Virus record (IMG/VR): IMGVR_UViG_3300008110_000029
DNA from: a virus
Lineage: Duplodnaviria > Heunggongvirae > Uroviricota > Caudoviricetes
Length of the DNA stretch: 64,000 nt
Direction: 5' to 3' (one strand)
The notes under the pieces are model-generated. The model ran no database searches, was not told the DNA's origin, and was given only the letters and a program-made list of their open reading frames with translations. How positions within the stretch are numbered: position 1 is the first letter of the stretch; each line of letters starts with the position of its first letter. Shown one piece after another: positions 1-64,000 of the stretch. The translations under genes were made by a program, and so were the position numbers.

Positions 1-598
1 TTGGTATGGTAAGGGTGTGTTTCCTTGGGAGCGCAGAGCTCATGGTGCAAACGAGCTAGCAGATTTTACTCCAGAGTTAGATTGGGAACCTTTACGTAAG
101 GAGATGAAAGAACATGGTGTACGAAATGCTACTCTTATGGCTATTGCTCCAGTTGAGTCTAGTAGTGTTGTTATTAATAGTACTAATGGAATAGAATTAC
201 CTATGAGCCTTATTTCTACTAAAGAGTCAAAGGCAGGATCATTTACACAGGTAGTTCCCGAGTATCATAGATTAAAAAACAAATATCAATTAATGTGGGA
301 ACAGCGTGACTGTTCTGGATATCTAAAAACAGCAGCAGTGTTAGCTGCCTATGTAGATCAAAGTATTAGTACCAATACATTCTACAATCCAGCACATTTT
401 ATAGATCGTAAAGTTCCAACTACATTAATTGCTAAAAACTTAATGCAAGCTCACATGTGGGGTTTAAAAACTTTCTATTATAGTTTGATTAACAAACAAG
501 GTAGTAAAGCACAAGAAGAAAAAGTTCAGGAAGTCGTTAATTATAATGGCTACCATAATGAAGAATTAGAAGATGATTGCGAGGCATGTAAACTATGA
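1..598 (+). CDS. nrdA: Ribonucleotide reductase class Ia alpha subunit, C-terminal fragment (gene begins upstream of the window)
   Basis: The ORF runs from the window edge. The C-terminal tail '...EELEDDCEACKL' matches the NrdA redox-active Cys-x2-Cys tail (E. coli '...DCESGACKI'). It lies directly upstream of nrdB, overlapping it by 4 nt. Confidence 0.8.
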   Translation, partial: WYGKGVFPWERRAHGANELADFTPELDWEPLRKEMKEHGVRNATLMAIAPVESSSVVINSTNGIELPMSLISTKESKAGSFTQVVPEYHRLKNKYQLMWEQRDCSGYLKTAAVLAAYVDQSISTNTFYNPAHFIDRKVPTTLIAKNLMQAHMWGLKTFYYSLINKQGSKAQEEKVQEVVNYNGYHNEELEDDCEACKL

Positions 599-1695
599 GT
601 ACGGCACAGTATAATTTAAACACAAAAACAGACTACCTTAATCGCAAAATGTTCCTTGATCCAGCCGGACCAGTTACTATTCAAAGGTTTGAGGAAGTCA
701 AATATAATAAAATTTCAGACTTTGAAAAAACAGCTAGGGGTTTCTTTTGGGTTCCTGAAGAAATTAGTCTAGCTAAAGATGCAAATGATTTTAAGGAAGC
801 CAGCGATGCAGTTAAACATATCTTCACTAGCAACCTGCTTAGGCAAACTGCTCTTGACAGTCTGCAAGGCCGCGGCCCAAGTCAAATCTTTACTCCGGTC
901 GTAAGTCTACCAGAACTAGAAGCACTGGTCTATAACTGGACATTCTTTGAAACAAACATCCACAGTCGCAGTTACAGTCACATTATTCGTAACATTTACA
1001 ATGTGCCCAAGGATGTATTCAACACAATCCATGACACCAAAGAAATTGTCGACATGGCTAGTTCAGTAGGTAATTATTATGAATCTTTACATCGTATCAA
1101 TATGCAAGTTGAACTAGGTATGGATGTCAAAAAAGAAGATCATATTAAAGCAATCTATCTAGCACTACATGCCAGTTATGCTCTCGAAGCATTCCGCTTT
1201 ATGGTATCGTTCGCTACATCACTAGCAATGGTTGAGAATAAGATCTTTATCGGCAACGGCAACATCATCAGTTTGATTCTACAAGACGAATTGCTACACA
1301 AAGGATGGACTGCTTGGTTAATCAATCAAGTGGTCAAAGAAGATCAAAGATTTGCCCAGGCAGCTCGAGAATGTCAAGAAGAAGTAATTCAAATTTACAA
1401 AGATGTTATTGCAGAAGAAAAAGGGTGGGCTGACTATCTGTTTAAGAAAGGTCCGGTGATTGGATTGAATGCTAACATTCTAAAAGACTTTGTAGACTAT
1501 ACTGCTGTTGGAGCATTAAAAGATATTGGTATTAAATATTGGGATGTTGCTCCTAAAACTACACCAATTCCTTGGTTCAATAAACATTCAGACACCAGTA
1601 AAAAACAAACGGCTCTGCAAGAAAATGAATCAACTAATTATGTCATTGGTGTAATGAGTGATGCTCTAAATTATGCAGAGCTTCCAGCAATTTAA
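595..1695 (+). CDS. nrdB: Ribonucleotide reductase beta subunit (di-iron/tyrosyl radical, ferritin-like)
   Basis: 366 aa, a typical NrdB length. Ferritin-like helices carry conserved Glu/His ligand contexts (e.g. 'ELLHKGW') and an acidic C-terminal tail. It is translationally coupled to nrdA (ATGA overlap). Confidence 0.88.
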   Translation: MSTAQYNLNTKTDYLNRKMFLDPAGPVTIQRFEEVKYNKISDFEKTARGFFWVPEEISLAKDANDFKEASDAVKHIFTSNLLRQTALDSLQGRGPSQIFTPVVSLPELEALVYNWTFFETNIHSRSYSHIIRNIYNVPKDVFNTIHDTKEIVDMASSVGNYYESLHRINMQVELGMDVKKEDHIKAIYLALHASYALEAFRFMVSFATSLAMVENKIFIGNGNIISLILQDELLHKGWTAWLINQVVKEDQRFAQAARECQEEVIQIYKDVIAEEKGWADYLFKKGPVIGLNANILKDFVDYTAVGALKDIGIKYWDVAPKTTPIPWFNKHSDTSKKQTALQENESTNYVIGVMSDALNYAELPAI

Positions 1696-1707
1696 TTAAG
1701 TAAAGAT

Positions 1708-1875
1708 ATGTATAAAGCACAGTTTAAAAGTAAGAGTCCATACGAATCGTGGACTACTCTTGGAACATTTGGAACAGAAGCCCAAGCTATCTCTGCTGCT
1801 CTACAAAAAAAACAAAAAGGTGCTGTTATGGTTAGAGTTGTTGATAAAAACAACAGCATTGTTTATTCAAGTTAA
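1708..1875 (+). CDS. Small hypothetical ORF (55 aa) in the nrdB-grx spacer
   Basis: ATG at 1708 to TAA at 1873-1875. It fills an otherwise empty 190-nt gap. No recognisable motif. Confidence 0.2.
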   Translation: MYKAQFKSKSPYESWTTLGTFGTEAQAISAALQKKQKGAVMVRVVDKNNSIVYSS

Positions 1876-1884
1876 GGAAGAAAG

Positions 1885-2124
1885 ATGAAAGCAGTAGTAT
1901 GGAGTAAGTATCATTGTCCATTCTGTGATCAAGCTAAGGCACTGCTCACAGCAAAGGGCATTCAGTTTGAAGAAAAGAAAATTGGCGATGGATTTACCAA
2001 AGAAGATTTATTAGAAGCTGTTCCTAATGCAAGAACAGTTCCACAAATTTTCTTAGATGATAAGTTAATTGGTGGTTTTACAGAATTAAAAGCATATCTA
2101 GCAAAGGAACAAAATGTTAATTGA
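1885..2124 (+). CDS. Glutaredoxin (likely reductant for the phage RNR)
   Basis: 79 aa. The N-terminal 'KYHCPFCDQAK' is a CPxC glutaredoxin active site. 'TVPQIFLDDKLIGGFTEL' is the glutathione-binding region. RBS AAGGAAG sits upstream. Confidence 0.78.
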   Translation: MKAVVWSKYHCPFCDQAKALLTAKGIQFEEKKIGDGFTKEDLLEAVPNARTVPQIFLDDKLIGGFTELKAYLAKEQNVN

Positions 2125-2404
2125 TAAAGGCGTAACAGAAGGTGAAGTAGTAACTCTAAAACTATCAACTGGTGAAGAGTTAATAGCAAAATTAATTGAG
2201 GATGGTGCCCTCTATTACAAATTAAGTAAGCCCATGGTTCTTAGTATGACACAAAAGGGTGTGGGCATGATGCCTTATCTTTTTACAGTTAATCCAGAAA
2301 AAGAAATTAAATTGTTTAAGACCAATGTAGTGGTGTTAGAAGCTACTGACAAAGATTTTGCTACTGCATATACGCAACAAACAACAGGAATAGCTCTAGC
2401 ATAA
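2114..2404 (+). CDS. Hypothetical protein (96 aa)
   Basis: ORF overlapping the grx stop. No recognisable motif. Confidence 0.4.
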   Translation: MLIDKGVTEGEVVTLKLSTGEELIAKLIEDGALYYKLSKPMVLSMTQKGVGMMPYLFTVNPEKEIKLFKTNVVVLEATDKDFATAYTQQTTGIALA

Positions 2405-2405
2405 T

Positions 2406-3434
2406 ATGGTAAAAGCAATACAGAGACTCAAGGATGAAAACACATCCGGTGGTGAGATTGTCGAAACCGATGGCAACACTACTGTTTATGCTAATGATCG
2501 TTTAGTATCTGTTAATACAAGTTTAGTTGGAGAATTCATAGAAGGCGATATACAAGCCAACGATGTAACCGCTAACGGAAGCAATGCAGTGTTTGTTCGT
2601 TTAATTGGAGTCAACTACACAACTAATAAAGACGAAAGTGGTGCTACTAGAATTGGTGGTAGTTCGGACGTTTTTGTTGGAGATGATGTTGATCAAGATA
2701 TTCCTAGTATTAGAGAAGTTGTAACTGCCGACGATCTTGACCTCGATCCTGAAGATCCAGGAGCTGGCCGAAGAAGGTACGAAGAGCTAGTAAGAAATGG
2801 TACTATTAGCAAACGAGAACAAGATGTTGCTTCCCCAAAACCCAGTGGAAAGAAAGATACTGCTCCTAGTAAATTTACCGGGACACCAACAACTGCCTGC
2901 GAAGGAATTGAATTAATAGTTGAACCCCCCGGTCTTCCTCCATTACAGGGATCGGTGTTAGATGCTGTTCAATTGTCACCAAGATTCACTGTTGGAAAAC
3001 TAACTAGAGCTCCTAATATAATTTTTGATCATCCCCTTAAACTTGGTGATTTAAGATTATCATTAGCAGAAACTGTGTGTAATTTAAAATTACTAGCAAT
3101 CAATGTTTTAGAACCTATTTTTTCTAAATACCCAAATGCTTTTATAACAAATACATTTAGACCTGCATCAACAAGTCAAAAAAGTCAACATGTTACAGGA
3201 CAAGCGGTGGATTTGCAATTTAGAAATGTCACTAAAGGTGATTATTATATAATTGCTCAAGATTTAAAAAATTTAGTCCCTTTTGATCAATTTTTATTAG
3301 AATATAAAACTACAGGTACTAGATTACCGTGGATACATATAAGTTTTAGTAAATCCAACAATAGAAAACAGGTTCTTACTTTGCTTAATGATACAACATA
3401 TGGTCAAGGACTAATTGATTTACAGGCACAATAA
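2406..3434 (+). CDS. Hypothetical protein with C-terminal peptidase-M15-like (zinc D-Ala-D-Ala/L-Ala-D-Glu peptidase) motif
   Basis: 342 aa. The C-terminal 'SQKSQHVTGQAVDLQF...WIHISF' fits the M15 'H-x2-G-x-A-x-D ... H' zinc-binding pattern. The N-terminal half is Gly/Asp-rich. Confidence 0.4.
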   Translation: MVKAIQRLKDENTSGGEIVETDGNTTVYANDRLVSVNTSLVGEFIEGDIQANDVTANGSNAVFVRLIGVNYTTNKDESGATRIGGSSDVFVGDDVDQDIPSIREVVTADDLDLDPEDPGAGRRRYEELVRNGTISKREQDVASPKPSGKKDTAPSKFTGTPTTACEGIELIVEPPGLPPLQGSVLDAVQLSPRFTVGKLTRAPNIIFDHPLKLGDLRLSLAETVCNLKLLAINVLEPIFSKYPNAFITNTFRPASTSQKSQHVTGQAVDLQFRNVTKGDYYIIAQDLKNLVPFDQFLLEYKTTGTRLPWIHISFSKSNNRKQVLTLLNDTTYGQGLIDLQAQ

Positions 3435-3844
3435 TGAAAAAATTATTTTGGAACATTTTAGGATTTTTAAGTTTGGGTATGGCCTACATAGGTTTGGTAA
3501 CCCCCGGCATTCCTTACTCACCATTCATTGTATTTTCTGCATATTGTTTTAGCAAAGGCTCAGAACGTATGCATCGTTGGATCTACAATCATAAGATTTT
3601 TGGTCCGTTCTTAACCAACTGGACAGAAAAGCGTGTGTTCCCAACTAAACTAAGATATCTCATGTTAGCCATGATGAGTCTAAGTTTAGTGCTGATGTGG
3701 ACGGGAGGGGTTAAGCCTATAGGGATAATCAGCACAGCAATATTCATGCTTTTAGTTGCAGTGTGGGCCTGGAGATATCCAGCAACACCAGAAGAACATG
3801 ATCAAAGAAAATTAGATAATAAGAGGATTGGATGGCTAAAATAA
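3434..3844 (+). CDS. DUF454 (YbaN-like) inner-membrane protein
   Basis: 136 aa. 'PGIPYSPFIVFSAYCFSKGSERMHRWIYNHKIFGPFLTNW' matches the YbaN/DUF454 signature. Two to three TM segments. Confidence 0.5.
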   Translation: MKKLFWNILGFLSLGMAYIGLVTPGIPYSPFIVFSAYCFSKGSERMHRWIYNHKIFGPFLTNWTEKRVFPTKLRYLMLAMMSLSLVLMWTGGVKPIGIISTAIFMLLVAVWAWRYPATPEEHDQRKLDNKRIGWLK

Positions 3845-4089
3845 CATTGAACGAATTAATTGACATTGCTTTTGCTGCCGAGGAAGGGGATCCAATTGAG
3901 TGGGGAATCTTTACCAACGGTAAAGAACAAGCAATGACAATGATCGGAACTAGTATCTTAGAACAGTTCGACAAAGACATTATTACAGATGAAGATAAAC
4001 TAATACTGTTAGCAACAATTACTAAATTGGTAACAGAAAATATGGTATTAAACACAAAGCTATTGACATTGTCTAAAAAAGATAGTTAA
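3832..4089 (+). CDS. Hypothetical protein (85 aa)
   Basis: ORF only. Confidence 0.35.
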   Translation: MAKITLNELIDIAFAAEEGDPIEWGIFTNGKEQAMTMIGTSILEQFDKDIITDEDKLILLATITKLVTENMVLNTKLLTLSKKDS

Positions 4090-4299
4090 ATAACATATGA
4101 ACGATGATTTAACAAGATTCTTAGTTGGTTTTCTTATAGTCGCGGCTGTGCTTTTTATTATACTACTATGATTTTTAATCTTTTAATTTTAGCATTTGCT
4201 GTATACTGTTTAGTAGTATGGATCCATGCGTTAGTAACATACGATTGGACTAAATTTGAAGAGGATTCAAAAGACGACGATTTTTTGAAACCTTATGAA

Positions 4300-4370
4300 T
4301 AAAGAATTGTTGTAATTCCTTCAAAGTGAAGGCATTCTGGACGCGGGTTCGACTCCCGCCAGGTCCACCA
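4300..4370 (+). ncRNA. ssrA: tmRNA (SsrA) acceptor piece of a permuted two-piece tmRNA: T-arm plus 3' acceptor strand plus encoded CCA
   Basis: Positions 4339-4370 'GGACGCGGGTTCGACTCCCGCCAGGTCCACCA' align with the tmRNA 3' end (E. coli '...GGACGGGGGTTCAAATCCCCCCGGCTCCACCA'). T-stem GCGGG/CCCGC, 7-nt T-loop TTCGACT, acceptor 3' strand CAGGTCC, discriminator A, CCA at 4368-4370. The 5' boundary is approximate. Confidence 0.65.
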
Positions 4371-4491
4371 ATAGAGATGATTATGAACACTACACAAACT
4401 ATAAAATTAGCAGGATTTTTTCTAGGAACGTATATTTTATACAGACTAGGATTAGAAGTTTGGTGTATAGTTTATGGACTACTTTATTGAT

Positions 4492-4738
4492 GGGCCTGAC
4501 ATGGTTTCGACAGGGTGAGATAATAGAGACGGCAACACGGTAGGCGATGACCGTAAATCAAGCAAATCTATAAATGCAAACGATAATGCATTTGACTTTA
4601 CAGCAATGAGCTTCACCGGTAACACTGTTGCCAATGACAGCAAATTTGCTCTAGCAGCCTAAGAAACTGCAAGTCCGGGGTAGCTATACCTTGTAACCCA
4701 AAATAGTGAAAAGCCCCCTTGGGGGCTTTTCTTTATTG
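4492..4738 (+). ncRNA. ssrA: tmRNA (SsrA) coding piece: 5' acceptor strand, tag reading frame (4576..4662, ...ANDSKFALAA-stop) and 3' terminator
   Basis: 4492-4515 'GGGCCTGACATGGTTTCGACAGGG' matches the conserved tmRNA 5' end 'GGGGCUGAUUCUGGAUUCGACGGG'. GGGCCTG pairs with CAGGTCC of the acceptor piece (7 bp, one G-U). The tag frame begins GCA AAC GAT (A-N-D) and ends GCT CTA GCA GCC TAA (A-L-A-A-stop). Confidence 0.65.
4712..4735. terminator. Rho-independent terminator (bidirectional hairpin)
   Basis: 'AAAAGCCCCCTTGGGGGCTTTTCTTT': GC stem flanked by an A-run and a T-run. It lies 3' of the tmRNA coding piece and 3' of the minus-strand gene ending at 4733. Confidence 0.65.
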
Positions 4739-5197
4739 CGGATAGACTAAAACGTTTTCTTCGGTTCCGATAATAGGATCAACTATAAGTTTCCCAAATC
4801 CTAGCATGGTCTGATTAGTGTTAATAGCAATGTCTTTGTTATTGTTGCTGTTGACTATGGCAAGATCAGTGCTTTTCCCAATACCATAAATTTGAGTAAG
4901 GCTGGGCACAATTACACTAGCCCACCGCAGAGCTGTGTCGCCTGTGCTAGTAGGTTGCTGTAGCTTAGGACTGTTGTTTTCCGGTGCGCCTTGCTGTAAT
5001 GCAATTACAGCGGCTACACGAGCCGTGGTGTCGCCACTATTGGCAATAGCTTCTAATGCCTTGTATCGTGCAATTTCTGCTTCTGCTCTTGCTAGGGCAA
5101 TATTTTCTTGGGTTTGGGCGTATTGTTGGTAGTTGTTAGATGCACAACCAGTTAGTGTTATGACGCAGATGGCGCCGGCGAGAATAGTTTTTCTCAT
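4733..5197 (-). CDS. Hypothetical lipoprotein
   Basis: 154 aa. The N-terminal 'MRKTILAGAICVITLTGCAS' is a lipobox signal peptide. An Ala-rich helical segment follows. Confidence 0.5.
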   Translation of the reverse strand: MRKTILAGAICVITLTGCASNNYQQYAQTQENIALARAEAEIARYKALEAIANSGDTTARVAAVIALQQGAPENNSPKLQQPTSTGDTALRWASVIVPSLTQIYGIGKSTDLAIVNSNNNKDIAINTNQTMLGFGKLIVDPIIGTEENVLVYPQ

Positions 5198-5293
5198 AAT
5201 AGTTTCCTTATAAATGATTTTATTTGGAAACTACTTAGATCAACTTACTCCCAATATAATATTGGCATATAAGGCTTAACAGCGAAAGAATTT

Positions 5294-6148
5294 ATGAAAC
5301 GTACCTCTATTAAAGAACTTTTTGGCGGTGAAGTTGCCTTCACCAAGTTCATCTCTCAAGATATTCAAACTGCCAAACGTTTGATTAATGCTATTTCTGC
5401 AGACTATGACGATGATTATACAGTCAAACCAGAGGATCATACGATTGATTCAAAACGTGTTGATCTTGTAATCCGCGATTCAGAAAACGTAGTTGCGTAT
5501 GTAATTGAAAGCCAAGATTGTACTGGCTGGCTTGATTCAATTCATGCCAGCAAGATTCTTTATTATATGTACGAAAAAGAATGTTCAGAAGGTATTTTAC
5601 TTTGCGAAGATGCAGATGAGCATATCAAAGGATTTGTTCGTTGGTGCAATGAAAATACACCTGTACAGATTTGGTTGATGAGTGCTGTATGTTTTGAAGT
5701 TAATAATTCAAAGTATGTAGACTTCATTCCTTTGATTCGGCCAGGTATGCTTAAAGATAAAAAGATTCGTCGAGTATCATCAAACGGATCTACATCAGCG
5801 TCTGTAGACTTTTCAGAAATGTTACAAGAAAAAGCAGACCAACATCCTGGTTTATTCACGAATGTAAGATCAAGATATCTCAGTACAAATGGTGTAGGAG
5901 GATCTGGGATCAACGTAGGTATTAGTCCACGTAAGAGTGGTTACTTTATGGTTACCATTTGGCATGCAGGCAAATGGAATAATGATAAATTTAGAAATAG
6001 TTTTAATGAATTTGTTAAAAACGAAACTAATCTAGAACCTAAGTGGCAAGATAGACAGAGTTATGTAAATGTAGATTCTTGGGACGAAGGTATAGAAGTT
6101 TATAAAAAATTTATAGATGGTTTAAAGTCTAAACAGATTGTCGGATAA
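5294..6148 (+). CDS. Hypothetical protein (284 aa)
   Basis: ORF with an upstream A/T-rich region. A possible PD-(D/E)xK-like core ('VDLVIRDSENVVAYVIESQD') is only a weak guess. Confidence 0.45.
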   Translation: MKRTSIKELFGGEVAFTKFISQDIQTAKRLINAISADYDDDYTVKPEDHTIDSKRVDLVIRDSENVVAYVIESQDCTGWLDSIHASKILYYMYEKECSEGILLCEDADEHIKGFVRWCNENTPVQIWLMSAVCFEVNNSKYVDFIPLIRPGMLKDKKIRRVSSNGSTSASVDFSEMLQEKADQHPGLFTNVRSRYLSTNGVGGSGINVGISPRKSGYFMVTIWHAGKWNNDKFRNSFNEFVKNETNLEPKWQDRQSYVNVDSWDEGIEVYKKFIDGLKSKQIVG

Positions 6149-6294
6149 TTTGATATTGAAAAATCCTATTATCGTCATTGAAAAATATTAGACAAAATCT
6201 ATAGATTTTGTTTGATTTATAGGATAACTAAATGTATAGTTATACATAGAACTTGTTGTTCTTTACGTTTTCAACACACACTTAAGGAGATAAA

Positions 6295-6828
6295 ATGAAA
6301 ACAGTTGGTGATAAAATTGAAGCATTTGCCGTAACCGGCGTTAATCCTGGTAAAGATGATTTCTTTACCATTACTGAAAAGTCATACGAAGGTAAGTGGA
6401 AAGTAATTGTTTACTATCCAAAAGACTTTACATTTGTATGCCCAACAGAAATCGTAGCATACGATAAATTGAATAGTGATTTTGCCGATCGTGACGCAGT
6501 ATTACTAACTGGTTCAACAGATAACGAATTCTGTAAACTGGCATGGCAAGCAGCCCATGAAGATCTTAAAAAAATCAAACATGTTCAGTTTGCTGATACA
6601 CAGCGTAACGAATTGAGCCTTATTGATCAGCTTGGCGTATTCTATGCTCCAGCAGGTGCTGCACTTCGTGCAACATTCATTGTTGATCCAGAGAATGTTA
6701 TCCAACACATTACTGTCAACAACTTGAATGTTGGTCGCTCACCAGAAGAAACACTTCGTGTATTAGACGCATTGCAAACAGGTGAACTTTGTGCTTGCAA
6801 CCGTACAGTTGGCGGAGAGACACTGTAA
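6295..6828 (+). CDS. ahpC: Peroxiredoxin, AhpC/TSA family
   Basis: 177 aa. The peroxidatic-Cys motif 'FTFVCPTEI' is present, with C-terminal Cys residues ('CACN'). RBS AAGGAGA sits upstream. The partner ahpD follows with a TAATG overlap. Confidence 0.82.
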   Translation: MKTVGDKIEAFAVTGVNPGKDDFFTITEKSYEGKWKVIVYYPKDFTFVCPTEIVAYDKLNSDFADRDAVLLTGSTDNEFCKLAWQAAHEDLKKIKHVQFADTQRNELSLIDQLGVFYAPAGAALRATFIVDPENVIQHITVNNLNVGRSPEETLRVLDALQTGELCACNRTVGGETL

Positions 6829-7343
6829 TGACTGCTTGGGTAGATCAAATTAAAGAAACTATTCCGGACTATGCTAAAGACACTCGTCTTAACATTGATG
6901 CAGTAGTTAAGCGTTCTACTCTACCCCAAGAAGAAGCAGAAGCTGTTGCTATCGCAGCGGCTTTTGCCACAGGTAATAGTAAACTGTGGACTTGGATGCA
7001 GAGTCAGGCAATAGATAAGAAAGAAGCTGAAGCAGCAGTTACCGCAGCTAGTCTAATGGCCATGAACAATGTATGGTACCCATTCGTTGAAATGGCTGAG
7101 GATCCTAATCTAACAGGATTACCGGCACAGTTGCGTATGAACGCAATTACTACACATGGCGGCACTACTAAAGCAAGATTTGAAGCATATTCTTTATCTG
7201 CTAGTATTGTTGGCAAGTGTCATTTTTGTGTGAAAGCACATTATGAAACACTCAAGCAAGAAGGATATACAGTAGAACAATTACGTGATATTGGGCGCAT
7301 AGCGGCAGTTATCACCAGTGTATCCAGAGTACTAAATAGTTAA
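6828..7343 (+). CDS. ahpD: AhpD-like alkylhydroperoxidase (carboxymuconolactone decarboxylase family)
   Basis: The 'CHFCVKAH' Cys-x-x-Cys-x-x-x-His motif is typical of AhpD. The start was taken as the ATG overlapping the ahpC stop (TAATG). Confidence 0.75.
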   Translation: MTAWVDQIKETIPDYAKDTRLNIDAVVKRSTLPQEEAEAVAIAAAFATGNSKLWTWMQSQAIDKKEAEAAVTAASLMAMNNVWYPFVEMAEDPNLTGLPAQLRMNAITTHGGTTKARFEAYSLSASIVGKCHFCVKAHYETLKQEGYTVEQLRDIGRIAAVITSVSRVLNS

Positions 7344-7383
7344 TCGCCGTAACAGAACTGTAATCTTAGGTCTCTTAAATAAG

Positions 7384-7417
7384 AAGGTACAACATAGTGT
7401 TGTACCTTTCTTTTTAT
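7384..7417 (+). terminator. Rho-independent terminator after ahpD
   Basis: 'AAGGTACAACATAGTGTTGTACCTTTCTTTTTATT': 11-bp stem followed by a T-run. Confidence 0.65.
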
Positions 7418-7439
7418 TCACTCACACAAGGAGATTACA

Positions 7440-8307
7440 GTGAAAAAAATCATACTGACACTACTGGCGGCATTGACCGTTTCAGCACATGCAGCGGATC
7501 TAACAGGAGCAGGGGCAACATTTCCTTATCCTATCTATTCAAAATGGGCCGAAGCATATAAAGCAGCAACAGGCATCGGACTCAACTATCAATCAATTGG
7601 TTCAGGCGGCGGCATCCGTCAAATCAAAGCTAAGATTGTAGATTTTGGCGCCAGTGACATGCCACTAAAACAAGACGAATTAGACAAAGACGGTCTAATG
7701 CAATTCCCTGCAATCATTGGCGGAGTTGTGCCGATTGTAAACATTGATGGTATTGGTGCAGGACAACTTAAACTTACCTCAGACATTATTGCTGACATCT
7801 ATATGGGTAAGATCGTCAAGTGGGATCATCCCAGCATCACAGCAATCAATCCAGGATTAAAATTACCTAATGCAAATATCTCTGTGGTTCACCGCAGTGA
7901 TGGTTCAGGTACAACCTTTATATGGACTAACTGGTTAAGCAAGACTAATAAAGAATGGGCAGATAAAGTCAAAGACGGCACCGCAGTCAAATGGCCAATG
8001 GGTGTAGGTGGTAAGGGCAATGAAGGTGTAAGTGCTGTGGTCCAACAACTAAAAAATAGTATTGGTTATGTAGAATATGCCTATGCTAAACGCAACAAGA
8101 TTCCACACGCACAAGTCAAAAATCGTGATGGCAACTTTGTACAGCCTAGCGATGATACATTCAAGGCAGCGGCAGCAGGTGCAGACTGGGCAAATGCTCC
8201 AGGGTTCTATCTATTGTGTACATCTTCCACAATCTGTTATTACATTAGTACAGAATCATTGGAAGACTCAGTTAAAAGATAAGGATAGCAACGCTATTTG
8301 GAAGTAA
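7440..8307 (+). CDS. pstS: Phosphate-binding periplasmic protein PstS; the 3' end appears frameshifted (main frame to 8282, conserved C-terminus continues in +1 frame to 8307)
   Basis: GTG start with RBS AAGGAGA and a signal peptide. 'LTGAGATFPYPIYSKWAEAYK', 'FGASD', 'HRSDGSGTTF' and 'GYVEYAYAK' match PstS throughout. The +1-frame ORF 8077..8307 ends 'LPQSVITLVQNHWKTQLKDKDSNAIWK', matching the PstS C-terminus '[26 protein letters not shown]'. Confidence 0.75.
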
Positions 8308-8317
8308 GCAGTACCCA

Positions 8318-8337
8318 CCGCCAGTGATCACTGGCGG
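8318..8337. promoter_or_regulatory. Perfect 20-nt palindrome CCGCCAGTGATCACTGGCGG between pstS and the porin gene (terminator or operator)
   Basis: The 10-nt arms are exact reverse complements. It is followed by a weak T-tract, 23 nt before the porin start. Confidence 0.3.
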
Positions 8338-8359
8338 ATCTATTTTATAAGGATTTAAA

Positions 8360-9772
8360 ATGAAAACATTACTTAAGGTAATGCTGGCGTCATCTGTGAC
8401 AGCATTTATACCTGCACCTGCACACGCAGACGAATACAAAGACACACTTGAAATTCTAAAAAATAAAAATATTCTTACACAGAAAGAATATGATATTAAA
8501 CTTAAAGAATATGAAGAAAAAGAAGAAAACAAAAAGTTTATTGAACAGAGAATTGACAGAGATGTCAGCGACTCAGTCAAATACAGACAGGCCAGAGTTA
8601 ATGACGGATCAGTCACAGAAAACGGAATTGGACTCAAAAGCAAAGATGGCGGCAACACCGTCCAGCTTACAGGTCGACTACATATGGACTATCGTCAGTA
8701 CTCCCCGGATTACGGTACAGGTCAAACCACAGATTCGTACCAGAATACTGCTGAAGCACGACGAGCCAGATTTGGAGTAAGAGGTCAGTTTGCCAAAGAT
8801 TTCAAATATCAATTATTAGCAAACTTTGGTGCCAGTGATGGTTTTAGTTCAACATCGAGTACAGCAGATGAAATGTGGGTCAACTATGCTGCAAATCCAG
8901 AAGCACAGTTTCAATTTGGTTTATTCAAGATGCCATTCAGTCTTGAGCAGTTAACAAGTTCAAACAATCTTGACTTTATGGAACGCAGTTTAATTGGTCA
9001 AAATGATACAGAGTTTATACCTGCTAAAGAAACTGGATTTATGTTACATGGTATTCCTAAGCCTGGCTTAACATACGCTCTAGCATTAAGCAGAGGTAAG
9101 AGCAATAAGAGTGCCGAGTTTGATGGCTTTGACTACATTAGTCGTGTAACTACAAACATCGCTGAACTAACCGGAAGCAAAGCATATACAGCACATTTAG
9201 GTGCCGCTTATAGTACAGGTGAAATCAAAAGCGGTGTAGCTCCAGCAAGTGGTAGAACAGAATCACGTATGCAATCAGGATGGTTTACAGGATCTGCTCT
9301 TAGCGGTGCAACTACAAGAACACGTCAAGGCCTCGAAGCTGCATTTGCTTATAATGCATTTAAGGTGCAAGGCGAACATTTTCAATTTAATTATGATCCT
9401 GCAACAGGTAACGATCAGAAAATAAATGGATACTATGTGCAAGCTGTGTATAATCTAACAGGTGAGTCACACTCATATAAAGATGGCGCATTTGGTTGGA
9501 TCAAACCTGCTAATCCTTTGGACAAAGGTGGTCGTGGTGCATGGCAAGTTGGTGTACGTATGAGTGAGTTTGATGCCAGTGACATTACTGTAGCTACCGG
9601 CAAATCAAATCGTGCTACTGCTATGACATATGGTGTTACCTGGTTCTGCACAGACAACCTACGTTTTATGTTAAATTATGTAGACACAAAATTTGATAGT
9701 CTAGTAGGCAGTTCAGGTAGTCGTGTAAACGGCGAACGTGCTGTTATGTTTAGAAGCCAACTAAGTTTTTAA
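8360..9772 (+). CDS. Phosphate-selective porin O/P family outer-membrane protein
   Basis: 470 aa. Signal peptide 'MKTLLKVMLASSVTAFIPAPAHA', a charged coiled N-terminal segment, then a long Gly/Tyr/Ser-rich beta-strand region ending in C-terminal '...SQLSF' (terminal Phe). Position next to pstS. The resemblance to OprP/OprO is from memory. Confidence 0.6.
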   Translation: MKTLLKVMLASSVTAFIPAPAHADEYKDTLEILKNKNILTQKEYDIKLKEYEEKEENKKFIEQRIDRDVSDSVKYRQARVNDGSVTENGIGLKSKDGGNTVQLTGRLHMDYRQYSPDYGTGQTTDSYQNTAEARRARFGVRGQFAKDFKYQLLANFGASDGFSSTSSTADEMWVNYAANPEAQFQFGLFKMPFSLEQLTSSNNLDFMERSLIGQNDTEFIPAKETGFMLHGIPKPGLTYALALSRGKSNKSAEFDGFDYISRVTTNIAELTGSKAYTAHLGAAYSTGEIKSGVAPASGRTESRMQSGWFTGSALSGATTRTRQGLEAAFAYNAFKVQGEHFQFNYDPATGNDQKINGYYVQAVYNLTGESHSYKDGAFGWIKPANPLDKGGRGAWQVGVRMSEFDASDITVATGKSNRATAMTYGVTWFCTDNLRFMLNYVDTKFDSLVGSSGSRVNGERAVMFRSQLSF

Positions 9773-9793
9773 TAAATAACTTGGCATTTATAA

Positions 9794-9820
9794 TGCCCCA
9801 TCTAATGGGGCTTTTTTTTG
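9794..9820 (+). terminator. Rho-independent terminator after the porin gene
   Basis: 'GCCCCATCTAATGGGGCTTTTTTTT'. Confidence 0.75.
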
Positions 9821-9830
9821 GACACACTAA

Positions 9831-10010
9831 ATGGAAACACACAAACGAACACTAACACGAGCAATTACATGGAGAATTACCGCAACTCTTATAACTGCGG
9901 CATGGACAGGATTGGCAGGAGCTATCGTTATTAATATTTTTATGACTGTTGCCCACTACATACATGAACGATTTTGGCTAAAAATTGAGTGGGGTAAACA
10001 GATCAATTAG
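9831..10010 (+). CDS. Small two-TM membrane protein, DUF2061-like (59 aa; not in the supplied ORF track)
   Basis: ATG at 9831 to TAG at 10008. 'TRAITWRITATLITAAWTGLAGAIVINIFMTVAHYIHERFW' resembles the DUF2061 small membrane protein family. Confidence 0.35.
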   Translation: METHKRTLTRAITWRITATLITAAWTGLAGAIVINIFMTVAHYIHERFWLKIEWGKQIN

Positions 10011-10032
10011 CCTATTTTAATGAATTTCACTA

Positions 10033-10061
10033 TGGTTTTCTGGTAGTTTTTATCATATAAT
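10033..10061 (+). promoter_or_regulatory. Candidate sigma70-type promoter for the pqqA-like ORF (-10 TATAAT at 10056-10061)
   Basis: A perfect TATAAT sits 57 nt upstream of the ATG. The -35 is weak (TGGTTT). RBS AAGGAG lies 7 nt before the ATG. Confidence 0.3.
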
Positions 10062-10118
10062 GCAGATACATACTGTTGCAATAGTATGTTTTTATTGTTG
10101 TTAAAAAGGAGAAGCATT

Positions 10119-10190
10119 ATGTGGACCAAGCCAGAAGCAACCGAGATGCGTTATGGTTTTGAGATCACTATGTACATCGCTAATCGCTAA
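10119..10190 (+). CDS. pqqA: PqqA-like 23-aa peptide (pyrroloquinoline-quinone precursor family)
   Basis: Translation [23 protein letters not shown]. This matches PqqA peptides (e.g. Klebsiella [23 protein letters not shown]) in length, the MW(T/K)KP start, R-x-GFE-(I/V)-T-x-Y and the conserved Glu/Tyr pair. It has its own RBS and terminator. Confidence 0.6.
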
Positions 10191-10209
10191 TACATAGTAT
10201 CAAAAATCA

Positions 10210-10235
10210 AAACCCGCTCCGGCGGGTTTTTTCTT
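10210..10235 (+). terminator. Rho-independent terminator after the pqqA-like ORF
   Basis: 'AACCCGCTCCGGCGGGTTTTTTC'. Confidence 0.75.
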
Positions 10236-10293
10236 GACTTTTATTGCAAATATGTTATACTATATGCTCAGTAACTAATTTTGGAGATATACT

Positions 10294-10665
10294 TTGAGTA
10301 TGCATTTGGAAGGTCCGTGGCTCAGTACCACAGGCAAGAAAAAAAGCAAACGTAAATTTCGTAATGCTGAAGAAGCACGTAAGTCTCGCGAGTTACAAGA
10401 TTCTTGGCAGTCGTTGTTAGAAAAGTATGATGTGCCAAAAACTAGTAAACAGAAAAAATTTGAACCATTAAAGGCCAAATCAGCACCTATAAGAGAGACT
10501 CCAAAGATTCCTAGTCTTCCTTTTACTGCTGGACCTTGTACTAAACCAGAGCAGAAAGTTTATACTGGTACAAAAGTTAAAGGTATTGGCACTATGCATA
10601 AAAGTAATGCTGTTCCAATTTTTTCAGACGAAGAAGCTGTAGAAATTGCCAAAATGAGGCGATAA
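10294..10665 (+). CDS. Hypothetical basic protein (123 aa, Lys/Arg-rich N-terminus)
   Basis: ORF with a preceding A/T-rich region. 'GKKKSKRKFRNAEEARKSRELQ' suggests nucleic-acid binding. No specific family. Confidence 0.4.
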   Translation: MSMHLEGPWLSTTGKKKSKRKFRNAEEARKSRELQDSWQSLLEKYDVPKTSKQKKFEPLKAKSAPIRETPKIPSLPFTAGPCTKPEQKVYTGTKVKGIGTMHKSNAVPIFSDEEAVEIAKMRR

Positions 10666-10729
10666 TACCACATTTTAGTACCAAAATGAGTGATATATGC
10701 TATATAAAAATACGTTTCGCAAAGAAACT

Positions 10730-10900
10730 AAGATAGTAGAACCAAAGTATGTCAAAAGCTGAAACGGTTCCGCGAGTCTTGGCCAATTGGAAACCCGTGA
10801 GATTCGGGCGGTCAAGGCTCCAAAGGCACACAAGTTATGAGATTGTGCGTCCAATGGAGACAACTACACGAACCCAGGGTTCTTCATTTAGAGCCTCGTG
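10730..10900 (+). other. GC-enriched, apparently structured non-coding segment upstream of the endolysin gene (candidate cis-regulatory or small RNA)
   Basis: In a roughly 35% GC genome this roughly 170-nt stretch is near 50% GC. It contains several short complementary segments (CCGCGAG/CTCGTG; CCCG-N7-CGGG; GAACC-CAG-GGTTC). No convincing ORF. The 62-aa minus-strand ORF in the track has no start context. Confidence 0.25.
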
Positions 10901-10965
10901 AAGTTTACTCCCTTAATGTAATGTAATATGAAGTTCGTATTACACCAAATGAAAGGAGATACAAA

Positions 10966-11505
10966 ATGGAAAAAGTAATAAAACCTATAATTTTGATTAT
11001 TGGGTTAGTACTAACAGTAATGTCTATTAAAGCTGTTACAGCCGTAAAACTAAATCAATTAAAACAGACAGCAGGAGTTTCTTATTCTGATGTTGTCACA
11101 ATTCGTGAACGTGAGCGTCAGTTAGATTGCTTGGCTAGAAATATCTATCACGAAGCGGCCAGCGAACCATTTGAGGGTAAAGTTGCGGTAGCACAGGTTA
11201 CAATGAACCGTGCATCCAGCGGCAAATTCCCAAATGATATTTGCGGTGTTATATACCAAAAGAATGTTTTCTATGAAAAAGTAGTTTGCCAATTTAGTTG
11301 GTACTGCGAAGGTCACGGTAAAAGCAAACCAATTCGTAGCAAAGAAATGTACGACGAATCATATCGTGTTGCTAAAAAAGTATTGTTAGAAAACTTTAGA
11401 CTTGACGTTATGAAAGAAGCCATGTATTATCATGCTGATTACGTGAACCCTCAATGGGGTAGAGAAAAGATTGGCAAAATTGGTCGTCATATATTTTACA
11501 AATAA
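10966..11505 (+). CDS. Cell-wall hydrolase, SleB/CwlJ family, with N-terminal signal-anchor (SAR-endolysin candidate)
   Basis: 179 aa. N-terminal TM 'IKPIILIIGLVLTVMSIKAV'. 'LARNIYHEAASEPFEGKVAVAQVTMNRA' matches the SleB hydrolase_2 core. RBS AAAGGAGA. A holin-like gene follows. Confidence 0.7.
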   Translation: MEKVIKPIILIIGLVLTVMSIKAVTAVKLNQLKQTAGVSYSDVVTIRERERQLDCLARNIYHEAASEPFEGKVAVAQVTMNRASSGKFPNDICGVIYQKNVFYEKVVCQFSWYCEGHGKSKPIRSKEMYDESYRVAKKVLLENFRLDVMKEAMYYHADYVNPQWGREKIGKIGRHIFYK

Positions 11506-11514
11506 GGATTAAGA

Positions 11515-11826
11515 ATGGAAAAGTTTGAGTTGTTGTTTAATAAATGCAGAGAATTTTTATCTACCAAATTAAGTCACATCAGTAGCGAAGCTTTGGGTTG
11601 GTTAGCTACTATTGTGATTCATGCATCAACCTTGCCAACGTTTCTTGCAGTTATGATGGGATTAACTGACAAGCTACCTGGCGTTGATATCATTCTAATG
11701 GTTTGGGGTGGACTAACCTTGTTGTTCTTTAGAGCCGTGTTAATCAAAGACATGCTCAATGTAGCAACAATTGGATTTGGTTTTATTCTTCAAGCTGTAT
11801 TCATGTCACTGATTTTCTTTAAGTAA
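11515..11826 (+). CDS. Small membrane protein, holin candidate
   Basis: 103 aa with two to three TM segments. It is immediately downstream of the endolysin candidate. Confidence 0.35.
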   Translation: MEKFELLFNKCREFLSTKLSHISSEALGWLATIVIHASTLPTFLAVMMGLTDKLPGVDIILMVWGGLTLLFFRAVLIKDMLNVATIGFGFILQAVFMSLIFFK

Positions 11827-11908
11827 TTTTGGTAATCACCGTAGTTGACTTTGGTCGACTGCGGTGTTATATTAGTAACTGTCTTAACACACACAGAAAG
11901 AGGCATTA

Positions 11909-12384
11909 TGAAAAAGGCAATTTTAGTAGGCTTAATGGCAGCGGCTATTACAGGCTGTTCGTCTATGAAAGATATTCCAGAACGTAAAACTTATGCTCAA
12001 CCTAGTTGGTATCAGGATTGCGCACAAGAAGGCATCAAAGGCTGGTTCTGGTGGAAAGAAGACTATGTCTATGCCTGCGGTGCAGGTGAATCAGCATACG
12101 CACAGGCTGCTGAAGAGCAAATGGATGCAATTGCAATGAATAACTTTGCAAAACGCATTAATGGTACAGTAAACTCTGAAACTGTAATTGATATCAAAGA
12201 CGATAAGAAAACTACTCGTACACTGATTTCTTACAAAGTTACTGATACTGCTATTCGTCGTCACGTCAAGACCGAAAAAGGCCACTTTACGATGAATGGA
12301 CGCCACTACACTTATGTACGGCTTGAAATGAAAAAGTCTACATTTGAACAATTGATGAACGAAGCTAAACAGAAAGCACAATAA
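11909..12384 (+). CDS. Lipoprotein (possible spanin component)
   Basis: 'MKKAILVGLMAAAITGCSS' lipobox. The start was taken at the ATG preceded by GAAAGAGG. It is the third gene in the lysis cluster. Confidence 0.5.
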
Positions 12385-12698
12385 TGAAATTATTGATTAT
12401 TGCTGCTACCGCTGTAATTTTAGCGGGCTGTAGTTCTGCCCCTAAAATTGCAGCCGAAAAGCCGCAGTATTGTCACACTTATCAAACAATAAAATCTAAG
12501 AACGGTGATACTGTTAATAGTGAGACTACTGTCAAATGTACTGATGATCAGGTTGAACGTGTAACTTCAAAACGTCTAGGTATGGCGGACAATTGTGGTT
12601 ATTTTACTAGTTATATGAAAGTTGGAGGCAAAGATGTTCCGTATCGTGCGATTAGTTGTTTTGACGGTCGTAATTGGGAAATCATTAATGTTCAGTAA
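12384..12698 (+). CDS. Lipoprotein (possible outer-membrane spanin)
   Basis: 'MKLLIIAATAVILAGCSS' lipobox. ATGA overlap with the upstream gene. Confidence 0.5.
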   Translation: MKLLIIAATAVILAGCSSAPKIAAEKPQYCHTYQTIKSKNGDTVNSETTVKCTDDQVERVTSKRLGMADNCGYFTSYMKVGGKDVPYRAISCFDGRNWEIINVQ

Positions 12699-13053
12699 TG
12701 CATTAGCATCTGATTTTAATAATCCTAAATTTTTTGAATATTCAGGTGGTGATTTTATAAATCGTCTTTCTGATCTTAGTTTTGGATGGTTTAAAACACT
12801 ATCAACTGAAGAAAGTGTAGCTTATCACCAAAGCATAACCCATGCGATAATGTACGCAGATAATGGGCAAAGTGTACGTTGGTTTAGAGGAAATGCCAGC
12901 GGCGAATCTACCCCAATTATGACATATCCCTCAGGCAATGGTTATTGCAGAAGGATATATATTAGAGTAATTGCCCATGAAACTGAAAAACGCCTAAAAA
13001 ATACGGCCTGTTATAATAAGACAAACGACAGGTGGATGTGGGTCAATGAATAA
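12622..13053 (+). CDS. Secreted hypothetical protein
   Basis: Signal peptide 'MFRIVRLVVLTVVIGKSLMFSNALA'. The true start is probably the internal ATG at 12634. Confidence 0.4.
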   Translation: MEAKMFRIVRLVVLTVVIGKSLMFSNALASDFNNPKFFEYSGGDFINRLSDLSFGWFKTLSTEESVAYHQSITHAIMYADNGQSVRWFRGNASGESTPIMTYPSGNGYCRRIYIRVIAHETEKRLKNTACYNKTNDRWMWVNE

Positions 13054-13077
13054 ATATAACATTAAGGAGATATTTTT

Positions 13078-13773
13078 ATGGCCTCAGGATTCCAACAAGA
13101 CACAAACCAACTAAGTCCTAATTTTTATAGAGTAACTATTGATCTTAGTGGTTATGATTCCACAGCCGCTAATACGACTTCGGGTAGTGTTGAACCTGAT
13201 AGCGGCGATTCTTTCGCAACAATGAACACAACTTTAGCAAATTCAAGACGTCGTGCTAGAGGTAACTTACGTTGGGAAGCAATTATCAGCAACCTGTCAA
13301 AGCACAGTGATTGCCAAATTTTAGATGTTACTGCTACAGAAGCAGGCCCATCAACTCTAGATGTAGCAGATGATGTTACTACTGCACTTTCTTTCACAGT
13401 TAGATATGATCGTGATGCATTTGTATTGCCTGGTGTTCAAGCTCAGTTAATTGCCGAGGGAAGAATTTCCGGTGGAGCAGCCAAAATGACTGATCATGAA
13501 ACTCTTGGCAGTGCAACTAGTTGTACCACAACTGCATTAGCTGTTAAAGAAATGATAGTTCGTGGTATTACTAAAGGATATGCCGATTATCTAACTAACG
13601 TTTCTACTGCTGTTAATTCATCAACAGACGTATTTCAAAAGTCTGCTAGAGTTTATGACGGCATCGGTGGTGGTCAAGAAACGGTTACAGTTGCATCCCC
13701 AGTAACTCCAAAGGTTGCTCATACTGATGTGACAGTGACACTGGTTGACACAGTTACCTTGGTGAATGCATAA
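13078..13773 (+). CDS. Hypothetical protein (231 aa, Thr/Ser/Val-rich; possible virion protein)
   Basis: RBS AAGGAGA. No motif. Confidence 0.4.
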   Translation: MASGFQQDTNQLSPNFYRVTIDLSGYDSTAANTTSGSVEPDSGDSFATMNTTLANSRRRARGNLRWEAIISNLSKHSDCQILDVTATEAGPSTLDVADDVTTALSFTVRYDRDAFVLPGVQAQLIAEGRISGGAAKMTDHETLGSATSCTTTALAVKEMIVRGITKGYADYLTNVSTAVNSSTDVFQKSARVYDGIGGGQETVTVASPVTPKVAHTDVTVTLVDTVTLVNA

Positions 13774-15085
13774 TAGCTTAATGCTACTAGCCTATCTACT
13801 ACTACTAACTGGTTTAACAATTTCAGCGGTCGCAATCTACTACTCAGTAGTTGGTTTGGCCGCTATTTTCTCTGCGGCTGTTATTCCTATCTATATTATG
13901 GGAACAACGTTAGAGGTTGCCAAACTAGTTTGCGCCAGCTGGTTAAAAGCCAACTGGGAACGTGCTCCACGTTTTATGAAATACTACATGAGTATTTCTG
14001 TAGTAGTATTGATGATTATTACTTCTATGGGTATCTTTGGATTTCTGTCAAAGGCACATACCGATCAAAATTTAGTCAGCGGCGATGTACAAAGTAAGAT
14101 TGCTGTGTATGACGAAAAAATTAAAACAGAACGAGATAACATAGACGCAGCCAAGAAAGCTTTGAGCCAAATGGATGCACAAGTTGATCAAATGTTGGGT
14201 CGTACAGACACTGATCGAGGAGCAGAACGTGCTGTACAAATTCGTCGTAATCAAGCAAAAGAACGTGCAGCATTGCAAGCAGATATTGCCAAAGCTCAAA
14301 AAAATATTTCTCAGTTACAAGCAGAACGTTCTCCAATTGCAGCAGAAGTTCGTAAAGTAGAAGCAGAAGTTGGCCCTCTAAAATATATTGCTAAGTTTAT
14401 CTACGGTGATAAAGGTGCCGATGTAAACATGCTAGAGAAAGCTGTTACCTGGGTAATTATCCTTATTGTTATTGTGTTTGATCCATTGGCAGTTATCATG
14501 TTGTTGGCAGCACAAATGACATTCCAGTGGAATCGCGAACAGAAAAAAGTCAACGATGAAATGCACGATGAGTATGACTTTTCTAATGGAGTAAAAGGTC
14601 CGGTACTTCCACCTGAAGTACCTCCAGCACCTTGGCCATTTCCTGCTAAGATAGATACTCTTGTTGAAGCCGAAGATCGTCATAATGAATCTATTGATCT
14701 AGAAAAAGTTGCGACAGAAAAACCTAACAATGTAGATCCATTTCCGGATGCAACAGTTAATCCTTTAGATACTCCAGATTTTTTGAAAAAAGCTGAAAAT
14801 CGTGTTAAAGAAAAAGTAGAAGAATTGGAAGAAACTCCAATGCCTATTGATCAATGGAATAAAATGATTGAGGAGGCAGAGAAAGCTGCAGAGGAAGAAG
14901 CCAACAGGCTTAAAGAAGAACTAATTGCAACTGAAGAAGCTAAGAAATGGGCTGAGGAAAATCCTCAAACTGAAGAAGCCGAAAAAGCTAAAGAGTGGGC
15001 GGACGAAGAAGAGACCAAAAAAAAAGAGTTGACTTGGTTCGAGAAGGAAGGCAAGGAACAGGTCAAAAAGAGCCGCTTAGAATAG
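13766..15085 (+). CDS. Membrane protein with long coiled-coil and Glu/Lys-rich C-terminus
   Basis: 439 aa with multiple TM segments at the N-terminus and mid-protein. Heptad-like 'AKKALSQMDAQVDQMLGR...' and a C-terminal 'EEAEKAKEWADEEETKKKE' region. Confidence 0.45.
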   Translation: MHNSLMLLAYLLLLTGLTISAVAIYYSVVGLAAIFSAAVIPIYIMGTTLEVAKLVCASWLKANWERAPRFMKYYMSISVVVLMIITSMGIFGFLSKAHTDQNLVSGDVQSKIAVYDEKIKTERDNIDAAKKALSQMDAQVDQMLGRTDTDRGAERAVQIRRNQAKERAALQADIAKAQKNISQLQAERSPIAAEVRKVEAEVGPLKYIAKFIYGDKGADVNMLEKAVTWVIILIVIVFDPLAVIMLLAAQMTFQWNREQKKVNDEMHDEYDFSNGVKGPVLPPEVPPAPWPFPAKIDTLVEAEDRHNESIDLEKVATEKPNNVDPFPDATVNPLDTPDFLKKAENRVKEKVEELEETPMPIDQWNKMIEEAEKAAEEEANRLKEELIATEEAKKWAEENPQTEEAEKAKEWADEEETKKKELTWFEKEGKEQVKKSRLE

Positions 15086-15366
15086 AAGGCTATCAACAGA
15101 ACAGCGAACAAAGCAATTCTACAGTTTGGAAAAAAATTAAAGAAAGACAACCAGTAGAAGATAACTTTACCCCACGCGATAGAATATATAGAAATCTAAA
15201 CAAAGACAATTTAAGTTCTTTGGATCTAGAAATTTATAATGAAGAAGATCCCGAGCTAATTAGAATTATGACGTTTATTAAAAAATTGCGGTCTCGTGAA
15301 ATAAAACCGGAAGACTTGTCAGTCGAAGATGCTGAAATCGTTGCAGAAGTATTATCTAAAATCTAA
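14995..15366 (+). CDS. Hypothetical protein (123 aa)
   Basis: ORF only. Its start overlaps the previous gene, so its reality is uncertain. Confidence 0.3.
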   Translation: MGGRRRDQKKRVDLVREGRQGTGQKEPLRIEGYQQNSEQSNSTVWKKIKERQPVEDNFTPRDRIYRNLNKDNLSSLDLEIYNEEDPELIRIMTFIKKLRSREIKPEDLSVEDAEIVAEVLSKI

Positions 15367-15758
15367 TGAATAAAATTACTTTGGTTACTGAGCCAGATGA
15401 TATACTGGTAGATGCTTTTAGAATATTGTGCGTAAATCTAACCGTAGATCAAACACAGTTTCTTTCTGACATCGTAAATGATATGGAATATATAGTTGAC
15501 ACTGTTGTATATGTTTGGAACGATGGAGATGACGAAAAATGGTTATTTGATAAAAAGACAAAAAGTAATCTAATTGTCTTTAATGCAAGTACAGAATGTG
15601 GAGAGATAAATGGATATCTAGCTGCACAACCAAATTCGTTTTATTTTGGTCCTCTCAGAAATTTATCTCTCGTAAATATTAGAGATATATATGATGCAAC
15701 AGATTTTAAAGATACTTTATTAGAATATATCAGGAAATATGAACAAATTTACGAATAA
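15366..15758 (+). CDS. Hypothetical acidic protein (130 aa)
   Basis: ORF only. Confidence 0.4.
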   Translation: MNKITLVTEPDDILVDAFRILCVNLTVDQTQFLSDIVNDMEYIVDTVVYVWNDGDDEKWLFDKKTKSNLIVFNASTECGEINGYLAAQPNSFYFGPLRNLSLVNIRDIYDATDFKDTLLEYIRKYEQIYE

Positions 15759-15978
15759 ACCTTCTGGTAGTGTAGTTACAGTTAAAGATGGCGAAGATAT
15801 TAATCGTGCTCTTAGACGTTTTAAGAAAAAAATAGAAGAATCCGGCACACTTGACACCCTCCGTAAAAAAGAATTTTACGAAAAACCTACTACAGAACGT
15901 AAGCGTAAAAAATCAGCGGCTAAGGCACGTTGGCGCAAACAATTACGTTCACAAGAATTACCACCTAAACTCTATTGA
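15739..15978 (+). CDS. rpsU: Ribosomal protein bS21
   Basis: 79 aa. '[58 protein letters not shown]' follows the bS21 pattern (E. coli '[60 protein letters not shown]'). Confidence 0.88.
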   Translation: [79 protein letters not shown]

Positions 15979-16009
15979 CATCTGAAAGAAAGTAGTTTAT
16001 AATAGTACT

Positions 16010-16591
16010 ATGAACTCAGATATAATGATAGACCTCGAAACCCTTGCCACCACTCCTGATGCTGCAATTTTAAGTATTGGCGCAGTGAAATTTGATCCGT
16101 TTGGGCAAGAATTAAAAGAACCAGCAATGGAAAGTTTTTATCTACGTGTAGATATTGACAGTTGTGATCGGTTAGGATTAGCTACATCACAAGATACTCT
16201 TGAATGGTGGGCAAAACAAAGTCAAGCAGCTCAAGACGAAGCATTTGGAACCGAAGGTAGAGTTGATATTGTTAGTGCTATGAATCAACTTTATAAATTC
16301 TGTTGGGGTGCTAAACGTGTATGGAGTCACGGTGCTGGCTTTGACGTTGTTATTTTAGAAACAGTATTTCGCAAAATGGGAAAAGGTTACCCTTGGAGTT
16401 TCTGGCAAGTAAGAGATACTAGAACAATTTTTGATCTTGGTATCAATCCAGACCGCCCTGAAGTATTAGCTCACCATGCGTTACACGATTCTTATAATCA
16501 AGCAATTGGTGTGCAAAATGTTTTCCGTAGATTGCGAACATCGTCGACATTAGACGGCCAATTGCTTTCTCCATTAAAGGATTCAAGATGA
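16010..16591 (+). CDS. DEDDh 3'-5' exonuclease (DnaQ-like/RNase T-like)
   Basis: '[23 protein letters not shown]' is Exo I motif D-x-E. '[11 protein letters not shown]' is the Exo III H-x4-D motif. Confidence 0.62.
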
Positions 16592-17667
16592 GAATCGAAG
16601 ATGAAATCAAATTAGATTTCAAAGATGTTCTTATTCGTCCTAAGCGCAGTACTTTATCAAGTCGCAAAGAAGTTGACTTAACAAGGACTTACAAATTTAA
16701 ACACAGTCGCGCCGAGTGGACAGGAGTTCCGATTATGGCCAGTAACATGGACGGTGTTGGTACACTAGAAATGGCTCATGCTCTATATCAACACAAAATG
16801 TTCACTTGCCTAGTTAAGAATATCAGTACGGTATACTTTGAAACAACCGTACAAGATATAGGAGGCAATCATTTCGCAGTAAGCACAGGGACTTCCGAAA
16901 AGGACTTTGAAAGATTAAGTAACATACTTAATTCTTATTCCGAAATAAAATTTATCTGTATAGATGTAGCAAATGGATATAGCGAACACTTCGGGGACTA
17001 TGTAGAAGAAGTGCGTGAGGCATTTCCTAATCACACAATTATCGCAGGTAACGTTGTTACCGCAGACATGACACAGGAGTTAATTTTACGTGGAGCAGAT
17101 ATTATCAAAGTGGGCATTGGTCCAGGCAGTGTTTGTACAACTAGGATACAAACTGGCGTCGGTTATCCTCAGCTCAGTGCTATTATTGAGTGTGCTGACG
17201 CTGCTCATGGTCTCGGCGGCCATATTATTGCTGATGGTGGTTGTGTGTGTCCCGGTGACATTGCTAAGGCGTTTGGCGCCGGAGCAGACTTTGTAATGTT
17301 AGGAGGCATGTTAGCCGGTCATGATGAGGGCGGCGGTGAAGTTATTGAAGAAATGCACGAACTTTCAAAACTTCAAAAAGATATGTTTTCAAATGATTAT
17401 GAAATTAAAAAATATGTAGAATTCTATGGAATGAGTTCAAATACTGCTATGAACAAGCATCATGGTGGCATAGCTGAATATCGTTCATCAGAAGGACGTA
17501 CGGTAAGAGTACCGTATAAGGGCCCGGTCCAAAGTACAATTTTGGATATGTTGGGCGGACTGCGTAGTTCTTGCACATATGTAGGTGCTGCAAGTCTTAA
17601 ACAATTATCTAAATGTACTACATTTATTAGGGTCAATATGCAATTTAATGATGTCTTTACGAGATAA
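16588..17667 (+). CDS. guaC: GMP reductase
   Basis: 359 aa, near-colinear with E. coli GuaC: '[26 protein letters not shown]', '[36 protein letters not shown]', '[14 protein letters not shown]', '[12 protein letters not shown]'. Confidence 0.92.
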
Positions 17668-17748
17668 ATAAAAACGCAATTAGCACCCAATGGGCTAATT
17701 GTAACGAGCTCAGTGCTCATTAAATTCTTACTTTTTAAGGAGAAAAAT

Positions 17749-19662
17749 ATGTCAAAAATCATCGGTATCGATTTGGGTACCACAAACTCATGTGTAGCTG
17801 TTATTGAAAACGGCAAATCCAAAGTAATTGAAAACTCAGAAGGCGCAAGAACAACTCCGAGTATTGTTGCTTATACAGACAGCGATATTTTAGTAGGTGC
17901 TTCAGCAAAGCGTCAGGCGGTAACTAATCCCAAAAACACAATTTATGCATCTAAGCGGTTAATTGGACGTAAGTTCAATGAACAGGCTGTTCAGAAGGAC
18001 ATTGACCTAATGCCTTATGAAATTGTCAAGGCAACAAATGGTGATGCTTGGATTCGCGCACAAGGAAAAGAAATGGCACCTCCACAGGTGTCTGCAGAAG
18101 TTCTTCGCAAGATGAAAAAGACTGCAGAGGACTATTTAGGGCATGAAGTTACACAGGCTGTTATTACAGTGCCTGCTTACTTCAATGATAGTCAAAGACA
18201 GGCAACTAAAGATGCCGGTCAAATCGCTGGCTTAGAAGTTCTACGTATTATTAACGAACCTACTGCGGCTGCATTAAGCTACGGTGTTGACAAGACAGAC
18301 AAAGCTGATCGTAAGATTGCGGTGTATGACTTAGGTGGTGGCACATTTGATATCAGTATCATTGAGATTGCCAACGTCGAAGGCGACAAACAAATTGAAG
18401 TATTGTCAACAAACGGCGATACATTCTTAGGCGGTGAAGACTTTGACCAGCGCATTATGGATTATCTGGTTGAGGAATTTAAGAAAGAGCAAGGCATTGA
18501 TCTAACTAAAGATATGTTGGCACTACAACGTCTTAAGGACTCTGCTGAAAAAGCTAAGATTGAATTATCTAATTCTACACAAACTGAAGTTAATCTTCCA
18601 TACATTACTGCCGATGCTAGTGGTCCTAAACATCTAGTGGTAAAAATTACCAAGGCAAAATTGGAACAGTTAGTTGACGATTTAATTCAACGTTCATTAG
18701 AACCTTGTCGTATTGCTATGAAAGATGCCGGAGTTACCGCAGATCAGATCGACGAAGTTATTCTAGTTGGCGGCCAAACTCGCATGCCAAAGGTACAAGA
18801 AGAAGTAGAACGTTTATTTGGAAAAGCGCCACGTAAAGATGTTAACCCAGACGAAGCAGTAGCAGTTGGTGCTGCTATCCAAGGTGCTGTGTTGGGTGGT
18901 GATCGTAAAGATGTCCTATTGTTAGATGTTACTCCATTAACTTTGGGTATTGAAACAGTAGGCGGTGTAATGGCCAAACTGGTTGCTAAGAATACTACTA
19001 TTCCAACTAAGGCAAATCAAATTTTCAGTACAGCTGATGACAATCAACCTGCTGTTACTATTCGTGTGTTCCAAGGAGAACGCGAATTGGCACATCATAA
19101 CAAATTGTTAGGCGAATTTAATCTTGAAGGTATTGATCCAGCACCACGTGGTATGCCTCAAATTGAAGTTACATTTGATATTGATGCTAATGGTATTTTA
19201 AGCGTAAGTGCCAAAGACAAAAATACTGGTAAAGAAAATAAAATTACCATTAAAGCTAATAGCGGCATTACTGAAGATGAAATCAAACGTATGATCGCTG
19301 AAGCAGAACAATATGCAGAAGAAGATAAAAAAGCACGTGAAGTTATTGAAACACGTAATGGTGCATTATCTGAACTGTATACAATTCGCAGAGAATTAGA
19401 AGCAGAAAAAGATCTTGCTACAGAAGAAGAATGGAAAATAATTGAAGATGCACTAGAGGCTGCTGAAAAATTAGTCAATGATAATAGTGACATTGAAGAA
19501 ATTAAGAAAGGTCCTTTCAATGTAGCCGATGCTGCAAAACCTTTGTTTGAAAAAATTAAAGCCAAACGCGAAGCTGCCAAAGCAGAACAATCTGCACCGC
19601 AGCCAACTGATGGTGAAGTGATCGATGCTTCCTTTACAGCAACTGAAGGCAAGGCATCTTAA
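17749..19662 (+). CDS. dnaK: Molecular chaperone DnaK (Hsp70)
   Basis: 638 aa. '[15 protein letters not shown]', '[11 protein letters not shown]', '[11 protein letters not shown]' and the substrate-binding domain are all present. RBS AAGGAG at -8. The start was taken at the internal ATG (17749), not the track's 17713. Confidence 0.95.
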
Positions 19663-19753
19663 GAATACACATATGTGTGTATAATGTTGCGGTACCTAAT
19701 GGGCCGCAACATTGAGCATAAAGCTCATATTCTTACTTTAAAAGGAGATTAAT

Positions 19754-20191
19754 ATGAATAATAATCAGTTAGCACAAATTACAGCTCTTAACAGAGCTCT
19801 TATTGGATTTGACACACTGTTTGATCAAATGGAAAGACGTTTTTCTAATAGTGTATCTAATAACTATCCACCTCACAACATTCTTAAAACTGGTGAAAAT
19901 CAGTATGAGATTCAATTAGCAGTTACTGGATTTGATAAAACAGAAATTTCTGTTACTGTAGAGGACGGAATTCTTATTGTTAAAGGTGAAAGCATGGCTA
20001 CAGATCATGCGCCAGAACAATACATTCATCGCGGTCTTGCTACTCGCGATTTTGTTAAAGAATTTCCTCTAGCAGAACATATTGAAGTTACTGGAGCGGA
20101 AACCAAAAATGGTATGTTAACCATTAAGTTGGTCCGTAATGTTCCAGAGTCTGCGAAACCGAAAGTCATTGACATTGTAGACATTAAGTAA
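19754..20191 (+). CDS. Small heat-shock protein (Hsp20/alpha-crystallin, IbpA-like)
   Basis: 145 aa. 'PPHNILKTGENQYEIQLAVTGFDKTEISVTVEDGILIVKGE' is the alpha-crystallin domain pattern. RBS AAAGGAG. Confidence 0.8.
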   Translation: MNNNQLAQITALNRALIGFDTLFDQMERRFSNSVSNNYPPHNILKTGENQYEIQLAVTGFDKTEISVTVEDGILIVKGESMATDHAPEQYIHRGLATRDFVKEFPLAEHIEVTGAETKNGMLTIKLVRNVPESAKPKVIDIVDIK

Positions 20192-20195
20192 TATA

Positions 20196-20226
20196 ATTAA
20201 GGGGAAGGAAACTTCCCCTTAATTAA
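20196..20226 (+). terminator. Perfect hairpin TTAAGGGGAAG-GAAA-CTTCCCCTTAA after the hsp20 gene (terminator-like, no T-run)
   Basis: 11-bp perfect stem with a GAAA tetraloop. Confidence 0.4.
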
Positions 20227-20240
20227 CCTACAGAGGAAAT

Positions 20241-20549
20241 ATGGCAGACGTAGAAACTAAAATCAAAGAAGTAACAAAGACAGTTGAAACTCAACCACCC
20301 AATCATTGGAAGGTAGTATTCTTAAACGATGATTATACTCCCATGGAATTTGTTGTTGCTCTTTTGGTTACTATTTTTAGGCACAGTGAACAATCTGCCG
20401 AGCAGATCACAATAGAAATACACAACACGGGCAGTGCTGTTGTTGGTTTATACACACACGAAATTGCAGAACAAAAGTCTATTGATGCAACAACCGTTTG
20501 CAGACAACACGGTCATCCTTTACAAATTACAATCGAAGAAGACAAATAA
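20241..20549 (+). CDS. clpS: ATP-dependent Clp protease adaptor ClpS
   Basis: 102 aa. 'WKVVFLNDDYTPMEFVVALLVTIFRHSEQSAEQITIEIHNTGSAVVG' matches the ClpS core. Confidence 0.82.
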   Translation: MADVETKIKEVTKTVETQPPNHWKVVFLNDDYTPMEFVVALLVTIFRHSEQSAEQITIEIHNTGSAVVGLYTHEIAEQKSIDATTVCRQHGHPLQITIEEDK

Positions 20550-20807
20550 ATGACAGCCGACGAGTTTAAGTTCATACGATATATGAACGCTGAAACTAGT
20601 CGGTTTTCTTTTTGGATAATTTTTCACGACCTTAGAAGATATAATTTGGGTAAAAAAGGAAGAAAGAATTTTATAAGCTTCTTTACAGAAATTCTAGGGC
20701 CAGTAGGTGAGCGTTGGCAATATGAAAAAACAATTCATACATTTTGTATAAAATTAGATAAAGAAATAGATGCCACAATGATGATACTGAGATACGGGCC
20801 TAAGTAA
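20550..20807 (+). CDS. Small protein, distal member of the 'LKW' paralog family (see array at 33.1-35.8 kb)
   Basis: C-terminal '...KEIDATMMILRYGPK' parallels '...ENDRDATMFMLRWGY' of ORF 33089..33391. Confidence 0.4.
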   Translation: MTADEFKFIRYMNAETSRFSFWIIFHDLRRYNLGKKGRKNFISFFTEILGPVGERWQYEKTIHTFCIKLDKEIDATMMILRYGPK

Positions 20808-20817
20808 ATAAAAAACT

Positions 20818-21384
20818 ATGAGTTTAAAAGAAATTACCAAAGATCTTCATCACGAAGCAGAAACAACCCAATTTGCTAAGATGTTACTTAGCGGAAAAAT
20901 TACTAAAGAAGATTATGCCAACTACCTTTATCAGTTAGTATTAATTTATAATGCTATAGAGTTAGGTAATCGAGTAGAAGGCAATTTTAAAAATCTTCCT
21001 GGTTTAGAAAGAACACACGCAATCTATCAAGACTTTATTGAGATCGCAGGTGTTGATCACAATTACAAATGGTTACCTGGAACTATAGACTATTACAACT
21101 ATCTCTTAAATTTAGTTCGTGATCCTGCGCATCGTCCTAAAATCAAAGCTCATCTATATTGTCGACATATGGGAGATCTGTATGGTGGTCAAATAATTAA
21201 AAAACAAGTAGCACATATTAGCAAAGGTCGTTTTTATGATTTTAAAGATGCAGATGCATTAAAAATGTCCATACGTGCAGAACTAACTGATGACCTAGGA
21301 GACGAAGCAAGAGTTGCGTTTGAATGGGCCATTAAAATGATGAGAGAATTGTATAATGAGTCAGGTCTGGAACAGTCTAATTGA
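20818..21384 (+). CDS. Heme oxygenase
   Basis: 188 aa. 'LKEITKDLHHEAETTQFAKMLLSGKITKEDYANYLYQLVLIYNAIE' matches the HO N-terminal proximal-His helix region. Confidence 0.72.
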   Translation: MSLKEITKDLHHEAETTQFAKMLLSGKITKEDYANYLYQLVLIYNAIELGNRVEGNFKNLPGLERTHAIYQDFIEIAGVDHNYKWLPGTIDYYNYLLNLVRDPAHRPKIKAHLYCRHMGDLYGGQIIKKQVAHISKGRFYDFKDADALKMSIRAELTDDLGDEARVAFEWAIKMMRELYNESGLEQSN

Positions 21385-22036
21385 AATACAAAAACTGTTA
21401 GAAAAAAGATTTTCAGAGACAGGCATTGAAACTTTTGAGCCCGGAATGGAAAGATTTAATCAACCGGGTTGGGTAAATAGAGTTTGGTGCAGCGATCATT
21501 ATCGCAGAGCTCATGTCGACGTAGTTGACGCCCGATCCTCAAAGGGCCTTTGGATGATGCATTGCTGCATCTTTCCTCACATACACAATCCTGCTCCTAT
21601 TTTTGGATTTGATGTAATTGCAGGAAAAAATAAAATCACAGGTTGTTTTATAGACTACAGCCCAACAGCTGATAAACAGCATCCTATGATCGAATATTTT
21701 GCTGAAGAAGTCAGTAGATACGAATGGATCCGCAAACGTGAACTACCTGAATGGGCGCAACGTATATTCAGTTCACACATGGTGGCCGCTGGCAATGTGC
21801 AAGAAGAATCAGAATTATCTCAAATTAGCGGTCTAGCGAACATTCTAGTAAATCATTATTTAGAAACAGTAGGCGAAACAAATCACAAAGTTGCAGATAC
21901 AACGTTTGAGCAAAATTATTACGCACAGAATCAAAAACAAAATCCGCACACCCCTAGAGTTATGGTTAGTTTGGGGCTTAGTGAAGAAGATGTTAAGCAT
22001 TTTATTCAAGATTGTTTATTTCCAGAAATAAACTAA
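21356..22036 (+). CDS. Ferredoxin-dependent bilin reductase (PcyA/PebS/PcyX family)
   Basis: 226 aa. 'RRAHVDVVDARSS...LWMMHCCIFPHIHNPAPIFGFDVIAGKNKITGCFIDYSPT' matches the FDBR core 'RRAHLDIVDA...HCVIFP...P.FG.D...G..D.SP'. It overlaps the 3' end of the heme oxygenase gene. Confidence 0.75.
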   Translation: MSQVWNSLIEIQKLLEKRFSETGIETFEPGMERFNQPGWVNRVWCSDHYRRAHVDVVDARSSKGLWMMHCCIFPHIHNPAPIFGFDVIAGKNKITGCFIDYSPTADKQHPMIEYFAEEVSRYEWIRKRELPEWAQRIFSSHMVAAGNVQEESELSQISGLANILVNHYLETVGETNHKVADTTFEQNYYAQNQKQNPHTPRVMVSLGLSEEDVKHFIQDCLFPEIN

Positions 22037-22043
22037 ATATTCA

Positions 22044-22262
22044 ATGCGTTTTACAGAAATAGAATCAAAACCACAGCTTATCAAACTTCACTACTTTCAA
22101 GTAGATGACACGCAGGCCGCTCGGGATATTGGTATGCGTCAAGATCGTAATGGCCAATGGTTTCTTCCACAATACAATAAAAGTGGTGGCGGATTTGATC
22201 GTAAAGTGTCATCGGCTATGAGGTTATTTGGTACACCTCGTACAATTACATTAAAAAATTAA
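22044..22262 (+). CDS. Hypothetical protein (72 aa)
   Basis: ORF only. Confidence 0.3.
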   Translation: MRFTEIESKPQLIKLHYFQVDDTQAARDIGMRQDRNGQWFLPQYNKSGGGFDRKVSSAMRLFGTPRTITLKN

Positions 22263-22351
22263 ATTTAATTAAGACACCATAATCTAGTGTTTTAATATCT
22301 CTCCTCTTCTCCTTAAATAATAATAACCCAATATCCCGGGAGCGAGAAAAA

Positions 22352-23182
22352 ATGAAAAAAATAATAATAACGGGCGTATTGCTGGGATCTTTAACCACCC
22401 CTGCATTTTCGCAAACAACGTATGATAGTAAAAGTTTAGTAGATACCAATAATAACTCAACAAGTACTAGCACGGTTAACAGCACCAGTACCAACACTAA
22501 TAATAATATAAACACCAGTACAGTTAACAGTAATAGTGTCAATACCAATGTAAACCAAAATACCAGTACTAGTACGAGTGTTAATACCAACAACAATATT
22601 AATACCGGTCATACAACCAGTGCTAACACTAATACAAATAATAATACTAATGTAAACACTAGTACCAGTACAGCAACCAGTACCAATCAAAACAATAATG
22701 TAAATCAAAATATCAACAGTGGTGATATGACCAATCGTAATATTAATGACAGTAATATTACACAAAAAGTAATTCAACCTCCACCAACTGCCATTGCACC
22801 TGCAATGATGAGCGGTGGCAATAATGATTTATGTACTACAGGAACCAGTGGTGCTGTTCAAACACAAATATTAGGTGTCAGTAGTGGTGGTACAGTAAGA
22901 GATATGAATTGCGAAAGATTAAAAAACGCCAAGACACTTTATGATATGGGAATGAAAGTTGCTGCGGTAGCTACAATGTGTCAGGATCGTAGAGTTTTTG
23001 ATGCTATGTGGAATGCTGGCACACCTTGTCCTTATGAAGGTGTGATTGGTGAACAGGCTCGTGTAGCATGGAATGAAAATCCTAACAAGTGGCCAAAAAC
23101 TGAGGAACCAAAGAGTGATGATTTCTATAAGAAAACTGGCTTCGGCGCTTTGCTTGGCGCTCTGCTTTTCGCACTATTCTAA
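22352..23182 (+). CDS. Secreted Asn/Thr/Ser-rich low-complexity protein with Cys-containing C-terminal domain and hydrophobic C-terminal tail
   Basis: Signal peptide 'MKKIIITGVLLGSLTTPAFS'. Roughly 110 aa of N/T/S repeats, then 'CTTGTSG...CERLKNAKTLYDMGMKVAAVATMCQDRRVFDAMWNAGTPCPYEG', ending 'GFGALLGALLFALF'. Confidence 0.5.
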   Translation: MKKIIITGVLLGSLTTPAFSQTTYDSKSLVDTNNNSTSTSTVNSTSTNTNNNINTSTVNSNSVNTNVNQNTSTSTSVNTNNNINTGHTTSANTNTNNNTNVNTSTSTATSTNQNNNVNQNINSGDMTNRNINDSNITQKVIQPPPTAIAPAMMSGGNNDLCTTGTSGAVQTQILGVSSGGTVRDMNCERLKNAKTLYDMGMKVAAVATMCQDRRVFDAMWNAGTPCPYEGVIGEQARVAWNENPNKWPKTEEPKSDDFYKKTGFGALLGALLFALF

Positions 23183-24953
23183 CGCTCAAGAACCTGGCGT
23201 TGAGTATACCACCGGCAACATAGTTCTTCCTACTGTTGCTGGTTCCGGAACGACTCCTTGGGTTGGGGGAGTGTATCAAGACAATCTCACCTGCTGGAGT
23301 TGGGGCAATCCAGGATATTGTGGACCAAACGCAATTGTTCGTCCGGGTGGAAGTATAAACTTCTCATTTGGTACGACAGACTTATATCAGAGCCAGGCCA
23401 TAGCAAATGTGTTACCTAATTCCGGTACTGGATTACAAGTTAACGGATATACTTTTAGTTTTATGGCTAAGAATGGTAATGGGTGGGACGATGGTCGCGT
23501 AGATTATCTAAACGCTTATGTGCATTTTAAAAACTCTAATGGTAGCGTAGTAGAGTATGATTCATATGATCTAAACTACAAATTTAATTGGACTAACTTT
23601 AATTTTTCAAGAAATTTTACAACACCATACTCTGCTAGTACATTAGGAAATGTTACTTATGGATTTGTTGGTCGTGATAATAATGGGTGGGCAGGACCTT
23701 ACGGTCCAGAAATTAATAATGTTAATTTTAGTCTAAGATATTCAGTTGATCAATGCGTGATAAATCCTCTTAGTAGTGTATCCTGTACTGGATATGCAGA
23801 AGCATTTAAAAATTATCAATGTTCAATAAATCCCTTATATGATAGTACATGTCCGGGTTACGCACAGGCTTATTATACACAACAATGTTCAATCAATGCT
23901 TTGTATGATCCCACTTGCCCTGGTTATGCGCAGGCTTATTATTCACAGCAGTGTTCAATAAATGCATTATACGATCCAGGATGTCCAGGTTACGCACAGG
24001 CTTTCTTTAATAATCAATGTTCGTTGAATGCACTTTATAATACACAATGCCCTGGTTATGCACAGGCAAAAGTTCTTAAAGATCTGCAGGATAAACAAAC
24101 CGAATCAACGGAAACTGCAACAACGACCAGTTCGCCAATCCCTACATCTTCAACCTCAACTGCACAAGCATCGTCACCAACAGTATCATTGGCCGATCCT
24201 ACTAGAACTGAAACACTTGTGACTACAGATGTGGGCGGAGTTGAATTAACTACCAGCGGTCAAATTAGCATACCCACTGGTCAAACTGCTTCTACTAAAG
24301 AAGCAATAAAAGAATCGACAAGAGAAGAAAATAAAACAGAATCCGCCAATAGAGAAACCGCCAATAGAGAATCTGACAGAAAACGTGTAGATCCTAGAGC
24401 TCTTGCTGTAGCCATGGCAGCAGTGGCAGCTACAGAACGTACAGCATTGGCTACATCAGAACAAGCAATAGTAATGAGTCAAGCTAGTATAGGTCCTAAT
24501 GACGGAACTAGTATAGCATTAGGTTCTGGATTAACTTTACAAAATAATAGATCTCAATCATTTAATGATGACAAGTTTGAAGATAAAAAGGATGAAGGCA
24601 AAAATAATACTGCACAAAAATCTTCCGGACCAACTGATAATATTAATTTACTGATAACACCAATTCAAACAGTTCCAGATACTAATCAAAAGGCAGGACC
24701 TAGTGTAAGAAGAGGTGGAGCAGTAGAAGGTATGGAGGGAGGACCAGATCCTACCACATTAGCAAAAGCACCGATGGATTTTAATCAATATCTTAATTCA
24801 CAATTAAAAGATGCACAGTTTTATCAAAGTAAAGAAATTTATCGAGGACAGCGAACTGTTGATAATCAAAGGTTGTTAAGAGGTTTGTCTGGAGGTAGTG
24901 ATGCACTACACCAAAGAATGATAGAACAACAATATAATATTTCAGGACAATAA
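23118..24953 (+). CDS. Secreted repeat protein with five tandem 22-aa Cys-Pro-Gly-Tyr-Ala-Gln-Ala repeats and Thr/Ser-rich linker
   Basis: The start was taken at the ATG giving signal peptide 'MISIRKLASALCLALCFSHYSNAQE'. Repeats 'CSINALYDPTCPGYAQAYYSQQ' x5, then 'TESTETATTTSSPIPTSSTSTAQASSPT'. Confidence 0.5.
   Translation: MISIRKLASALCLALCFSHYSNAQEPGVEYTTGNIVLPTVAGSGTTPWVGGVYQDNLTCWSWGNPGYCGPNAIVRPGGSINFSFGTTDLYQSQAIANVLPNSGTGLQVNGYTFSFMAKNGNGWDDGRVDYLNAYVHFKNSNGSVVEYDSYDLNYKFNWTNFNFSRNFTTPYSASTLGNVTYGFVGRDNNGWAGPYGPEINNVNFSLRYSVDQCVINPLSSVSCTGYAEAFKNYQCSINPLYDSTCPGYAQAYYTQQCSINALYDPTCPGYAQAYYSQQCSINALYDPGCPGYAQAFFNNQCSLNALYNTQCPGYAQAKVLKDLQDKQTESTETATTTSSPIPTSSTSTAQASSPTVSLADPTRTETLVTTDVGGVELTTSGQISIPTGQTASTKEAIKESTREENKTESANRETANRESDRKRVDPRALAVAMAAVAATERTALATSEQAIVMSQASIGPNDGTSIALGSGLTLQNNRSQSFNDDKFEDKKDEGKNNTAQKSSGPTDNINLLITPIQTVPDTNQKAGPSVRRGGAVEGMEGGPDPTTLAKAPMDFNQYLNSQLKDAQFYQSKEIYRGQRTVDNQRLLRGLSGGSDALHQRMIEQQYNISGQ
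23751..24080 (+). repeat. Five tandem 66-nt coding repeats (protein-level conservation, synonymous divergence)
   Basis: Unit boundaries at 23751, 23817, 23883, 23949 and 24015. Units begin CAATG(T/C)(G/T)... and encode C-x-(I/L)-N-x-L-Y-x-x-x-C-P/T-G-Y-A-Q/E-A. Confidence 0.8.
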
Positions 24954-25093
24954 AATGTTTGAAGCATTTATGATTTTTTATCTATTAGAAGTGTTAGTGC
25001 TAGTGTCAGTGGCCGTTTGGTATTATAAAGAACCTAAAAAGGTAGAAAAAAAATTACATGACCCTTGGGGTTTTTTTAGAGGAACAAAATAAA

Positions 25094-25711
25094 ATGAGCG
25101 AAGAAAAAGTAGACGTAAACAAAAAAATTGACGAAGCAGATGCAGCAATGAAAAAATATGCCAGCAAAGACACTGTTATCAGTATCGGCGGCTATGAATT
25201 TACTCCTGCTAAACTTATGGTAGCAGCTACGCTGATTTCATCAACACTGGGTGGGTTATATGGATGTTTTGAAGTGTACAAGGATTACATGGGCATGAAG
25301 AAAAAGATTGCCGAGTATGTCACACCCGACTTAACTGAAATCTATAAGAAGATGGAAGTGTTAGATGCCAACACCAGCAAGATGGTCGAATACACTGACA
25401 ACATCAAGATTGATTTAAAGAATGATGTCCGTAGACTAGAAAATGTAGTTGAAAATGTTGAACGTAGTTCTAAACAAACTGCAAGAGATACTGACCAAAC
25501 GGTCAAGGAGATAAAGAGAGATGTTGACGGTACTCTTAAAGAAGTTAGAAGATATAGCGATCAGACTGTTAAAGAAATTAATCAAGAAATAGCTCGTAAT
25601 AATCAAGAGATGGCTAGAAATCAAAAAGAAACGCAAGCTGAAATACGTGCGTTAAGAAAAGAAGTAGATGACAAAATTAAGAAAGCATTGGACAATCCAT
25701 TGTCTCAATAA
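25094..25711 (+). CDS. Single-pass membrane coiled-coil protein, paralog A
   Basis: 'DTVISIGGYEFTPAKLMVAATLISSTLGGLYGCFEVYKDYMGMKKKIAEYVTPDL' is followed by coiled-coil 'RRLENVVENVERSSKQ'. Start at the internal ATG with RBS. Confidence 0.5.
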   Translation: MSEEKVDVNKKIDEADAAMKKYASKDTVISIGGYEFTPAKLMVAATLISSTLGGLYGCFEVYKDYMGMKKKIAEYVTPDLTEIYKKMEVLDANTSKMVEYTDNIKIDLKNDVRRLENVVENVERSSKQTARDTDQTVKEIKRDVDGTLKEVRRYSDQTVKEINQEIARNNQEMARNQKETQAEIRALRKEVDDKIKKALDNPLSQ

Positions 25712-25723
25712 GGAGAGGAGCAA

Positions 25724-26188
25724 GTGGCAGAAGATAAAGATCTAAACAAAGCAGTAGATAAATTACAGGAGATTACCAGCAAGGACACAGTAATAAGCAT
25801 AGGTGGGTATAGTTTTACTCCGGCCAAACTTATGATTGCCGCGGGTATTATATCATCTGTAATTGGAGGACTCTATGGAGCATTTGAAGTATATAAGGGC
25901 TATATAGATATGAAGGAAAAAATAGCCAAATATGTAGCACCAGATTTAAGCGAGTTTGACAAGCGTCTGTCAGTAATTGAAGAAAACAGTCAAAAAACCA
26001 CAGACTACACACGTGATATTAAAAATGATTTAAAGCAGGATTTGCGTAAACTTGAACAAGTCGTAGAGACAGTAGAACGTAGTTCTAAACAACAACAGAG
26101 AGAAGTTGATCAGGATATTAGGCAGTTGCGCAAAGAAGTAGACACTAAGATACAGAAAGCCATGGATAACCCGTTAGCCAATAAATAA
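25724..26188 (+). CDS. Single-pass membrane coiled-coil protein, paralog B (tandem duplicate of 25094..25711)
   Basis: 'DTVISIGGYSFTPAKLMIAAGIISSVIGGLYGAFEVYKGYIDMKEKIAKYVAPDL...RKLEQVVETVERSSKQ' is about 60% identical to paralog A. RBS AAGGAGAGGAG. Confidence 0.5.
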   Translation: MAEDKDLNKAVDKLQEITSKDTVISIGGYSFTPAKLMIAAGIISSVIGGLYGAFEVYKGYIDMKEKIAKYVAPDLSEFDKRLSVIEENSQKTTDYTRDIKNDLKQDLRKLEQVVETVERSSKQQQREVDQDIRQLRKEVDTKIQKAMDNPLANK

Positions 26189-26210
26189 CTATATATTCAG
26201 GAGCTAAATT

Positions 26211-26543
26211 ATGAAGCCGTTACTAGATATACTAAGATTGTCGCTAGTAGCGGCTTTCTTTTCACCGTTATTTGCTCAAGCAGAAGTAGTCTATCCAACA
26301 AAACTAGTATGTGTTACTGAACAGGAATTAACCCCTGTTTTAACAAAATATCAAGAACAACCCGTACTAAAGTTTTCCTCTATGCGAGTTATAGGAAATA
26401 GTCAGGGTTATTTGCAATCAGTCCTGTATATGAATCCTACTACTAAAACATGGACATTGGTTGAACAATGGGATGAAAATTTATACTGTATTGTTTCCAT
26501 AGGAGTCGATGCCGAGCCAGCGATATCGGGCGATAAAATATGA
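26211..26543 (+). CDS. Small secreted protein (110 aa)
   Basis: Signal peptide 'MKPLLDILRLSLVAAFFSPLFAQA'. Confidence 0.4.
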   Translation: MKPLLDILRLSLVAAFFSPLFAQAEVVYPTKLVCVTEQELTPVLTKYQEQPVLKFSSMRVIGNSQGYLQSVLYMNPTTKTWTLVEQWDENLYCIVSIGVDAEPAISGDKI

Positions 26544-26565
26544 ATCAATTCCTTATAGGTGTTCA

Positions 26566-27210
26566 ATGAATGGTAAAATAGGTTTATTTTTACACCAGCC
26601 AAAATGTTCCGTTCAGAGCGGGAACGGAATCATGCAAGCACTGTATCCGCACTATTCTTTTAAAATTTTCACTAAGCATGAGATAGAAGACGATTTTTTC
26701 AACAATCTTGATATGGTCTGCTTTCCCGGTGGGTTTGGGGACAGTGATGCTTTTGACTATCTTTTACCAAACCATATTAAAAGTATAAAAAAATTTATAA
26801 ATCGTGGCGGAAAGTATCTTGGTATCTGCATGGGAGCATATTGGGCAGATAAAGATTACTTTGATATATTAGAAGATATTAGAGTAGAACAATATATCAA
26901 ACGTCCTAACACAGATACAAAAAGACCACATGCTAAAGCCATAGATGTTAAATGGTTTAATAGATCAGAAAAAATGTATTTTTATGATGGTTGTACTTTT
27001 GTTGGGGATCGTTCAAAGTTTGAAACAGTGTCAACGTATGCTAATGGTGATCCAATGGCTATTATTAAAAATAACATTGCACTAATTGGTTGCCATTTGG
27101 AAAGCGAACGGCATTGGTACAACAGTTATAGTTGGATGCCACGTCACTGGCATAAAGGTTCTCATCACAAATTACTTTTAGAGTTTGTCGACAGATTTTT
27201 GACCAAATAA
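26566..27210 (+). CDS. Class-I glutamine-amidotransferase-like fold protein
   Basis: 'LDMVCFPGGFGDSDAFDYL...GGKYLGICMGAYWA' resembles a GATase1-like nucleophile elbow (G-x-C-x-G). The start was taken at the internal ATG (the track's 26509 start overlaps the previous gene). Confidence 0.35.
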   Translation: MNGKIGLFLHQPKCSVQSGNGIMQALYPHYSFKIFTKHEIEDDFFNNLDMVCFPGGFGDSDAFDYLLPNHIKSIKKFINRGGKYLGICMGAYWADKDYFDILEDIRVEQYIKRPNTDTKRPHAKAIDVKWFNRSEKMYFYDGCTFVGDRSKFETVSTYANGDPMAIIKNNIALIGCHLESERHWYNSYSWMPRHWHKGSHHKLLLEFVDRFLTK

Positions 27211-27387
27211 TTCTCCGTCTTTTAAAAATTTAATCAAATCGTCTTGTTTGACCAAATACTGCCGTCCATTTACATTGACTAATTTAAAATAGTCTCCGCC
27301 CTTCCAGCCTAATCCATCTGAATCAAATTCTGGATCTAACAGAATTCCTTTTTTATTAACCACCCACTCGTATTCAAAATTTTTCAT
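27178..27387 (-). CDS. Hypothetical protein (69 aa)
   Basis: Only minus-strand ORF in this block. It is divergent from the promoter at 27401-27429. Confidence 0.35.
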   Translation of the reverse strand: MKNFEYEWVVNKKGILLDPEFDSDGLGWKGGDYFKLVNVNGRQYLVKQDDLIKFLKDGELFGQKSVDKL

Positions 27388-27400
27388 CCTTTATTTATTA

Positions 27401-27429
27401 TTGACTTTGTCCAAACTATCTGCTATAAT
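27401..27429 (+). promoter_or_regulatory. Near-consensus sigma70 promoter TTGACT-N17-TATAAT
   Basis: -35 TTGACT at 27401-27406, 17-nt spacer, -10 TATAAT at 27424-27429, 30 nt upstream of the ATG at 27459. Confidence 0.55.
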
Positions 27430-27458
27430 CTACATATTATTCAGTTGGTAAATAGACG

Positions 27459-28268
27459 ATGAAAATTAGATTAGTATCAGATCTCCATTTAGAATTTTCA
27501 GATTGCTTCGATATTAAGAATGATGATAATATCGATGTCTTAATTCTTGGCGGTGACATTATGATCGCCAGTAAAGTTCTAAAACCTCAAAGTGAATACG
27601 GTATTCGTTTTCGTGACTTTCTAAAACGAATGAGCTTTCAGTTTCCTCATGTTATCTACATAATGGGCAATCATGAATTTTATAGTGATGGTCATTGGGT
27701 AGGTAGTGTTGAACAAATGCGCATGGCTTGCGGTGTACATGATAATATCTACATGTTGGAGAGAGATACTAAAATTATCGACGATGTAGTTTTTGTTGGT
27801 GGAACATTATGGACAGACATGAATAAGTACGATCCATTAACTATGCATGCCGTCCGAGACATGATGAACGATTATCGTGCTATTCGTAATGATCAGGCTG
27901 GATATCGAAATCTTAAACCTGCCGACACTGCCGAACGTCATCGTCAAACAGTAGATTATATTAAACATGTTGTTAAAGAACACAAAGATAAACAGTGCGT
28001 AGTAGTTGGACATCATTCTCCAAGTTGGTTAAGTGTGCATGAACAATATAAGAATGATTACATAATGAACGGTGCATATCACAGTGATCTCTCTAATATC
28101 ATGTTAGATAATCCTAATATTAAATTGTGGACGCATGGCCATACACATCATTGCTTTGACTATATGATTGGAGAAACTAGGATAGTTTGTAATCCTAGAG
28201 GTTATCATCAGGCAAGTGGGTGGAGTGAAGACACTAACTGGAACCCTTCATTATGTATAGAAATTTAA
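27459..28268 (+). CDS. Calcineurin-like metallophosphoesterase
   Basis: 'SDLHLEF', 'GGDIMIA', 'GNHEFY' and 'GHTHH' are the canonical metallophosphatase motifs. Confidence 0.72.
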   Translation: MKIRLVSDLHLEFSDCFDIKNDDNIDVLILGGDIMIASKVLKPQSEYGIRFRDFLKRMSFQFPHVIYIMGNHEFYSDGHWVGSVEQMRMACGVHDNIYMLERDTKIIDDVVFVGGTLWTDMNKYDPLTMHAVRDMMNDYRAIRNDQAGYRNLKPADTAERHRQTVDYIKHVVKEHKDKQCVVVGHHSPSWLSVHEQYKNDYIMNGAYHSDLSNIMLDNPNIKLWTHGHTHHCFDYMIGETRIVCNPRGYHQASGWSEDTNWNPSLCIEI

Positions 28269-29062
28269 TCTTATTAATCCTGTTGTTCCCTATTAAGAGT
28301 TGGGCCGAATCCAACTCTTATCTTTATAATATCACCAATGATAAAATTGTCATGGGCGATAGATTAGATGAAGTACGACCAATTGCCAGCATAACAAAAA
28401 TTATGACTGCTATGATTGTATTAGACTACTATAAATCGTTATCTGATAAAATTAAAACTGGCACCGGAATGCTACCTCGTAAAGAGTATACTCTCGAACA
28501 AATACTAACTGCTATGTTGGTACGAAGTGATAATGGCGCTGCAGAAACATTGGCTAGAAATTTTCCCGGAGGTAGGAAGGAGTTTCTAATCCAGATGAAT
28601 CGCAAAGCCAATCAACTTAAAATGTATAATACCAACTTTGATGATCCAACAGGATTGAGTAGAAAAAACGTATCTTCTATTCACGATCTTAGTTTAATGA
28701 TGACAACGGCTCAAAAATATTCTAAAATTAGAGAAATTAGCATTAAGAAACAGGCATTATTTGAAACCAAATATAAAAAGAAAATTAGAACTATTCATTT
28801 GCATAATACTAATACACCAATACTTTTTGAATTTGATACTGTAGTGGTGTCTAAAACAGGGTATACCAACCCAGCTGGATGGTGTGTGGCAATGGTAGTT
28901 GAAAAGTTCAATAACACTTATGTTGTAATTGTCTTGGGTGCTAAAAACAAAGCGCATCGTATTGACAAAGTTAAGGAAATCATGTATAATCATATTGTTG
29001 ATGAAAGAGTTTTTGATAAAGACATAGACTATGATTTCCAAATCCCCCATCCTATTTTATAG
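28253..29062 (+). CDS. Serine-type D-Ala-D-Ala carboxypeptidase (PBP5/6, peptidase S11 family) with signal peptide
   Basis: Signal peptide 'MYRNLILLILLFPIKSWA'. S-x-x-K 'ASITKIMT', S-x-N 'RSDNGAAETLA' and K-T-G 'SKTGYT' are all present. Confidence 0.75.
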   Translation: MYRNLILLILLFPIKSWAESNSYLYNITNDKIVMGDRLDEVRPIASITKIMTAMIVLDYYKSLSDKIKTGTGMLPRKEYTLEQILTAMLVRSDNGAAETLARNFPGGRKEFLIQMNRKANQLKMYNTNFDDPTGLSRKNVSSIHDLSLMMTTAQKYSKIREISIKKQALFETKYKKKIRTIHLHNTNTPILFEFDTVVVSKTGYTNPAGWCVAMVVEKFNNTYVVIVLGAKNKAHRIDKVKEIMYNHIVDERVFDKDIDYDFQIPHPIL

Positions 29063-29504
29063 AAAAGAAGGTCGCCGTTATATTCCGGTAGCAGAATATG
29101 ACAACGAACTATTAGATAGTTTCCCCAAAGGGGATCATCTTGTGTCTGTATACCCCGGCGGCACTAGTCGTCGCTTTAAGATTGATCCAGCTTATGCTCC
29201 TATGATTGCTGCGGGTCGTGTTGCCGAAGACAAAATCTGTAGGGCTATCGCCAAAGCCGCTGAACTACGTCCTCCTCGTTCTCCAATTACTCCTCAGCAG
29301 AAGAAAGCCTGGGAAGCATTGGCCAAAGCATTTGGCGATGAACTTTGTACCTTACAAGGATTGAGCATTCATGATTGTGCAGAAGCAGGTATTAAAGCTA
29401 TGCAGGAAGAAGCAGATAAACTTTTAAAACATGAAAGTGTTCGAAAGGCGTATGATCATTTTATGTTAATGTGCGAACTTACAAAAGAAAATACAGGAGA
29501 TTAA
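29031..29504 (+). CDS. Hypothetical protein (157 aa)
   Basis: ORF only. Confidence 0.4.
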   Translation: MISKSPILFYRKEGRRYIPVAEYDNELLDSFPKGDHLVSVYPGGTSRRFKIDPAYAPMIAAGRVAEDKICRAIAKAAELRPPRSPITPQQKKAWEALAKAFGDELCTLQGLSIHDCAEAGIKAMQEEADKLLKHESVRKAYDHFMLMCELTKENTGD

Positions 29505-29505
29505 A

Positions 29506-29685
29506 ATGGCACTACCATTATTAATAATTGGATTTGCTTCTTTGTTTGGCAGTGGTTGTACCTTTATGGACTGGCGCAGTCATCGAGAAGAAACATCTAA
29601 AATTGTTTGGACTGTTGGTCTGGCTATTATTGGTATGTATATGGTAGTTGCTGTTATTGGACAGTTAGTAAGGCATTGCTCATGA
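29506..29685 (+). CDS. Small two-TM membrane protein (59 aa; not in the supplied ORF track)
   Basis: ATG at 29506 preceded by CAGGAGA. 'MALPLLIIGFASLFGSGC...VWTVGLAIIGMYMVVAVIG'. Its stop overlaps the next start (ATGA). Confidence 0.3.
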   Translation: MALPLLIIGFASLFGSGCTFMDWRSHREETSKIVWTVGLAIIGMYMVVAVIGQLVRHCS

Positions 29686-30317
29686 GTTTTAATTTAGGTG
29701 ATATTTGGTCATATGAAGATAAAACTAGGAATCTTCCTAGTATTCAAGTAGTACGATATCCAACTATCCATTATCAAGATTGGTTTCCAGTATCTGTAAT
29801 CAATCCTAATTTTGAAAAAGGTCCTTGGATTGCTGGCGGTGCTGGTTTACGTTGGTATCAAGGAATTCCTGTAGGGGAAAGCGACATAGATGTATATTGT
29901 TCTTCTCCCATGCAGGCAGAGCAGTTACAACAGAAAATTTTTGCTTCAATGGCCTGTACAGAAAAATACAAATCAGATAACGCTGTTACATTAGAAGTTT
30001 CAAAAGATGATCAGACATGGACTGTACAAATAATTAAGAAAAACTATTTTACTGATATGCAAAAAGTCATTGATAGTTTTGATCTATCAGTTTGTCAAGT
30101 TGCTACTGATGGAAATACCTACTTGTTAGGCAATCATACAGCCAAGGATATTCGTGAACGCAACTTAAGAATGCGTATGCCTTTACAAGCAGATGCACTC
30201 AAGCGCCTTATCAAATATTGGACCTACGGGTATCGTCCAGTAGACGGATTATTAGAAGCAATTCAACACAATCCAGTAGGTCGTTGGGAATTTAACCCTG
30301 CAGAGGATTATCTATGA
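29682..30317 (+). CDS. Hypothetical protein
   Basis: The start was taken at the ATG overlapping the upstream stop (the track lists 29607). Confidence 0.4.
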   Translation: MSFNLGDIWSYEDKTRNLPSIQVVRYPTIHYQDWFPVSVINPNFEKGPWIAGGAGLRWYQGIPVGESDIDVYCSSPMQAEQLQQKIFASMACTEKYKSDNAVTLEVSKDDQTWTVQIIKKNYFTDMQKVIDSFDLSVCQVATDGNTYLLGNHTAKDIRERNLRMRMPLQADALKRLIKYWTYGYRPVDGLLEAIQHNPVGRWEFNPAEDYL

Positions 30318-30706
30318 GAGCAGAACACAGTTGGAGTTTATTAGATCCAAGACCAGTTTTAATGTATCTAGAACATCACGATGATTATATCGTCTATTGG
30401 AATGGTGTTGTTATGCCACACAGCTATGCACTTGCTATGGCAGTAGAACAGTTTGGAATTTATGCTACTCCAGAAATGAAAAATGCAAGGTTGACAAATT
30501 ATAAGAAATTATATTATACTAACGCATTTGAAACTCGAGCTTGGGACAGTAAGATAATGGATCATGATGTTTATTCATATCTAAAAAATATAATGTCATA
30601 TCATATTACTAAAACATGTGAAGGTAAAGAACCACAAGAAATATTATCCTGGTTTGATTATAAACGAGCCAGAACAGAAAATTATCAACCAAAGGAAGAG
30701 AAGTAA
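30314..30706 (+). CDS. Hypothetical protein (130 aa)
   Basis: ORF, ATGA coupling. Confidence 0.4.
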   Translation: MRAEHSWSLLDPRPVLMYLEHHDDYIVYWNGVVMPHSYALAMAVEQFGIYATPEMKNARLTNYKKLYYTNAFETRAWDSKIMDHDVYSYLKNIMSYHITKTCEGKEPQEILSWFDYKRARTENYQPKEEK

Positions 30707-30918
30707 TGGATATGAATCAAGCAGCAGTATTTTTAGCAGGTAGTGTTTTAACTATGATTGGTTTTATAGTTATAGTTGTGGGATTAGTTATTATTAACAA
30801 TATTCTTCATAGGTATTGGAAACCTGTTAAGATGTGGAAATTTGATGTATATCCTCCGCAGTTCATGCATCAAGAACCTTTAATGGATCAACCTAAAGAA
30901 AAGGAACTTAAGAAATGA
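30706..30918 (+). CDS. Small membrane protein (70 aa)
   Basis: One TM 'AAVFLAGSVLTMIGFIVIVVGLVIINNIL'. Confidence 0.35.
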   Translation: MDMNQAAVFLAGSVLTMIGFIVIVVGLVIINNILHRYWKPVKMWKFDVYPPQFMHQEPLMDQPKEKELKK

Positions 30919-31424
30919 TTACCTTAAAACAGTTCATGGAAACCGTTGACTACCGTATCACTGAAGGTAGTGAGTATATGTGGCAATGCTACGGTCCTAA
31001 TGCTTATAGATTAGATTCATGGTCTGGCGATCAAGACGGGCATTCTGTTAGTATTGTATTCGATACTAAAACTCAAGAAGTCTACGAAGCCAGCGCATAT
31101 GATTATAAAAATCAACGTGCCTATAGATTGATTAATACTGATTATAAGACGGATCACGATGACGAATCTGAGGATCGTGGTGTGTTAGGTAATCAAGCAT
31201 GGGATGATGTTAATTATGTTGATCTAGATGTCGATGAAGACTTTTTAGAAAAAGCACAGGCAATTGTAAATGAGGAAGATTACGACACTCGGGTTCAAGT
31301 TCAAGTAGAATTTACGGATGACGAACTATTTCGTTACATGAAATTTGCACATGATAAAGATATAACATTTAATCAATTAGTTGAGGAAGCTGTAAAATCA
31401 GCAATCAAGGAACACCAAGCATGA
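30915..31424 (+). CDS. Hypothetical acidic protein (169 aa)
   Basis: ORF, ATGA coupling. Confidence 0.4.
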   Translation: MITLKQFMETVDYRITEGSEYMWQCYGPNAYRLDSWSGDQDGHSVSIVFDTKTQEVYEASAYDYKNQRAYRLINTDYKTDHDDESEDRGVLGNQAWDDVNYVDLDVDEDFLEKAQAIVNEEDYDTRVQVQVEFTDDELFRYMKFAHDKDITFNQLVEEAVKSAIKEHQA

Positions 31425-31609
31425 TTAAAGTTGTACTGTCGTTCTTAGTTGTTGCTGTTGTATTTCATTTTGTAATCGAATCTTGGAGATATACTTCAGG
31501 AAAAGAACGTTGGAATAGTATAAAAACCTTGACATACAGTCTAGGTCTTGCTACACTAACTTTCATAGCATTATCGCTATTTGTTTTTTTATTTTAAGGA
31601 TTTACACAC

Positions 31610-32407
31610 ATGAAACGTATCGCAACTCTTGGCCTTATCGCTGCCGCTGTGTTGGCAACTGGCTGTACTCGTATTGAAACCGGTGAGGTTGGTGTACGAG
31701 TTGGTTTTGACAAACAGGTTCAACCTGGTGAACTATTGCCTGGTTCGTTTAATCAGGTATTGATTGGCGACGTGCTTACATTCCCTATCAAGGATGTCAA
31801 CGTCACACTAGAGAACATGACTCCTGTGGCCAAAGATAATAGCACAATGAAAGACTTTGATGCTGTGGTTGTTTACAACATCAACCCACAACAAGTATCA
31901 GAACTGTATGCTACCAAGAACAAGGCTTTCCACGCTGACTTCAAAGGCGACACTTATGTGATGTATAACTACATTGTTCAGAATGCTCGTAATGCTATCT
32001 ACAAAGCCGCACGTAAGTACGAAGCCTTGGACATGGCAGACAATCGTGGCGAAATGGAGAAGTTCATCCAAGACGAGATCGTTCGCAACTTGTCAGAAGA
32101 AAAGTTGGACGGTACTATTATGATTAGTCAAGTGCTGATTCGTAATGTTGTGCCAGCAGACAGTGTGGTTGAATCAGCTAACGCATTAGTTCGTTCAAAG
32201 AACGAGTTGAAGCAGAAGGAAGTTGAAGTTAAGACTGCTGAAGCCGAAAGCCGTCGTATGGCAGCATTGGCTAACAACTCAGGTGCATCAATTGCATTCA
32301 TGCAGGCCCAAGCCATGTTAAATATCTCCGAAGGTATTAAGAACGGTCAAGTGCAGACTATTGTAGTGCCTTCAAACTTTAACGCTTTGATGTTACCCAA
32401 ACAATAA
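31610..32407 (+). CDS. SPFH/band-7 (prohibitin-like) lipoprotein
   Basis: Lipobox 'MKRIATLGLIAAAVLATGCT', then 'IETGEVGVRVGF' beta start and a long coiled-coil region 'ELKQKEVEVKTAEAESRRMAA', typical of SPFH domain proteins. Confidence 0.55.
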   Translation: MKRIATLGLIAAAVLATGCTRIETGEVGVRVGFDKQVQPGELLPGSFNQVLIGDVLTFPIKDVNVTLENMTPVAKDNSTMKDFDAVVVYNINPQQVSELYATKNKAFHADFKGDTYVMYNYIVQNARNAIYKAARKYEALDMADNRGEMEKFIQDEIVRNLSEEKLDGTIMISQVLIRNVVPADSVVESANALVRSKNELKQKEVEVKTAEAESRRMAALANNSGASIAFMQAQAMLNISEGIKNGQVQTIVVPSNFNALMLPKQ

Positions 32408-32575
32408 TGTAGGATTATTTCTTAGAGGTTAATTAGTGATATTAGAAATTATGATGTGGGGTTTTTTCTCCGCCTGGGGGTGGTTTGGAGCCAGTTATAT
32501 TAAAGATCAAATCTGGAAACCAGAAACTGTTGAGCAGGATAAGCAACAGAAACAAGAAAAGAAAGATTAATAATT

Positions 32576-32836
32576 ATGAATTATAATTTCAATATCACTA
32601 TGACAACTGATATATCTTCAACTATTGTAGAGGAAATAATAAAAAAAATAGTAGAAGAACAAACAGGTAAAAAAATTTCCTCTATAGAAGTTAAACTACG
32701 CCGAGTACAAAAAGGCATAGGTCCCAATGAATCAATTGACACTGTGTTTGACGGATATAACATTGTGTTTGTTGAAGAATCCACAAAAGGAAACAAACAA
32801 CCTAATACTGGATTTAAACCTGCTGTTTATCAATGA
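32576..32836 (+). CDS. Hypothetical protein (86 aa)
   Basis: ORF only. Confidence 0.3.
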   Translation: MNYNFNITMTTDISSTIVEEIIKKIVEEQTGKKISSIEVKLRRVQKGIGPNESIDTVFDGYNIVFVEESTKGNKQPNTGFKPAVYQ

Positions 32837-33159
32837 CTTTAACTAATCAAAGACTTATTGAAGAAATAAAAGGAATCCGCCGAGTGGTGATTAACATTTG
32901 CCACGGCGGATTTAGCCTTAGTGATCAAGCAATTGAAAAATATCGAGAGCTCACCGGTATAACTGATGAAAAATTTTGGGATCGAGATATATCAAGAGAC
33001 GATCCCTATCTAATTCAAATAATCAATGAAATGGGCGAAAAAGCCAACGGTTCTTACGCCGAATTAAAAATCGTAGAGATTCCTGCAGATGTTGATTGGA
33101 TTGTTGAGGAATACGATGGAAGAGAATGGATTGCCGAACGACATAGAACTTGGGACTAA
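32833..33159 (+). CDS. Hypothetical protein (108 aa)
   Basis: ORF, ATGA coupling. Confidence 0.35.
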   Translation: MTLTNQRLIEEIKGIRRVVINICHGGFSLSDQAIEKYRELTGITDEKFWDRDISRDDPYLIQIINEMGEKANGSYAELKIVEIPADVDWIVEEYDGREWIAERHRTWD

Positions 33160-33391
33160 ACTTAAACAAGTTTTAGCTACAAGATCTCGAGCTGTCTTTA
33201 GTTATCGTATCAACTTTGACACAATAGGATATGAATCTTTAGATCTCATGAGAAAGTGGTGTGAAGATAATTGCTCTGGACTTTGGCGATTAGAGCATGT
33301 CCACGCACTATATTTTCAATTTGAAAACGACAGAGATGCTACAATGTTTATGCTACGTTGGGGCTACTGTAGAAAAATTTTCCTTACCTAA
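33089..33391 (+). CDS. 'LKW'-family small protein, array member 1
   Basis: 'WCEDNCSGLWRLEHVHALYFQFENDRDATMFMLRWGY...'. Its start is uncertain (it overlaps the upstream ORF). Confidence 0.4.
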   Translation: MLIGLLRNTMEENGLPNDIELGTKLKQVLATRSRAVFSYRINFDTIGYESLDLMRKWCEDNCSGLWRLEHVHALYFQFENDRDATMFMLRWGYCRKIFLT

Positions 33392-33569
33392 TAATTTACA
33401 TGAATGGTTAATTCATGATTATGAAACGAATTTTTTAGGTCCAGGTAAACGATATCCAAAAAATTATTCAGATCAATATAAAAAAAGATATAATTGTCAT
33501 TATGATTGTCATTATTATACATTTGACTCAGAAAAAGATTATATGTTATTTTTGTTAAAATGGTCATGA
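33297..33569 (+). CDS. 'LKW'-family small protein, array member 2
   Basis: C-terminal 'CHYDCHYYTFDSEKDYMLFLLKWS'. The 5' part overlaps member 1 out of frame, so the start is uncertain. Confidence 0.4.
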   Translation: MSTHYIFNLKTTEMLQCLCYVGATVEKFSLPNNLHEWLIHDYETNFLGPGKRYPKNYSDQYKKRYNCHYDCHYYTFDSEKDYMLFLLKWS

Positions 33570-33958
33570 TTTATTCTTGGCAAAAAGAGATATTAGAAAA
33601 AATGACGCAGTACAAAGGTAAAGGTATGACAACAATTACTGGACGCAAGTTAGGCAAGAGTGCCTTTTCTGCTCAGGCTTTTCAACGACTGTGGGAAGAT
33701 CTTCATGCTCGCCCGGTGGAAGATCTTAAGCTCACAGAAGGCACAGTCTACGGTGCTAGATATTATTGTGTAGAACCAGTTGGTGGAGTATGGCGAGAAA
33801 TGGAAGCGTGGTGTGTCGAAACATTTGGTTCAGTTGGGGAACACATGTGGGGTAACGAGAAAGCACCAGACCCTGCACAGCGTTGGTACATGAACAATCG
33901 CAAGTTCTGGTTCCACAATGAAGTAGATAGAATGGTGTTTGTATTAAAATGGCGATAA
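33560..33958 (+). CDS. 'LKW'-family small protein, array member 3
   Basis: '...AWCVETFGSVGEHMWGNEKAPDPAQRWYMNNRKFWFHNEVDRMVFVLKWR'. Its start ATG lies inside the upstream K-W codons (TTAAAATGGTCATGA). Confidence 0.45.
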   Translation: MVMIYSWQKEILEKMTQYKGKGMTTITGRKLGKSAFSAQAFQRLWEDLHARPVEDLKLTEGTVYGARYYCVEPVGGVWREMEAWCVETFGSVGEHMWGNEKAPDPAQRWYMNNRKFWFHNEVDRMVFVLKWR

Positions 33959-34021
33959 AACTTTTAAGACGAAAAGTTATTATAAGACTGGGCCTTTAGC
34001 AGCTATTGATACTGATCTTAA

Positions 34022-34198
34022 AATGCCTGCAGTTCTAGTGGCACAGTTACAAGACTTTCTCTACGACAAAAAATATCATCAATGGACTGTATCCATTGAT
34101 GAAGAAGGTTACCTCTGTGTACAGTCTAGAAAGAATACACCTAGAACTAGATTAGGGTGGGGTATCTTTGAAAAAGATATAGAAAGACATTATGAATA
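34022..34198 (+). CDS. Small ORF (58 aa) within the array spacer, degenerate junction (CTTAAAATGCC)
   Basis: ATG at 34022. The stop overlaps the member-4 start (TATGAATAA). Confidence 0.25.
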
Positions 34199-34455
34199 AT
34201 TTAGAAGAAGAAATAACTCAAGAACTAGCTACACAGATGCAAAGTGAAATGGACTTTCATATTCTTTCTGATATGTTGGTCAAATCCTGCGGATGGAAGA
34301 AAGTCACATTAACCAGATTCTTTAGTCGTAAACATTCTGTGAATATTTTAATGTGGTGCGAAGAAAATATTAAAAATCCTTTTGAACATAGAGGAAGCAC
34401 TTTTGTATTTGAGAATGAAGGTGATGCTGTTAACTTTACACTAAAATGGTTATGA
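34192..34455 (+). CDS. 'LKW'-family small protein, array member 4
   Basis: '...WCEENIKNPFEHRGSTFVFENEGDAVNFTLKWL'. Confidence 0.45.
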   Translation: MNNLEEEITQELATQMQSEMDFHILSDMLVKSCGWKKVTLTRFFSRKHSVNILMWCEENIKNPFEHRGSTFVFENEGDAVNFTLKWL

Positions 34456-34676
34456 AAACTGCTAGAGATTTTCCTTACCAAACAGTTACTGATAGAACCA
34501 ATCATGGAAAAGCTGCAGAATGGTGCAAGGAAAAGTTTGGTCCTAGATGGGAAGCTATAGGATATAGAGAAGGTACATGGTGTACATTTTGGCAAGGTCG
34601 AGGCGTACCGGGAAGCTATGAATGGTTCTTTCTCAACGAACAAGATTATTTGATGTTTACTTTAAAATGGTTATAA
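34446..34676 (+). CDS. 'LKW'-family small protein, array member 5
   Basis: '...WCKEKFGPRWEAIGYREGTWCTFWQGRGVPGSYEWFFLNEQDYLMFTLKWL'. Start ATG inside the upstream 'AAATGGTTATGA'. Confidence 0.45.
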   Translation: MVMKTARDFPYQTVTDRTNHGKAAEWCKEKFGPRWEAIGYREGTWCTFWQGRGVPGSYEWFFLNEQDYLMFTLKWL

Positions 34677-34933
34677 AAACTTCTGTACACCATTGGCGTT
34701 TTGAGGACGGCAAGACAGTGCCTAACCCCAGTAGCCATTTCCCTTTAGGACCTCCTCCTCGTGGTTGGTACTGTTGGGTATATCCCGAAGACGATCATGA
34801 GTTTGAAGAATGGATGGCTAAGATGTGTCCTACGACAGATTGCACACACCGATTTAACGGTGGCGATCCCATGTACACCGTTTTTATTAAAGAAGATAAA
34901 GAAGCGACACTGTTTCAATTAAAATGGATGTAA
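34667..34933 (+). CDS. 'LKW'-family small protein, array member 6
   Basis: 'MVIKTSVHHW...WMAKMCPTTDCTHRFNGGDPMYTVFIKEDKEATLFQLKWM'. Start ATG inside the upstream 'AAATGGTTATAA' (the track lists the 34622 extension). Confidence 0.45.
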   Translation: MVIKTSVHHWRFEDGKTVPNPSSHFPLGPPPRGWYCWVYPEDDHEFEEWMAKMCPTTDCTHRFNGGDPMYTVFIKEDKEATLFQLKWM

Positions 34934-34936
34934 TAC

Positions 34937-35332
34937 ATGGCAAGATGGTATAAGGATATCGACAGAACTTTTCAAATTAATGAATATCTTTCTGATCGAT
35001 ATTCTTCAAATCATAAAGACAAGATTCGTTGGCCGGTAACAAATAAGTATGTTATAATAAACACCCCCGAAGGAGATCGCGTGGAAGAAGTTAAAGAGAT
35101 AATAGTTCATCAATTCTCGATGGGGGATGTTGAAGATCCAGATCTTTACGCTGCTACTCCTCTATGGGAGTGGGAGAAAAGTGAACAAGGACAGTGGGTA
35201 ATGAAAAATGCCGTGGATACCCCAACGTGGTATCGAATGGCTGATACCAGTATATTTGGTTACAAATATCAAATTAGAGCCAAGCTAATGGGTCCGGCAT
35301 TAACAGAATGGTTGTTGAGGTTTGGTGAGTGA
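34937..35332 (+). CDS. Hypothetical protein (131 aa) interrupting the array
   Basis: ORF. It ends '...EWLLRFGE', not a clear family member. Confidence 0.35.
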   Translation: MARWYKDIDRTFQINEYLSDRYSSNHKDKIRWPVTNKYVIINTPEGDRVEEVKEIIVHQFSMGDVEDPDLYAATPLWEWEKSEQGQWVMKNAVDTPTWYRMADTSIFGYKYQIRAKLMGPALTEWLLRFGE

Positions 35333-35589
35333 AAGATAATCCAAAACAATTTATTACTATGGCTCACAAAAAAGTGGGTTCGGTATTATTAGAAGATGAT
35401 AAACTGATGTCTATCTTAAATGGTTATCATATTGTACGATTAGAAGGTGACGACGACTTTAATGAAAAACTCACGTGGTGTATGGAACACTGTCAAAGTA
35501 AATTTCGAGATATAAGAGAATCTAACTGCCGTGCTTGGTATTTTCAAAATGAACAGGACGCCAGTATGTTTGCCATGAAATGGTCTTAA
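35329..35589 (+). CDS. 'LKW'-family small protein, array member 7
   Basis: GTG start. '...WCMEHCQSKFRDIRESNCRAWYFQNEQDASMFAMKWS'. Confidence 0.45.
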   Translation: MKDNPKQFITMAHKKVGSVLLEDDKLMSILNGYHIVRLEGDDDFNEKLTWCMEHCQSKFRDIRESNCRAWYFQNEQDASMFAMKWS

Positions 35590-35811
35590 ATGTTAGTAGT
35601 ATATCTCGATGATTCAAAAATAGTCTACGATAGATCCTTAGAATATTTTCAAACAGCGGCAGATTGGGCCAAAGCTCAATGTCAAAGTTTTGTTGACTAT
35701 CATGTTCAAGATGTTTCAGATGTATCAATGATGTTCGATCACGTGGCAGAATATCGATTTAAAGATTCTAAAGATGTTTTAATGTTTCAATTAAAATGGA
35801 AAACCAATTGA
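35590..35811 (+). CDS. 'LKW'-family small protein, array member 8
   Basis: '...WAKAQCQSFVDYHVQDVSDVSMMFDHVAEYRFKDSKDVLMFQLKWKTN'. Start immediately after the upstream stop (AAATGGTCTTAAATG). Confidence 0.45.
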   Translation: MLVVYLDDSKIVYDRSLEYFQTAADWAKAQCQSFVDYHVQDVSDVSMMFDHVAEYRFKDSKDVLMFQLKWKTN

Positions 35812-35867
35812 CTTTTGAAGTTAATGAGTATATAATTAACTTGTTTAATAATATATAGGTAACTTAA

Positions 35868-36278
35868 ATGAAAATTGGTTTTAGTTTTGGACGCTGTATT
35901 CGTGACATCGTTAACGGTGATGTTGAACTCGAAGATGTTGCATTTATTATTGCAGCAACTTGTATGCATGACGAGAAGCATGTACGTAATGTTATTCTTA
36001 ACTATCTAACAGAACCTAGTTATCTCCTTGGCTACAATGAAAAAGATTGCATGGAAGTAGGTCTTGCACTTTGGAATCAAAACAAAGTTCTACAACCTCG
36101 CAAACAGGGAATACCAAGACATGCCCAACCAGAAAATGCAGTTTGGGTTGATATCTTTCCTACATCTCATTCCGACAGCGAAGCAGTAAAAACTGCTTGG
36201 GATCAATATCGCTTTATGTTACATATGGTTGAAAATGTAGACACTGAAGCTATCGATGTTTTTAAAGAACCTTATTAA
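35868..36278 (+). CDS. Hypothetical protein (136 aa)
   Basis: ORF preceded by an A/T-rich region. Confidence 0.4.
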   Translation: MKIGFSFGRCIRDIVNGDVELEDVAFIIAATCMHDEKHVRNVILNYLTEPSYLLGYNEKDCMEVGLALWNQNKVLQPRKQGIPRHAQPENAVWVDIFPTSHSDSEAVKTAWDQYRFMLHMVENVDTEAIDVFKEPY

Positions 36279-36280
36279 CA

Positions 36281-36553
36281 ATGTTTAGATTATTTTTTAA
36301 TATCAGCAATCCCTGGAGCGATCGTTGGGAGAACATCAAACAGTGGTCTGGAACTACTCCTTTTAAACACAAGTTTTGGGAAGCGCAGATTGATAAAACT
36401 CATGATGTTATAGGTGTTGATATACAATACAGTGTTCGACAAGATCATGCAGGAATATTCCTGTGCCTGGCATTTTTGGGCTATGAAGTAATTTTTAATT
36501 TTTACGATAGCAGGCACTGGGATCATGAAACCAATAATTGGGCAAAAGATTAA
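36281..36553 (+). CDS. Hypothetical protein (90 aa)
   Basis: ORF only. Confidence 0.35.
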   Translation: MFRLFFNISNPWSDRWENIKQWSGTTPFKHKFWEAQIDKTHDVIGVDIQYSVRQDHAGIFLCLAFLGYEVIFNFYDSRHWDHETNNWAKD

Positions 36554-36624
36554 GTGCGCAGTTAATTAAATATGTATGAAATCTAAACTCTAGATAAGTA
36601 CATAGTTAATCAAATGGAGCATTT

Positions 36625-37182
36625 GTGAAAAAAATCGAGGACTTCAATGCCGAAGATCGTATTGATATCGAACTACTCGGAAACAGTATACATTTCTTAG
36701 TGGGAGAAATAAATGAGGACACGATCAAAAGTGCTATAAAATGGATTGTTTACGAAAACCTAGAGTCAAAGGAAAAAACATTAACTTTATACGTTAATTC
36801 AACAGGCGGTGATCTTTATCAAGCATTTGCCTTAATTGATGTAATGCGTAGCAGTAATCACACAATTAGAACTGTTGGTATCGGTGCTGTAATGAGTGCA
36901 GCATTTTTAATTTTTGCCAGCGGTGATCAAGGTGAAAGATACGCAGCTCGTAATACTAGTTTTATGTGTCATCAGTTTTCAGAAAGTATGGATAACAAAT
37001 ATCATGACCTTAAAGCTACTATGCGAGAAAATGATTTATGTAATGAAAAAATGGTACAAATATTAAAAGACGCTACAGGACTTGCTCCTAGCGTAGTCAA
37101 AAAGAAATTACTGCCCGCCAGTGATGTTTATCTATCATCCCAGGAAGTCATAGATCTCAACGTTGCAGATCATCTGTTATAA
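36625..37182 (+). CDS. ClpP-family serine protease (S14)
   Basis: '[21 protein letters not shown]...[18 protein letters not shown]...FMCHQFS' parallels ClpP 'IYINSPGG...TICMGQAASMGAFLL...IHQPLGG' (Ser and His positions conserved). GTG start. Confidence 0.6.
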
Positions 37183-37184
37183 AT

Positions 37185-37403
37185 ATGTCTAAAGAAGATA
37201 TTATTAAGTTCGACGGAACTATTGTAGAAGTTCTGCCCAACACAACTTATCGTGTAAAATTAGCAGATACCCAAACAGTAGTATATGCTTATTCTAGCGG
37301 TAAAATTAGGAAGAACAACATTAAAATTCTGTTAGGTGATACAGTAACTTTGGAGTTTAGCCCCTATGACCTTTCCAAAGGAAGGATTGTTTACCGAAAA
37401 TAA
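37185..37403 (+). CDS. infA: Translation initiation factor IF-1
   Basis: 72 aa. '[63 protein letters not shown]' is near-colinear with E. coli IF-1 ('[62 protein letters not shown]'). Confidence 0.88.
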
Positions 37404-38034
37404 AATAATTGATCCGAATAGGGTAATAGTATATCTCACGGATAGACTGTTAACTACTGAAAAAATAAGTTCTGAGGAACTGATCAAAATCCTCAAAAAA
37501 ATGTTACCTTCTAAAACTAAAATTAAGGTAACTTATCAAAGATCAAAAATTACCAAAGACTGTTTTGGAATAAATGGTTTTTTTGATTCTGATTATGTTA
37601 GAGATATAGAGTTACAGATCTGCTGCTCTAGCTTTAAAAAGAAATTCCCCATTACAGAAGATCTAAAGCAACAGTTAATTTACGATGTTGCTGATACGCT
37701 CTGTCACGAAACTATACACAGACGTCAATTTTATCTTCGAGGAGATTGTGCAAGCATTGACGAAACTGGGGATCGTCAAAGAGATTATTATCTAGATCCA
37801 GATGAAATGTTTGCTTATTCAGTAAACATAGCACATAATCTTCACCGTAAATATGGAGTTGATGCACTAAAACATCTTTGCGATATAAACAGCGCAGTTA
37901 AAGATGACTGTTATCTAGCGGATTATTATTACTGGTTTTATAACGATTATCCGTTTAAACGCTTATTAAAAATGATAGCACAAAATTTAGAAGCTATAAA
38001 TCAGGGTGAAGTTTGCCATCGCTCTTTAATTTGA
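37366..38034 (+). CDS. Hypothetical protein with HExxH zinc-metallopeptidase-like motif
   Basis: '[13 protein letters not shown]' contains H-E-x-x-H. The start is uncertain (the track start overlaps infA). Confidence 0.35.
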
Positions 38035-38071
38035 ATTGCGATAAATATTACATCAAAACGGATTTTTAAAT

Positions 38072-39001
38072 ATGCAACCAGTACAAATAGCTATGTCGGG
38101 AGTTACTCCCGGAACTTATGGAAACAACACCCAGATTCCTTCTTTCACAGTTGATGCTAGAGGTAGACTAGTATGGGCTGCAAATGTTGATATTCAATCA
38201 ACATTTAAATTTAAGGTTAATGATGACGATAGAATTGAAACCGTTAATTTAAGTAATGATTCATTCAATTTTAGAAGTGGACATGGAATCAATATAACAC
38301 CGGCACCAGACGGAATTAATATTGATTTTGATAGATCAATAATTCCCGATACTAGTGACTTTGTTAGAAAATCAGAAACATCTCATCAATTTTTAGGATC
38401 TATAAGATCTCCGTTAATTTATTCTCAAGAAGGAATATTTGATTCAGTTACTACAAAAGAAATATTAATAGATGGTGTATATACTAGATTTCAAACAAAA
38501 GGGTTCCATGTAGATTTTACAGACTTTGATGTTCTTGATTCTAAAGTTTTTCAAATCGATGGAATTTCAAAAAATACTAATACTGAAACAGCAAATTTTA
38601 ATGTTGATATTACATCTTCTTGGTTAAAATTCACCAGTCAAATTGAACTTCCTAATTCTGCTTTAAGTTTTCCAGATGGCCATGCTTTGGGAATTATTTC
38701 TTTTCAAGATGGCGGAATTGAAATGGGATATGGTGCAGGATTAATTGCTATCAAAAATTTTAATAATGATGGATCTTCACCGACAGGAATTTGCGTTATT
38801 ACTTCAAATGGGAAAGATGATATTTTTGAAAATCCAACAAAGTTTAACTTTGGTGGCGACGGAGTATTTGAAGCACCAATTTTAAAAACAAAAAGCTATA
38901 CAAGTTTGCCAGATAATCCCAAAGAAGGTTGGATAGTATTTGATGGCAACAACAAACAATTTAAAGGGTGGAACGGAACTAGTTGGATAACTTTAGGATA
39001 A
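38072..39001 (+). CDS. Tail-fibre-like structural protein
   Basis: The N-terminal 'MQPVQIAMSGVTPGTYGNNTQIPSFTVDARGRLVWAANV' resembles the phage tail-fibre 'G-x-Y-x-x-V-T-V-D-x-x-G-R-V' repeat. The rest is Gly/Asn/Asp-rich beta-type sequence. Confidence 0.45.
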   Translation: MQPVQIAMSGVTPGTYGNNTQIPSFTVDARGRLVWAANVDIQSTFKFKVNDDDRIETVNLSNDSFNFRSGHGINITPAPDGINIDFDRSIIPDTSDFVRKSETSHQFLGSIRSPLIYSQEGIFDSVTTKEILIDGVYTRFQTKGFHVDFTDFDVLDSKVFQIDGISKNTNTETANFNVDITSSWLKFTSQIELPNSALSFPDGHALGIISFQDGGIEMGYGAGLIAIKNFNNDGSSPTGICVITSNGKDDIFENPTKFNFGGDGVFEAPILKTKSYTSLPDNPKEGWIVFDGNNKQFKGWNGTSWITLG

Positions 39002-40535
39002 GAGGTTTAAAATAATCTCTTATTATTGTTTCTTTAAACATTTCTGTAAAATTAATAGACTTAATTAAATTTTGATATTCTTTATCTGTTAAATCTAAAT
39101 TTTTTTCTCTATTGCTTAGTCTACTATCATTAAAACTACTAATATAAAAATCTCCTCGATACGGCTTATTCTTCAATGTAGAATTTAATTCTTGCGAAAG
39201 TAATTCGGCCTGTTCGTAGCTGTTTATATCAGTATCATCATCTTTTCTCCAACTAAAGAAATTTATATCGGGATTAGGAAAATAATAACCATACTTTGAA
39301 TAATTGCGATCAATTTCACTCATATACATGTATTTCATAATATTGTGATTACCAATAATACTTAAAGGAAATGTGTTAGCTAAATCTATTGGGCAATCTT
39401 TTCTTTTAAAAAATTCAACAGCCTTATAAATTGTATCTGTACTTTCGTAAGGTAAACCTATAATAATCCCCGAAGCAATGTAACTTCGATCTCCCCAAAT
39501 TTCTTTACACTGATAGATAGTATCTATTAATCTTTCACTAGCCATCCCCTTACCAATAAACTTTGCAGTTTTTGGATTAAATGTTTCTAGACCAAAGTAA
39601 GTTTCTGCTATACCGGCATCTTTTAGTAATTGTATTTGCTCTGGGTGTGCCGCTAATAAATCTGCTCTTAGATAACACCAAAATTTTAATTCAAAAGGCA
39701 AACTCTGACTAACATCTGCAAACATCTGCATCTTTTCTGTACTATCATTAAACGTATCATCAACAATAAAATATTTTGTTGTTCCCCATTGTTCATAATT
39801 TTCTAAGAGTTCTCTACGTATAACATCAGCTTGTTTAAGATAGTTGACTGTTTTCTGTCCTATCAAAGGATACGAGCAATAGGCACATTTAAATTTACAA
39901 CCTCTGCTGACTTCTAAATTTAAAGTTTCTTGAGGTTGTATTAAATCCCAGGACGTATATGAAGTAGTACTTAATTTAAAATCCCATGTTGGATTGTGCG
40001 CCTTACGATCATGATCTATAATTCTATTAAATATCCTTTTTGTTTTTCCCGACAGAGAATCTAACAAATCAATAGTTTCAGTTTCTCCTAATCCGACTAT
40101 AACATAATCTGTAGGAGCATTAAGATAAAAATCAATCCTTGCACCACCCAACATTGTTTTTGTTTTTAAATTACATTGTTTGACATAATCGATCCAGGGT
40201 TTATAATTATCTCGAGCAAACTCAGTAACTAAACTTGGAATCTCAAATCGTTCTTTATCTGTTCCTGTTCCTTCTCCCGGATTACTGGTTCTAACACCAA
40301 TATCAGGAAACTTAAAAGGCATCCATGTTGTACTATAGCCAACTAGTAATGTGTTTGGTCCAATTGCTTTATCTAATATTTCAGTGTATATTTCCCAAGT
40401 AACAAGAGAGCTAAAATTAATTACTAAACAGCTATAACCATAATTGCGTATATGACTGGCTAATCTGTGTACACCATAACCTCTAGATTTAATATTAAAT
40501 TCTACAGTGTCAGTAAAAAGAATAACATCAAACAT
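38979..40535 (-). CDS. B12-binding radical-SAM enzyme (class B radical-SAM methyltransferase-like), copy 1
   Basis: 518 aa. N-terminal Rossmann-like B12-binding region. 'NLEVSRGCKFKCAYCSYP' is a Cys-x3-Cys-x2-Cys radical-SAM cluster motif. Confidence 0.75.
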   Translation of the reverse strand: MFDVILFTDTVEFNIKSRGYGVHRLASHIRNYGYSCLVINFSSLVTWEIYTEILDKAIGPNTLLVGYSTTWMPFKFPDIGVRTSNPGEGTGTDKERFEIPSLVTEFARDNYKPWIDYVKQCNLKTKTMLGGARIDFYLNAPTDYVIVGLGETETIDLLDSLSGKTKRIFNRIIDHDRKAHNPTWDFKLSTTSYTSWDLIQPQETLNLEVSRGCKFKCAYCSYPLIGQKTVNYLKQADVIRRELLENYEQWGTTKYFIVDDTFNDSTEKMQMFADVSQSLPFELKFWCYLRADLLAAHPEQIQLLKDAGIAETYFGLETFNPKTAKFIGKGMASERLIDTIYQCKEIWGDRSYIASGIIIGLPYESTDTIYKAVEFFKRKDCPIDLANTFPLSIIGNHNIMKYMYMSEIDRNYSKYGYYFPNPDINFFSWRKDDDTDINSYEQAELLSQELNSTLKNKPYRGDFYISSFNDSRLSNREKNLDLTDKEYQNLIKSINFTEMFKETIIRDYFKPLILKLSN

Positions 40536-42138
40536 TTTTATTTTTAAGATAGTTTAACAACGGTTGAAAATATTCTTTATTGGTATGATCATAAAACAGT
40601 TGATTAAAGTCTATAGAATTTATTAAATTATTATATTCTATCTTTGGCATATCGATAGTAAACTCTCTATTTCCAAGTATTGGATGATTGAAAGAACTAA
40701 CATAAAAATCTCCCTGACGTATTCTTTGATATGATGCTAATTCTTTAGTGGTAATGTCGGCTATTTCTTGTGCTTGATAAAAATTTTTAATATCGGTATC
40801 ATCTTTCTCCCAATATAACATTCCGTCTACTCCGTCCTTAGGAAATTGATATCCAAACTTTTCGTAGTTTTCGTCAAACCAACTAGTAGGGAACCATTTA
40901 TTTCTATCGGTTTTTTTAATTATATTGAGAGGATATACTGTCGAAATATCTAGCGGACAATCTCTACGCTTTAACCAATCAACGGTTTCTCTCCAACTAG
41001 CCTGGGTTTCGTGAGGAAGGCCAATCATAAAACCCCCTTCTAACCATACTCGATCACCCCACACTTCTTTTGCTCTATATAAAGTATCCTTACGGCGACT
41101 TGATGGCATTCCCTTACCAATAGTTTTTGAGCTCTTGTCATTAAAAGTTTCAAGACCAAAAAATGTTTCTGCTATGCCTATTTCTTTTAACAGTTCCATC
41201 TGTTCGGGATGTGCGGCTAATAGATCAACTCGGGTATAACACCAAAATTTAATTTTAAAAGGCAAGTCGCTCATTACCTTGGCCAACATTTCTAATTTTT
41301 CAGTGCTGTCATTAAATGTATCATCCACAATAAAATACTTAGTAGTACCCCAAAGTTCGTAATTTTTTAACAACTCGTCACGAATAATAGTTGGATATTT
41401 TAAATAATCATTGACATTTTTTTGACCAATAAGAGGAAAGTTGCAGAACGAACATTTAAATCTACATCCGCGACCTACTTCTAAGTTAAGAGTTTCTTGA
41501 GGTTGTATAAAATCATATTCTGTGTATTGTGTGCTACTTTCTCTAAAATCCCATGTAGGAGCATGAGCTTTTCTATCGTGATCGATATATTTTCCAAATA
41601 TGCGTTTTGTTTTTCCCGATAGTCGATCTAATAAATCAATAGTTTCAGTTTCGGCAATTCCAAAAATAACATGATCTATATTTTTTAGATCCATATAAAA
41701 ATCTGCTTTTGCACCACCTAATACAATTTTTAATTTTGAATTAATTGTTTTAGGATATAACAACCATTCTTCAACTTCATTCTTTCCAAATTTAACCACT
41801 AAATTATCTTTTCTCCAATCGTGCATCTCTGACTTTAAATGACTTAATTCATGTTGTTCCCCAATATGGTGTCCGGGAATCTGATTGGTAAATTCTCCTG
41901 GTTTTTCCGGCCATCTATAAGGTAACCAAGTTGTACTAAAACCAACCATAAGAGTTTCTGGTCCCACTGAATTATCAATAATTTCTTTATATCTATCAAA
42001 TGTTAGTGCCGAACTAAAATCAATGACAAGACAAGAGTAACCATTTGTTCTAATTTGACTAGCAATTCTATGCACACCATAACCTCTAATTTTATGATGA
42101 GGATAGGGAGCATCGGTAAATAGTATGACATTAAACAT
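40528..42138 (-). CDS. B12-binding radical-SAM enzyme, copy 2 (tandem paralog of 38979..40535)
   Basis: 536 aa. 'NLEVGRGCRFKCSFCNFP'. Long stretches are near-identical to copy 1 ('ETETIDLLD.LSGKTKRIF...IDHDRKAHAPTWDF', 'WGTTKYFIVDDTFNDSTEK'). Confidence 0.75.
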   Translation of the reverse strand: MFNVILFTDAPYPHHKIRGYGVHRIASQIRTNGYSCLVIDFSSALTFDRYKEIIDNSVGPETLMVGFSTTWLPYRWPEKPGEFTNQIPGHHIGEQHELSHLKSEMHDWRKDNLVVKFGKNEVEEWLLYPKTINSKLKIVLGGAKADFYMDLKNIDHVIFGIAETETIDLLDRLSGKTKRIFGKYIDHDRKAHAPTWDFRESSTQYTEYDFIQPQETLNLEVGRGCRFKCSFCNFPLIGQKNVNDYLKYPTIIRDELLKNYELWGTTKYFIVDDTFNDSTEKLEMLAKVMSDLPFKIKFWCYTRVDLLAAHPEQMELLKEIGIAETFFGLETFNDKSSKTIGKGMPSSRRKDTLYRAKEVWGDRVWLEGGFMIGLPHETQASWRETVDWLKRRDCPLDISTVYPLNIIKKTDRNKWFPTSWFDENYEKFGYQFPKDGVDGMLYWEKDDTDIKNFYQAQEIADITTKELASYQRIRQGDFYVSSFNHPILGNREFTIDMPKIEYNNLINSIDFNQLFYDHTNKEYFQPLLNYLKNKNV

Positions 42139-42161
42139 CTAGTTATTTAAGTGAGATATCT

Positions 42162-42848
42162 ATGGTAAAAAAATTTAATTCAGTTCTAGCATTTGGAGAT
42201 AGTCATGTTGCTGGATGTGAATTATCAAATCAATATACTTTTGAAGATTATACCAGAGGTAAAATAACAATAGAACAAGCAGATGATTCTGGAAAAAAAT
42301 TAGCCTTTCCTCAAGTGGTTGCTGATAAATTAAATATTCCTTGTTATAATTATGCAATGACTGGCGGAAGTAATGCTCGTAGTCTAAGATTATTAGTCAA
42401 CGCATTACAAGAACATCCAAATAGTTTAGTATTGTTTGGGTATACATGTACAGATAGAACAGAATTTTACTATCCAGACGTTGGCAATTTCTTAGGTAGA
42501 GATAAAGATAAATTCATACAAGTTGGTATGCAATGGAAAGGTAAGGTTGATGGAACCATGATTCATCCAATTAACGATCTGTTTGTTAATGAAATGCTTC
42601 GTCCTTATAATAATTTAAATGAATTAATGTTTATAGTAGATAATTTATGTACAGGATGGGCTACTGATTTTTTACATTTACCGTTGTTTCCAGAAATTAT
42701 ACCAAAGGTAGATAATGTTTTTAATTTTGAAAGTTGTGAGAATTATGTAAATTGGTGTGAATTCAAAATGTATAAAAAATTACCATTTTATCATTACGAT
42801 CAAGAAGCACATAATAATTTGGCTAGATTAATTCTTGAGGAGTTATAA
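42162..42848 (+). CDS. SGNH/GDSL-family hydrolase
   Basis: 'VLAFGDSHVAGCE' is the block-I GDS(H) motif. Confidence 0.5.
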   Translation: MVKKFNSVLAFGDSHVAGCELSNQYTFEDYTRGKITIEQADDSGKKLAFPQVVADKLNIPCYNYAMTGGSNARSLRLLVNALQEHPNSLVLFGYTCTDRTEFYYPDVGNFLGRDKDKFIQVGMQWKGKVDGTMIHPINDLFVNEMLRPYNNLNELMFIVDNLCTGWATDFLHLPLFPEIIPKVDNVFNFESCENYVNWCEFKMYKKLPFYHYDQEAHNNLARLILEEL

Positions 42849-43201
42849 TGTCTTGGGGTTATCATATTATGTTAGATTGTGCCGGTTGTGATTTAAAAAA
42901 AATTAAAGATAAAGATCACATATGGGCATTTGTATATACATTAATAAAACGTGTTGAAATGGAAGCGCACGGAAAAATGATCATTGAAAATTTATTACCA
43001 GGAACAGACAATGAAGGATATAGTGTATTACAAATGATTACTACAAGTAATATAAATTGTCATTTTGTAAACAAGACTGCTGATGCTTATATTGATTTGT
43101 TTAGCTGTAAAGAATTTAAAGCAGAAATAGTTATTGCTACTGTTAAAGAATTTTTTAATCCAACCAGCATCAAATTAAACTTTGTAGAAAGACAGGCTTA
43201 G
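42848..43201 (+). CDS. speD: S-adenosylmethionine decarboxylase-like protein (small pyruvoyl SpeD/SpeH class)
   Basis: 117 aa. 'GYHIMLDCAGCD' aligns with SpeH 'GRHLIAELYGCD'. 'GYSVLQMITTSNINCHF' aligns with '[20 protein letters not shown]'. 'AYIDLFSC' aligns with 'AAVDVFTCG'. Confidence 0.6.
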   Translation: MSWGYHIMLDCAGCDLKKIKDKDHIWAFVYTLIKRVEMEAHGKMIIENLLPGTDNEGYSVLQMITTSNINCHFVNKTADAYIDLFSCKEFKAEIVIATVKEFFNPTSIKLNFVERQA

Positions 43202-44277
43202 GGATCTATCCTCATATCCTCTCTGCTACGAAATCTATAACGTTCCGGAACGGTGTCATATAATATCATATTCTTGTTTACAGCCGCGTCACGTAGCATG
43301 ATTTGATGTAGAAAATTACTAATAGGTTTATTAGGTACAAAGTCACACCACGGACCACATCGTAGCTCTTCCATATCAATGGTTTTAGGATCGCTCCATT
43401 GTATTAATCTATGTGTGATACCGTTAATCTTAACCATATAATGATACAGATTATCATCTGCAGGTATCTTTTCCCATGTCCATCCTTTGCTGTCTACATA
43501 GTCCTTAATTGCTTTTACATGGTCACTAAGATAATAACGAGGTTCATCCGGGTTGCGACCAATGTCGCTGCCAGCACGTACACGATACTGTAAGGCATTA
43601 TTTCCTAGTTTTTGTATTTCTTCTAGTACTTCTGGAATGTGATTTAAGTTTTCTAATGTATAACCTACGTAGTAAACAACAATGCCAGCAGCCTTACAAT
43701 TCTCAATACCTTGTAACTGTTTTTGATGTACAGTATCACCTTGGTACGAATGATGGTTAAGTCCTACCATCACAGCACGACATCCAGCCTTGGCTATTTC
43801 TTCAGTCCACTGCTTATCAGCGAGCTTAACACCATTAGTTAAAATTGTAATATCCTGGTGTGTTCTGCCTAGGCGAGTTTGTACATGTCTGATGTTTCTA
43901 ATTAGTTCAGGTAAGTCTTTACGTAGTGTAGGTTCAGCACCTGCAAGGATAACGCTACCAGCATCTTCAGGCCAACTTTCAATTTGTTGAAGTATTAATC
44001 CTAAGGGTTTGTCTGTTGTTGCATTTTCTGGTTCATGATAACAGTGCGGGCATTTTAAATTACAGCGATCTGTAACTTCAATCATAATACCACTGGGCAC
44101 ATCGTATCCGTACGGATCAAATTCTAAACTCTTATAAAAGTCTGAATCGCGTTCTATCATATATTCACTATAACCGTGCTCCGGACACTCTTTACTCATC
44201 CACACGCTACCATCTCGTATAAACTTTTTAGCAGAAACGTGTCTATAACAATGTTCGCATAAACTTATTGTGTCCAT
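43198..44277 (-). CDS. Radical-SAM enzyme with C-terminal Cys-rich (SPASM/twitch-like) region
   Basis: 'EVTDRCNLKCPHCYHE' is a Cys-x3-Cys-x2-Cys motif. The N-terminal 'CEHC...C' and C-terminal 'RCGPWCDF' are extra Cys clusters. Confidence 0.7.
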   Translation of the reverse strand: MDTISLCEHCYRHVSAKKFIRDGSVWMSKECPEHGYSEYMIERDSDFYKSLEFDPYGYDVPSGIMIEVTDRCNLKCPHCYHEPENATTDKPLGLILQQIESWPEDAGSVILAGAEPTLRKDLPELIRNIRHVQTRLGRTHQDITILTNGVKLADKQWTEEIAKAGCRAVMVGLNHHSYQGDTVHQKQLQGIENCKAAGIVVYYVGYTLENLNHIPEVLEEIQKLGNNALQYRVRAGSDIGRNPDEPRYYLSDHVKAIKDYVDSKGWTWEKIPADDNLYHYMVKINGITHRLIQWSDPKTIDMEELRCGPWCDFVPNKPISNFLHQIMLRDAAVNKNMILYDTVPERYRFRSREDMRIDP

Positions 44278-44810
44278 CTATCTACCTTTGATAATTGATC
44301 TAAAAATATATTTTTATTAAGTTTCCAGAACGTTTGTTTATGACCTCTATAATTATGATCAAACGCTCTGGTCAGCACCCCTGTAGATTCTAATGTGGGC
44401 CCCCATATTGTATGAACTAATCTTTGTGTGCCAACTTCGCTTTCGTGACTAGTAATATACATATCATGATTGCCTACCCATTCAATACAAGTGGGCATAA
44501 AAAACTGTGCAGTAATATGTTGATGATTTTTAATTTGATTAATTGTTCTTAAAGTTATTTTAGGTAAGTGATTGGTTAATACACATGTTCTAGCACAAAT
44601 CCTATATCCAAGATCGTCTAAAGTATGTGCCGCCACAGATCCAACAGGGTGGTCATTATAATATAATATCCAGATGTTCCAACGTACTTCATTTTTAAAA
44701 CAATCGATCATTGCTGCTTGACTTGAGTTATTTACGAAACCTCTAGATTTTGCCTCGGCATAAAATTCAGTAAGATCTAAATCTTCCGACCATGGAACTA
44801 TTTTATACAT
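44265..44810 (-). CDS. Hypothetical protein (181 aa; possible acyltransferase fold)
   Basis: ORF, overlapping coupling. No firm motif. Confidence 0.3.
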   Translation of the reverse strand: MYKIVPWSEDLDLTEFYAEAKSRGFVNNSSQAAMIDCFKNEVRWNIWILYYNDHPVGSVAAHTLDDLGYRICARTCVLTNHLPKITLRTINQIKNHQHITAQFFMPTCIEWVGNHDMYITSHESEVGTQRLVHTIWGPTLESTGVLTRAFDHNYRGHKQTFWKLNKNIFLDQLSKVDRWTQ

Positions 44811-45502
44811 TCTTTTACACTTTCTATAAAATCTTGAGGATAGTTTGTTCTAAAACTCTCCCAACATAATTGGTCCATTATTTTCCAAGGTTGCGGTGTA
44901 TGCCATTCGATGTTCAGTGTTTTTAAATGCTTACGCATTTCTGCTTGTCTATTAGAGTGGATGTGACTTTCAACATCTTTAATGCTAATATTAGGTTCTT
45001 CTTCATGATATGTAAAAAAATAATTAATGCTTTTAAGCTGACCGTTAACAACAAAATAACTGCTGGGATGCATACTATATTTGTGTAATCCTAAACTTTT
45101 GTGGGCTGTGATAATTTTACACATCTGATCTTTCCAATCTGGTAATACTTTATCATAATTTTCAGTAACACATCCTGCACGATTCCAAAAGTCTAAACCA
45201 TCTATAGACAAATAAATTTTTTGTTCTTTATGATTTATTTCTAATATTTTTGGAACTTTATCTTCATACTTCCGGGCCATTTCTATAAGATATTTTACTT
45301 CACGATTCCACTTAGCATTCATCAGATTCGAATCAACAACTTCATTATTCCCTTTATGATATTCACTATCATTATGATACCATTGGACAAAAGTTTTTTT
45401 ATCACGACTGATCAAGCTGGTGTAAATAAGGTTGTTCCTTGTTAAACCAACTCCAGGAACATTGTTGTAATAATATTCATAATCCATACATTTAATTATC
45501 AA
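44798..45502 (-). CDS. Hypothetical protein (234 aa; possible small-molecule kinase-like fold)
   Basis: 'LGLHKYSMHPSSYFVVNGQLKSINYFFTY' is paralogous to 46301..46876 ('NGQLHAYAFYSSSDY'). Confidence 0.3.
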   Translation of the reverse strand: MIIKCMDYEYYYNNVPGVGLTRNNLIYTSLISRDKKTFVQWYHNDSEYHKGNNEVVDSNLMNAKWNREVKYLIEMARKYEDKVPKILEINHKEQKIYLSIDGLDFWNRAGCVTENYDKVLPDWKDQMCKIITAHKSLGLHKYSMHPSSYFVVNGQLKSINYFFTYHEEEPNISIKDVESHIHSNRQAEMRKHLKTLNIEWHTPQPWKIMDQLCWESFRTNYPQDFIESVKECIK

Positions 45503-45510
45503 GAAAAATA

Positions 45511-46314
45511 ATGATCAAAGGTATAAACGAACAACCCTACTTTAACATGGAACCATATTTGGATATGGCCAAGTTTGAGCAACTACAACCTGAAATTTTA
45601 ACTGGTTTTGCTCTAGCACGAGAAAATGCTAAAGAAGGCACTTGGATGAAGCCCGGTTTTAATTTTGATAATATGAGTTATAAACTAAGCTGGAAACCAA
45701 TATATCAAGCCATGGATGAATTTATGGAGTTGCCTAAAGATGATCCTATATATCAAACCGGCATAAAACTAATGCCTACAGATTTTAAAAACTTCCAACA
45801 GCGTAATAAGTTTACTCGTTATTTGAAAATGGCAATGGGTGCCTACGATCCTTACATTTACTATTACTTGTGGGAAGAAGGCTCATGGGATGATCGAACA
45901 GCACCACGCAAACTAACTCCAGAAGCAGAACATTTTCCTAACGTAGTTAAGTGGGTTGAAAGCCTAGTAGGCACAGTGTTCAAAGACATTGGCCGTGTTA
46001 TATTCTTCCATTGTGAAGCCGATGGCATTCCGTTTGAACACAGAGACTTAGATGCTAAGAATGGTATCGATGTTGTTAAGCCACATTGCAACGAGTTTAT
46101 ACATGTTCGACCAAATACAAAAAAAGCCATGTACTTATGGGATCCAGAAACAAAAAATAAAACATATCTTAATACTAGAGCCGCCTGGTGGAATGACGTA
46201 GATTGGCATGGCGGAGAACGTATTATGGAACAGAGCTATAGCCTACGCATTGACGGCAAATTTACAGAAGCATTTCGTAAACAACTAGGAGTAGATCACC
46301 TTGACAGCTATTGA
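45511..46314 (+). CDS. Cupin-like protein, aspartyl/asparaginyl-beta-hydroxylase-like paralog family ('HxD...WHGG')
   Basis: 'IPFEHRDLDAKN' (H-x-D) and 'WWNDVDWHGGERI' (second His). Shared with the 60.1-63.6 kb array. Confidence 0.4.
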   Translation: MIKGINEQPYFNMEPYLDMAKFEQLQPEILTGFALARENAKEGTWMKPGFNFDNMSYKLSWKPIYQAMDEFMELPKDDPIYQTGIKLMPTDFKNFQQRNKFTRYLKMAMGAYDPYIYYYLWEEGSWDDRTAPRKLTPEAEHFPNVVKWVESLVGTVFKDIGRVIFFHCEADGIPFEHRDLDAKNGIDVVKPHCNEFIHVRPNTKKAMYLWDPETKNKTYLNTRAAWWNDVDWHGGERIMEQSYSLRIDGKFTEAFRKQLGVDHLDSY

Positions 46315-46876
46315 TCACGGCATATTTTCACTAGACATTGTAGATAATCTTGCAGTAATGGAATTTAATCCGGAGGGTGATAGATATCCCGATGACCTAG
46401 TTAATGAAGTATATACTAGAGAATGTAGATATCTTGAAAGATTGTCAAGGTATTCTTGGGCACCGCAGAACATACATCTATTAAAACCATTCAGACAAAT
46501 ATGTTTTGAATGGTATGGTAATACCTGTGAGGATTGGTTACCGAAGGATTATAAAGAACAGTTAGAGCAAATAGTATCTGATTTGCATAAAGAACAAATA
46601 TATAAACCTAGCTTTTATCCCAAGTACTTCTACTCAGATAAGAATGGACAACTACATGCATATGCATTTTATAGTTCTAGCGATTATAGCGAACAGCCCA
46701 TACATATGGACTTCTATAAACCTATATTGAATCCTAGACGTGAAGAGCTTGTTAATTTCTTGCTAGGAGATAGCAAGACACTAGATATGGGTTTACTTGT
46801 TGAAAGAGCGTTTACGGACTATATTAAATGGCCAGAAGATGCATTAAAAGAAATTTATAATAAAGTTTATAGATAG
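46301..46876 (+). CDS. Hypothetical protein, paralog of 44798..45502
   Basis: Shared 'NGQL...Y.F' segment. Confidence 0.3.
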   Translation: MTAIDHGIFSLDIVDNLAVMEFNPEGDRYPDDLVNEVYTRECRYLERLSRYSWAPQNIHLLKPFRQICFEWYGNTCEDWLPKDYKEQLEQIVSDLHKEQIYKPSFYPKYFYSDKNGQLHAYAFYSSSDYSEQPIHMDFYKPILNPRREELVNFLLGDSKTLDMGLLVERAFTDYIKWPEDALKEIYNKVYR

Positions 46877-47124
46877 TCTTTTTCTTTTTCTATCATCATT
46901 AACACAAAGGTATTAATATTTTTCCAAGATTTAATAAATTCTTCGTTATTATCTAACCATTGTTTAAATTCATCACTTTCTAAATAATCTTTATAATCTA
47001 CATGGTCAATGTTTTTTATAAATTTGCTAATGCTATACATAATATCAGCCGGAGTATCCATTTCGTTTGTCATTGCAATTATGTTATAAATTTCTTCTTG
47101 AAGATTATTCATAAGAATTAACAA
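46867..47124 (-). CDS. Hypothetical acidic protein (85 aa)
   Basis: ORF coupled to the downstream rSAM gene. Confidence 0.3.
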   Translation of the reverse strand: MLILMNNLQEEIYNIIAMTNEMDTPADIMYSISKFIKNIDHVDYKDYLESDEFKQWLDNNEEFIKSWKNINTFVLMMIEKEKDYL

Positions 47125-48898
47125 TTAATAAATTTTTTAAAGAACCTCTACGTCTCATAGAAACTAAACTTAAACCTTTAATATCTTTAATTTTTGGAAC
47201 AACCTCGTAAAATACATTTTCTTTTTTCTTATTAACTATATCGCAACTGCCTTGTATTCTAATAGGATATGTATGCTCAATATCGAATATAAAAGTTGAT
47301 TGAAGATCAATCACCCATTGTGGTATATTATTAAACTTTTTTGAAAAATCAATAACTTTTCTTATCAATTCGTGACGATGATCGTATAACCATTCATTAC
47401 TTCGTTTGTGTAATATGTGTCCCGGTCCGTCATCTATTTTTCCAAAAGTTAAAAACTGTCGAACAAGATTTTTCATTTTATCATATTCTTGTTTTGTTAA
47501 CGGATCAGTTTTTAAAAATTCATAAAAATCATCATAAAACTGTTGATATGAAATATCATTATTAACTCTTAAATATCTTGAAATAATTTGAGAGTATCCA
47601 GTAAAGTGAAATTTTGTTATCATCCATCCGTACATATATCCATCGACCATTTCTTCTCTGGACATCGTTTTAGTTTCGCAAATTATTTCTATAGTTTCTG
47701 AAATGCCGTCGTTCGTTTCGCTATGCATGTCGATATAATCATGACACTTAACTGCTTTTATTCCATGCATCAGTCTGCTGGTAGCAGAAGCAAGTTCGCT
47801 ATTTGTCAACAGTTGAGTCCAATACATTTCAACTACATTGTGTTGTCCTAATTCAATTACTCGAGTAAATCCCTCTTTCCAGCTCTTTAAAGTTTCATTA
47901 GGCATTCCCAGAATTAATTCTGTATAAGTGGGAACATTATATTTTGTACTCATTTCTAACAATTCTTCTAAATTGTTTGTAGGTAAATTTTTACGTTTTA
48001 TGGCATCTAAAGTATCTTCATTGAAACTTTGCAATGCAATAGAAACTCCTAAATATTTTGGTCCCAAAACCTGCCCAATCATAAAAATATTTTCCGTACT
48101 ATTTTTTGCAGTAATAATACTCATTACTTCTACTTTTGGGTTACTATCTGTTACTTCTCTTAATTTTTTAGCAATCTCTAAATCTCTTTCTTTGAATATT
48201 CCAAAGTTTGCATCTGCGAGATATACATAAGAAATTGGTCGATCTCGTATCCACTCTATTTCGCTATAAATTTTTTCAAGTTCAAATTTAGCAACTTTAC
48301 TGTAAGTAAGACTGCCCCAATCGCAAAATGTGCAGGAATATGGACAACCCCGATTGGTTTCTAATGTCATAGCCCAAACTGCATTCGGATTTTCTTCTAT
48401 GATTTTATCAAATATTCCTGTTGTGTATGGACTTGGAATAACTGATAAATCCTTCATGCGTTTTTTTGGCATGAATTTTTCGATAGGTTGTTGATTTTTT
48501 ATTCTTCTTAATATTTCAACAAATGTTTCTTCGCCTTCGGCCTGGACTATTGAATCAATAAAATCGTATTCTAAAAACCCAGAATTAACTTCCGGCCCCC
48601 CAAAAACAATAACACACGAAGGCCATTTTTCTTTAATTTGTTTTGCAAATTCTAAACAATAAAGGCGATTCCACATATAACAACTAAACCCACATAATGA
48701 CGGATTTTCAATTTTAGATATGGCATCTTCTATTTTTTCTCTTTTAAAAATCAAACCAGCCAGCGTAAAATTTTCTGCAATTTCTGGATATTGAATAGCA
48801 TAACACCAAATGGTTCCAACACTATAAGGTATCCAATGATTGGCTTGTCCGTTGATTACTGCTGTATATTGTGGTTGTAAAAGATAAACGTTAAACAT
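47105..48898 (-). CDS. B12-binding radical-SAM enzyme, copy 3
   Basis: 597 aa. N-terminal B12-binding-like region. 'ETNRGCPYSCTFCDWGSL' is a Cys-x3-Cys-x2-Cys motif. Confidence 0.75.
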   Translation of the reverse strand: MFNVYLLQPQYTAVINGQANHWIPYSVGTIWCYAIQYPEIAENFTLAGLIFKREKIEDAISKIENPSLCGFSCYMWNRLYCLEFAKQIKEKWPSCVIVFGGPEVNSGFLEYDFIDSIVQAEGEETFVEILRRIKNQQPIEKFMPKKRMKDLSVIPSPYTTGIFDKIIEENPNAVWAMTLETNRGCPYSCTFCDWGSLTYSKVAKFELEKIYSEIEWIRDRPISYVYLADANFGIFKERDLEIAKKLREVTDSNPKVEVMSIITAKNSTENIFMIGQVLGPKYLGVSIALQSFNEDTLDAIKRKNLPTNNLEELLEMSTKYNVPTYTELILGMPNETLKSWKEGFTRVIELGQHNVVEMYWTQLLTNSELASATSRLMHGIKAVKCHDYIDMHSETNDGISETIEIICETKTMSREEMVDGYMYGWMITKFHFTGYSQIISRYLRVNNDISYQQFYDDFYEFLKTDPLTKQEYDKMKNLVRQFLTFGKIDDGPGHILHKRSNEWLYDHRHELIRKVIDFSKKFNNIPQWVIDLQSTFIFDIEHTYPIRIQGSCDIVNKKKENVFYEVVPKIKDIKGLSLVSMRRRGSLKNLLIVNSYE

Positions 48899-50774
48899 AT
48901 TTTTTCACTAACTTTTTAATATTTAATAATATGTTATCTGAAGAATTTAGCAGAATCATATCAAGGTTATGATTATAGTTATCATTAACATAATCTAATT
49001 CCTGATATAGTGATTTTTGATCATTTTTAAAAAAAATTAATTTTTTAATAACTGCATTTGCTCTTTCAACTGGATCTTTAATTTTATCAATTTCTAATGT
49101 TGATTTTGAAAATTTAAAATTAAATTTTTCTTCCAAAGCATGGCATAGATTATATGTAGCTAAAGGTAAGATAATTTGCCCTAGTAAAATAGGTCTTAAA
49201 ATTTTTTCACTGTGTGTTATGATATTTTGAACAAAAAAGGTCTCAGTGACAACATTAATCGGCGCCATAAACATTTGATCATTGTAAAAATTTGAAACAA
49301 AATATTCGTGCGTACCGTGGGTTAATTTAAAATTTGGTATTTCTAAATTGTCTATCTTAATAGGAAGAAGTTTATTAATTTGATTTAATTCTTCCTCAGA
49401 GACATTTAAATTAAATTTTTCACATATTTTTAAAAATCTTAAATTATAATTTTTTTGATGCATGGATAAAATTCCATCGTCTAATAGATTATTTTTCCAC
49501 AGTAGGTAAAATATTAATTCTCTATTCCAGCGACGCTGTCTATTAAAAGAGTTGAATAAATGTGTGTGGCGGTATTGTTTCCTAATTTCTTGGAATGTTG
49601 TTCTAAAAAACATTTCTGGATCAGAAGAAGATTTAAAAAATAACATTGTAAAATTTAATAGAACTTTTCCGTACAATAGGTTGTCAACACAAGATACTGC
49701 AAATTTAGGTTTAGTCTTTAAAGCTCTAGCCCATTTTCTAAAACTTGATTTAATTGAAAAATCATTGTCAATATACTCTAATGTATTTGGAGTAACAAGA
49801 TTATGATAAACAGTTAAAAATTCATATACTGGCTGATATTCTGGAGATTCAATAATTCTATCTTCAATAAGTTTAACCGCGGGTTCCATTCCATGAAAAA
49901 ATATATGATGTTTAAATGATTTAATAAATTCTAAATCTCTAAGGATAGTCGATGGGATGTCAATAGAAAATCCGCTAAACATATTAAAAACAATAACAGA
50001 TACGTTAGTGGATAATTGTTTTATTTTTTCACTTATTATGTTATCTGTAAAAATATCATTTCCGTCAATGTCTTTTGCCGAAACAATTAATTTTCCGTTG
50101 ATCCAATTAAAAACTAAGGTATTTTTTATTTCCCCATCGAGGTGATTAGCTCTTTGATCTGTTTGTAAAATTTTTATATCATGATCAGTTAAACTTAAAC
50201 TTAATAATGGGGGACGAATCTCAACTCCGTGCTTCCATGTATGATGATACGTAACATTATTTGGTTTTGTACTGTCAGTAGACCAATCACTTGTTTTACC
50301 GGCAGTCCATAGATGAATAATTTTTGTAGGTAATTTTGATAAAATTTCGTCGTCGAAATATCTTAATGCAGAAATATATTCAAGTTCCTCTTTTTCCCAA
50401 TTAAACAATTCATTATAATATAATTGAGCAGCTTTCCATACTTTCCAATATAATGGATTAAATGTATGAAATTTTGGATTAATTGCATCTGCACTATTTA
50501 GTCTTCTTACTTTTTTATGATATAATCGACCCGGTAAACTCCATACAAATACAGATATATCGGGAACTTTATTTTGGTCTATTAATGGTTTTAGCTGTGT
50601 TAGATAACAATCCCATATGCCCGACCCTCCATATCCAAGATTTACTATATCACAAGAATAATGTTTTTTTAATTTTTTTATATAGGTGTCATACCTAAAC
50701 CATAAGCTATGATGATTTTCTATCTCTGCGCAAAAGCTATCTCCAAAGAATCCTATAGTATTATATTTTTGCAT
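48891..50774 (-). CDS. Large hypothetical protein (627 aa) with N-terminal SGNH-hydrolase-like motif
   Basis: 'TIGFFGDSFCAEIE' is GDS-type block I. The rest is unassigned. Confidence 0.4.
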   Translation of the reverse strand: MQKYNTIGFFGDSFCAEIENHHSLWFRYDTYIKKLKKHYSCDIVNLGYGGSGIWDCYLTQLKPLIDQNKVPDISVFVWSLPGRLYHKKVRRLNSADAINPKFHTFNPLYWKVWKAAQLYYNELFNWEKEELEYISALRYFDDEILSKLPTKIIHLWTAGKTSDWSTDSTKPNNVTYHHTWKHGVEIRPPLLSLSLTDHDIKILQTDQRANHLDGEIKNTLVFNWINGKLIVSAKDIDGNDIFTDNIISEKIKQLSTNVSVIVFNMFSGFSIDIPSTILRDLEFIKSFKHHIFFHGMEPAVKLIEDRIIESPEYQPVYEFLTVYHNLVTPNTLEYIDNDFSIKSSFRKWARALKTKPKFAVSCVDNLLYGKVLLNFTMLFFKSSSDPEMFFRTTFQEIRKQYRHTHLFNSFNRQRRWNRELIFYLLWKNNLLDDGILSMHQKNYNLRFLKICEKFNLNVSEEELNQINKLLPIKIDNLEIPNFKLTHGTHEYFVSNFYNDQMFMAPINVVTETFFVQNIITHSEKILRPILLGQIILPLATYNLCHALEEKFNFKFSKSTLEIDKIKDPVERANAVIKKLIFFKNDQKSLYQELDYVNDNYNHNLDMILLNSSDNILLNIKKLVKKYV

Positions 50775-51822
50775 CTTTTGTGTTTACATATAAGGTAAAT
50801 TTTGCATCCAAGTCAACTGAACATGCTCCGGAGCAAACAAGCAATCTTCCTTCTGAAAATTTCTTAGTCCAACTCCTTTCTAGTTCTAGATAAAATTCAC
50901 TGTTTAAAATATCATTCCAGTTGTGCGAAGATAATTTTAACTTATCTCCTCCGTAGGTTGTCCATAATTTATAGTACCCGTCCGGATCTGTCGGGTTCAA
51001 TGTAAATTTTGCGCCTGCTATAAAACAACACGGTAATAGATGTGTGTCGGCATCAATGTATAATTCGTCCTTTTCTAATGACTGACATTTTATACAAGAC
51101 TTCTCGGAATTCTCTCCCCACTCTTCAGTTGATTTTTTATCAAGTTTTAGCAGTATTGATTTTTCTTCTTCTATGGTTGGAGGTTCTAATCTTTTTCCGT
51201 CGGCACCAAACGTTTCTCTTCCAAAAAGTTCTTCAACAAAGAATCTATTATTATAGATAGTAAAGAAATTCTTAAATCCCATTTGTTGAGAAAAATTTCT
51301 AGCTTCTTCAATTTGTTTTTCGTTATGTTTAAAAACAATAAATTGCCACCAGGCATGTCCGCCTGCATCAATAAATGCTTTCACATTCTCCATTAATTTA
51401 TTCCACTTCACATTTACTCGATAAATCCAATTTGTATTTTCTAGCCCGTCAATGCCAAAAATAACTATATCAGTCTGATCTAATACAGATGCTAATTCTT
51501 TCCACCATTCGACGGATCTCAATCCTCCGTTTGTTGCTATAGTTAATTTTATATTCGGATTTTTCTTTTTTATTATTCTGCAAACATCTATAAAATTAGG
51601 TGCCGCACACGGATCTCCCATTGTTCCACAAAAATTTATTCTTTCTAAATCATTATAAATTTGATCTGGTATTCTTTCTTCATAGAATTCTGTTGGGATA
51701 TAAGTTTGTTTAAAAAAGCTATGATCTCCTTCGTACCATTCTCTGAGACATTGTGGACAGGCAGCATTACAAATCGTGCTAGTTTCAATTTGTATATTTT
51801 TAATTTTATTGTATTTGGCCAT
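50761..51822 (-). CDS. Radical-SAM enzyme with C-terminal SPASM/twitch-like Cys cluster
   Basis: 'IETSTICNAACPQCLREW' at the N-terminus. The C-terminal 'CIKCQS...LLPCCF...LLVCSGACS' provides auxiliary-cluster cysteines. Confidence 0.7.
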   Translation of the reverse strand: MAKYNKIKNIQIETSTICNAACPQCLREWYEGDHSFFKQTYIPTEFYEERIPDQIYNDLERINFCGTMGDPCAAPNFIDVCRIIKKKNPNIKLTIATNGGLRSVEWWKELASVLDQTDIVIFGIDGLENTNWIYRVNVKWNKLMENVKAFIDAGGHAWWQFIVFKHNEKQIEEARNFSQQMGFKNFFTIYNNRFFVEELFGRETFGADGKRLEPPTIEEEKSILLKLDKKSTEEWGENSEKSCIKCQSLEKDELYIDADTHLLPCCFIAGAKFTLNPTDPDGYYKLWTTYGGDKLKLSSHNWNDILNSEFYLELERSWTKKFSEGRLLVCSGACSVDLDAKFTLYVNTKDAKI

Positions 51823-52444
51823 ATATAATTGCTACTTGTAGAAAATCAGTATTTCCCTCGATAATTAGATTTAATTTTGTATCTAAAATCTGCTGTCTTA
51901 ATTCGTCGGCATTGAATGCTGCTAAGAGCGAATTGTAATAATCGTTTTTAAATAATTCGCTATCTTTTTCAGCCAATTGACCAACAATTTTTTTTGCAAT
52001 ATCTTTGTTTTTAGGACGAACCAAATCCATAATGAATACATTGTTTGAAATATTCTTTACACAGTTCCAAAAAATATTAGAATCATGTATGTGATGAAGT
52101 GTATTAGTTGATATTACGCAATCAGCAGAATCTTTAACATTTTTAAAATATTCGCATCTTAATCGTACTCCACTACTGATATTTTCTACAATAGTTTGTC
52201 CAAGTTCTATCATATACTCACTCGCGTCATAGCCGGTTATTAATAGGTCTGGATATTGCGTCTCTAATGCAAATAGATACGATCCAGTACCACATCCCAA
52301 ATCGACTACTTTACCTTTTTTGAGATTGACATATTTTTTATAAAAGTCAAGAAATCCCTTGATTCCATAATCTCTACTACCGTGATGAAACGCCAATACT
52401 TGATTTTTTTCATTCATTATTTCTGGTTCTAAATGACGTTGCAT
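51806..52444 (-). CDS. Class-I SAM-dependent methyltransferase
   Basis: 'KVVDLGCGTGSYLF' motif I. An acidic residue follows beta-2 ('ITGYDASEYM'). Confidence 0.7.
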   Translation of the reverse strand: MQRHLEPEIMNEKNQVLAFHHGSRDYGIKGFLDFYKKYVNLKKGKVVDLGCGTGSYLFALETQYPDLLITGYDASEYMIELGQTIVENISSGVRLRCEYFKNVKDSADCVISTNTLHHIHDSNIFWNCVKNISNNVFIMDLVRPKNKDIAKKIVGQLAEKDSELFKNDYYNSLLAAFNADELRQQILDTKLNLIIEGNTDFLQVAIIYGQIQ

Positions 52445-53031
52445 ATATTGGATCCTATAATAATTCTATCTTCATTCGAAAGATTGGGTTGAGTTTTATG
52501 ATTTATATACCCGGGAAATATTATTAACATTCCTGTTTTCACGGTAATTTCTTGCTCAAATGATTTGTAACGCATTTGATCAAAATCATATGGCTGGTGT
52601 TTTAGCAAGATAGCATTGGGATGTTCGAATATAATATTTCCACCATTTGTAGGATGCTGAAGATAAAAACTAGCAGTCATGTGTATAGGACTATGATTAT
52701 GCATATCAATAAATGATTCTTGTTCGTATCGATTCACCCACATTTCATAAACACCTGGTTTACCTGATTTACTATATCCTAATCTGTTCCAATATGTTCC
52801 TGCTTCTTTGTTTATAAATTCAGTTAATTCAATAAAGGATGGATCTAAATTTAAATCTCGTTTTATGTTATATGAACATATACCTTTTCCGCGTATGCTC
52901 GATTGATTATTCTTTTTGGTTTCTTCAAACCACGGTTGTATCTTAGGGAATAACATATTCTGAAGTTGTTTAATATCTCCAGAATACTCTGCTGTATGAA
53001 TCAGTATGGGAAAAATTTCTTTAGTTGGCAT
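52429..53031 (-). CDS. Cupin-like protein (putative Fe(II) oxygenase/hydroxylase)
   Basis: His-rich 'MHNHSPIHMTASF' and 'IIFPGYINHKTQPN' suggest a double-stranded beta-helix metal site. Confidence 0.3.
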   Translation of the reverse strand: MPTKEIFPILIHTAEYSGDIKQLQNMLFPKIQPWFEETKKNNQSSIRGKGICSYNIKRDLNLDPSFIELTEFINKEAGTYWNRLGYSKSGKPGVYEMWVNRYEQESFIDMHNHSPIHMTASFYLQHPTNGGNIIFEHPNAILLKHQPYDFDQMRYKSFEQEITVKTGMLIIFPGYINHKTQPNLSNEDRIIIGSNICNVI

Positions 53032-53048
53032 AAGTCTATAAATACCGC

Positions 53049-53681
53049 ATGTATCTTACTTATGTTGACTTACCGCCCGTACCAAAATATATTAGAGATC
53101 AAATAATTCACATAGTAGAACACCCTATTCATAATTTTCAAAACTCGGCATCATTCGTCGAATATGCTAGAAAAAATCTAAACATAGAAGCAAGCCAAGA
53201 AATTATTGATGCTATTGTTGGTATAGAATATAATTCGCAGGATTCTTTGGGTTATCATTTATCTGATGCTTTCAAATATTTTGATGATCTAGCAAATTTT
53301 GATTTTTTAGAAGTTAACGATGAAATTAAAAAATGGGTTAGAGAGAATATCGATCTTGATGTAATACACATTAGCATACAATCAATGCATAGTGGAAAAA
53401 CAATCACCCCACACATTGATGAAATGAGAAATTACGCTTACAATTATATCATAGAAACAGGAGGAGATAAAACCTCCACATGTTTTTGGACTCCAAAGGT
53501 AGAATACAGTCATTTAAAAACATATGCTCAAACAGTATTTCCATATGACAGATTAGATTTAGTAGAAAAAATTAAAATAAAAGAATGCGCCTGGCACAAA
53601 CTAGATACTAAAACTATTCATAGTGTAGAAAATTTAGATCCACATAAAAAAAGAATTTCGTTGTCACTGAGTTTTTTATGA
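53049..53681 (+). CDS. Cupin-like protein, 'HxD...H' paralog family
   Basis: 'ITPHIDEMRNY' (H-x-D) and 'KTIHSVENL'. Confidence 0.35.
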   Translation: MYLTYVDLPPVPKYIRDQIIHIVEHPIHNFQNSASFVEYARKNLNIEASQEIIDAIVGIEYNSQDSLGYHLSDAFKYFDDLANFDFLEVNDEIKKWVRENIDLDVIHISIQSMHSGKTITPHIDEMRNYAYNYIIETGGDKTSTCFWTPKVEYSHLKTYAQTVFPYDRLDLVEKIKIKECAWHKLDTKTIHSVENLDPHKKRISLSLSFL

Positions 53682-54862
53682 CCAATATTATATTTCCCTA
53701 TTCAAAAAATAATCAACAACCGATTCGTAAAATAGAAGAATATACTGACTATGGGTTTATCGAAAATGGTAATCAGTATTTAGATCTAAGTTTGGGTGCC
53801 TGCGGTTGTTTTCCCCTAGGATTTAAAAGAAAAGACATTATTGATTTCGTATCTCTTAGAATGATCAATAATCCATTTTGCGGCGGAGAATTCTACACAA
53901 CAAATGATGCTGTGTTAGAATTAACCGATCGAATTAGTAAAATGAGCGGAGGATACAAAAGTGCATTTGCATTGAGTGGAAGCGATGCGATCGAAGGAGC
54001 ACTAAGGTTAGCTCAAATGTATAACAAAAAAAATAAATTTTTGGGATTTCGAAAATCTTATCATGGAAGTACATTTTTAAGTAGCAGTGTCAGTGATGCT
54101 ACTTATATGACAGATGTATTCGGAAAAGATTCAAGATGTGTCATCAGCGATTACAACTTAGAGATGATTACTGAAGATTTATGTGCCGTAGTTGTAGAAA
54201 CTGCCAGTTGGCAAAACGGATTATACGATCCTGGTGAAAACTTTTGGAACGGGCTTAGAGAAGAATGCACTCGCAAAAATATAGTTCTTATTGTTGATGA
54301 CATCGCCGTGTGCGGAGGAAAGACTGGTTCTTTTTTTGGTTGGACTGGAAGAATAATTCCAGATATTTTTACAATGGGTAAAGCATTAACCGGAGGTTAT
54401 TTTCCTCTCAGTGCCGTTTGTGCTAATCAAAAAATATTTGATAAAATTAAATATGATGTTTTTGTGCATGGCTTTAGTTACAGTTTCAATCTAAGTGGGA
54501 TTTATTCTGCATTAGAATATATGAATATATTAGATCGAGAACAGTTATTAATTAATCAACCTAAATTAGAAAGATGGGGGAAATTAATGTGTCAGCGATT
54601 TAAAGACAAAGAATTAATTAAGGATTATAATAATTATGGACTTTTATTTAATCTAGTATTACTAAACGAAAAGCCCATGGACAGTACATTTGAAAGATTT
54701 TTATATCAATATGGGATTAATGCCGGAATGTGGAACGAAGGTGGAACTGGAGTTTTGTTTGTTATTCCTCTCGATGCACCTTCCGATTGGTTTGAAGACA
54801 TTGAATATCGATTTTTACAAGCCTTAACTGATTACAGATCGATTTCTACCCTCACGAGATAG
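53678..54862 (+). CDS. PLP-dependent aminotransferase, class III
   Basis: 'VLIVDDIAVCGGKTGSFFGW' parallels 'DEVQTGFGRTG'. 'FTMGKALTGGYFPLSA' contains the PLP-Lys. Confidence 0.78.
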   Translation: MTNIIFPYSKNNQQPIRKIEEYTDYGFIENGNQYLDLSLGACGCFPLGFKRKDIIDFVSLRMINNPFCGGEFYTTNDAVLELTDRISKMSGGYKSAFALSGSDAIEGALRLAQMYNKKNKFLGFRKSYHGSTFLSSSVSDATYMTDVFGKDSRCVISDYNLEMITEDLCAVVVETASWQNGLYDPGENFWNGLREECTRKNIVLIVDDIAVCGGKTGSFFGWTGRIIPDIFTMGKALTGGYFPLSAVCANQKIFDKIKYDVFVHGFSYSFNLSGIYSALEYMNILDREQLLINQPKLERWGKLMCQRFKDKELIKDYNNYGLLFNLVLLNEKPMDSTFERFLYQYGINAGMWNEGGTGVLFVIPLDAPSDWFEDIEYRFLQALTDYRSISTLTR

Positions 54863-55864
54863 ATCCAAAGTTAAACAGTGGATTCCTGCTTCCCAGAATA
54901 ATCCGTGGCGTTGTGGTACTACATGACAGTTAATGCTGTAACGTTCCATGACTTTAAAAATACCGGGCTGATGATTGCTGAATAAAATATTGTTGCTGTC
55001 AATAACTAAAACATTACTATCAAAAAACACTTCTTGTGCATACCCTTTCCATTCGGTTAGCCACTTATCGATCCAAGCATCACTAAATTTGCCTGTTGTG
55101 TTTCGATAGTCATTGATAAATTTTGTATCGTCGAATTTCTCAAAATGATCTTGTAGCTCTACTATCTGCTTATTATGCAACGGTTCTGGTACCCAAGTTT
55201 TGTTTACGCAAAAAATTAGATCATCGTTAGTCATAAACCATCCGTGATCTATGTGTCCAAAACCTTTCTGATGTGTATTGCCTGCATCAATAATAGTATT
55301 TTCTGGAAGATTACGTTTCATCCATTCGAGTCCAAGAGTATTTCCCGGTCCTTTGATATTAGTAATTAATTTGTCTCCGCACTTAAACATTGTAGCTGTA
55401 TGCCATAGAACTTGATTCTTTAATTGCTCGTGATAGACATATTCACCGTTTGCCCACCATCTATCTACTAGTGTATCTAATTTTGGTGGAGGCATGCTTA
55501 TCCAATTATAACCTCTATCAAAAAATTCCTTAAAAATATGTGTGTAATTTATGCTGTCTAAATATCTATCAGGCATACTAGTATATGTTTGATAGATGGT
55601 ATTTCCATAAACTAGATATTGATCTCGGGGAACAATAGGAGCAGTTGCATATTTAATTTTAAAATTGCTTAGATCAATATCTTCTTTAAAATAGGTTACA
55701 TCGGGACGATATACTTTAATTCCCATTTTAATCAAATAGTCTGCTAGATTATCTAAATCTTCTTTAGTTTCGATAAAAATTTGAGATAATTTATTTCGAC
55801 TATGATCAACAAAACAGTTACCTACTATAATTTCTTTAAGCGGATCCCAATTAGTATAAATCAT
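54824..55864 (-). CDS. Amidinotransferase-superfamily enzyme (guanidino-group modifying)
   Basis: 'TNWDPLKEIIVG' at the N-terminus and a C-terminal catalytic-Cys context 'EAGIHCLTLD', as in glycine/inosamine amidinotransferases. Confidence 0.55.
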   Translation of the reverse strand: MIYTNWDPLKEIIVGNCFVDHSRNKLSQIFIETKEDLDNLADYLIKMGIKVYRPDVTYFKEDIDLSNFKIKYATAPIVPRDQYLVYGNTIYQTYTSMPDRYLDSINYTHIFKEFFDRGYNWISMPPPKLDTLVDRWWANGEYVYHEQLKNQVLWHTATMFKCGDKLITNIKGPGNTLGLEWMKRNLPENTIIDAGNTHQKGFGHIDHGWFMTNDDLIFCVNKTWVPEPLHNKQIVELQDHFEKFDDTKFINDYRNTTGKFSDAWIDKWLTEWKGYAQEVFFDSNVLVIDSNNILFSNHQPGIFKVMERYSINCHVVPQRHGLFWEAGIHCLTLDLSREGRNRSVIS

Positions 55865-57348
55865 TTGTTTAACTTTTTTTCTACATATTCTCGCTCTCTC
55901 GGACCTGTTCGATTTTTAGGAGCATCAAAATATTTTACTTTATCTAATACTTCTTGAAGAGGAATATCGGGATAGGTATAATCAGCAAAAGTCCAGATGC
56001 TAGATTTCATTATAATCTCATCTCTTACAATTTTAACATAAAAGTCATCGACTATTTTACACGCATCTGCATAAGTCATGTTATCATTTTCCCATATAAC
56101 TTTATCGTTAGCTTGCTTCACTCGTGTTTCGGCCGATCCAAAAAATTTGACTTCCTCTGGAGGTTCTGGCTCGGGTATATCTGAATGTCGATACCCATAT
56201 TTTCCCATATCTTTTGATATAGTAGATTGCACATCATTAGTTTCTGATCCGTGTATTTCTAAAGGAAATGCATGGACACATTCACCTTGCCAATTTTTTT
56301 CAATCCAATTAAAAGTTTTTATCTGACTTTCTAATGTTTCGTGCGGAAGTCCTACTACTATTCCGAGTGCCCCTCTGTAAGGACCATTGCTTAAAAAATA
56401 ATTTTTTACTTCGATTAATCCATCTCCGAGTTTTTCCGGTCTCATTCCCTTTCCAATAAATTTTGCTGTTTCATAATTCATAGTTTCTATACCATAAAAA
56501 TGTCCAACAAATCCCATCTTTAATAAAGGTTCCCAATCTCTTCTTCTAGAAACTAAAAGGTCTGCACGAATAAATCCTGCAAAAATAGTATCAAGATTTA
56601 ATTGTTGTATAGCATCTGAATATTTTTCTATTTTTTCACTATGATCATTAAAAGTTTCATCGGCCATGTAGTAATTTTTGATTCCCCACCTTTCCCAATT
56701 TTCTTTCATATCTTCCTTAAAATCTTCTGCCGATCGAGTATAATCTCCCTTAACACCAAGAACCGGATGATTACAATATGGACATTGAAATTTACAACCT
56801 CTAGAGCACTCTATCGTCAACCATTCCCAGGGTTGTAGATCATCTCGATCTTGATATTTTATTGTGAGGCGATTCATAGGAAAAGCAGGATAATGTTTAT
56901 TTGCGCTAATAACTTTTTTCTTTCCAAGATATAACGGATCAAGGGTTATTTTATTATTCGAATTTCCTACAAAAGATCTGGCAAGTTCTAATACTGCTAA
57001 TTCTCCGTAGCCGTGAATATAGTAATCGACTTTTTTAGTATTAATTAGAGGTTTACTTTGTCCTCCTACAATTATTCTAATGTAAGGATAAGAAGATTTA
57101 ATCCAGTCAATAAAAATATCAACGTCGTCGCTCCATGCATTAAAAAAAGAACTGAAACCAATAAAAATAGTTTTAGAACTTATACGCATTTTAGCTACTT
57201 CTTTTAATTCTTCTAGCGTGAATGATTTAACGTAATCTATTACCTCTACATCCCATTCGTGTTCGCGAAGAAATGTGGCTATCCTATATGGGCCTGCCAA
57301 TCTCCTTAATGCCAAGTCGTGAACACAAAAAATTAATGCGTGATTCAT
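55861..57348 (-). CDS. B12-binding radical-SAM enzyme, copy 4
   Basis: 495 aa. 'TIECSRGCKFQCPYCNHP'. N-terminal B12-binding-like region. Confidence 0.75.
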   Translation of the reverse strand: MNHALIFCVHDLALRRLAGPYRIATFLREHEWDVEVIDYVKSFTLEELKEVAKMRISSKTIFIGFSSFFNAWSDDVDIFIDWIKSSYPYIRIIVGGQSKPLINTKKVDYYIHGYGELAVLELARSFVGNSNNKITLDPLYLGKKKVISANKHYPAFPMNRLTIKYQDRDDLQPWEWLTIECSRGCKFQCPYCNHPVLGVKGDYTRSAEDFKEDMKENWERWGIKNYYMADETFNDHSEKIEKYSDAIQQLNLDTIFAGFIRADLLVSRRRDWEPLLKMGFVGHFYGIETMNYETAKFIGKGMRPEKLGDGLIEVKNYFLSNGPYRGALGIVVGLPHETLESQIKTFNWIEKNWQGECVHAFPLEIHGSETNDVQSTISKDMGKYGYRHSDIPEPEPPEEVKFFGSAETRVKQANDKVIWENDNMTYADACKIVDDFYVKIVRDEIIMKSSIWTFADYTYPDIPLQEVLDKVKYFDAPKNRTGPREREYVEKKLNK

Positions 57349-57764
57349 GTTTCTAAAATCTCTTTTAAATATTCTTCACTCCAGTGCGTATAATAACTAG
57401 ATTTAGATAATTTATCTCTCGCTTTATTCAGTTCGTCTCTCCACTGGCACAGAATTAAATTGTGTTCTCCATTATTAGTTTGTATACCATTAATGTAGGT
57501 TATTCTATTTTTAGGATCTGGTAAGAAAACCATCTCTGGATAAATGCTGTTATATTCTTTCGCAATTTTAAATATTTCTTCTTCGGAATAGTCATTCGGT
57601 AATTTATAAATGATGAGCTCAAAATTCCAAGGAGGTGGATCGATATCTGATCCATCAGTTTCAATAATTTCATACTTAGAACCTTTAGCATACGGACAAA
57701 TGCTAAATCCACCAAGTTCATCTCTAGGTTGGGTAATACGATCAATCCAATTGTCAATATCCAT
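57345..57764 (-). CDS. Hypothetical protein (139 aa)
   Basis: ORF, ATGA coupling. Confidence 0.35.
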   Translation of the reverse strand: MDIDNWIDRITQPRDELGGFSICPYAKGSKYEIIETDGSDIDPPPWNFELIIYKLPNDYSEEEIFKIAKEYNSIYPEMVFLPDPKNRITYINGIQTNNGEHNLILCQWRDELNKARDKLSKSSYYTHWSEEYLKEILET

Positions 57765-58371
57765 TTTGTACCGTTATACTTGAAATAAAGTTTCTACCAT
57801 TGATACTCTGTAAAATTAAATCAACAGTCTTTGTAAGATCTTCAATTGTAATTATGCTATTGGTATCCATTACCTTATTATATAATTCTATACCATTCTG
57901 ATTTTCTGTGTCATAGGGATTATAAAAATTAGTTTGACAAACACCTGGCATAATAACTATGCTTTTACATTTACTACCGCTATGATTTATATCCCAGCTG
58001 ACTTTATTAATAGCATATTTTTCTTCTCCGTAGTTTTTAAGCCATGGAAAATTTTTAGGTATATCTGCTAATGGTTCTGCAGCTATAGAACTTGTACTTA
58101 TAATAAAATGAGGATCATTCCAATGTTGTTGGTGCCATAATTTCATTAGTTCTACTTGAGAATAATAATGATAGGCATTATTGATAAACAAATCACAATC
58201 TTTTGTATAAGAAATAATAATATCTTGATTAGATCTATCACCGATATCGAAACCGTTGTCTTTGCTAAATCCTTTAACTCTACAATTTAAATTAAGAAAA
58301 TAATCATATAATCCTTTGCCAATCCCGCTGGTATGACCAGTAATTGCTATATTATTAAATTTCATAAACAT
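57754..58371 (-). CDS. Short-chain dehydrogenase/reductase (SDR)
   Basis: 'IAITGHTSGIGKGLY' is the T-G-x3-G-x-G cofactor motif. Confidence 0.5.
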   Translation of the reverse strand: MFMKFNNIAITGHTSGIGKGLYDYFLNLNCRVKGFSKDNGFDIGDRSNQDIIISYTKDCDLFINNAYHYYSQVELMKLWHQQHWNDPHFIISTSSIAAEPLADIPKNFPWLKNYGEEKYAINKVSWDINHSGSKCKSIVIMPGVCQTNFYNPYDTENQNGIELYNKVMDTNSIITIEDLTKTVDLILQSINGRNFISSITVQNGY

Positions 58372-58900
58372 CTTCCTTAAGAAGTTCTAATAACACAACA
58401 ACTCTAGGAGATGATGTGTGATTCCAAACCGAATGAGGAGTTTCTACATCTAATAAAAAACATTCCCCCTCGAACCATCTTCCTCGATAATCTCCTTCTG
58501 AGAATCCGACATCTCCGAGAGGAATAATTAGAGGAACGTGACAAATAACATAATTTTCGTGACCTTCTTCTGTATCAGTGTGCATCGGAACAACTCCGCC
58601 TGCGTCTAAAACACTGTAACCTGCACTACGACAAGTATCACCAAAACTTTTAACTAGTTCAGTTAATATTGGGTATCGAGATAAATTTTTATCTTCCCAT
58701 TTGCCCATAATTTTAATTACAAGCATTTTCCATTTATTTTGAGGATCTAAACTGTTTCCAATATATTCGCTGTAGAGGGGAATGTTACCAGTATCGTAAC
58801 CGTGAACAGTCACAAATTCATTTTTTAATTTTGGTATAAATTTATTAATTTTATCTTTAAAAATAAATTTGTTTATGTCATAGATCATTCCACTCTCCAT
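58355..58900 (-). CDS. Cupin-fold protein
   Basis: 'GVVPMHTDTEEGHENYVICHVPLIIPLGDVGFSEGDYRGRWFEG' is a cupin-type His/Glu metal site. Confidence 0.4.
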   Translation of the reverse strand: MESGMIYDINKFIFKDKINKFIPKLKNEFVTVHGYDTGNIPLYSEYIGNSLDPQNKWKMLVIKIMGKWEDKNLSRYPILTELVKSFGDTCRSAGYSVLDAGGVVPMHTDTEEGHENYVICHVPLIIPLGDVGFSEGDYRGRWFEGECFLLDVETPHSVWNHTSSPRVVVLLELLKEDVYEI

Positions 58901-60134
58901 CCATGTGCCACGAAGGAAGTGAATCTTTATAAATCTCCGATGCCTTATTTACAGTAACAATAATGGCATTGGGATTATATTCTTTAATTTTTTTGAACAA
59001 TAGATTCTCATTATATATTCTGTGTCTTAATGGAACAAAAGGTGCTACGGGATCGTAATTAAAAATATGACTAAGATGCACAATAGTAGAAGGCACTGCA
59101 TCTAGCCAATCGCTTACTTCGAGATTTTTGTTAAGAACTAAATCTTGATGAGAAAATTCGAATTTAACGACTTTACTAATGTCACTCCAAATTACAGGAT
59201 CAATCCGTTGTTCAACACCAGTTAACGTTATCCACTCTTGTTTTTTATTTTTTAAAAAACTTGATCTTTTATTAACATACGTTTTTACAAATTCTAAATA
59301 ATTCAACCCGTCCCAATTCTTTATAATATATTCCATACACTCTAAAGCAAACAAATTATAATCTACAAAACGAACAACGGTATTTTTATCATATCCATAT
59401 TCTAAAAGATATTCTATAAACTGCAATCCACTTGCTTGAATTACTAATTGTTGTATTGGTGTACTACAATTAATTTTTATAACTTCTTCTGTATTGTAAG
59501 GATAGAATAATGTTTGTGAGGCAACCTCGTTTTTGCCGTATAGATAATCGCACGATTTTATAAACGCAGGTTCATAATTAGGATAATAGTATCTTTTGTT
59601 TTTTCTGAAACGATCTGCAAATGGTTTCACAAATTTATTATTAGCAAACGCAACACTAAGAATGTTCCAGCCGTGCCATTTGTGTTTATATTGACGTTCG
59701 GTATCGCCACCGGTTACCCAGATAGGAGTATAATCGTCGTGAATATTTTCTTCACTGCGTCTGGGTGCTATCTGTGTATGAGCTGAATAATATTCAAATT
59801 TTCCTATAACAGGACAACCTAATTCTTTGTAAGTTTTTAGATTGATTATGTAGCATTGTTCGTGTAATTCATAATAACCATCATCCCTATCTGGTATATG
59901 ACCCCAGATAAAAAATTCTTTGCCGCTGTAGACTTCCTTTTCGACTTCATGGAAAAATTCATCACCGTTGATGAACTCTGTGCCTGTACTTAATACAACT
60001 GCATGTGTATATTCTTTGGCGGCTTCTTGTAACATAGCATCTTCATCTAATCCTTGAATAATATTAAATCCGTGACCAAGAATCTTACTATAGACTATAT
60101 CTGAAGATCCTTCGGGTGTATTAAATTTTACCAT
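58878..60134 (-). CDS. Hypothetical protein (418 aa)
   Basis: ORF in operon context. No motif. Confidence 0.4.
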   Translation of the reverse strand: MVKFNTPEGSSDIVYSKILGHGFNIIQGLDEDAMLQEAAKEYTHAVVLSTGTEFINGDEFFHEVEKEVYSGKEFFIWGHIPDRDDGYYELHEQCYIINLKTYKELGCPVIGKFEYYSAHTQIAPRRSEENIHDDYTPIWVTGGDTERQYKHKWHGWNILSVAFANNKFVKPFADRFRKNKRYYYPNYEPAFIKSCDYLYGKNEVASQTLFYPYNTEEVIKINCSTPIQQLVIQASGLQFIEYLLEYGYDKNTVVRFVDYNLFALECMEYIIKNWDGLNYLEFVKTYVNKRSSFLKNKKQEWITLTGVEQRIDPVIWSDISKVVKFEFSHQDLVLNKNLEVSDWLDAVPSTIVHLSHIFNYDPVAPFVPLRHRIYNENLLFKKIKEYNPNAIIVTVNKASEIYKDSLPSWHMDGEWNDL

Positions 60135-60768
60135 ATTGATTATTATAACATCTTACTAACATTTCACAAAACTCGGCAGTTCTATGTCCCAATATAATGT
60201 TAGCAATCATATGCACTCTTGGTTTACTGCTACGATTAAAAACGGCATGTTTTTTGCTTATATTGATCATAATTATCTTTCCTTCTTTCCAAGGAACTTT
60301 CTTATCTTCTATAAACATCTCGCAATTATTTGGATGAGCTATAGCAATATTAATTGGTAGAATAGATAATAATGGATCCATATCCAGTGGAATCTCGCCG
60401 TCGGTGTGCCAGTTTATATTACTCCACGGTGCCAATTTCATAAAACGTATTCTTGTATATCTTTCTGCAGGAAATTGATTCTTCCAAAAATCTGTAATTA
60501 CAGGACACTTGTATGCTAGATCAGTATATTGATAAGGAGCATGATATTCATTATAACCATACCTGTCGGCAGTGTATGTTTTATCAATACCCAATCCGTG
60601 TAAACAACAACCGCTCCATCCTTCGCTATATCCTTCTCTATATTCTTGATAATGAGGCTCTGCTTCTAATGCCTGTTGTTTCCAGATATCTGCATTAAAA
60701 GAAATATCTAATTCTAACCAAGGTATATCTGATCTTAATATTTTACGTGCTTGTTCTATGCTATCCAT
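60121..60768 (-). CDS. Cupin-like 'HxD...H' family paralog
   Basis: 'NINWHTDGEIPLD' and 'ISKKHAVFNRS'. Confidence 0.4.
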   Translation of the reverse strand: MDSIEQARKILRSDIPWLELDISFNADIWKQQALEAEPHYQEYREGYSEGWSGCCLHGLGIDKTYTADRYGYNEYHAPYQYTDLAYKCPVITDFWKNQFPAERYTRIRFMKLAPWSNINWHTDGEIPLDMDPLLSILPINIAIAHPNNCEMFIEDKKVPWKEGKIIMINISKKHAVFNRSSKPRVHMIANIILGHRTAEFCEMLVRCYNNQYGKI

Positions 60769-61334
60769 GATTTAAAAATTTCTAAAGATTCTGCTATTGT
60801 TAGTCCCGCTTCTGGATTCTCTTTCCTACTAATGTCACAACTAATTAACCAACGCGGTTCCCAAACATTATTGTGAATGTTATGTGGAATGCCAGTTTGC
60901 ACGATTGTAGGCCATTTAACCACGTGAGAATATAAATGATTAACTTGGTTAGGGTGGTATTGTATGTAAGGTGTACCTGCTTGGGTATCCGTAGTTTCAA
61001 ATGGTTGCTCGCCCTCTTTAAGTTTGTACCAATGCATCATACTACCAGCACCCTGTACACACCAATTCATAACAGCACGGTCTGCGTCAGGAGAATGTCC
61101 GTCAATGTGTATACCGCATTGCTTGCCTTTAGGTGTGTAAAAAATAAGAGGAGGATAAGTTATTACTAATCCTAAACTATCAAGCCAGGATCGAAACTCA
61201 TCAGATACGTCACTATGATTAGCAAACCATATTTCTGTTTGGTCGCCTGTTTGATTTAATATAGCAGGGTTTACTAACGGATGAGATATCGGTATAGATA
61301 AATCGATAGCATAATTAGTGTTCACTTTTGCCAT
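60756..61334 (-). CDS. Cupin-like 'HxD...H' family paralog
   Basis: 'CGIHIDGHSPDAD' and 'MMHWYKL'. Confidence 0.4.
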   Translation of the reverse strand: MAKVNTNYAIDLSIPISHPLVNPAILNQTGDQTEIWFANHSDVSDEFRSWLDSLGLVITYPPLIFYTPKGKQCGIHIDGHSPDADRAVMNWCVQGAGSMMHWYKLKEGEQPFETTDTQAGTPYIQYHPNQVNHLYSHVVKWPTIVQTGIPHNIHNNVWEPRWLISCDISRKENPEAGLTIAESLEIFKSWIA

Positions 61335-61885
61335 CCAAAGAAATTAAACATATATTTTGTTTCAAGTCCCATATTCAGTCCGCCATGCCAATTTTGCCAA
61401 TCATCCCAACGATAAACATCTCCTTGTTTAGGATCGTATATAGCATGATTTTCAATTATTGATACCTGACCAAAGCTAGGCTCGCATATATAGCAAGTAT
61501 AATGAACAATTGGTCCTTTTGATAACCATTCTTTTTCCTGGTTGGGCATCTTATAATCGGGATGCCAAGGAACTATATACCCTGGAGGAACGGCACTAAC
61601 CCAACAGCCTGCAGGTTCACAATTTATCCATTTAGAAAAATTTTCAACCCATACATTAGAAAAATGCTCATAAGGCAAATAATCAATCCATTTTGCTGCG
61701 GCATTATTTTTATCATAACCTGCATTTTCCCAAATCTTAATTAGTTTTTCTACTTTGGGATTTCCTAAATGTATATCATCTTCCTGATCGTTTCCTCTTA
61801 ATCTAGGAGGTATTAATTTAAGATGATTTATTAAATCTTCCCATTTCATTGTTTTATTTGAATTTCCAATGTATGTGGCCATCAC
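61322..61885 (-). CDS. Aspartyl/asparaginyl-beta-hydroxylase-like cupin paralog
   Basis: 'IVPWHPDYKM' and 'WQNWHGGLNMGLETKYMFNFFGW'. Confidence 0.45.
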   Translation of the reverse strand: MMATYIGNSNKTMKWEDLINHLKLIPPRLRGNDQEDDIHLGNPKVEKLIKIWENAGYDKNNAAAKWIDYLPYEHFSNVWVENFSKWINCEPAGCWVSAVPPGYIVPWHPDYKMPNQEKEWLSKGPIVHYTCYICEPSFGQVSIIENHAIYDPKQGDVYRWDDWQNWHGGLNMGLETKYMFNFFGWQK

Positions 61886-62427
61886 TTTATTCCTAAAAAA
61901 TGAAACATAAATTGATCATGGAGCCCGCAGTTACCACCTGCATGATAATCTAAGTAATGGTCCCACTGATATGTATTACCAGAAAGTTCGCAATGAAAAC
62001 ATTGATTTTTACAAACAAAAACTCCTCCCGGATAAGGGTGACTGATAAAAGTACTGAACCGAATTACTTCTCCCTGAGATAGATATTCTTCAATGTTATC
62101 ATCGATGTCTTGATGTATTGGAGCATATTTTCCTGGACGTATTTTACTAATCCATGCTCTAGCACATTTCATTCCAACAAATTTTTCAAATTCTATAACA
62201 CACGAATTATCAAAATGTTTTATAGGATAATAATTAAACCACTCAACAGTGTCAACTTTATTATAGCCCGCATCAATCAACATTTGGATGTTATTGTCAA
62301 ATCGACCATCAAAGTTCTTATAAAAGTCTACACCAAACGCTCTCCGATCGCCTTCTTCAATACATAAAGAGTCAATTATACTATCCCATTTTCCTGCAAA
62401 AAAATTACCTATAAACTTAATTGACAT
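61882..62427 (-). CDS. Aspartyl/asparaginyl-beta-hydroxylase-like cupin paralog
   Basis: 'YAPIHQDIDDN' and 'HYLDYHAGGNCGLHDQFMFHFLG' are co-linear with 61322..61885. Confidence 0.45.
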   Translation of the reverse strand: MSIKFIGNFFAGKWDSIIDSLCIEEGDRRAFGVDFYKNFDGRFDNNIQMLIDAGYNKVDTVEWFNYYPIKHFDNSCVIEFEKFVGMKCARAWISKIRPGKYAPIHQDIDDNIEEYLSQGEVIRFSTFISHPYPGGVFVCKNQCFHCELSGNTYQWDHYLDYHAGGNCGLHDQFMFHFLGIK

Positions 62428-62461
62428 TTAATCCTCATATCTTATTACATATTCTTTAAAT

Positions 62462-62878
62462 TTATTCTTGATCGTAATGAGGAGTTAATAAAACATTATA
62501 TCTTTCCGGACTTTTAGGATATGTGAAGTCAATAGTTATATCATGATGAGCATCGACCGGACCTGTTTGAAGATATAGGCCTCCCCCGATAATTTGTTTA
62601 AATGGCAAAGATTCTAAAATTTCTATTAATTCTGGCATTAATTCTTTGATTCCGGGTCGATAGTAAGTTGGATCGTTATCGGTGAGATCTTGAAGTTTAT
62701 CTTCTGTAAAAATTTGAGAAGCATCTCTCCAATCGGTCACTGCCTTTCTAACAACTAATGGACATAATAAAGCATTAGGTATAATATTTTTATCCAAATA
62801 ATTCTTCTTAACATATTCTATGAGTAAATCTTGATCAGGAATTTTACATTTAATATCAATGGGAGTGTATATTATCAT
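62462..62878 (-). CDS. Hypothetical protein (138 aa; possible cupin paralog)
   Basis: 'GPVDAHHDITIDF'. Confidence 0.3.
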   Translation of the reverse strand: MIIYTPIDIKCKIPDQDLLIEYVKKNYLDKNIIPNALLCPLVVRKAVTDWRDASQIFTEDKLQDLTDNDPTYYRPGIKELMPELIEILESLPFKQIIGGGLYLQTGPVDAHHDITIDFTYPKSPERYNVLLTPHYDQE

Positions 62879-63612
62879 AATAATTCAAAGTTTTCTGGAA
62901 GCATTTTATTAAGTGTGTCTTTAGATTCTTTTTCGATATTAAATTTAACAAATGTTTTCCCATACTCAAACTTATTTATAAGCCCACTCTTATCAAAATG
63001 ATTTAATAACGGACTTAATTTCTCATCAAAAATAAACCTCGCATGTTCGTCAGTAATATCATTAAACTTAATGCATACCGGAACGCTGTTTTTAAGAATA
63101 TTGTTTTTTAATAACTGTCTAACAACTAATTGTATTCTTGTGACTCGTCCAACATTCATCGCTGTATGCCTAATCCCGGCATTCATGTTGTACCAAAATC
63201 CGTCTGTTGTTAACTTATACAACACGTTGTTTTCTAAATCTATCAAAAACGATTCATCAGAACATAAATTTAGATGATACCGATCATCTATATCAGCGTG
63301 TCCCTGGTAACATTTACCAGGTTCTAAAATTATTATCCTAGCTTCACCGATCGGTTCATTGATTGTTTTTAAAATAGATTCCCAAATAGTATTTTTAAAT
63401 TCCTCTTTAATTTTCCAAGGATCATAAAAGAAAGAATCTGTTGGTTGATTGATTGTATATCTAAAGTTATCACTGGGAATTTCTTTCAATGCAATTTCGA
63501 TTAAATCTAAAGAAACTTGATAGTTAGTTTTTGTTAACATGAAATATTTATATGCTACTATAACCCAGTTAAATAGTTCATGAACTATAATCATAATACA
63601 TTTTGTATGCAT
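62875..63612 (-). CDS. Cupin-like 'HxD...H' family paralog
   Basis: 'KCYQGHADIDDRYHL' and 'NAGIRHTAMNVG'. Confidence 0.4.
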   Translation of the reverse strand: MHTKCIMIIVHELFNWVIVAYKYFMLTKTNYQVSLDLIEIALKEIPSDNFRYTINQPTDSFFYDPWKIKEEFKNTIWESILKTINEPIGEARIIILEPGKCYQGHADIDDRYHLNLCSDESFLIDLENNVLYKLTTDGFWYNMNAGIRHTAMNVGRVTRIQLVVRQLLKNNILKNSVPVCIKFNDITDEHARFIFDEKLSPLLNHFDKSGLINKFEYGKTFVKFNIEKESKDTLNKMLPENFELL

Positions 63613-64000
63613 CCTTTTACAGGATTAGCAACACGTGAAGACGGCGCAATTAAAGTCATTCGTAAACAAGTTTTAAACGGAGAACGTCCTCCGGAGTGTG
63701 AACCTTGTTTTAGTTTAGAAGATCAAGGGGTTGAAAGTTTAAGACAGCGACACATTAAAGGAGAAATTCCAGAAGCACGTATTAATCTTTATCCTAATTC
63801 ATTAAAGAAAATGGATCAAGATTTTACAATGCCTTTCGAAATTCCAACAATAGAGATTAAATTGAATAATCTTTGCAATTTAAAATGTCGAATGTGCAAC
63901 CCTACAGATAGCACTAGTTGGAATGATTGGAAACAGGTTGAGGAATTTTACGACAAAGAAGGAAATTTTATTTCTAAAAATGTAAGAAAACTTAATCTTA
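63607..64000 (+). CDS. Radical-SAM enzyme, N-terminal part (continues beyond the window)
   Basis: 'MHPFTGLATREDGAIKVIRKQVLNGERPPECEPCFS...IKLNNLCNLKCRMCNPTDS' carries a Cys-x3-Cys-x2-Cys motif. It is divergent from the minus-strand block. Confidence 0.65.
   Translation, partial: MHPFTGLATREDGAIKVIRKQVLNGERPPECEPCFSLEDQGVESLRQRHIKGEIPEARINLYPNSLKKMDQDFTMPFEIPTIEIKLNNLCNLKCRMCNPTDSTSWNDWKQVEEFYDKEGNFISKNVRKLNL

What the first reader, a model, noticed from the sequence alone, without database searches (positions are those of the whole stretch)
60121..63612. Array of six consecutive cupin-like 'HxD...H' paralogs (aspartyl-beta-hydroxylase-like), with further copies at 45511, 52429 and 53049
Each 180-245-aa protein carries an H-x-D followed 60-90 residues later by a His in a Gly-rich context (for example 'PWHPD...NWHGGLNMG', 'IHQDIDD...YHAGGNCG', 'FEHRDLD...DWHGGERI'). 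This is the arrangement of Fe(II)/2-oxoglutarate Asp/Asn beta-hydroxylases. About ten divergent copies imply multiple site- or residue-specific hydroxylations of one substrate, or of many host targets.
Basis: partly seen in the sequence, partly recalled or inferred. Interest (0 to 1): 0.7.

Follow-up and report, generated by a model that had tools for sequence, protein, structure and literature searches.

The report
Phage operon of divergent 2OG oxygenases
A run of neighbouring genes in an uncultured freshwater phage encodes many very different iron/2-oxoglutarate oxygenases, an enzyme type already known to occur in several copies in aquatic phages, and their target is still unknown.

The parts
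60121..60768 (-). A: 215-aa Asp_Arg_Hydrox-family Fe/2OG oxygenase (H121-x-D123, H174, R184)
   Evidence: Pfam PF05118 at 52.9 bits (cut-off 22.6), E 4.8e-14. H121, H174 and R184 are invariant in 32 A/J-family sequences. The identical protein lies on contigs of up to 211,818 bp.
60756..61334 (-). B: 192-aa Pfam-less DSBH oxygenase (H76-x-D78, H151, R161)
61322..61885 (-). C: 187-aa Pfam-less DSBH oxygenase, paralog of D (H108-x-D110, H167, K177)
61882..62427 (-). D: 181-aa paralog of C, with Gln in place of the family's 2OG-binding Lys
   Evidence: 30% identity to C, E 7e-28. The HMMs of C and D merge. The window copy reads HDQFMF where 51/53 family members have K.
62462..62878 (-). E: truncated 138-aa remnant of a 208-220-aa Pfam-less protein; HHD kept, distal His and Arg lost
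   Evidence: 194-bp deletion relative to otherwise identical L002. In the full-length family, H111, D113 and H171 are present in 86/86 sequences and R/K180 in 86/86. Links to other families are only faint: 2OG-FeII_Oxy_3 in 2 of 36 members, and hhalign to A/J at 13-23% probability with the catalytic residues in register, the distal His off by one in the E-J alignment.
62875..63612 (-). F: divergent Asp_Arg_Hydrox-like oxygenase with a ~70-aa C-terminal extension (H105-x-D107, H149, R159); likely start at 63540
   Evidence: PF05118 at 17.2 bits, below the 22.6 cut-off. 15 of 17 family members hit PF05118, best 3.8e-5. hhalign to A and J is about 55%.
58355..58900 (-).
   Evidence: PF05118 at 77.5 bits, E 1.3e-21. 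Weak OlsC and LpxO matches lie far below their cut-offs. Human AspH matches at E 0.006 with H, H and R aligned. JGI names it an aspartyl/asparaginyl beta-hydroxylase.
58878..60134 (-). K: conserved 418-aa protein of unknown family, always between A and J; the window copy lacks 26 conserved residues
   Evidence: No Pfam or PDB match. Present in every related locus that extends past A. 78-bp in-frame deletion relative to L002.
53049..53681 (+). I: 210-aa member of a large Pfam-less family homologous to B (H122-x-D124, H191, R202)
   Evidence: 512 representative clusters at E<=0.001. H122, D124, W182, H191 and R202 are the only invariant columns in 53 sequences of 20-44% identity. No member has a Pfam hit. 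hhalign B-I gives probability 95.6%, E 1.1e-8, with all four residues in register.
52429..53031 (-). H: 200-aa 2OG-FeII_Oxy_5 protein with H111-x-H113, H178, R189
   Evidence: PF13759 at 59.5 bits (cut-off 27). phrog_81 '2OG-Fe(II) oxygenase' at 2.5e-33. TIGR02466 at 59.6 bits, below its 62.5 cut-off. HxH is invariant in 9/9 sequences.
45511..46314 (+). G: 267-aa highly conserved protein with H177-x-D179, H233, R246; DSBH fold plausible but unverified
   Evidence: No Pfam or PDB hit. 378 IMG/VR relatives; the 80 best loci returned are 75-92% identical. Motif residues are invariant in a shallow alignment. The weak hits of the G HMM fall on A-type and E-type proteins, and hhalign G-E is 8% over 105 columns; an earlier, shallower G-E alignment had HxD and the distal His in register.
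54824..58371 (-). Downstream genes of the same overlapping operon: SDR/epimerase-like (57754-58371), 139-aa ORF, B12-radical SAM (55861-57348), amidinotransferase homolog (54824-55864)
   Evidence: Pfam hits. The amidinotransferase matches HsvA at 3.4e-21 and StrB1 at 2.1e-19. All neighbouring genes from F to the amidinotransferase overlap by 4-23 nt, except at the E deletion.

Best explanation
The region encodes a set of Fe(II)/2-oxoglutarate-dependent oxygenases with the double-stranded beta-helix fold. There are at least eight intact and well supported copies (A, B, C, D, F, H, I, J), one plausible copy (G) and one broken copy (E). They belong to at least six sequence families that are only remotely related to each other.

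Each enzyme would bind Fe(II) through the conserved H-x-D(/H)...H residues. It would bind the C5 carboxylate of 2-oxoglutarate through the conserved Arg/Lys 9-13 residues after the distal His, and use O2 to oxidise a C-H bond. These steps are inferred from conserved residues and fold, and were not measured.

Seven of the oxygenase genes sit in one translationally coupled minus-strand operon, F-E-D-C-B-A-K-J-SDR-orf139-B12 rSAM-amidinotransferase. The operon lies inside a low-GC accessory island of an uncultured freshwater tailed phage with a genome above 200 kb.

My inference is that they act as regiospecific tailoring oxygenases on one shared substrate or pathway. The other island enzymes would belong to it: six radical SAM proteins, a class-III aminotransferase, a methyltransferase and a SAM decarboxylase. 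I think a small amine- or guanidino-bearing metabolite or a surface glycan or lipid is the more likely substrate than protein Asp/Asn residues. The nature of the substrate is the weakest step.
For: Family and fold:
- A, J and H pass Pfam; F is weak.
- B-I profile homology is 95.6%.
- J aligns with human AspH at H679, H725 and R735.

Catalytic residues:
- H, D, H and R/K are invariant in every family, including 140 I-family and 86 E-family sequences.
- In both models HxD ends a strand, the distal His starts a strand, and R/K starts the next strand.

Functional unit:
- The order F-[E]-C/D(1-3 copies)-B-A-K-[J-type 0-2 copies] is kept in 27 related loci at about 45-70% protein identity.
- Neighbouring genes overlap by 4-23 nt.

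Small-molecule-type partners:
- An amidinotransferase homolog of HsvA, StrB1, SxtG and AGAT.
- Aminotran_3, AdoMet_dc, a methyltransferase, and B12 and other radical SAM proteins.
- PIG-L, SPASM radical SAM and Trp halogenase genes in related loci.

Viral origin:
- IMG/VR contigs.
- BFVD neighbours labelled 'uncultured Caudovirales phage'.

Similar gene sets in T4-like aquatic phages are reported in PMC3037559, PMC7029224 and PMC12801897.
Against: - No substrate or product is identified.
- The fold of E, G, F, D and I was not predicted, and E and G link to the others only weakly.
- Triad geometry could not be measured, because model coordinates are not exposed.
- D carries Gln at the 2OG-binding Lys position.
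- In this window E is frameshifted, K has lost 26 conserved residues, and the SPASM radical SAM gene that L001 carries upstream of F lacks 78 bp. The pathway may therefore be partly decayed in this genome, or these may be assembly artefacts.
- In cyanophage S-SCSM2R an amidinotransferase and a 2OG oxygenase were detected in the virion proteome (PMC12801897), which could point to protein or virion substrates instead.
- SPASM radical SAM enzymes in the neighbouring part of the island often act on peptides.
Confidence: 0.5

Rival explanations
1. One reading: the proteins are Asp/Asn beta-hydroxylases that hydroxylate several sites of one protein, or many host proteins, as AspH does on EGF-like domains.
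For: A and J pass Pfam Asp_Arg_Hydrox and F is a weak member. J aligns with human AspH with the catalytic residues matched. Asp/Asn beta-hydroxylase is annotated as a core gene of pelagimyophages (PMC7029224).
Against: Only 3 of about 10 proteins belong to that family. C is structurally nearest to prolyl-hydroxylase-like enzymes. The closest curated models for J are the lipid hydroxylases OlsC and LpxO, though far below their cut-offs. No AspH consensus site occurs in any frame of the window. The operon partners are small-molecule-type enzymes. PF05118 members act on lipids and small molecules as well as proteins (established knowledge of LpxO and OlsC).
Confidence: 0.12
2. The oxygenases modify a peptide or protein other than at Asp/Asn. 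The target could be a tail-fibre or virion protein, or a ribosomally made peptide, processed together with the SPASM and B12 radical SAM enzymes of the island in a RiPP-like or virion-maturation pathway.
For: The island starts right after a tail-fibre-like ORF at 38072-39001 (the N-terminal motif is recognised from my own knowledge). SPASM radical SAM genes lie next to F in related loci. C resembles viral collagen prolyl and lysyl hydroxylases. A 2OG oxygenase and an amidinotransferase were found in the virion proteome of S-SCSM2R (PMC12801897). A hypervariable host-recognition island with radical SAM cassettes is described in PMC7029224.
Against: No collagen-like G-X-Y repeats were found in the window or in 28 related loci. 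There is no intergenic room for a precursor-peptide gene in the tightly overlapping operon. The only small ORF examined, L001:1228-1386, is a charged helical 52-mer unlike a RiPP precursor. The amidinotransferase, class-III aminotransferase and SAM decarboxylase are small-molecule enzymes.
Confidence: 0.2
3. The copies are independent auxiliary genes with generic roles proposed for cyanophage 2OG oxygenases, such as draining or sensing host 2-oxoglutarate under nitrogen stress, or AlkB-like nucleic-acid repair. They would not be parts of one pathway.
For: Sullivan et al. 2010 (PMC3037559) report 1-5 2OG-Fe(II) oxygenase genes in 14 of 16 cyanomyophages and propose these roles. H belongs to the same PHROG (phrog_81) as the cyanophage proteins.
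Confidence: 0.1
4. Several copies are non-catalytic cupin-fold proteins, such as ligand binders or anti-defence factors like the vaccinia C10/C16 PHD2-like domains, or are decaying passenger genes.
Against: H, D, H and R/K are strictly invariant across tens to hundreds of homologs in each family, which argues for retained catalysis. The ORFs are kept intact at 45-70% identity across loci.
Confidence: 0.06

Closest known systems
Aspartyl/asparaginyl beta-hydroxylase family (Pfam PF05118; human AspH, bacterial LpxO and OlsC)
   Same: A and J score above the Pfam threshold. J aligns with AspH His679, His725 and Arg735. F is a divergent relative. All have the DSBH fold and an H...H...R(+10) arrangement.
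   Different: They are small single-domain proteins of 181-215 aa, without the TPR or membrane parts of AspH, and have HxD rather than AspH's HxG. Scores against the LpxO and OlsC equivalog models are far below cut-off. B, C, D, E, G, H and I are not members.
Multi-copy 2OG-Fe(II) oxygenase genes of T4-like cyanomyophages and pelagimyophages (Sullivan 2010, PMC3037559; Zaragoza-Solas 2020, PMC7029224; S-SCSM2R, PMC12801897)
   Same: Aquatic tailed phages carry several DSBH oxygenase genes in variable islands near tail-fibre genes, together with radical SAM cassettes, amidinotransferase, speD, pstS and bilin reductase-type auxiliary genes. Their function is unresolved.
   Different: This window has about ten copies, seven of them among eight consecutive overlapping genes. 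Four families lack any Pfam or PHROG model. B, C, G and I give no tblastn match, and two tested DNA stretches (1-20000 and 58000-64000) give no megablast match, in 50,697 GenBank phage records. The order is conserved rather than hypervariable.
Prolyl-4-hydroxylase-like 2OG oxygenases (PiuC/PKHD-type, PBCV-1 vCPH, bacterial P4H; Pfam 2OG-FeII_Oxy_3)
   Different: Sequence identity is 9-16% and there is no Pfam hit. No collagen-like or other proline-rich candidate substrate was found.
Tailoring 2OG oxygenases of secondary-metabolite clusters that also hold amidinotransferases, aminotransferases and radical SAM enzymes (for example the streptomycin, saxitoxin and cylindrospermopsin pathways; my own knowledge)
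   Different: The cluster is encoded by a virus. No core scaffold enzyme (NRPS, PKS, cyclitol synthase or glycosyltransferase) was identified in the window. The product is unknown.

Membership tests
Fe(II)/2-oxoglutarate-dependent oxygenase superfamily (DSBH) | Double-stranded beta-helix core fold | tested here: met
Fe(II)/2-oxoglutarate-dependent oxygenase superfamily (DSBH) | Conserved metal-binding H-x-D/E...H motif | tested here: met
   H and the distal H are invariant in every family: A/J 32/32, B 88, C/D 53/53, E 86/86, F 17-20, I 139-140/140, G 11-12/12. The acidic ligand D is equally invariant except in A/J, where it is D in 26/32 and G or A in 6. H has HxH...H. The window copy of E has lost the distal His.
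Fe(II)/2-oxoglutarate-dependent oxygenase superfamily (DSBH) | Basic residue about 10 positions after the distal His that binds the 2OG C5 carboxylate | tested here: met
   The residue is R at +10 in A, J, F and B, K at +10 in C, R/K at +9 in E, R at +11 in I and H, and R at +13 in G. All are invariant or nearly so. Exception: the window's D has Q.
Fe(II)/2-oxoglutarate-dependent oxygenase superfamily (DSBH) | Triad residues brought together in space; Fe(II)- and 2OG-dependent turnover | not testable with these tools
   Model coordinates are not exposed. Only secondary-structure positions could be checked: HxD at a strand end, His and R/K at strand starts.
Pfam PF05118 Asp_Arg_Hydrox | Score at or above the gathering threshold (22.6 bits) | tested here: met
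   Met for A (52.9 bits) and J (77.5 bits) only.
Pfam PF05118 Asp_Arg_Hydrox | Score at or above the gathering threshold, for B, C, D, E, F, G, H and I | tested here: not met
   F scores 17.2 bits, although 15 of 17 homologs give weak hits, best 3.8e-5. B, C, D, E, G and I give no hit at E<=1. H matches another family.
Protein Asp/Asn beta-hydroxylases in the functional sense (AspH-like) | Presence of a substrate with the EGF-type consensus C-x-D/N-x4-F/Y-x-C-x-C | tested here: not met
   There are zero matches in six frames of the window. Host proteins and the rest of the phage genome could not be searched.
Pfam PF13759 2OG-FeII_Oxy_5 / TIGR02466 | Score at or above the curated cut-off | tested here: met
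   H scores 59.5 bits on PF13759 (cut-off 27). TIGR02466 gives 59.6 bits, just below its 62.5 cut-off. phrog_81 matches at 2.5e-33.
Lipid hydroxylases LpxO / OlsC (NCBIfam equivalogs) | Score at or above the equivalog cut-off (500 / 450 bits) | tested here: not met
   J scores 17.6 and 32.9 bits. A scores 12.5 bits against OlsC.
Prolyl 4-hydroxylase-like (Pfam 2OG-FeII_Oxy_3) | Sequence-profile match | tested here: not met
   C and D give no Pfam hit. The resemblance is structural only. E homologs give 2 of 36 faint hits, E 0.026.

The most novel reading that the evidence does not exclude
The 38-64 kb island, which continues beyond the window end, would be a virus-encoded biosynthetic pathway. 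It would make or remodel a heavily oxidised, C-methylated and amidinated small molecule or surface component. It would use about nine dedicated Fe/2OG oxygenases, four of them from families with no described relative (B/I, C/D, E, G), plus at least six radical SAM enzymes. That would be a secondary-metabolite-like pathway carried as a conserved cassette by a widespread clade of uncultured freshwater jumbo phages.
Probability: 0.25. Interest if true: 0.75.

Novelty: new member of a known kind. Interest (0 to 1): 0.4.

Why it matters
Aquatic T4-like phages are known to carry several 2OG oxygenase genes, and nobody knows what they do. This locus is an unusually dense and syntenically conserved case: about ten copies, with seven among eight overlapping genes, kept in 27 related viral contigs. 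Its operon partners (amidinotransferase, B12-radical SAM, SDR-like) narrow the hypotheses towards a defined tailoring pathway. It also assigns a fold and a catalytic signature to protein families that current libraries leave blank. The I family alone has 512 representative clusters and no Pfam model. If the pathway makes a discrete product, it would be a rare example of virus-encoded complex chemistry. If not, the finding is simply a better annotation of ordinary phage accessory genes.

Tried and rejected
- **Public phage records.** Megablast of the window (1-20000 and 58000-64000) and tblastn of B, C, G and I against 50,697 GenBank phage records found nothing. The DnaK ORF hits only cellular-like DnaK genes.
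- **Family libraries.** PHROGs and NCBIfam give nothing for B, C, D, E, F, G and I.
- **Profile searches of the PDB.** Profiles for E, I and G found only noise.
- **All-vs-all hhalign.** Shallow family alignments gave low probabilities, except A-J and C-D (merged), F-A/J at about 55% and C/D-J at 42-47%. Deeper alignments raised only B-I, to 95.6%.
- **Pfam scans of whole families.** The 53 I-family, 36 E-family and 14 K-family members gave no useful family.
- **Fold library.** afdb50 was not available.
- **Collagen-like substrates.** No G-X-Y runs were found.
- **AspH consensus sites.** None were found.
- **RiPP precursor.** The operon has no intergenic space, and the 52-aa ORF beyond the window in L001 is unconvincing.
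- **Cellular island.** The idea that the window is a bacterial genomic island was rejected. Relatives are IMG/VR viral contigs, and the structural neighbours are 'uncultured Caudovirales phage' proteins.
- **K as another DSBH copy.** There is no evidence for this.

Full report
**What is there**

Positions 60121-63612 hold six consecutive minus-strand ORFs. I call them A (60121-60768, 215 aa), B (60756-61334, 192 aa), C (61322-61885, 187 aa), D (61882-62427, 181 aa), E (62462-62878, 138 aa) and F (62875-63612, 245-aa ORF). Alignment with 16 homologs puts F's start at M25, position 63540.

One more clear copy was not listed: J (58355-58900, -, 181 aa). It is separated from A only by a conserved 418-aa ORF of unknown family, K (58878-60134).

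**Is the motif more than chance?**

On its own, it is not. HxD followed 35-100 residues later by His occurs in 21 of 69 non-overlapping ORFs of the window. The same ORFs shuffled give 14.1 +/- 3.2. A stricter HxD-40..80-H-8..10-[RK] pattern gives 11 observed against 5.5 +/- 2.1.

Conservation makes the observation real. In every family alignment, the invariant columns include H, D, the distal H and a basic residue 9-13 positions after it. In the most divergent alignments they are nearly the only invariant columns.

| Family | Invariant residues | Sequences |
|---|---|---|
| B | H76, D78, H151, R161 | 88 |
| C/D | H108, D110, H167 (53/53); K177 (51/53) | 53 |
| E | H111, D113, H171 (86/86); R/K180 (86/86) | 86 |
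| F | H105, D107, H149, R159 | 17-20 |
| I | H122, D124, H191, R202 (138-140 of 140) | 140 |
| A/J | H, H, R (32/32); D (26/32) | 32 |
| G | H177, D179, H233, R246, in a shallow alignment | 12 |

In a 53-sequence I alignment at 20-44% identity, the four catalytic residues plus one Trp are the only invariant columns. H differs from the rest, with an invariant H111-x-H113...H178...R189.

**Are they paralogs of one another?**

Only partly. BLASTP links C to D (30% identity, 7e-28) and weakly A to J. Iterated HMM searches over all ORFs of the related loci merge only A with J and C with D. Profile-profile comparison adds three links:
- F with A/J, about 55% probability.
- C/D with J, 42-47%.
- B with I, once the I family was deepened: 95.6%, E 1.1e-8, 117 columns, with H, D, H and R in register.

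E and G give only low-probability alignments (E-J 23%, E-A 13%, G-E 3-8%). These alignments are colinear over about 100 columns, and where I inspected them they put the HxD and basic residues in register, with the distal His off by one in E-J.

**Family and fold**

Pfam places A (52.9 bits) and J (77.5 bits) in Asp_Arg_Hydrox. F is below threshold at 17.2 against 22.6 bits. H falls in 2OG-FeII_Oxy_5. B, C, D, E, G and I match nothing. PHROGs and NCBIfam add only phrog_81 and TIGR02466 for H, and far-sub-threshold OlsC and LpxO matches for J and A. Across the F family, 15 of 17 members hit Asp_Arg_Hydrox weakly, best 3.8e-5. J aligns with the human AspH catalytic domain at E 0.006, matching His679, His725 and Arg735.

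In both models HxD ends a beta-strand, the distal His begins one, and the R/K begins the next. That is the canonical placement. The coordinates are not exposed, so I could not measure the triad geometry.

Against predicted viral structures, B's best matches are uncharacterised proteins of 'uncultured Caudovirales phage' (TM 0.82-0.86 at 21-26% identity). Next come cyanophage proteins annotated as 2OG oxygenase, phytanoyl-CoA dioxygenase or (mis)annotated endonuclease V.

**The broken copy**

The window's E is a remnant. DNA of contig L002 is identical over the gene, except that the window lacks 194 bp. This shifts the frame and ends the protein at 138 aa, before the distal His and Arg. Contig L001 has a different 100-bp deletion (by the alignment) with the same right-hand end.

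Compared with six contigs of 99.7-100% identity, the window also lacks two other segments:
- 78 bp in K, removing 26 residues that are conserved in 13 homologs.
- 78 bp at 63656/63657, which in L001 falls inside the SPASM radical SAM gene called just upstream of F.

L001 has its own deletion in A, and L005 has deletions in F and K. Whether these are population variants or assembly artefacts cannot be decided here.

D in this genome carries Gln where 51 of 53 family members have the presumed 2OG-binding Lys.

**Context**

The window is viral. Relatives of B and G come from IMG/VR contigs of up to 270 kb. The identical A and J proteins lie on contigs of up to 211,818 bp. The left 38 kb carries typical aquatic-phage auxiliary genes:
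- RNR small subunit
- PstS
- a phosphate-selective porin
- GMP reductase/IMPDH-type enzyme
- DnaK
- a ferredoxin-dependent bilin reductase
- an S11 carboxypeptidase
- an endolysin-like domain

GC falls from 0.36-0.40 to 0.29-0.36 beyond about 38 kb. A tail-fibre-like ORF at 38072-39001 precedes the island. The island itself holds the following genes:
- six radical SAM genes, two with B12-binding domains and one with an HMPTM zinc ribbon
- an AdoMet decarboxylase
- a methyltransferase
- a class-III aminotransferase

It also holds an amidinotransferase homolog at 54824-55864, which matches HsvA at 3.4e-21, StrB1 at 2.1e-19, and SxtG and AGAT at about 1e-13.

From F down to the amidinotransferase, all twelve genes are on the minus strand. 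Neighbours overlap by 4-23 nt, and the only gap is the one the E deletion created. The order F-[E]-C/D(1-3 copies)-B-A-K-[J-type, 0-2 copies]...I recurs in all 27 related loci examined, at roughly 45-70% protein identity. Relatives add SPASM radical SAM, PIG-L and tryptophan-halogenase genes.

**Interpretation**

What is shown:
- A, J and H are members of 2OG-oxygenase Pfam families.
- B and C have the DSBH oxygenase fold.
- I is homologous to B.
- F is a divergent Asp_Arg_Hydrox relative.
- All families keep the metal and 2OG ligands.

What is inferred:
- Full-length E and G are also DSBH oxygenases. I put this at about 0.6-0.7 each.
- All copies are catalytically active.
- They serve one pathway.

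The conserved order, the translational coupling and the small-molecule-type partners make a shared tailoring pathway the best reading. I favour a small amine- or guanidino-bearing metabolite or a surface glycan or lipid over protein Asp/Asn. Only three copies are AspH-family. No AspH consensus site or collagen-like repeat is encoded nearby. The nearest curated relatives of J are lipid hydroxylases.

A protein or virion substrate remains a serious rival. SPASM radical SAM enzymes are present, the island adjoins a tail-fibre-like gene, and an amidinotransferase and a 2OG oxygenase were detected in virions of cyanophage S-SCSM2R (PMC12801897).

**Comparison with the literature**

Sullivan et al. 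2010 list up to five 2OG-Fe(II) oxygenase genes per genome in 14 of 16 cyanomyophage genomes and suggest roles in 2OG and nitrogen signalling or DNA repair (PMC3037559). Zaragoza-Solas et al. 2020 describe a large hypervariable host-recognition island with radical SAM cassettes in pelagimyophages, and list aspartyl/asparaginyl beta-hydroxylase among their core genes (PMC7029224).

The general phenomenon is therefore known and unexplained. Three things are new here:
- The density of copies: about ten, with seven among eight consecutive genes.
- The conserved order within an uncultured freshwater clade that gave no tblastn match for B, C, G or I, and no megablast match for the two DNA stretches tested, in GenBank phage records.
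- The assignment of fold and catalytic signature to families that no library describes.

I rate it a new member of a known kind, with moderate interest.

Noticed in passing
window 62466; 60089-60094; 63656/63657 (compare L001-L006): Against contigs that are 99.7-100% identical, the window has clean deletions of 194 bp (E, frameshift), 78 bp (K, in frame, removing conserved residues) and 78 bp (where L001 has a SPASM radical SAM gene called upstream of F). L001 and L005 carry different deletions in E, A, F and K. This is either deletion polymorphism concentrated in this operon or an assembly artefact.
   Followed up: partly
window 54824-55864 (-): A 346-aa ORF with no Pfam hit at E<=0.01 is a clear amidinotransferase homolog (HsvA 3.4e-21, StrB1 2.1e-19, SxtG, AGAT). 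It is the last gene of the oxygenase operon.
   Followed up: partly
L007:13815-14519, L013:13634-14362, L018:13622-14338, L019:14150-14866, L024:13903-14625, L028:13897-14619: A third Asp_Arg_Hydrox subtype (234-242 aa) in related phages has HxG or HxA instead of HxD. That arrangement is seen in human AspH (two-His site) and in 2OG-dependent halogenases. It is absent from this window.
   Followed up: no
L007:17863-19410; L009:17274-18887: Related phages carry a flavin-dependent tryptophan halogenase (Pfam 4.9e-90) next to the I homolog. In the same place the window has H (2OG-FeII_Oxy_5) plus a methyltransferase.
   Followed up: no
window 61882-62427 (-): D has Gln at the position where 51 of 53 C/D-family proteins have the Lys that probably binds 2OG. 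One relative (L013) shares this. It may alter co-substrate use or inactivate the enzyme.
   Followed up: partly
window 45511-46314 (+): G is far more conserved than the array genes. The 80 best of its 378 IMG/VR relatives are 75-92% identical, which suggests a core function in a broad phage group. It has no match in any family library or in the PDB.
   Followed up: partly
window 58878-60134 (-): K is a protein of unknown family (418 aa in this window, 385-472 aa in related loci) with very many invariant residues. It is present in every related locus that extends past A and always sits between A and the J-type genes. It has no Pfam, PDB or profile link to the oxygenases.
   Followed up: partly
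window 38979-40535, 40528-42138, 43198-44277, 47105-48898, 50761-51822, 55861-57348 (all -): Six radical SAM genes lie within 19 kb. The first two are tandem paralogs, two have B12-binding domains, and one has an HMPTM-type zinc ribbon. Related loci add three to five more, including SPASM types, just beyond the window end.
   Followed up: partly
window 7440-9772; 17713-19662; 21356-22036; 28253-29062: The phage carries PstS next to a phosphate-selective porin (Porin_O_P), a full-length DnaK about 69% identical to gammaproteobacterial DnaK, a ferredoxin-dependent bilin reductase and an S11 D-Ala-D-Ala carboxypeptidase. This is an unusual set of auxiliary genes and may hint at a Gram-negative host.
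   Followed up: no
window 1-38000 vs 38000-64000: GC drops from 0.36-0.40 to 0.29-0.36, and GC skew changes sign where coding switches mainly to the minus strand. The change starts right after a tail-fibre-like ORF at 38072-39001.
   Followed up: no
window 57345-57764 (-): A 139-aa ORF inside the operon has a weak match (E 0.0056) to the C-terminal part of the ferredoxin-dependent bilin reductase family. This may be chance.
   Followed up: no
L009:13717-13931: In L009 and L010 the place of the J-type gene is taken by two 35-aa called ORFs, probably remnants of a degraded gene.
   Followed up: no
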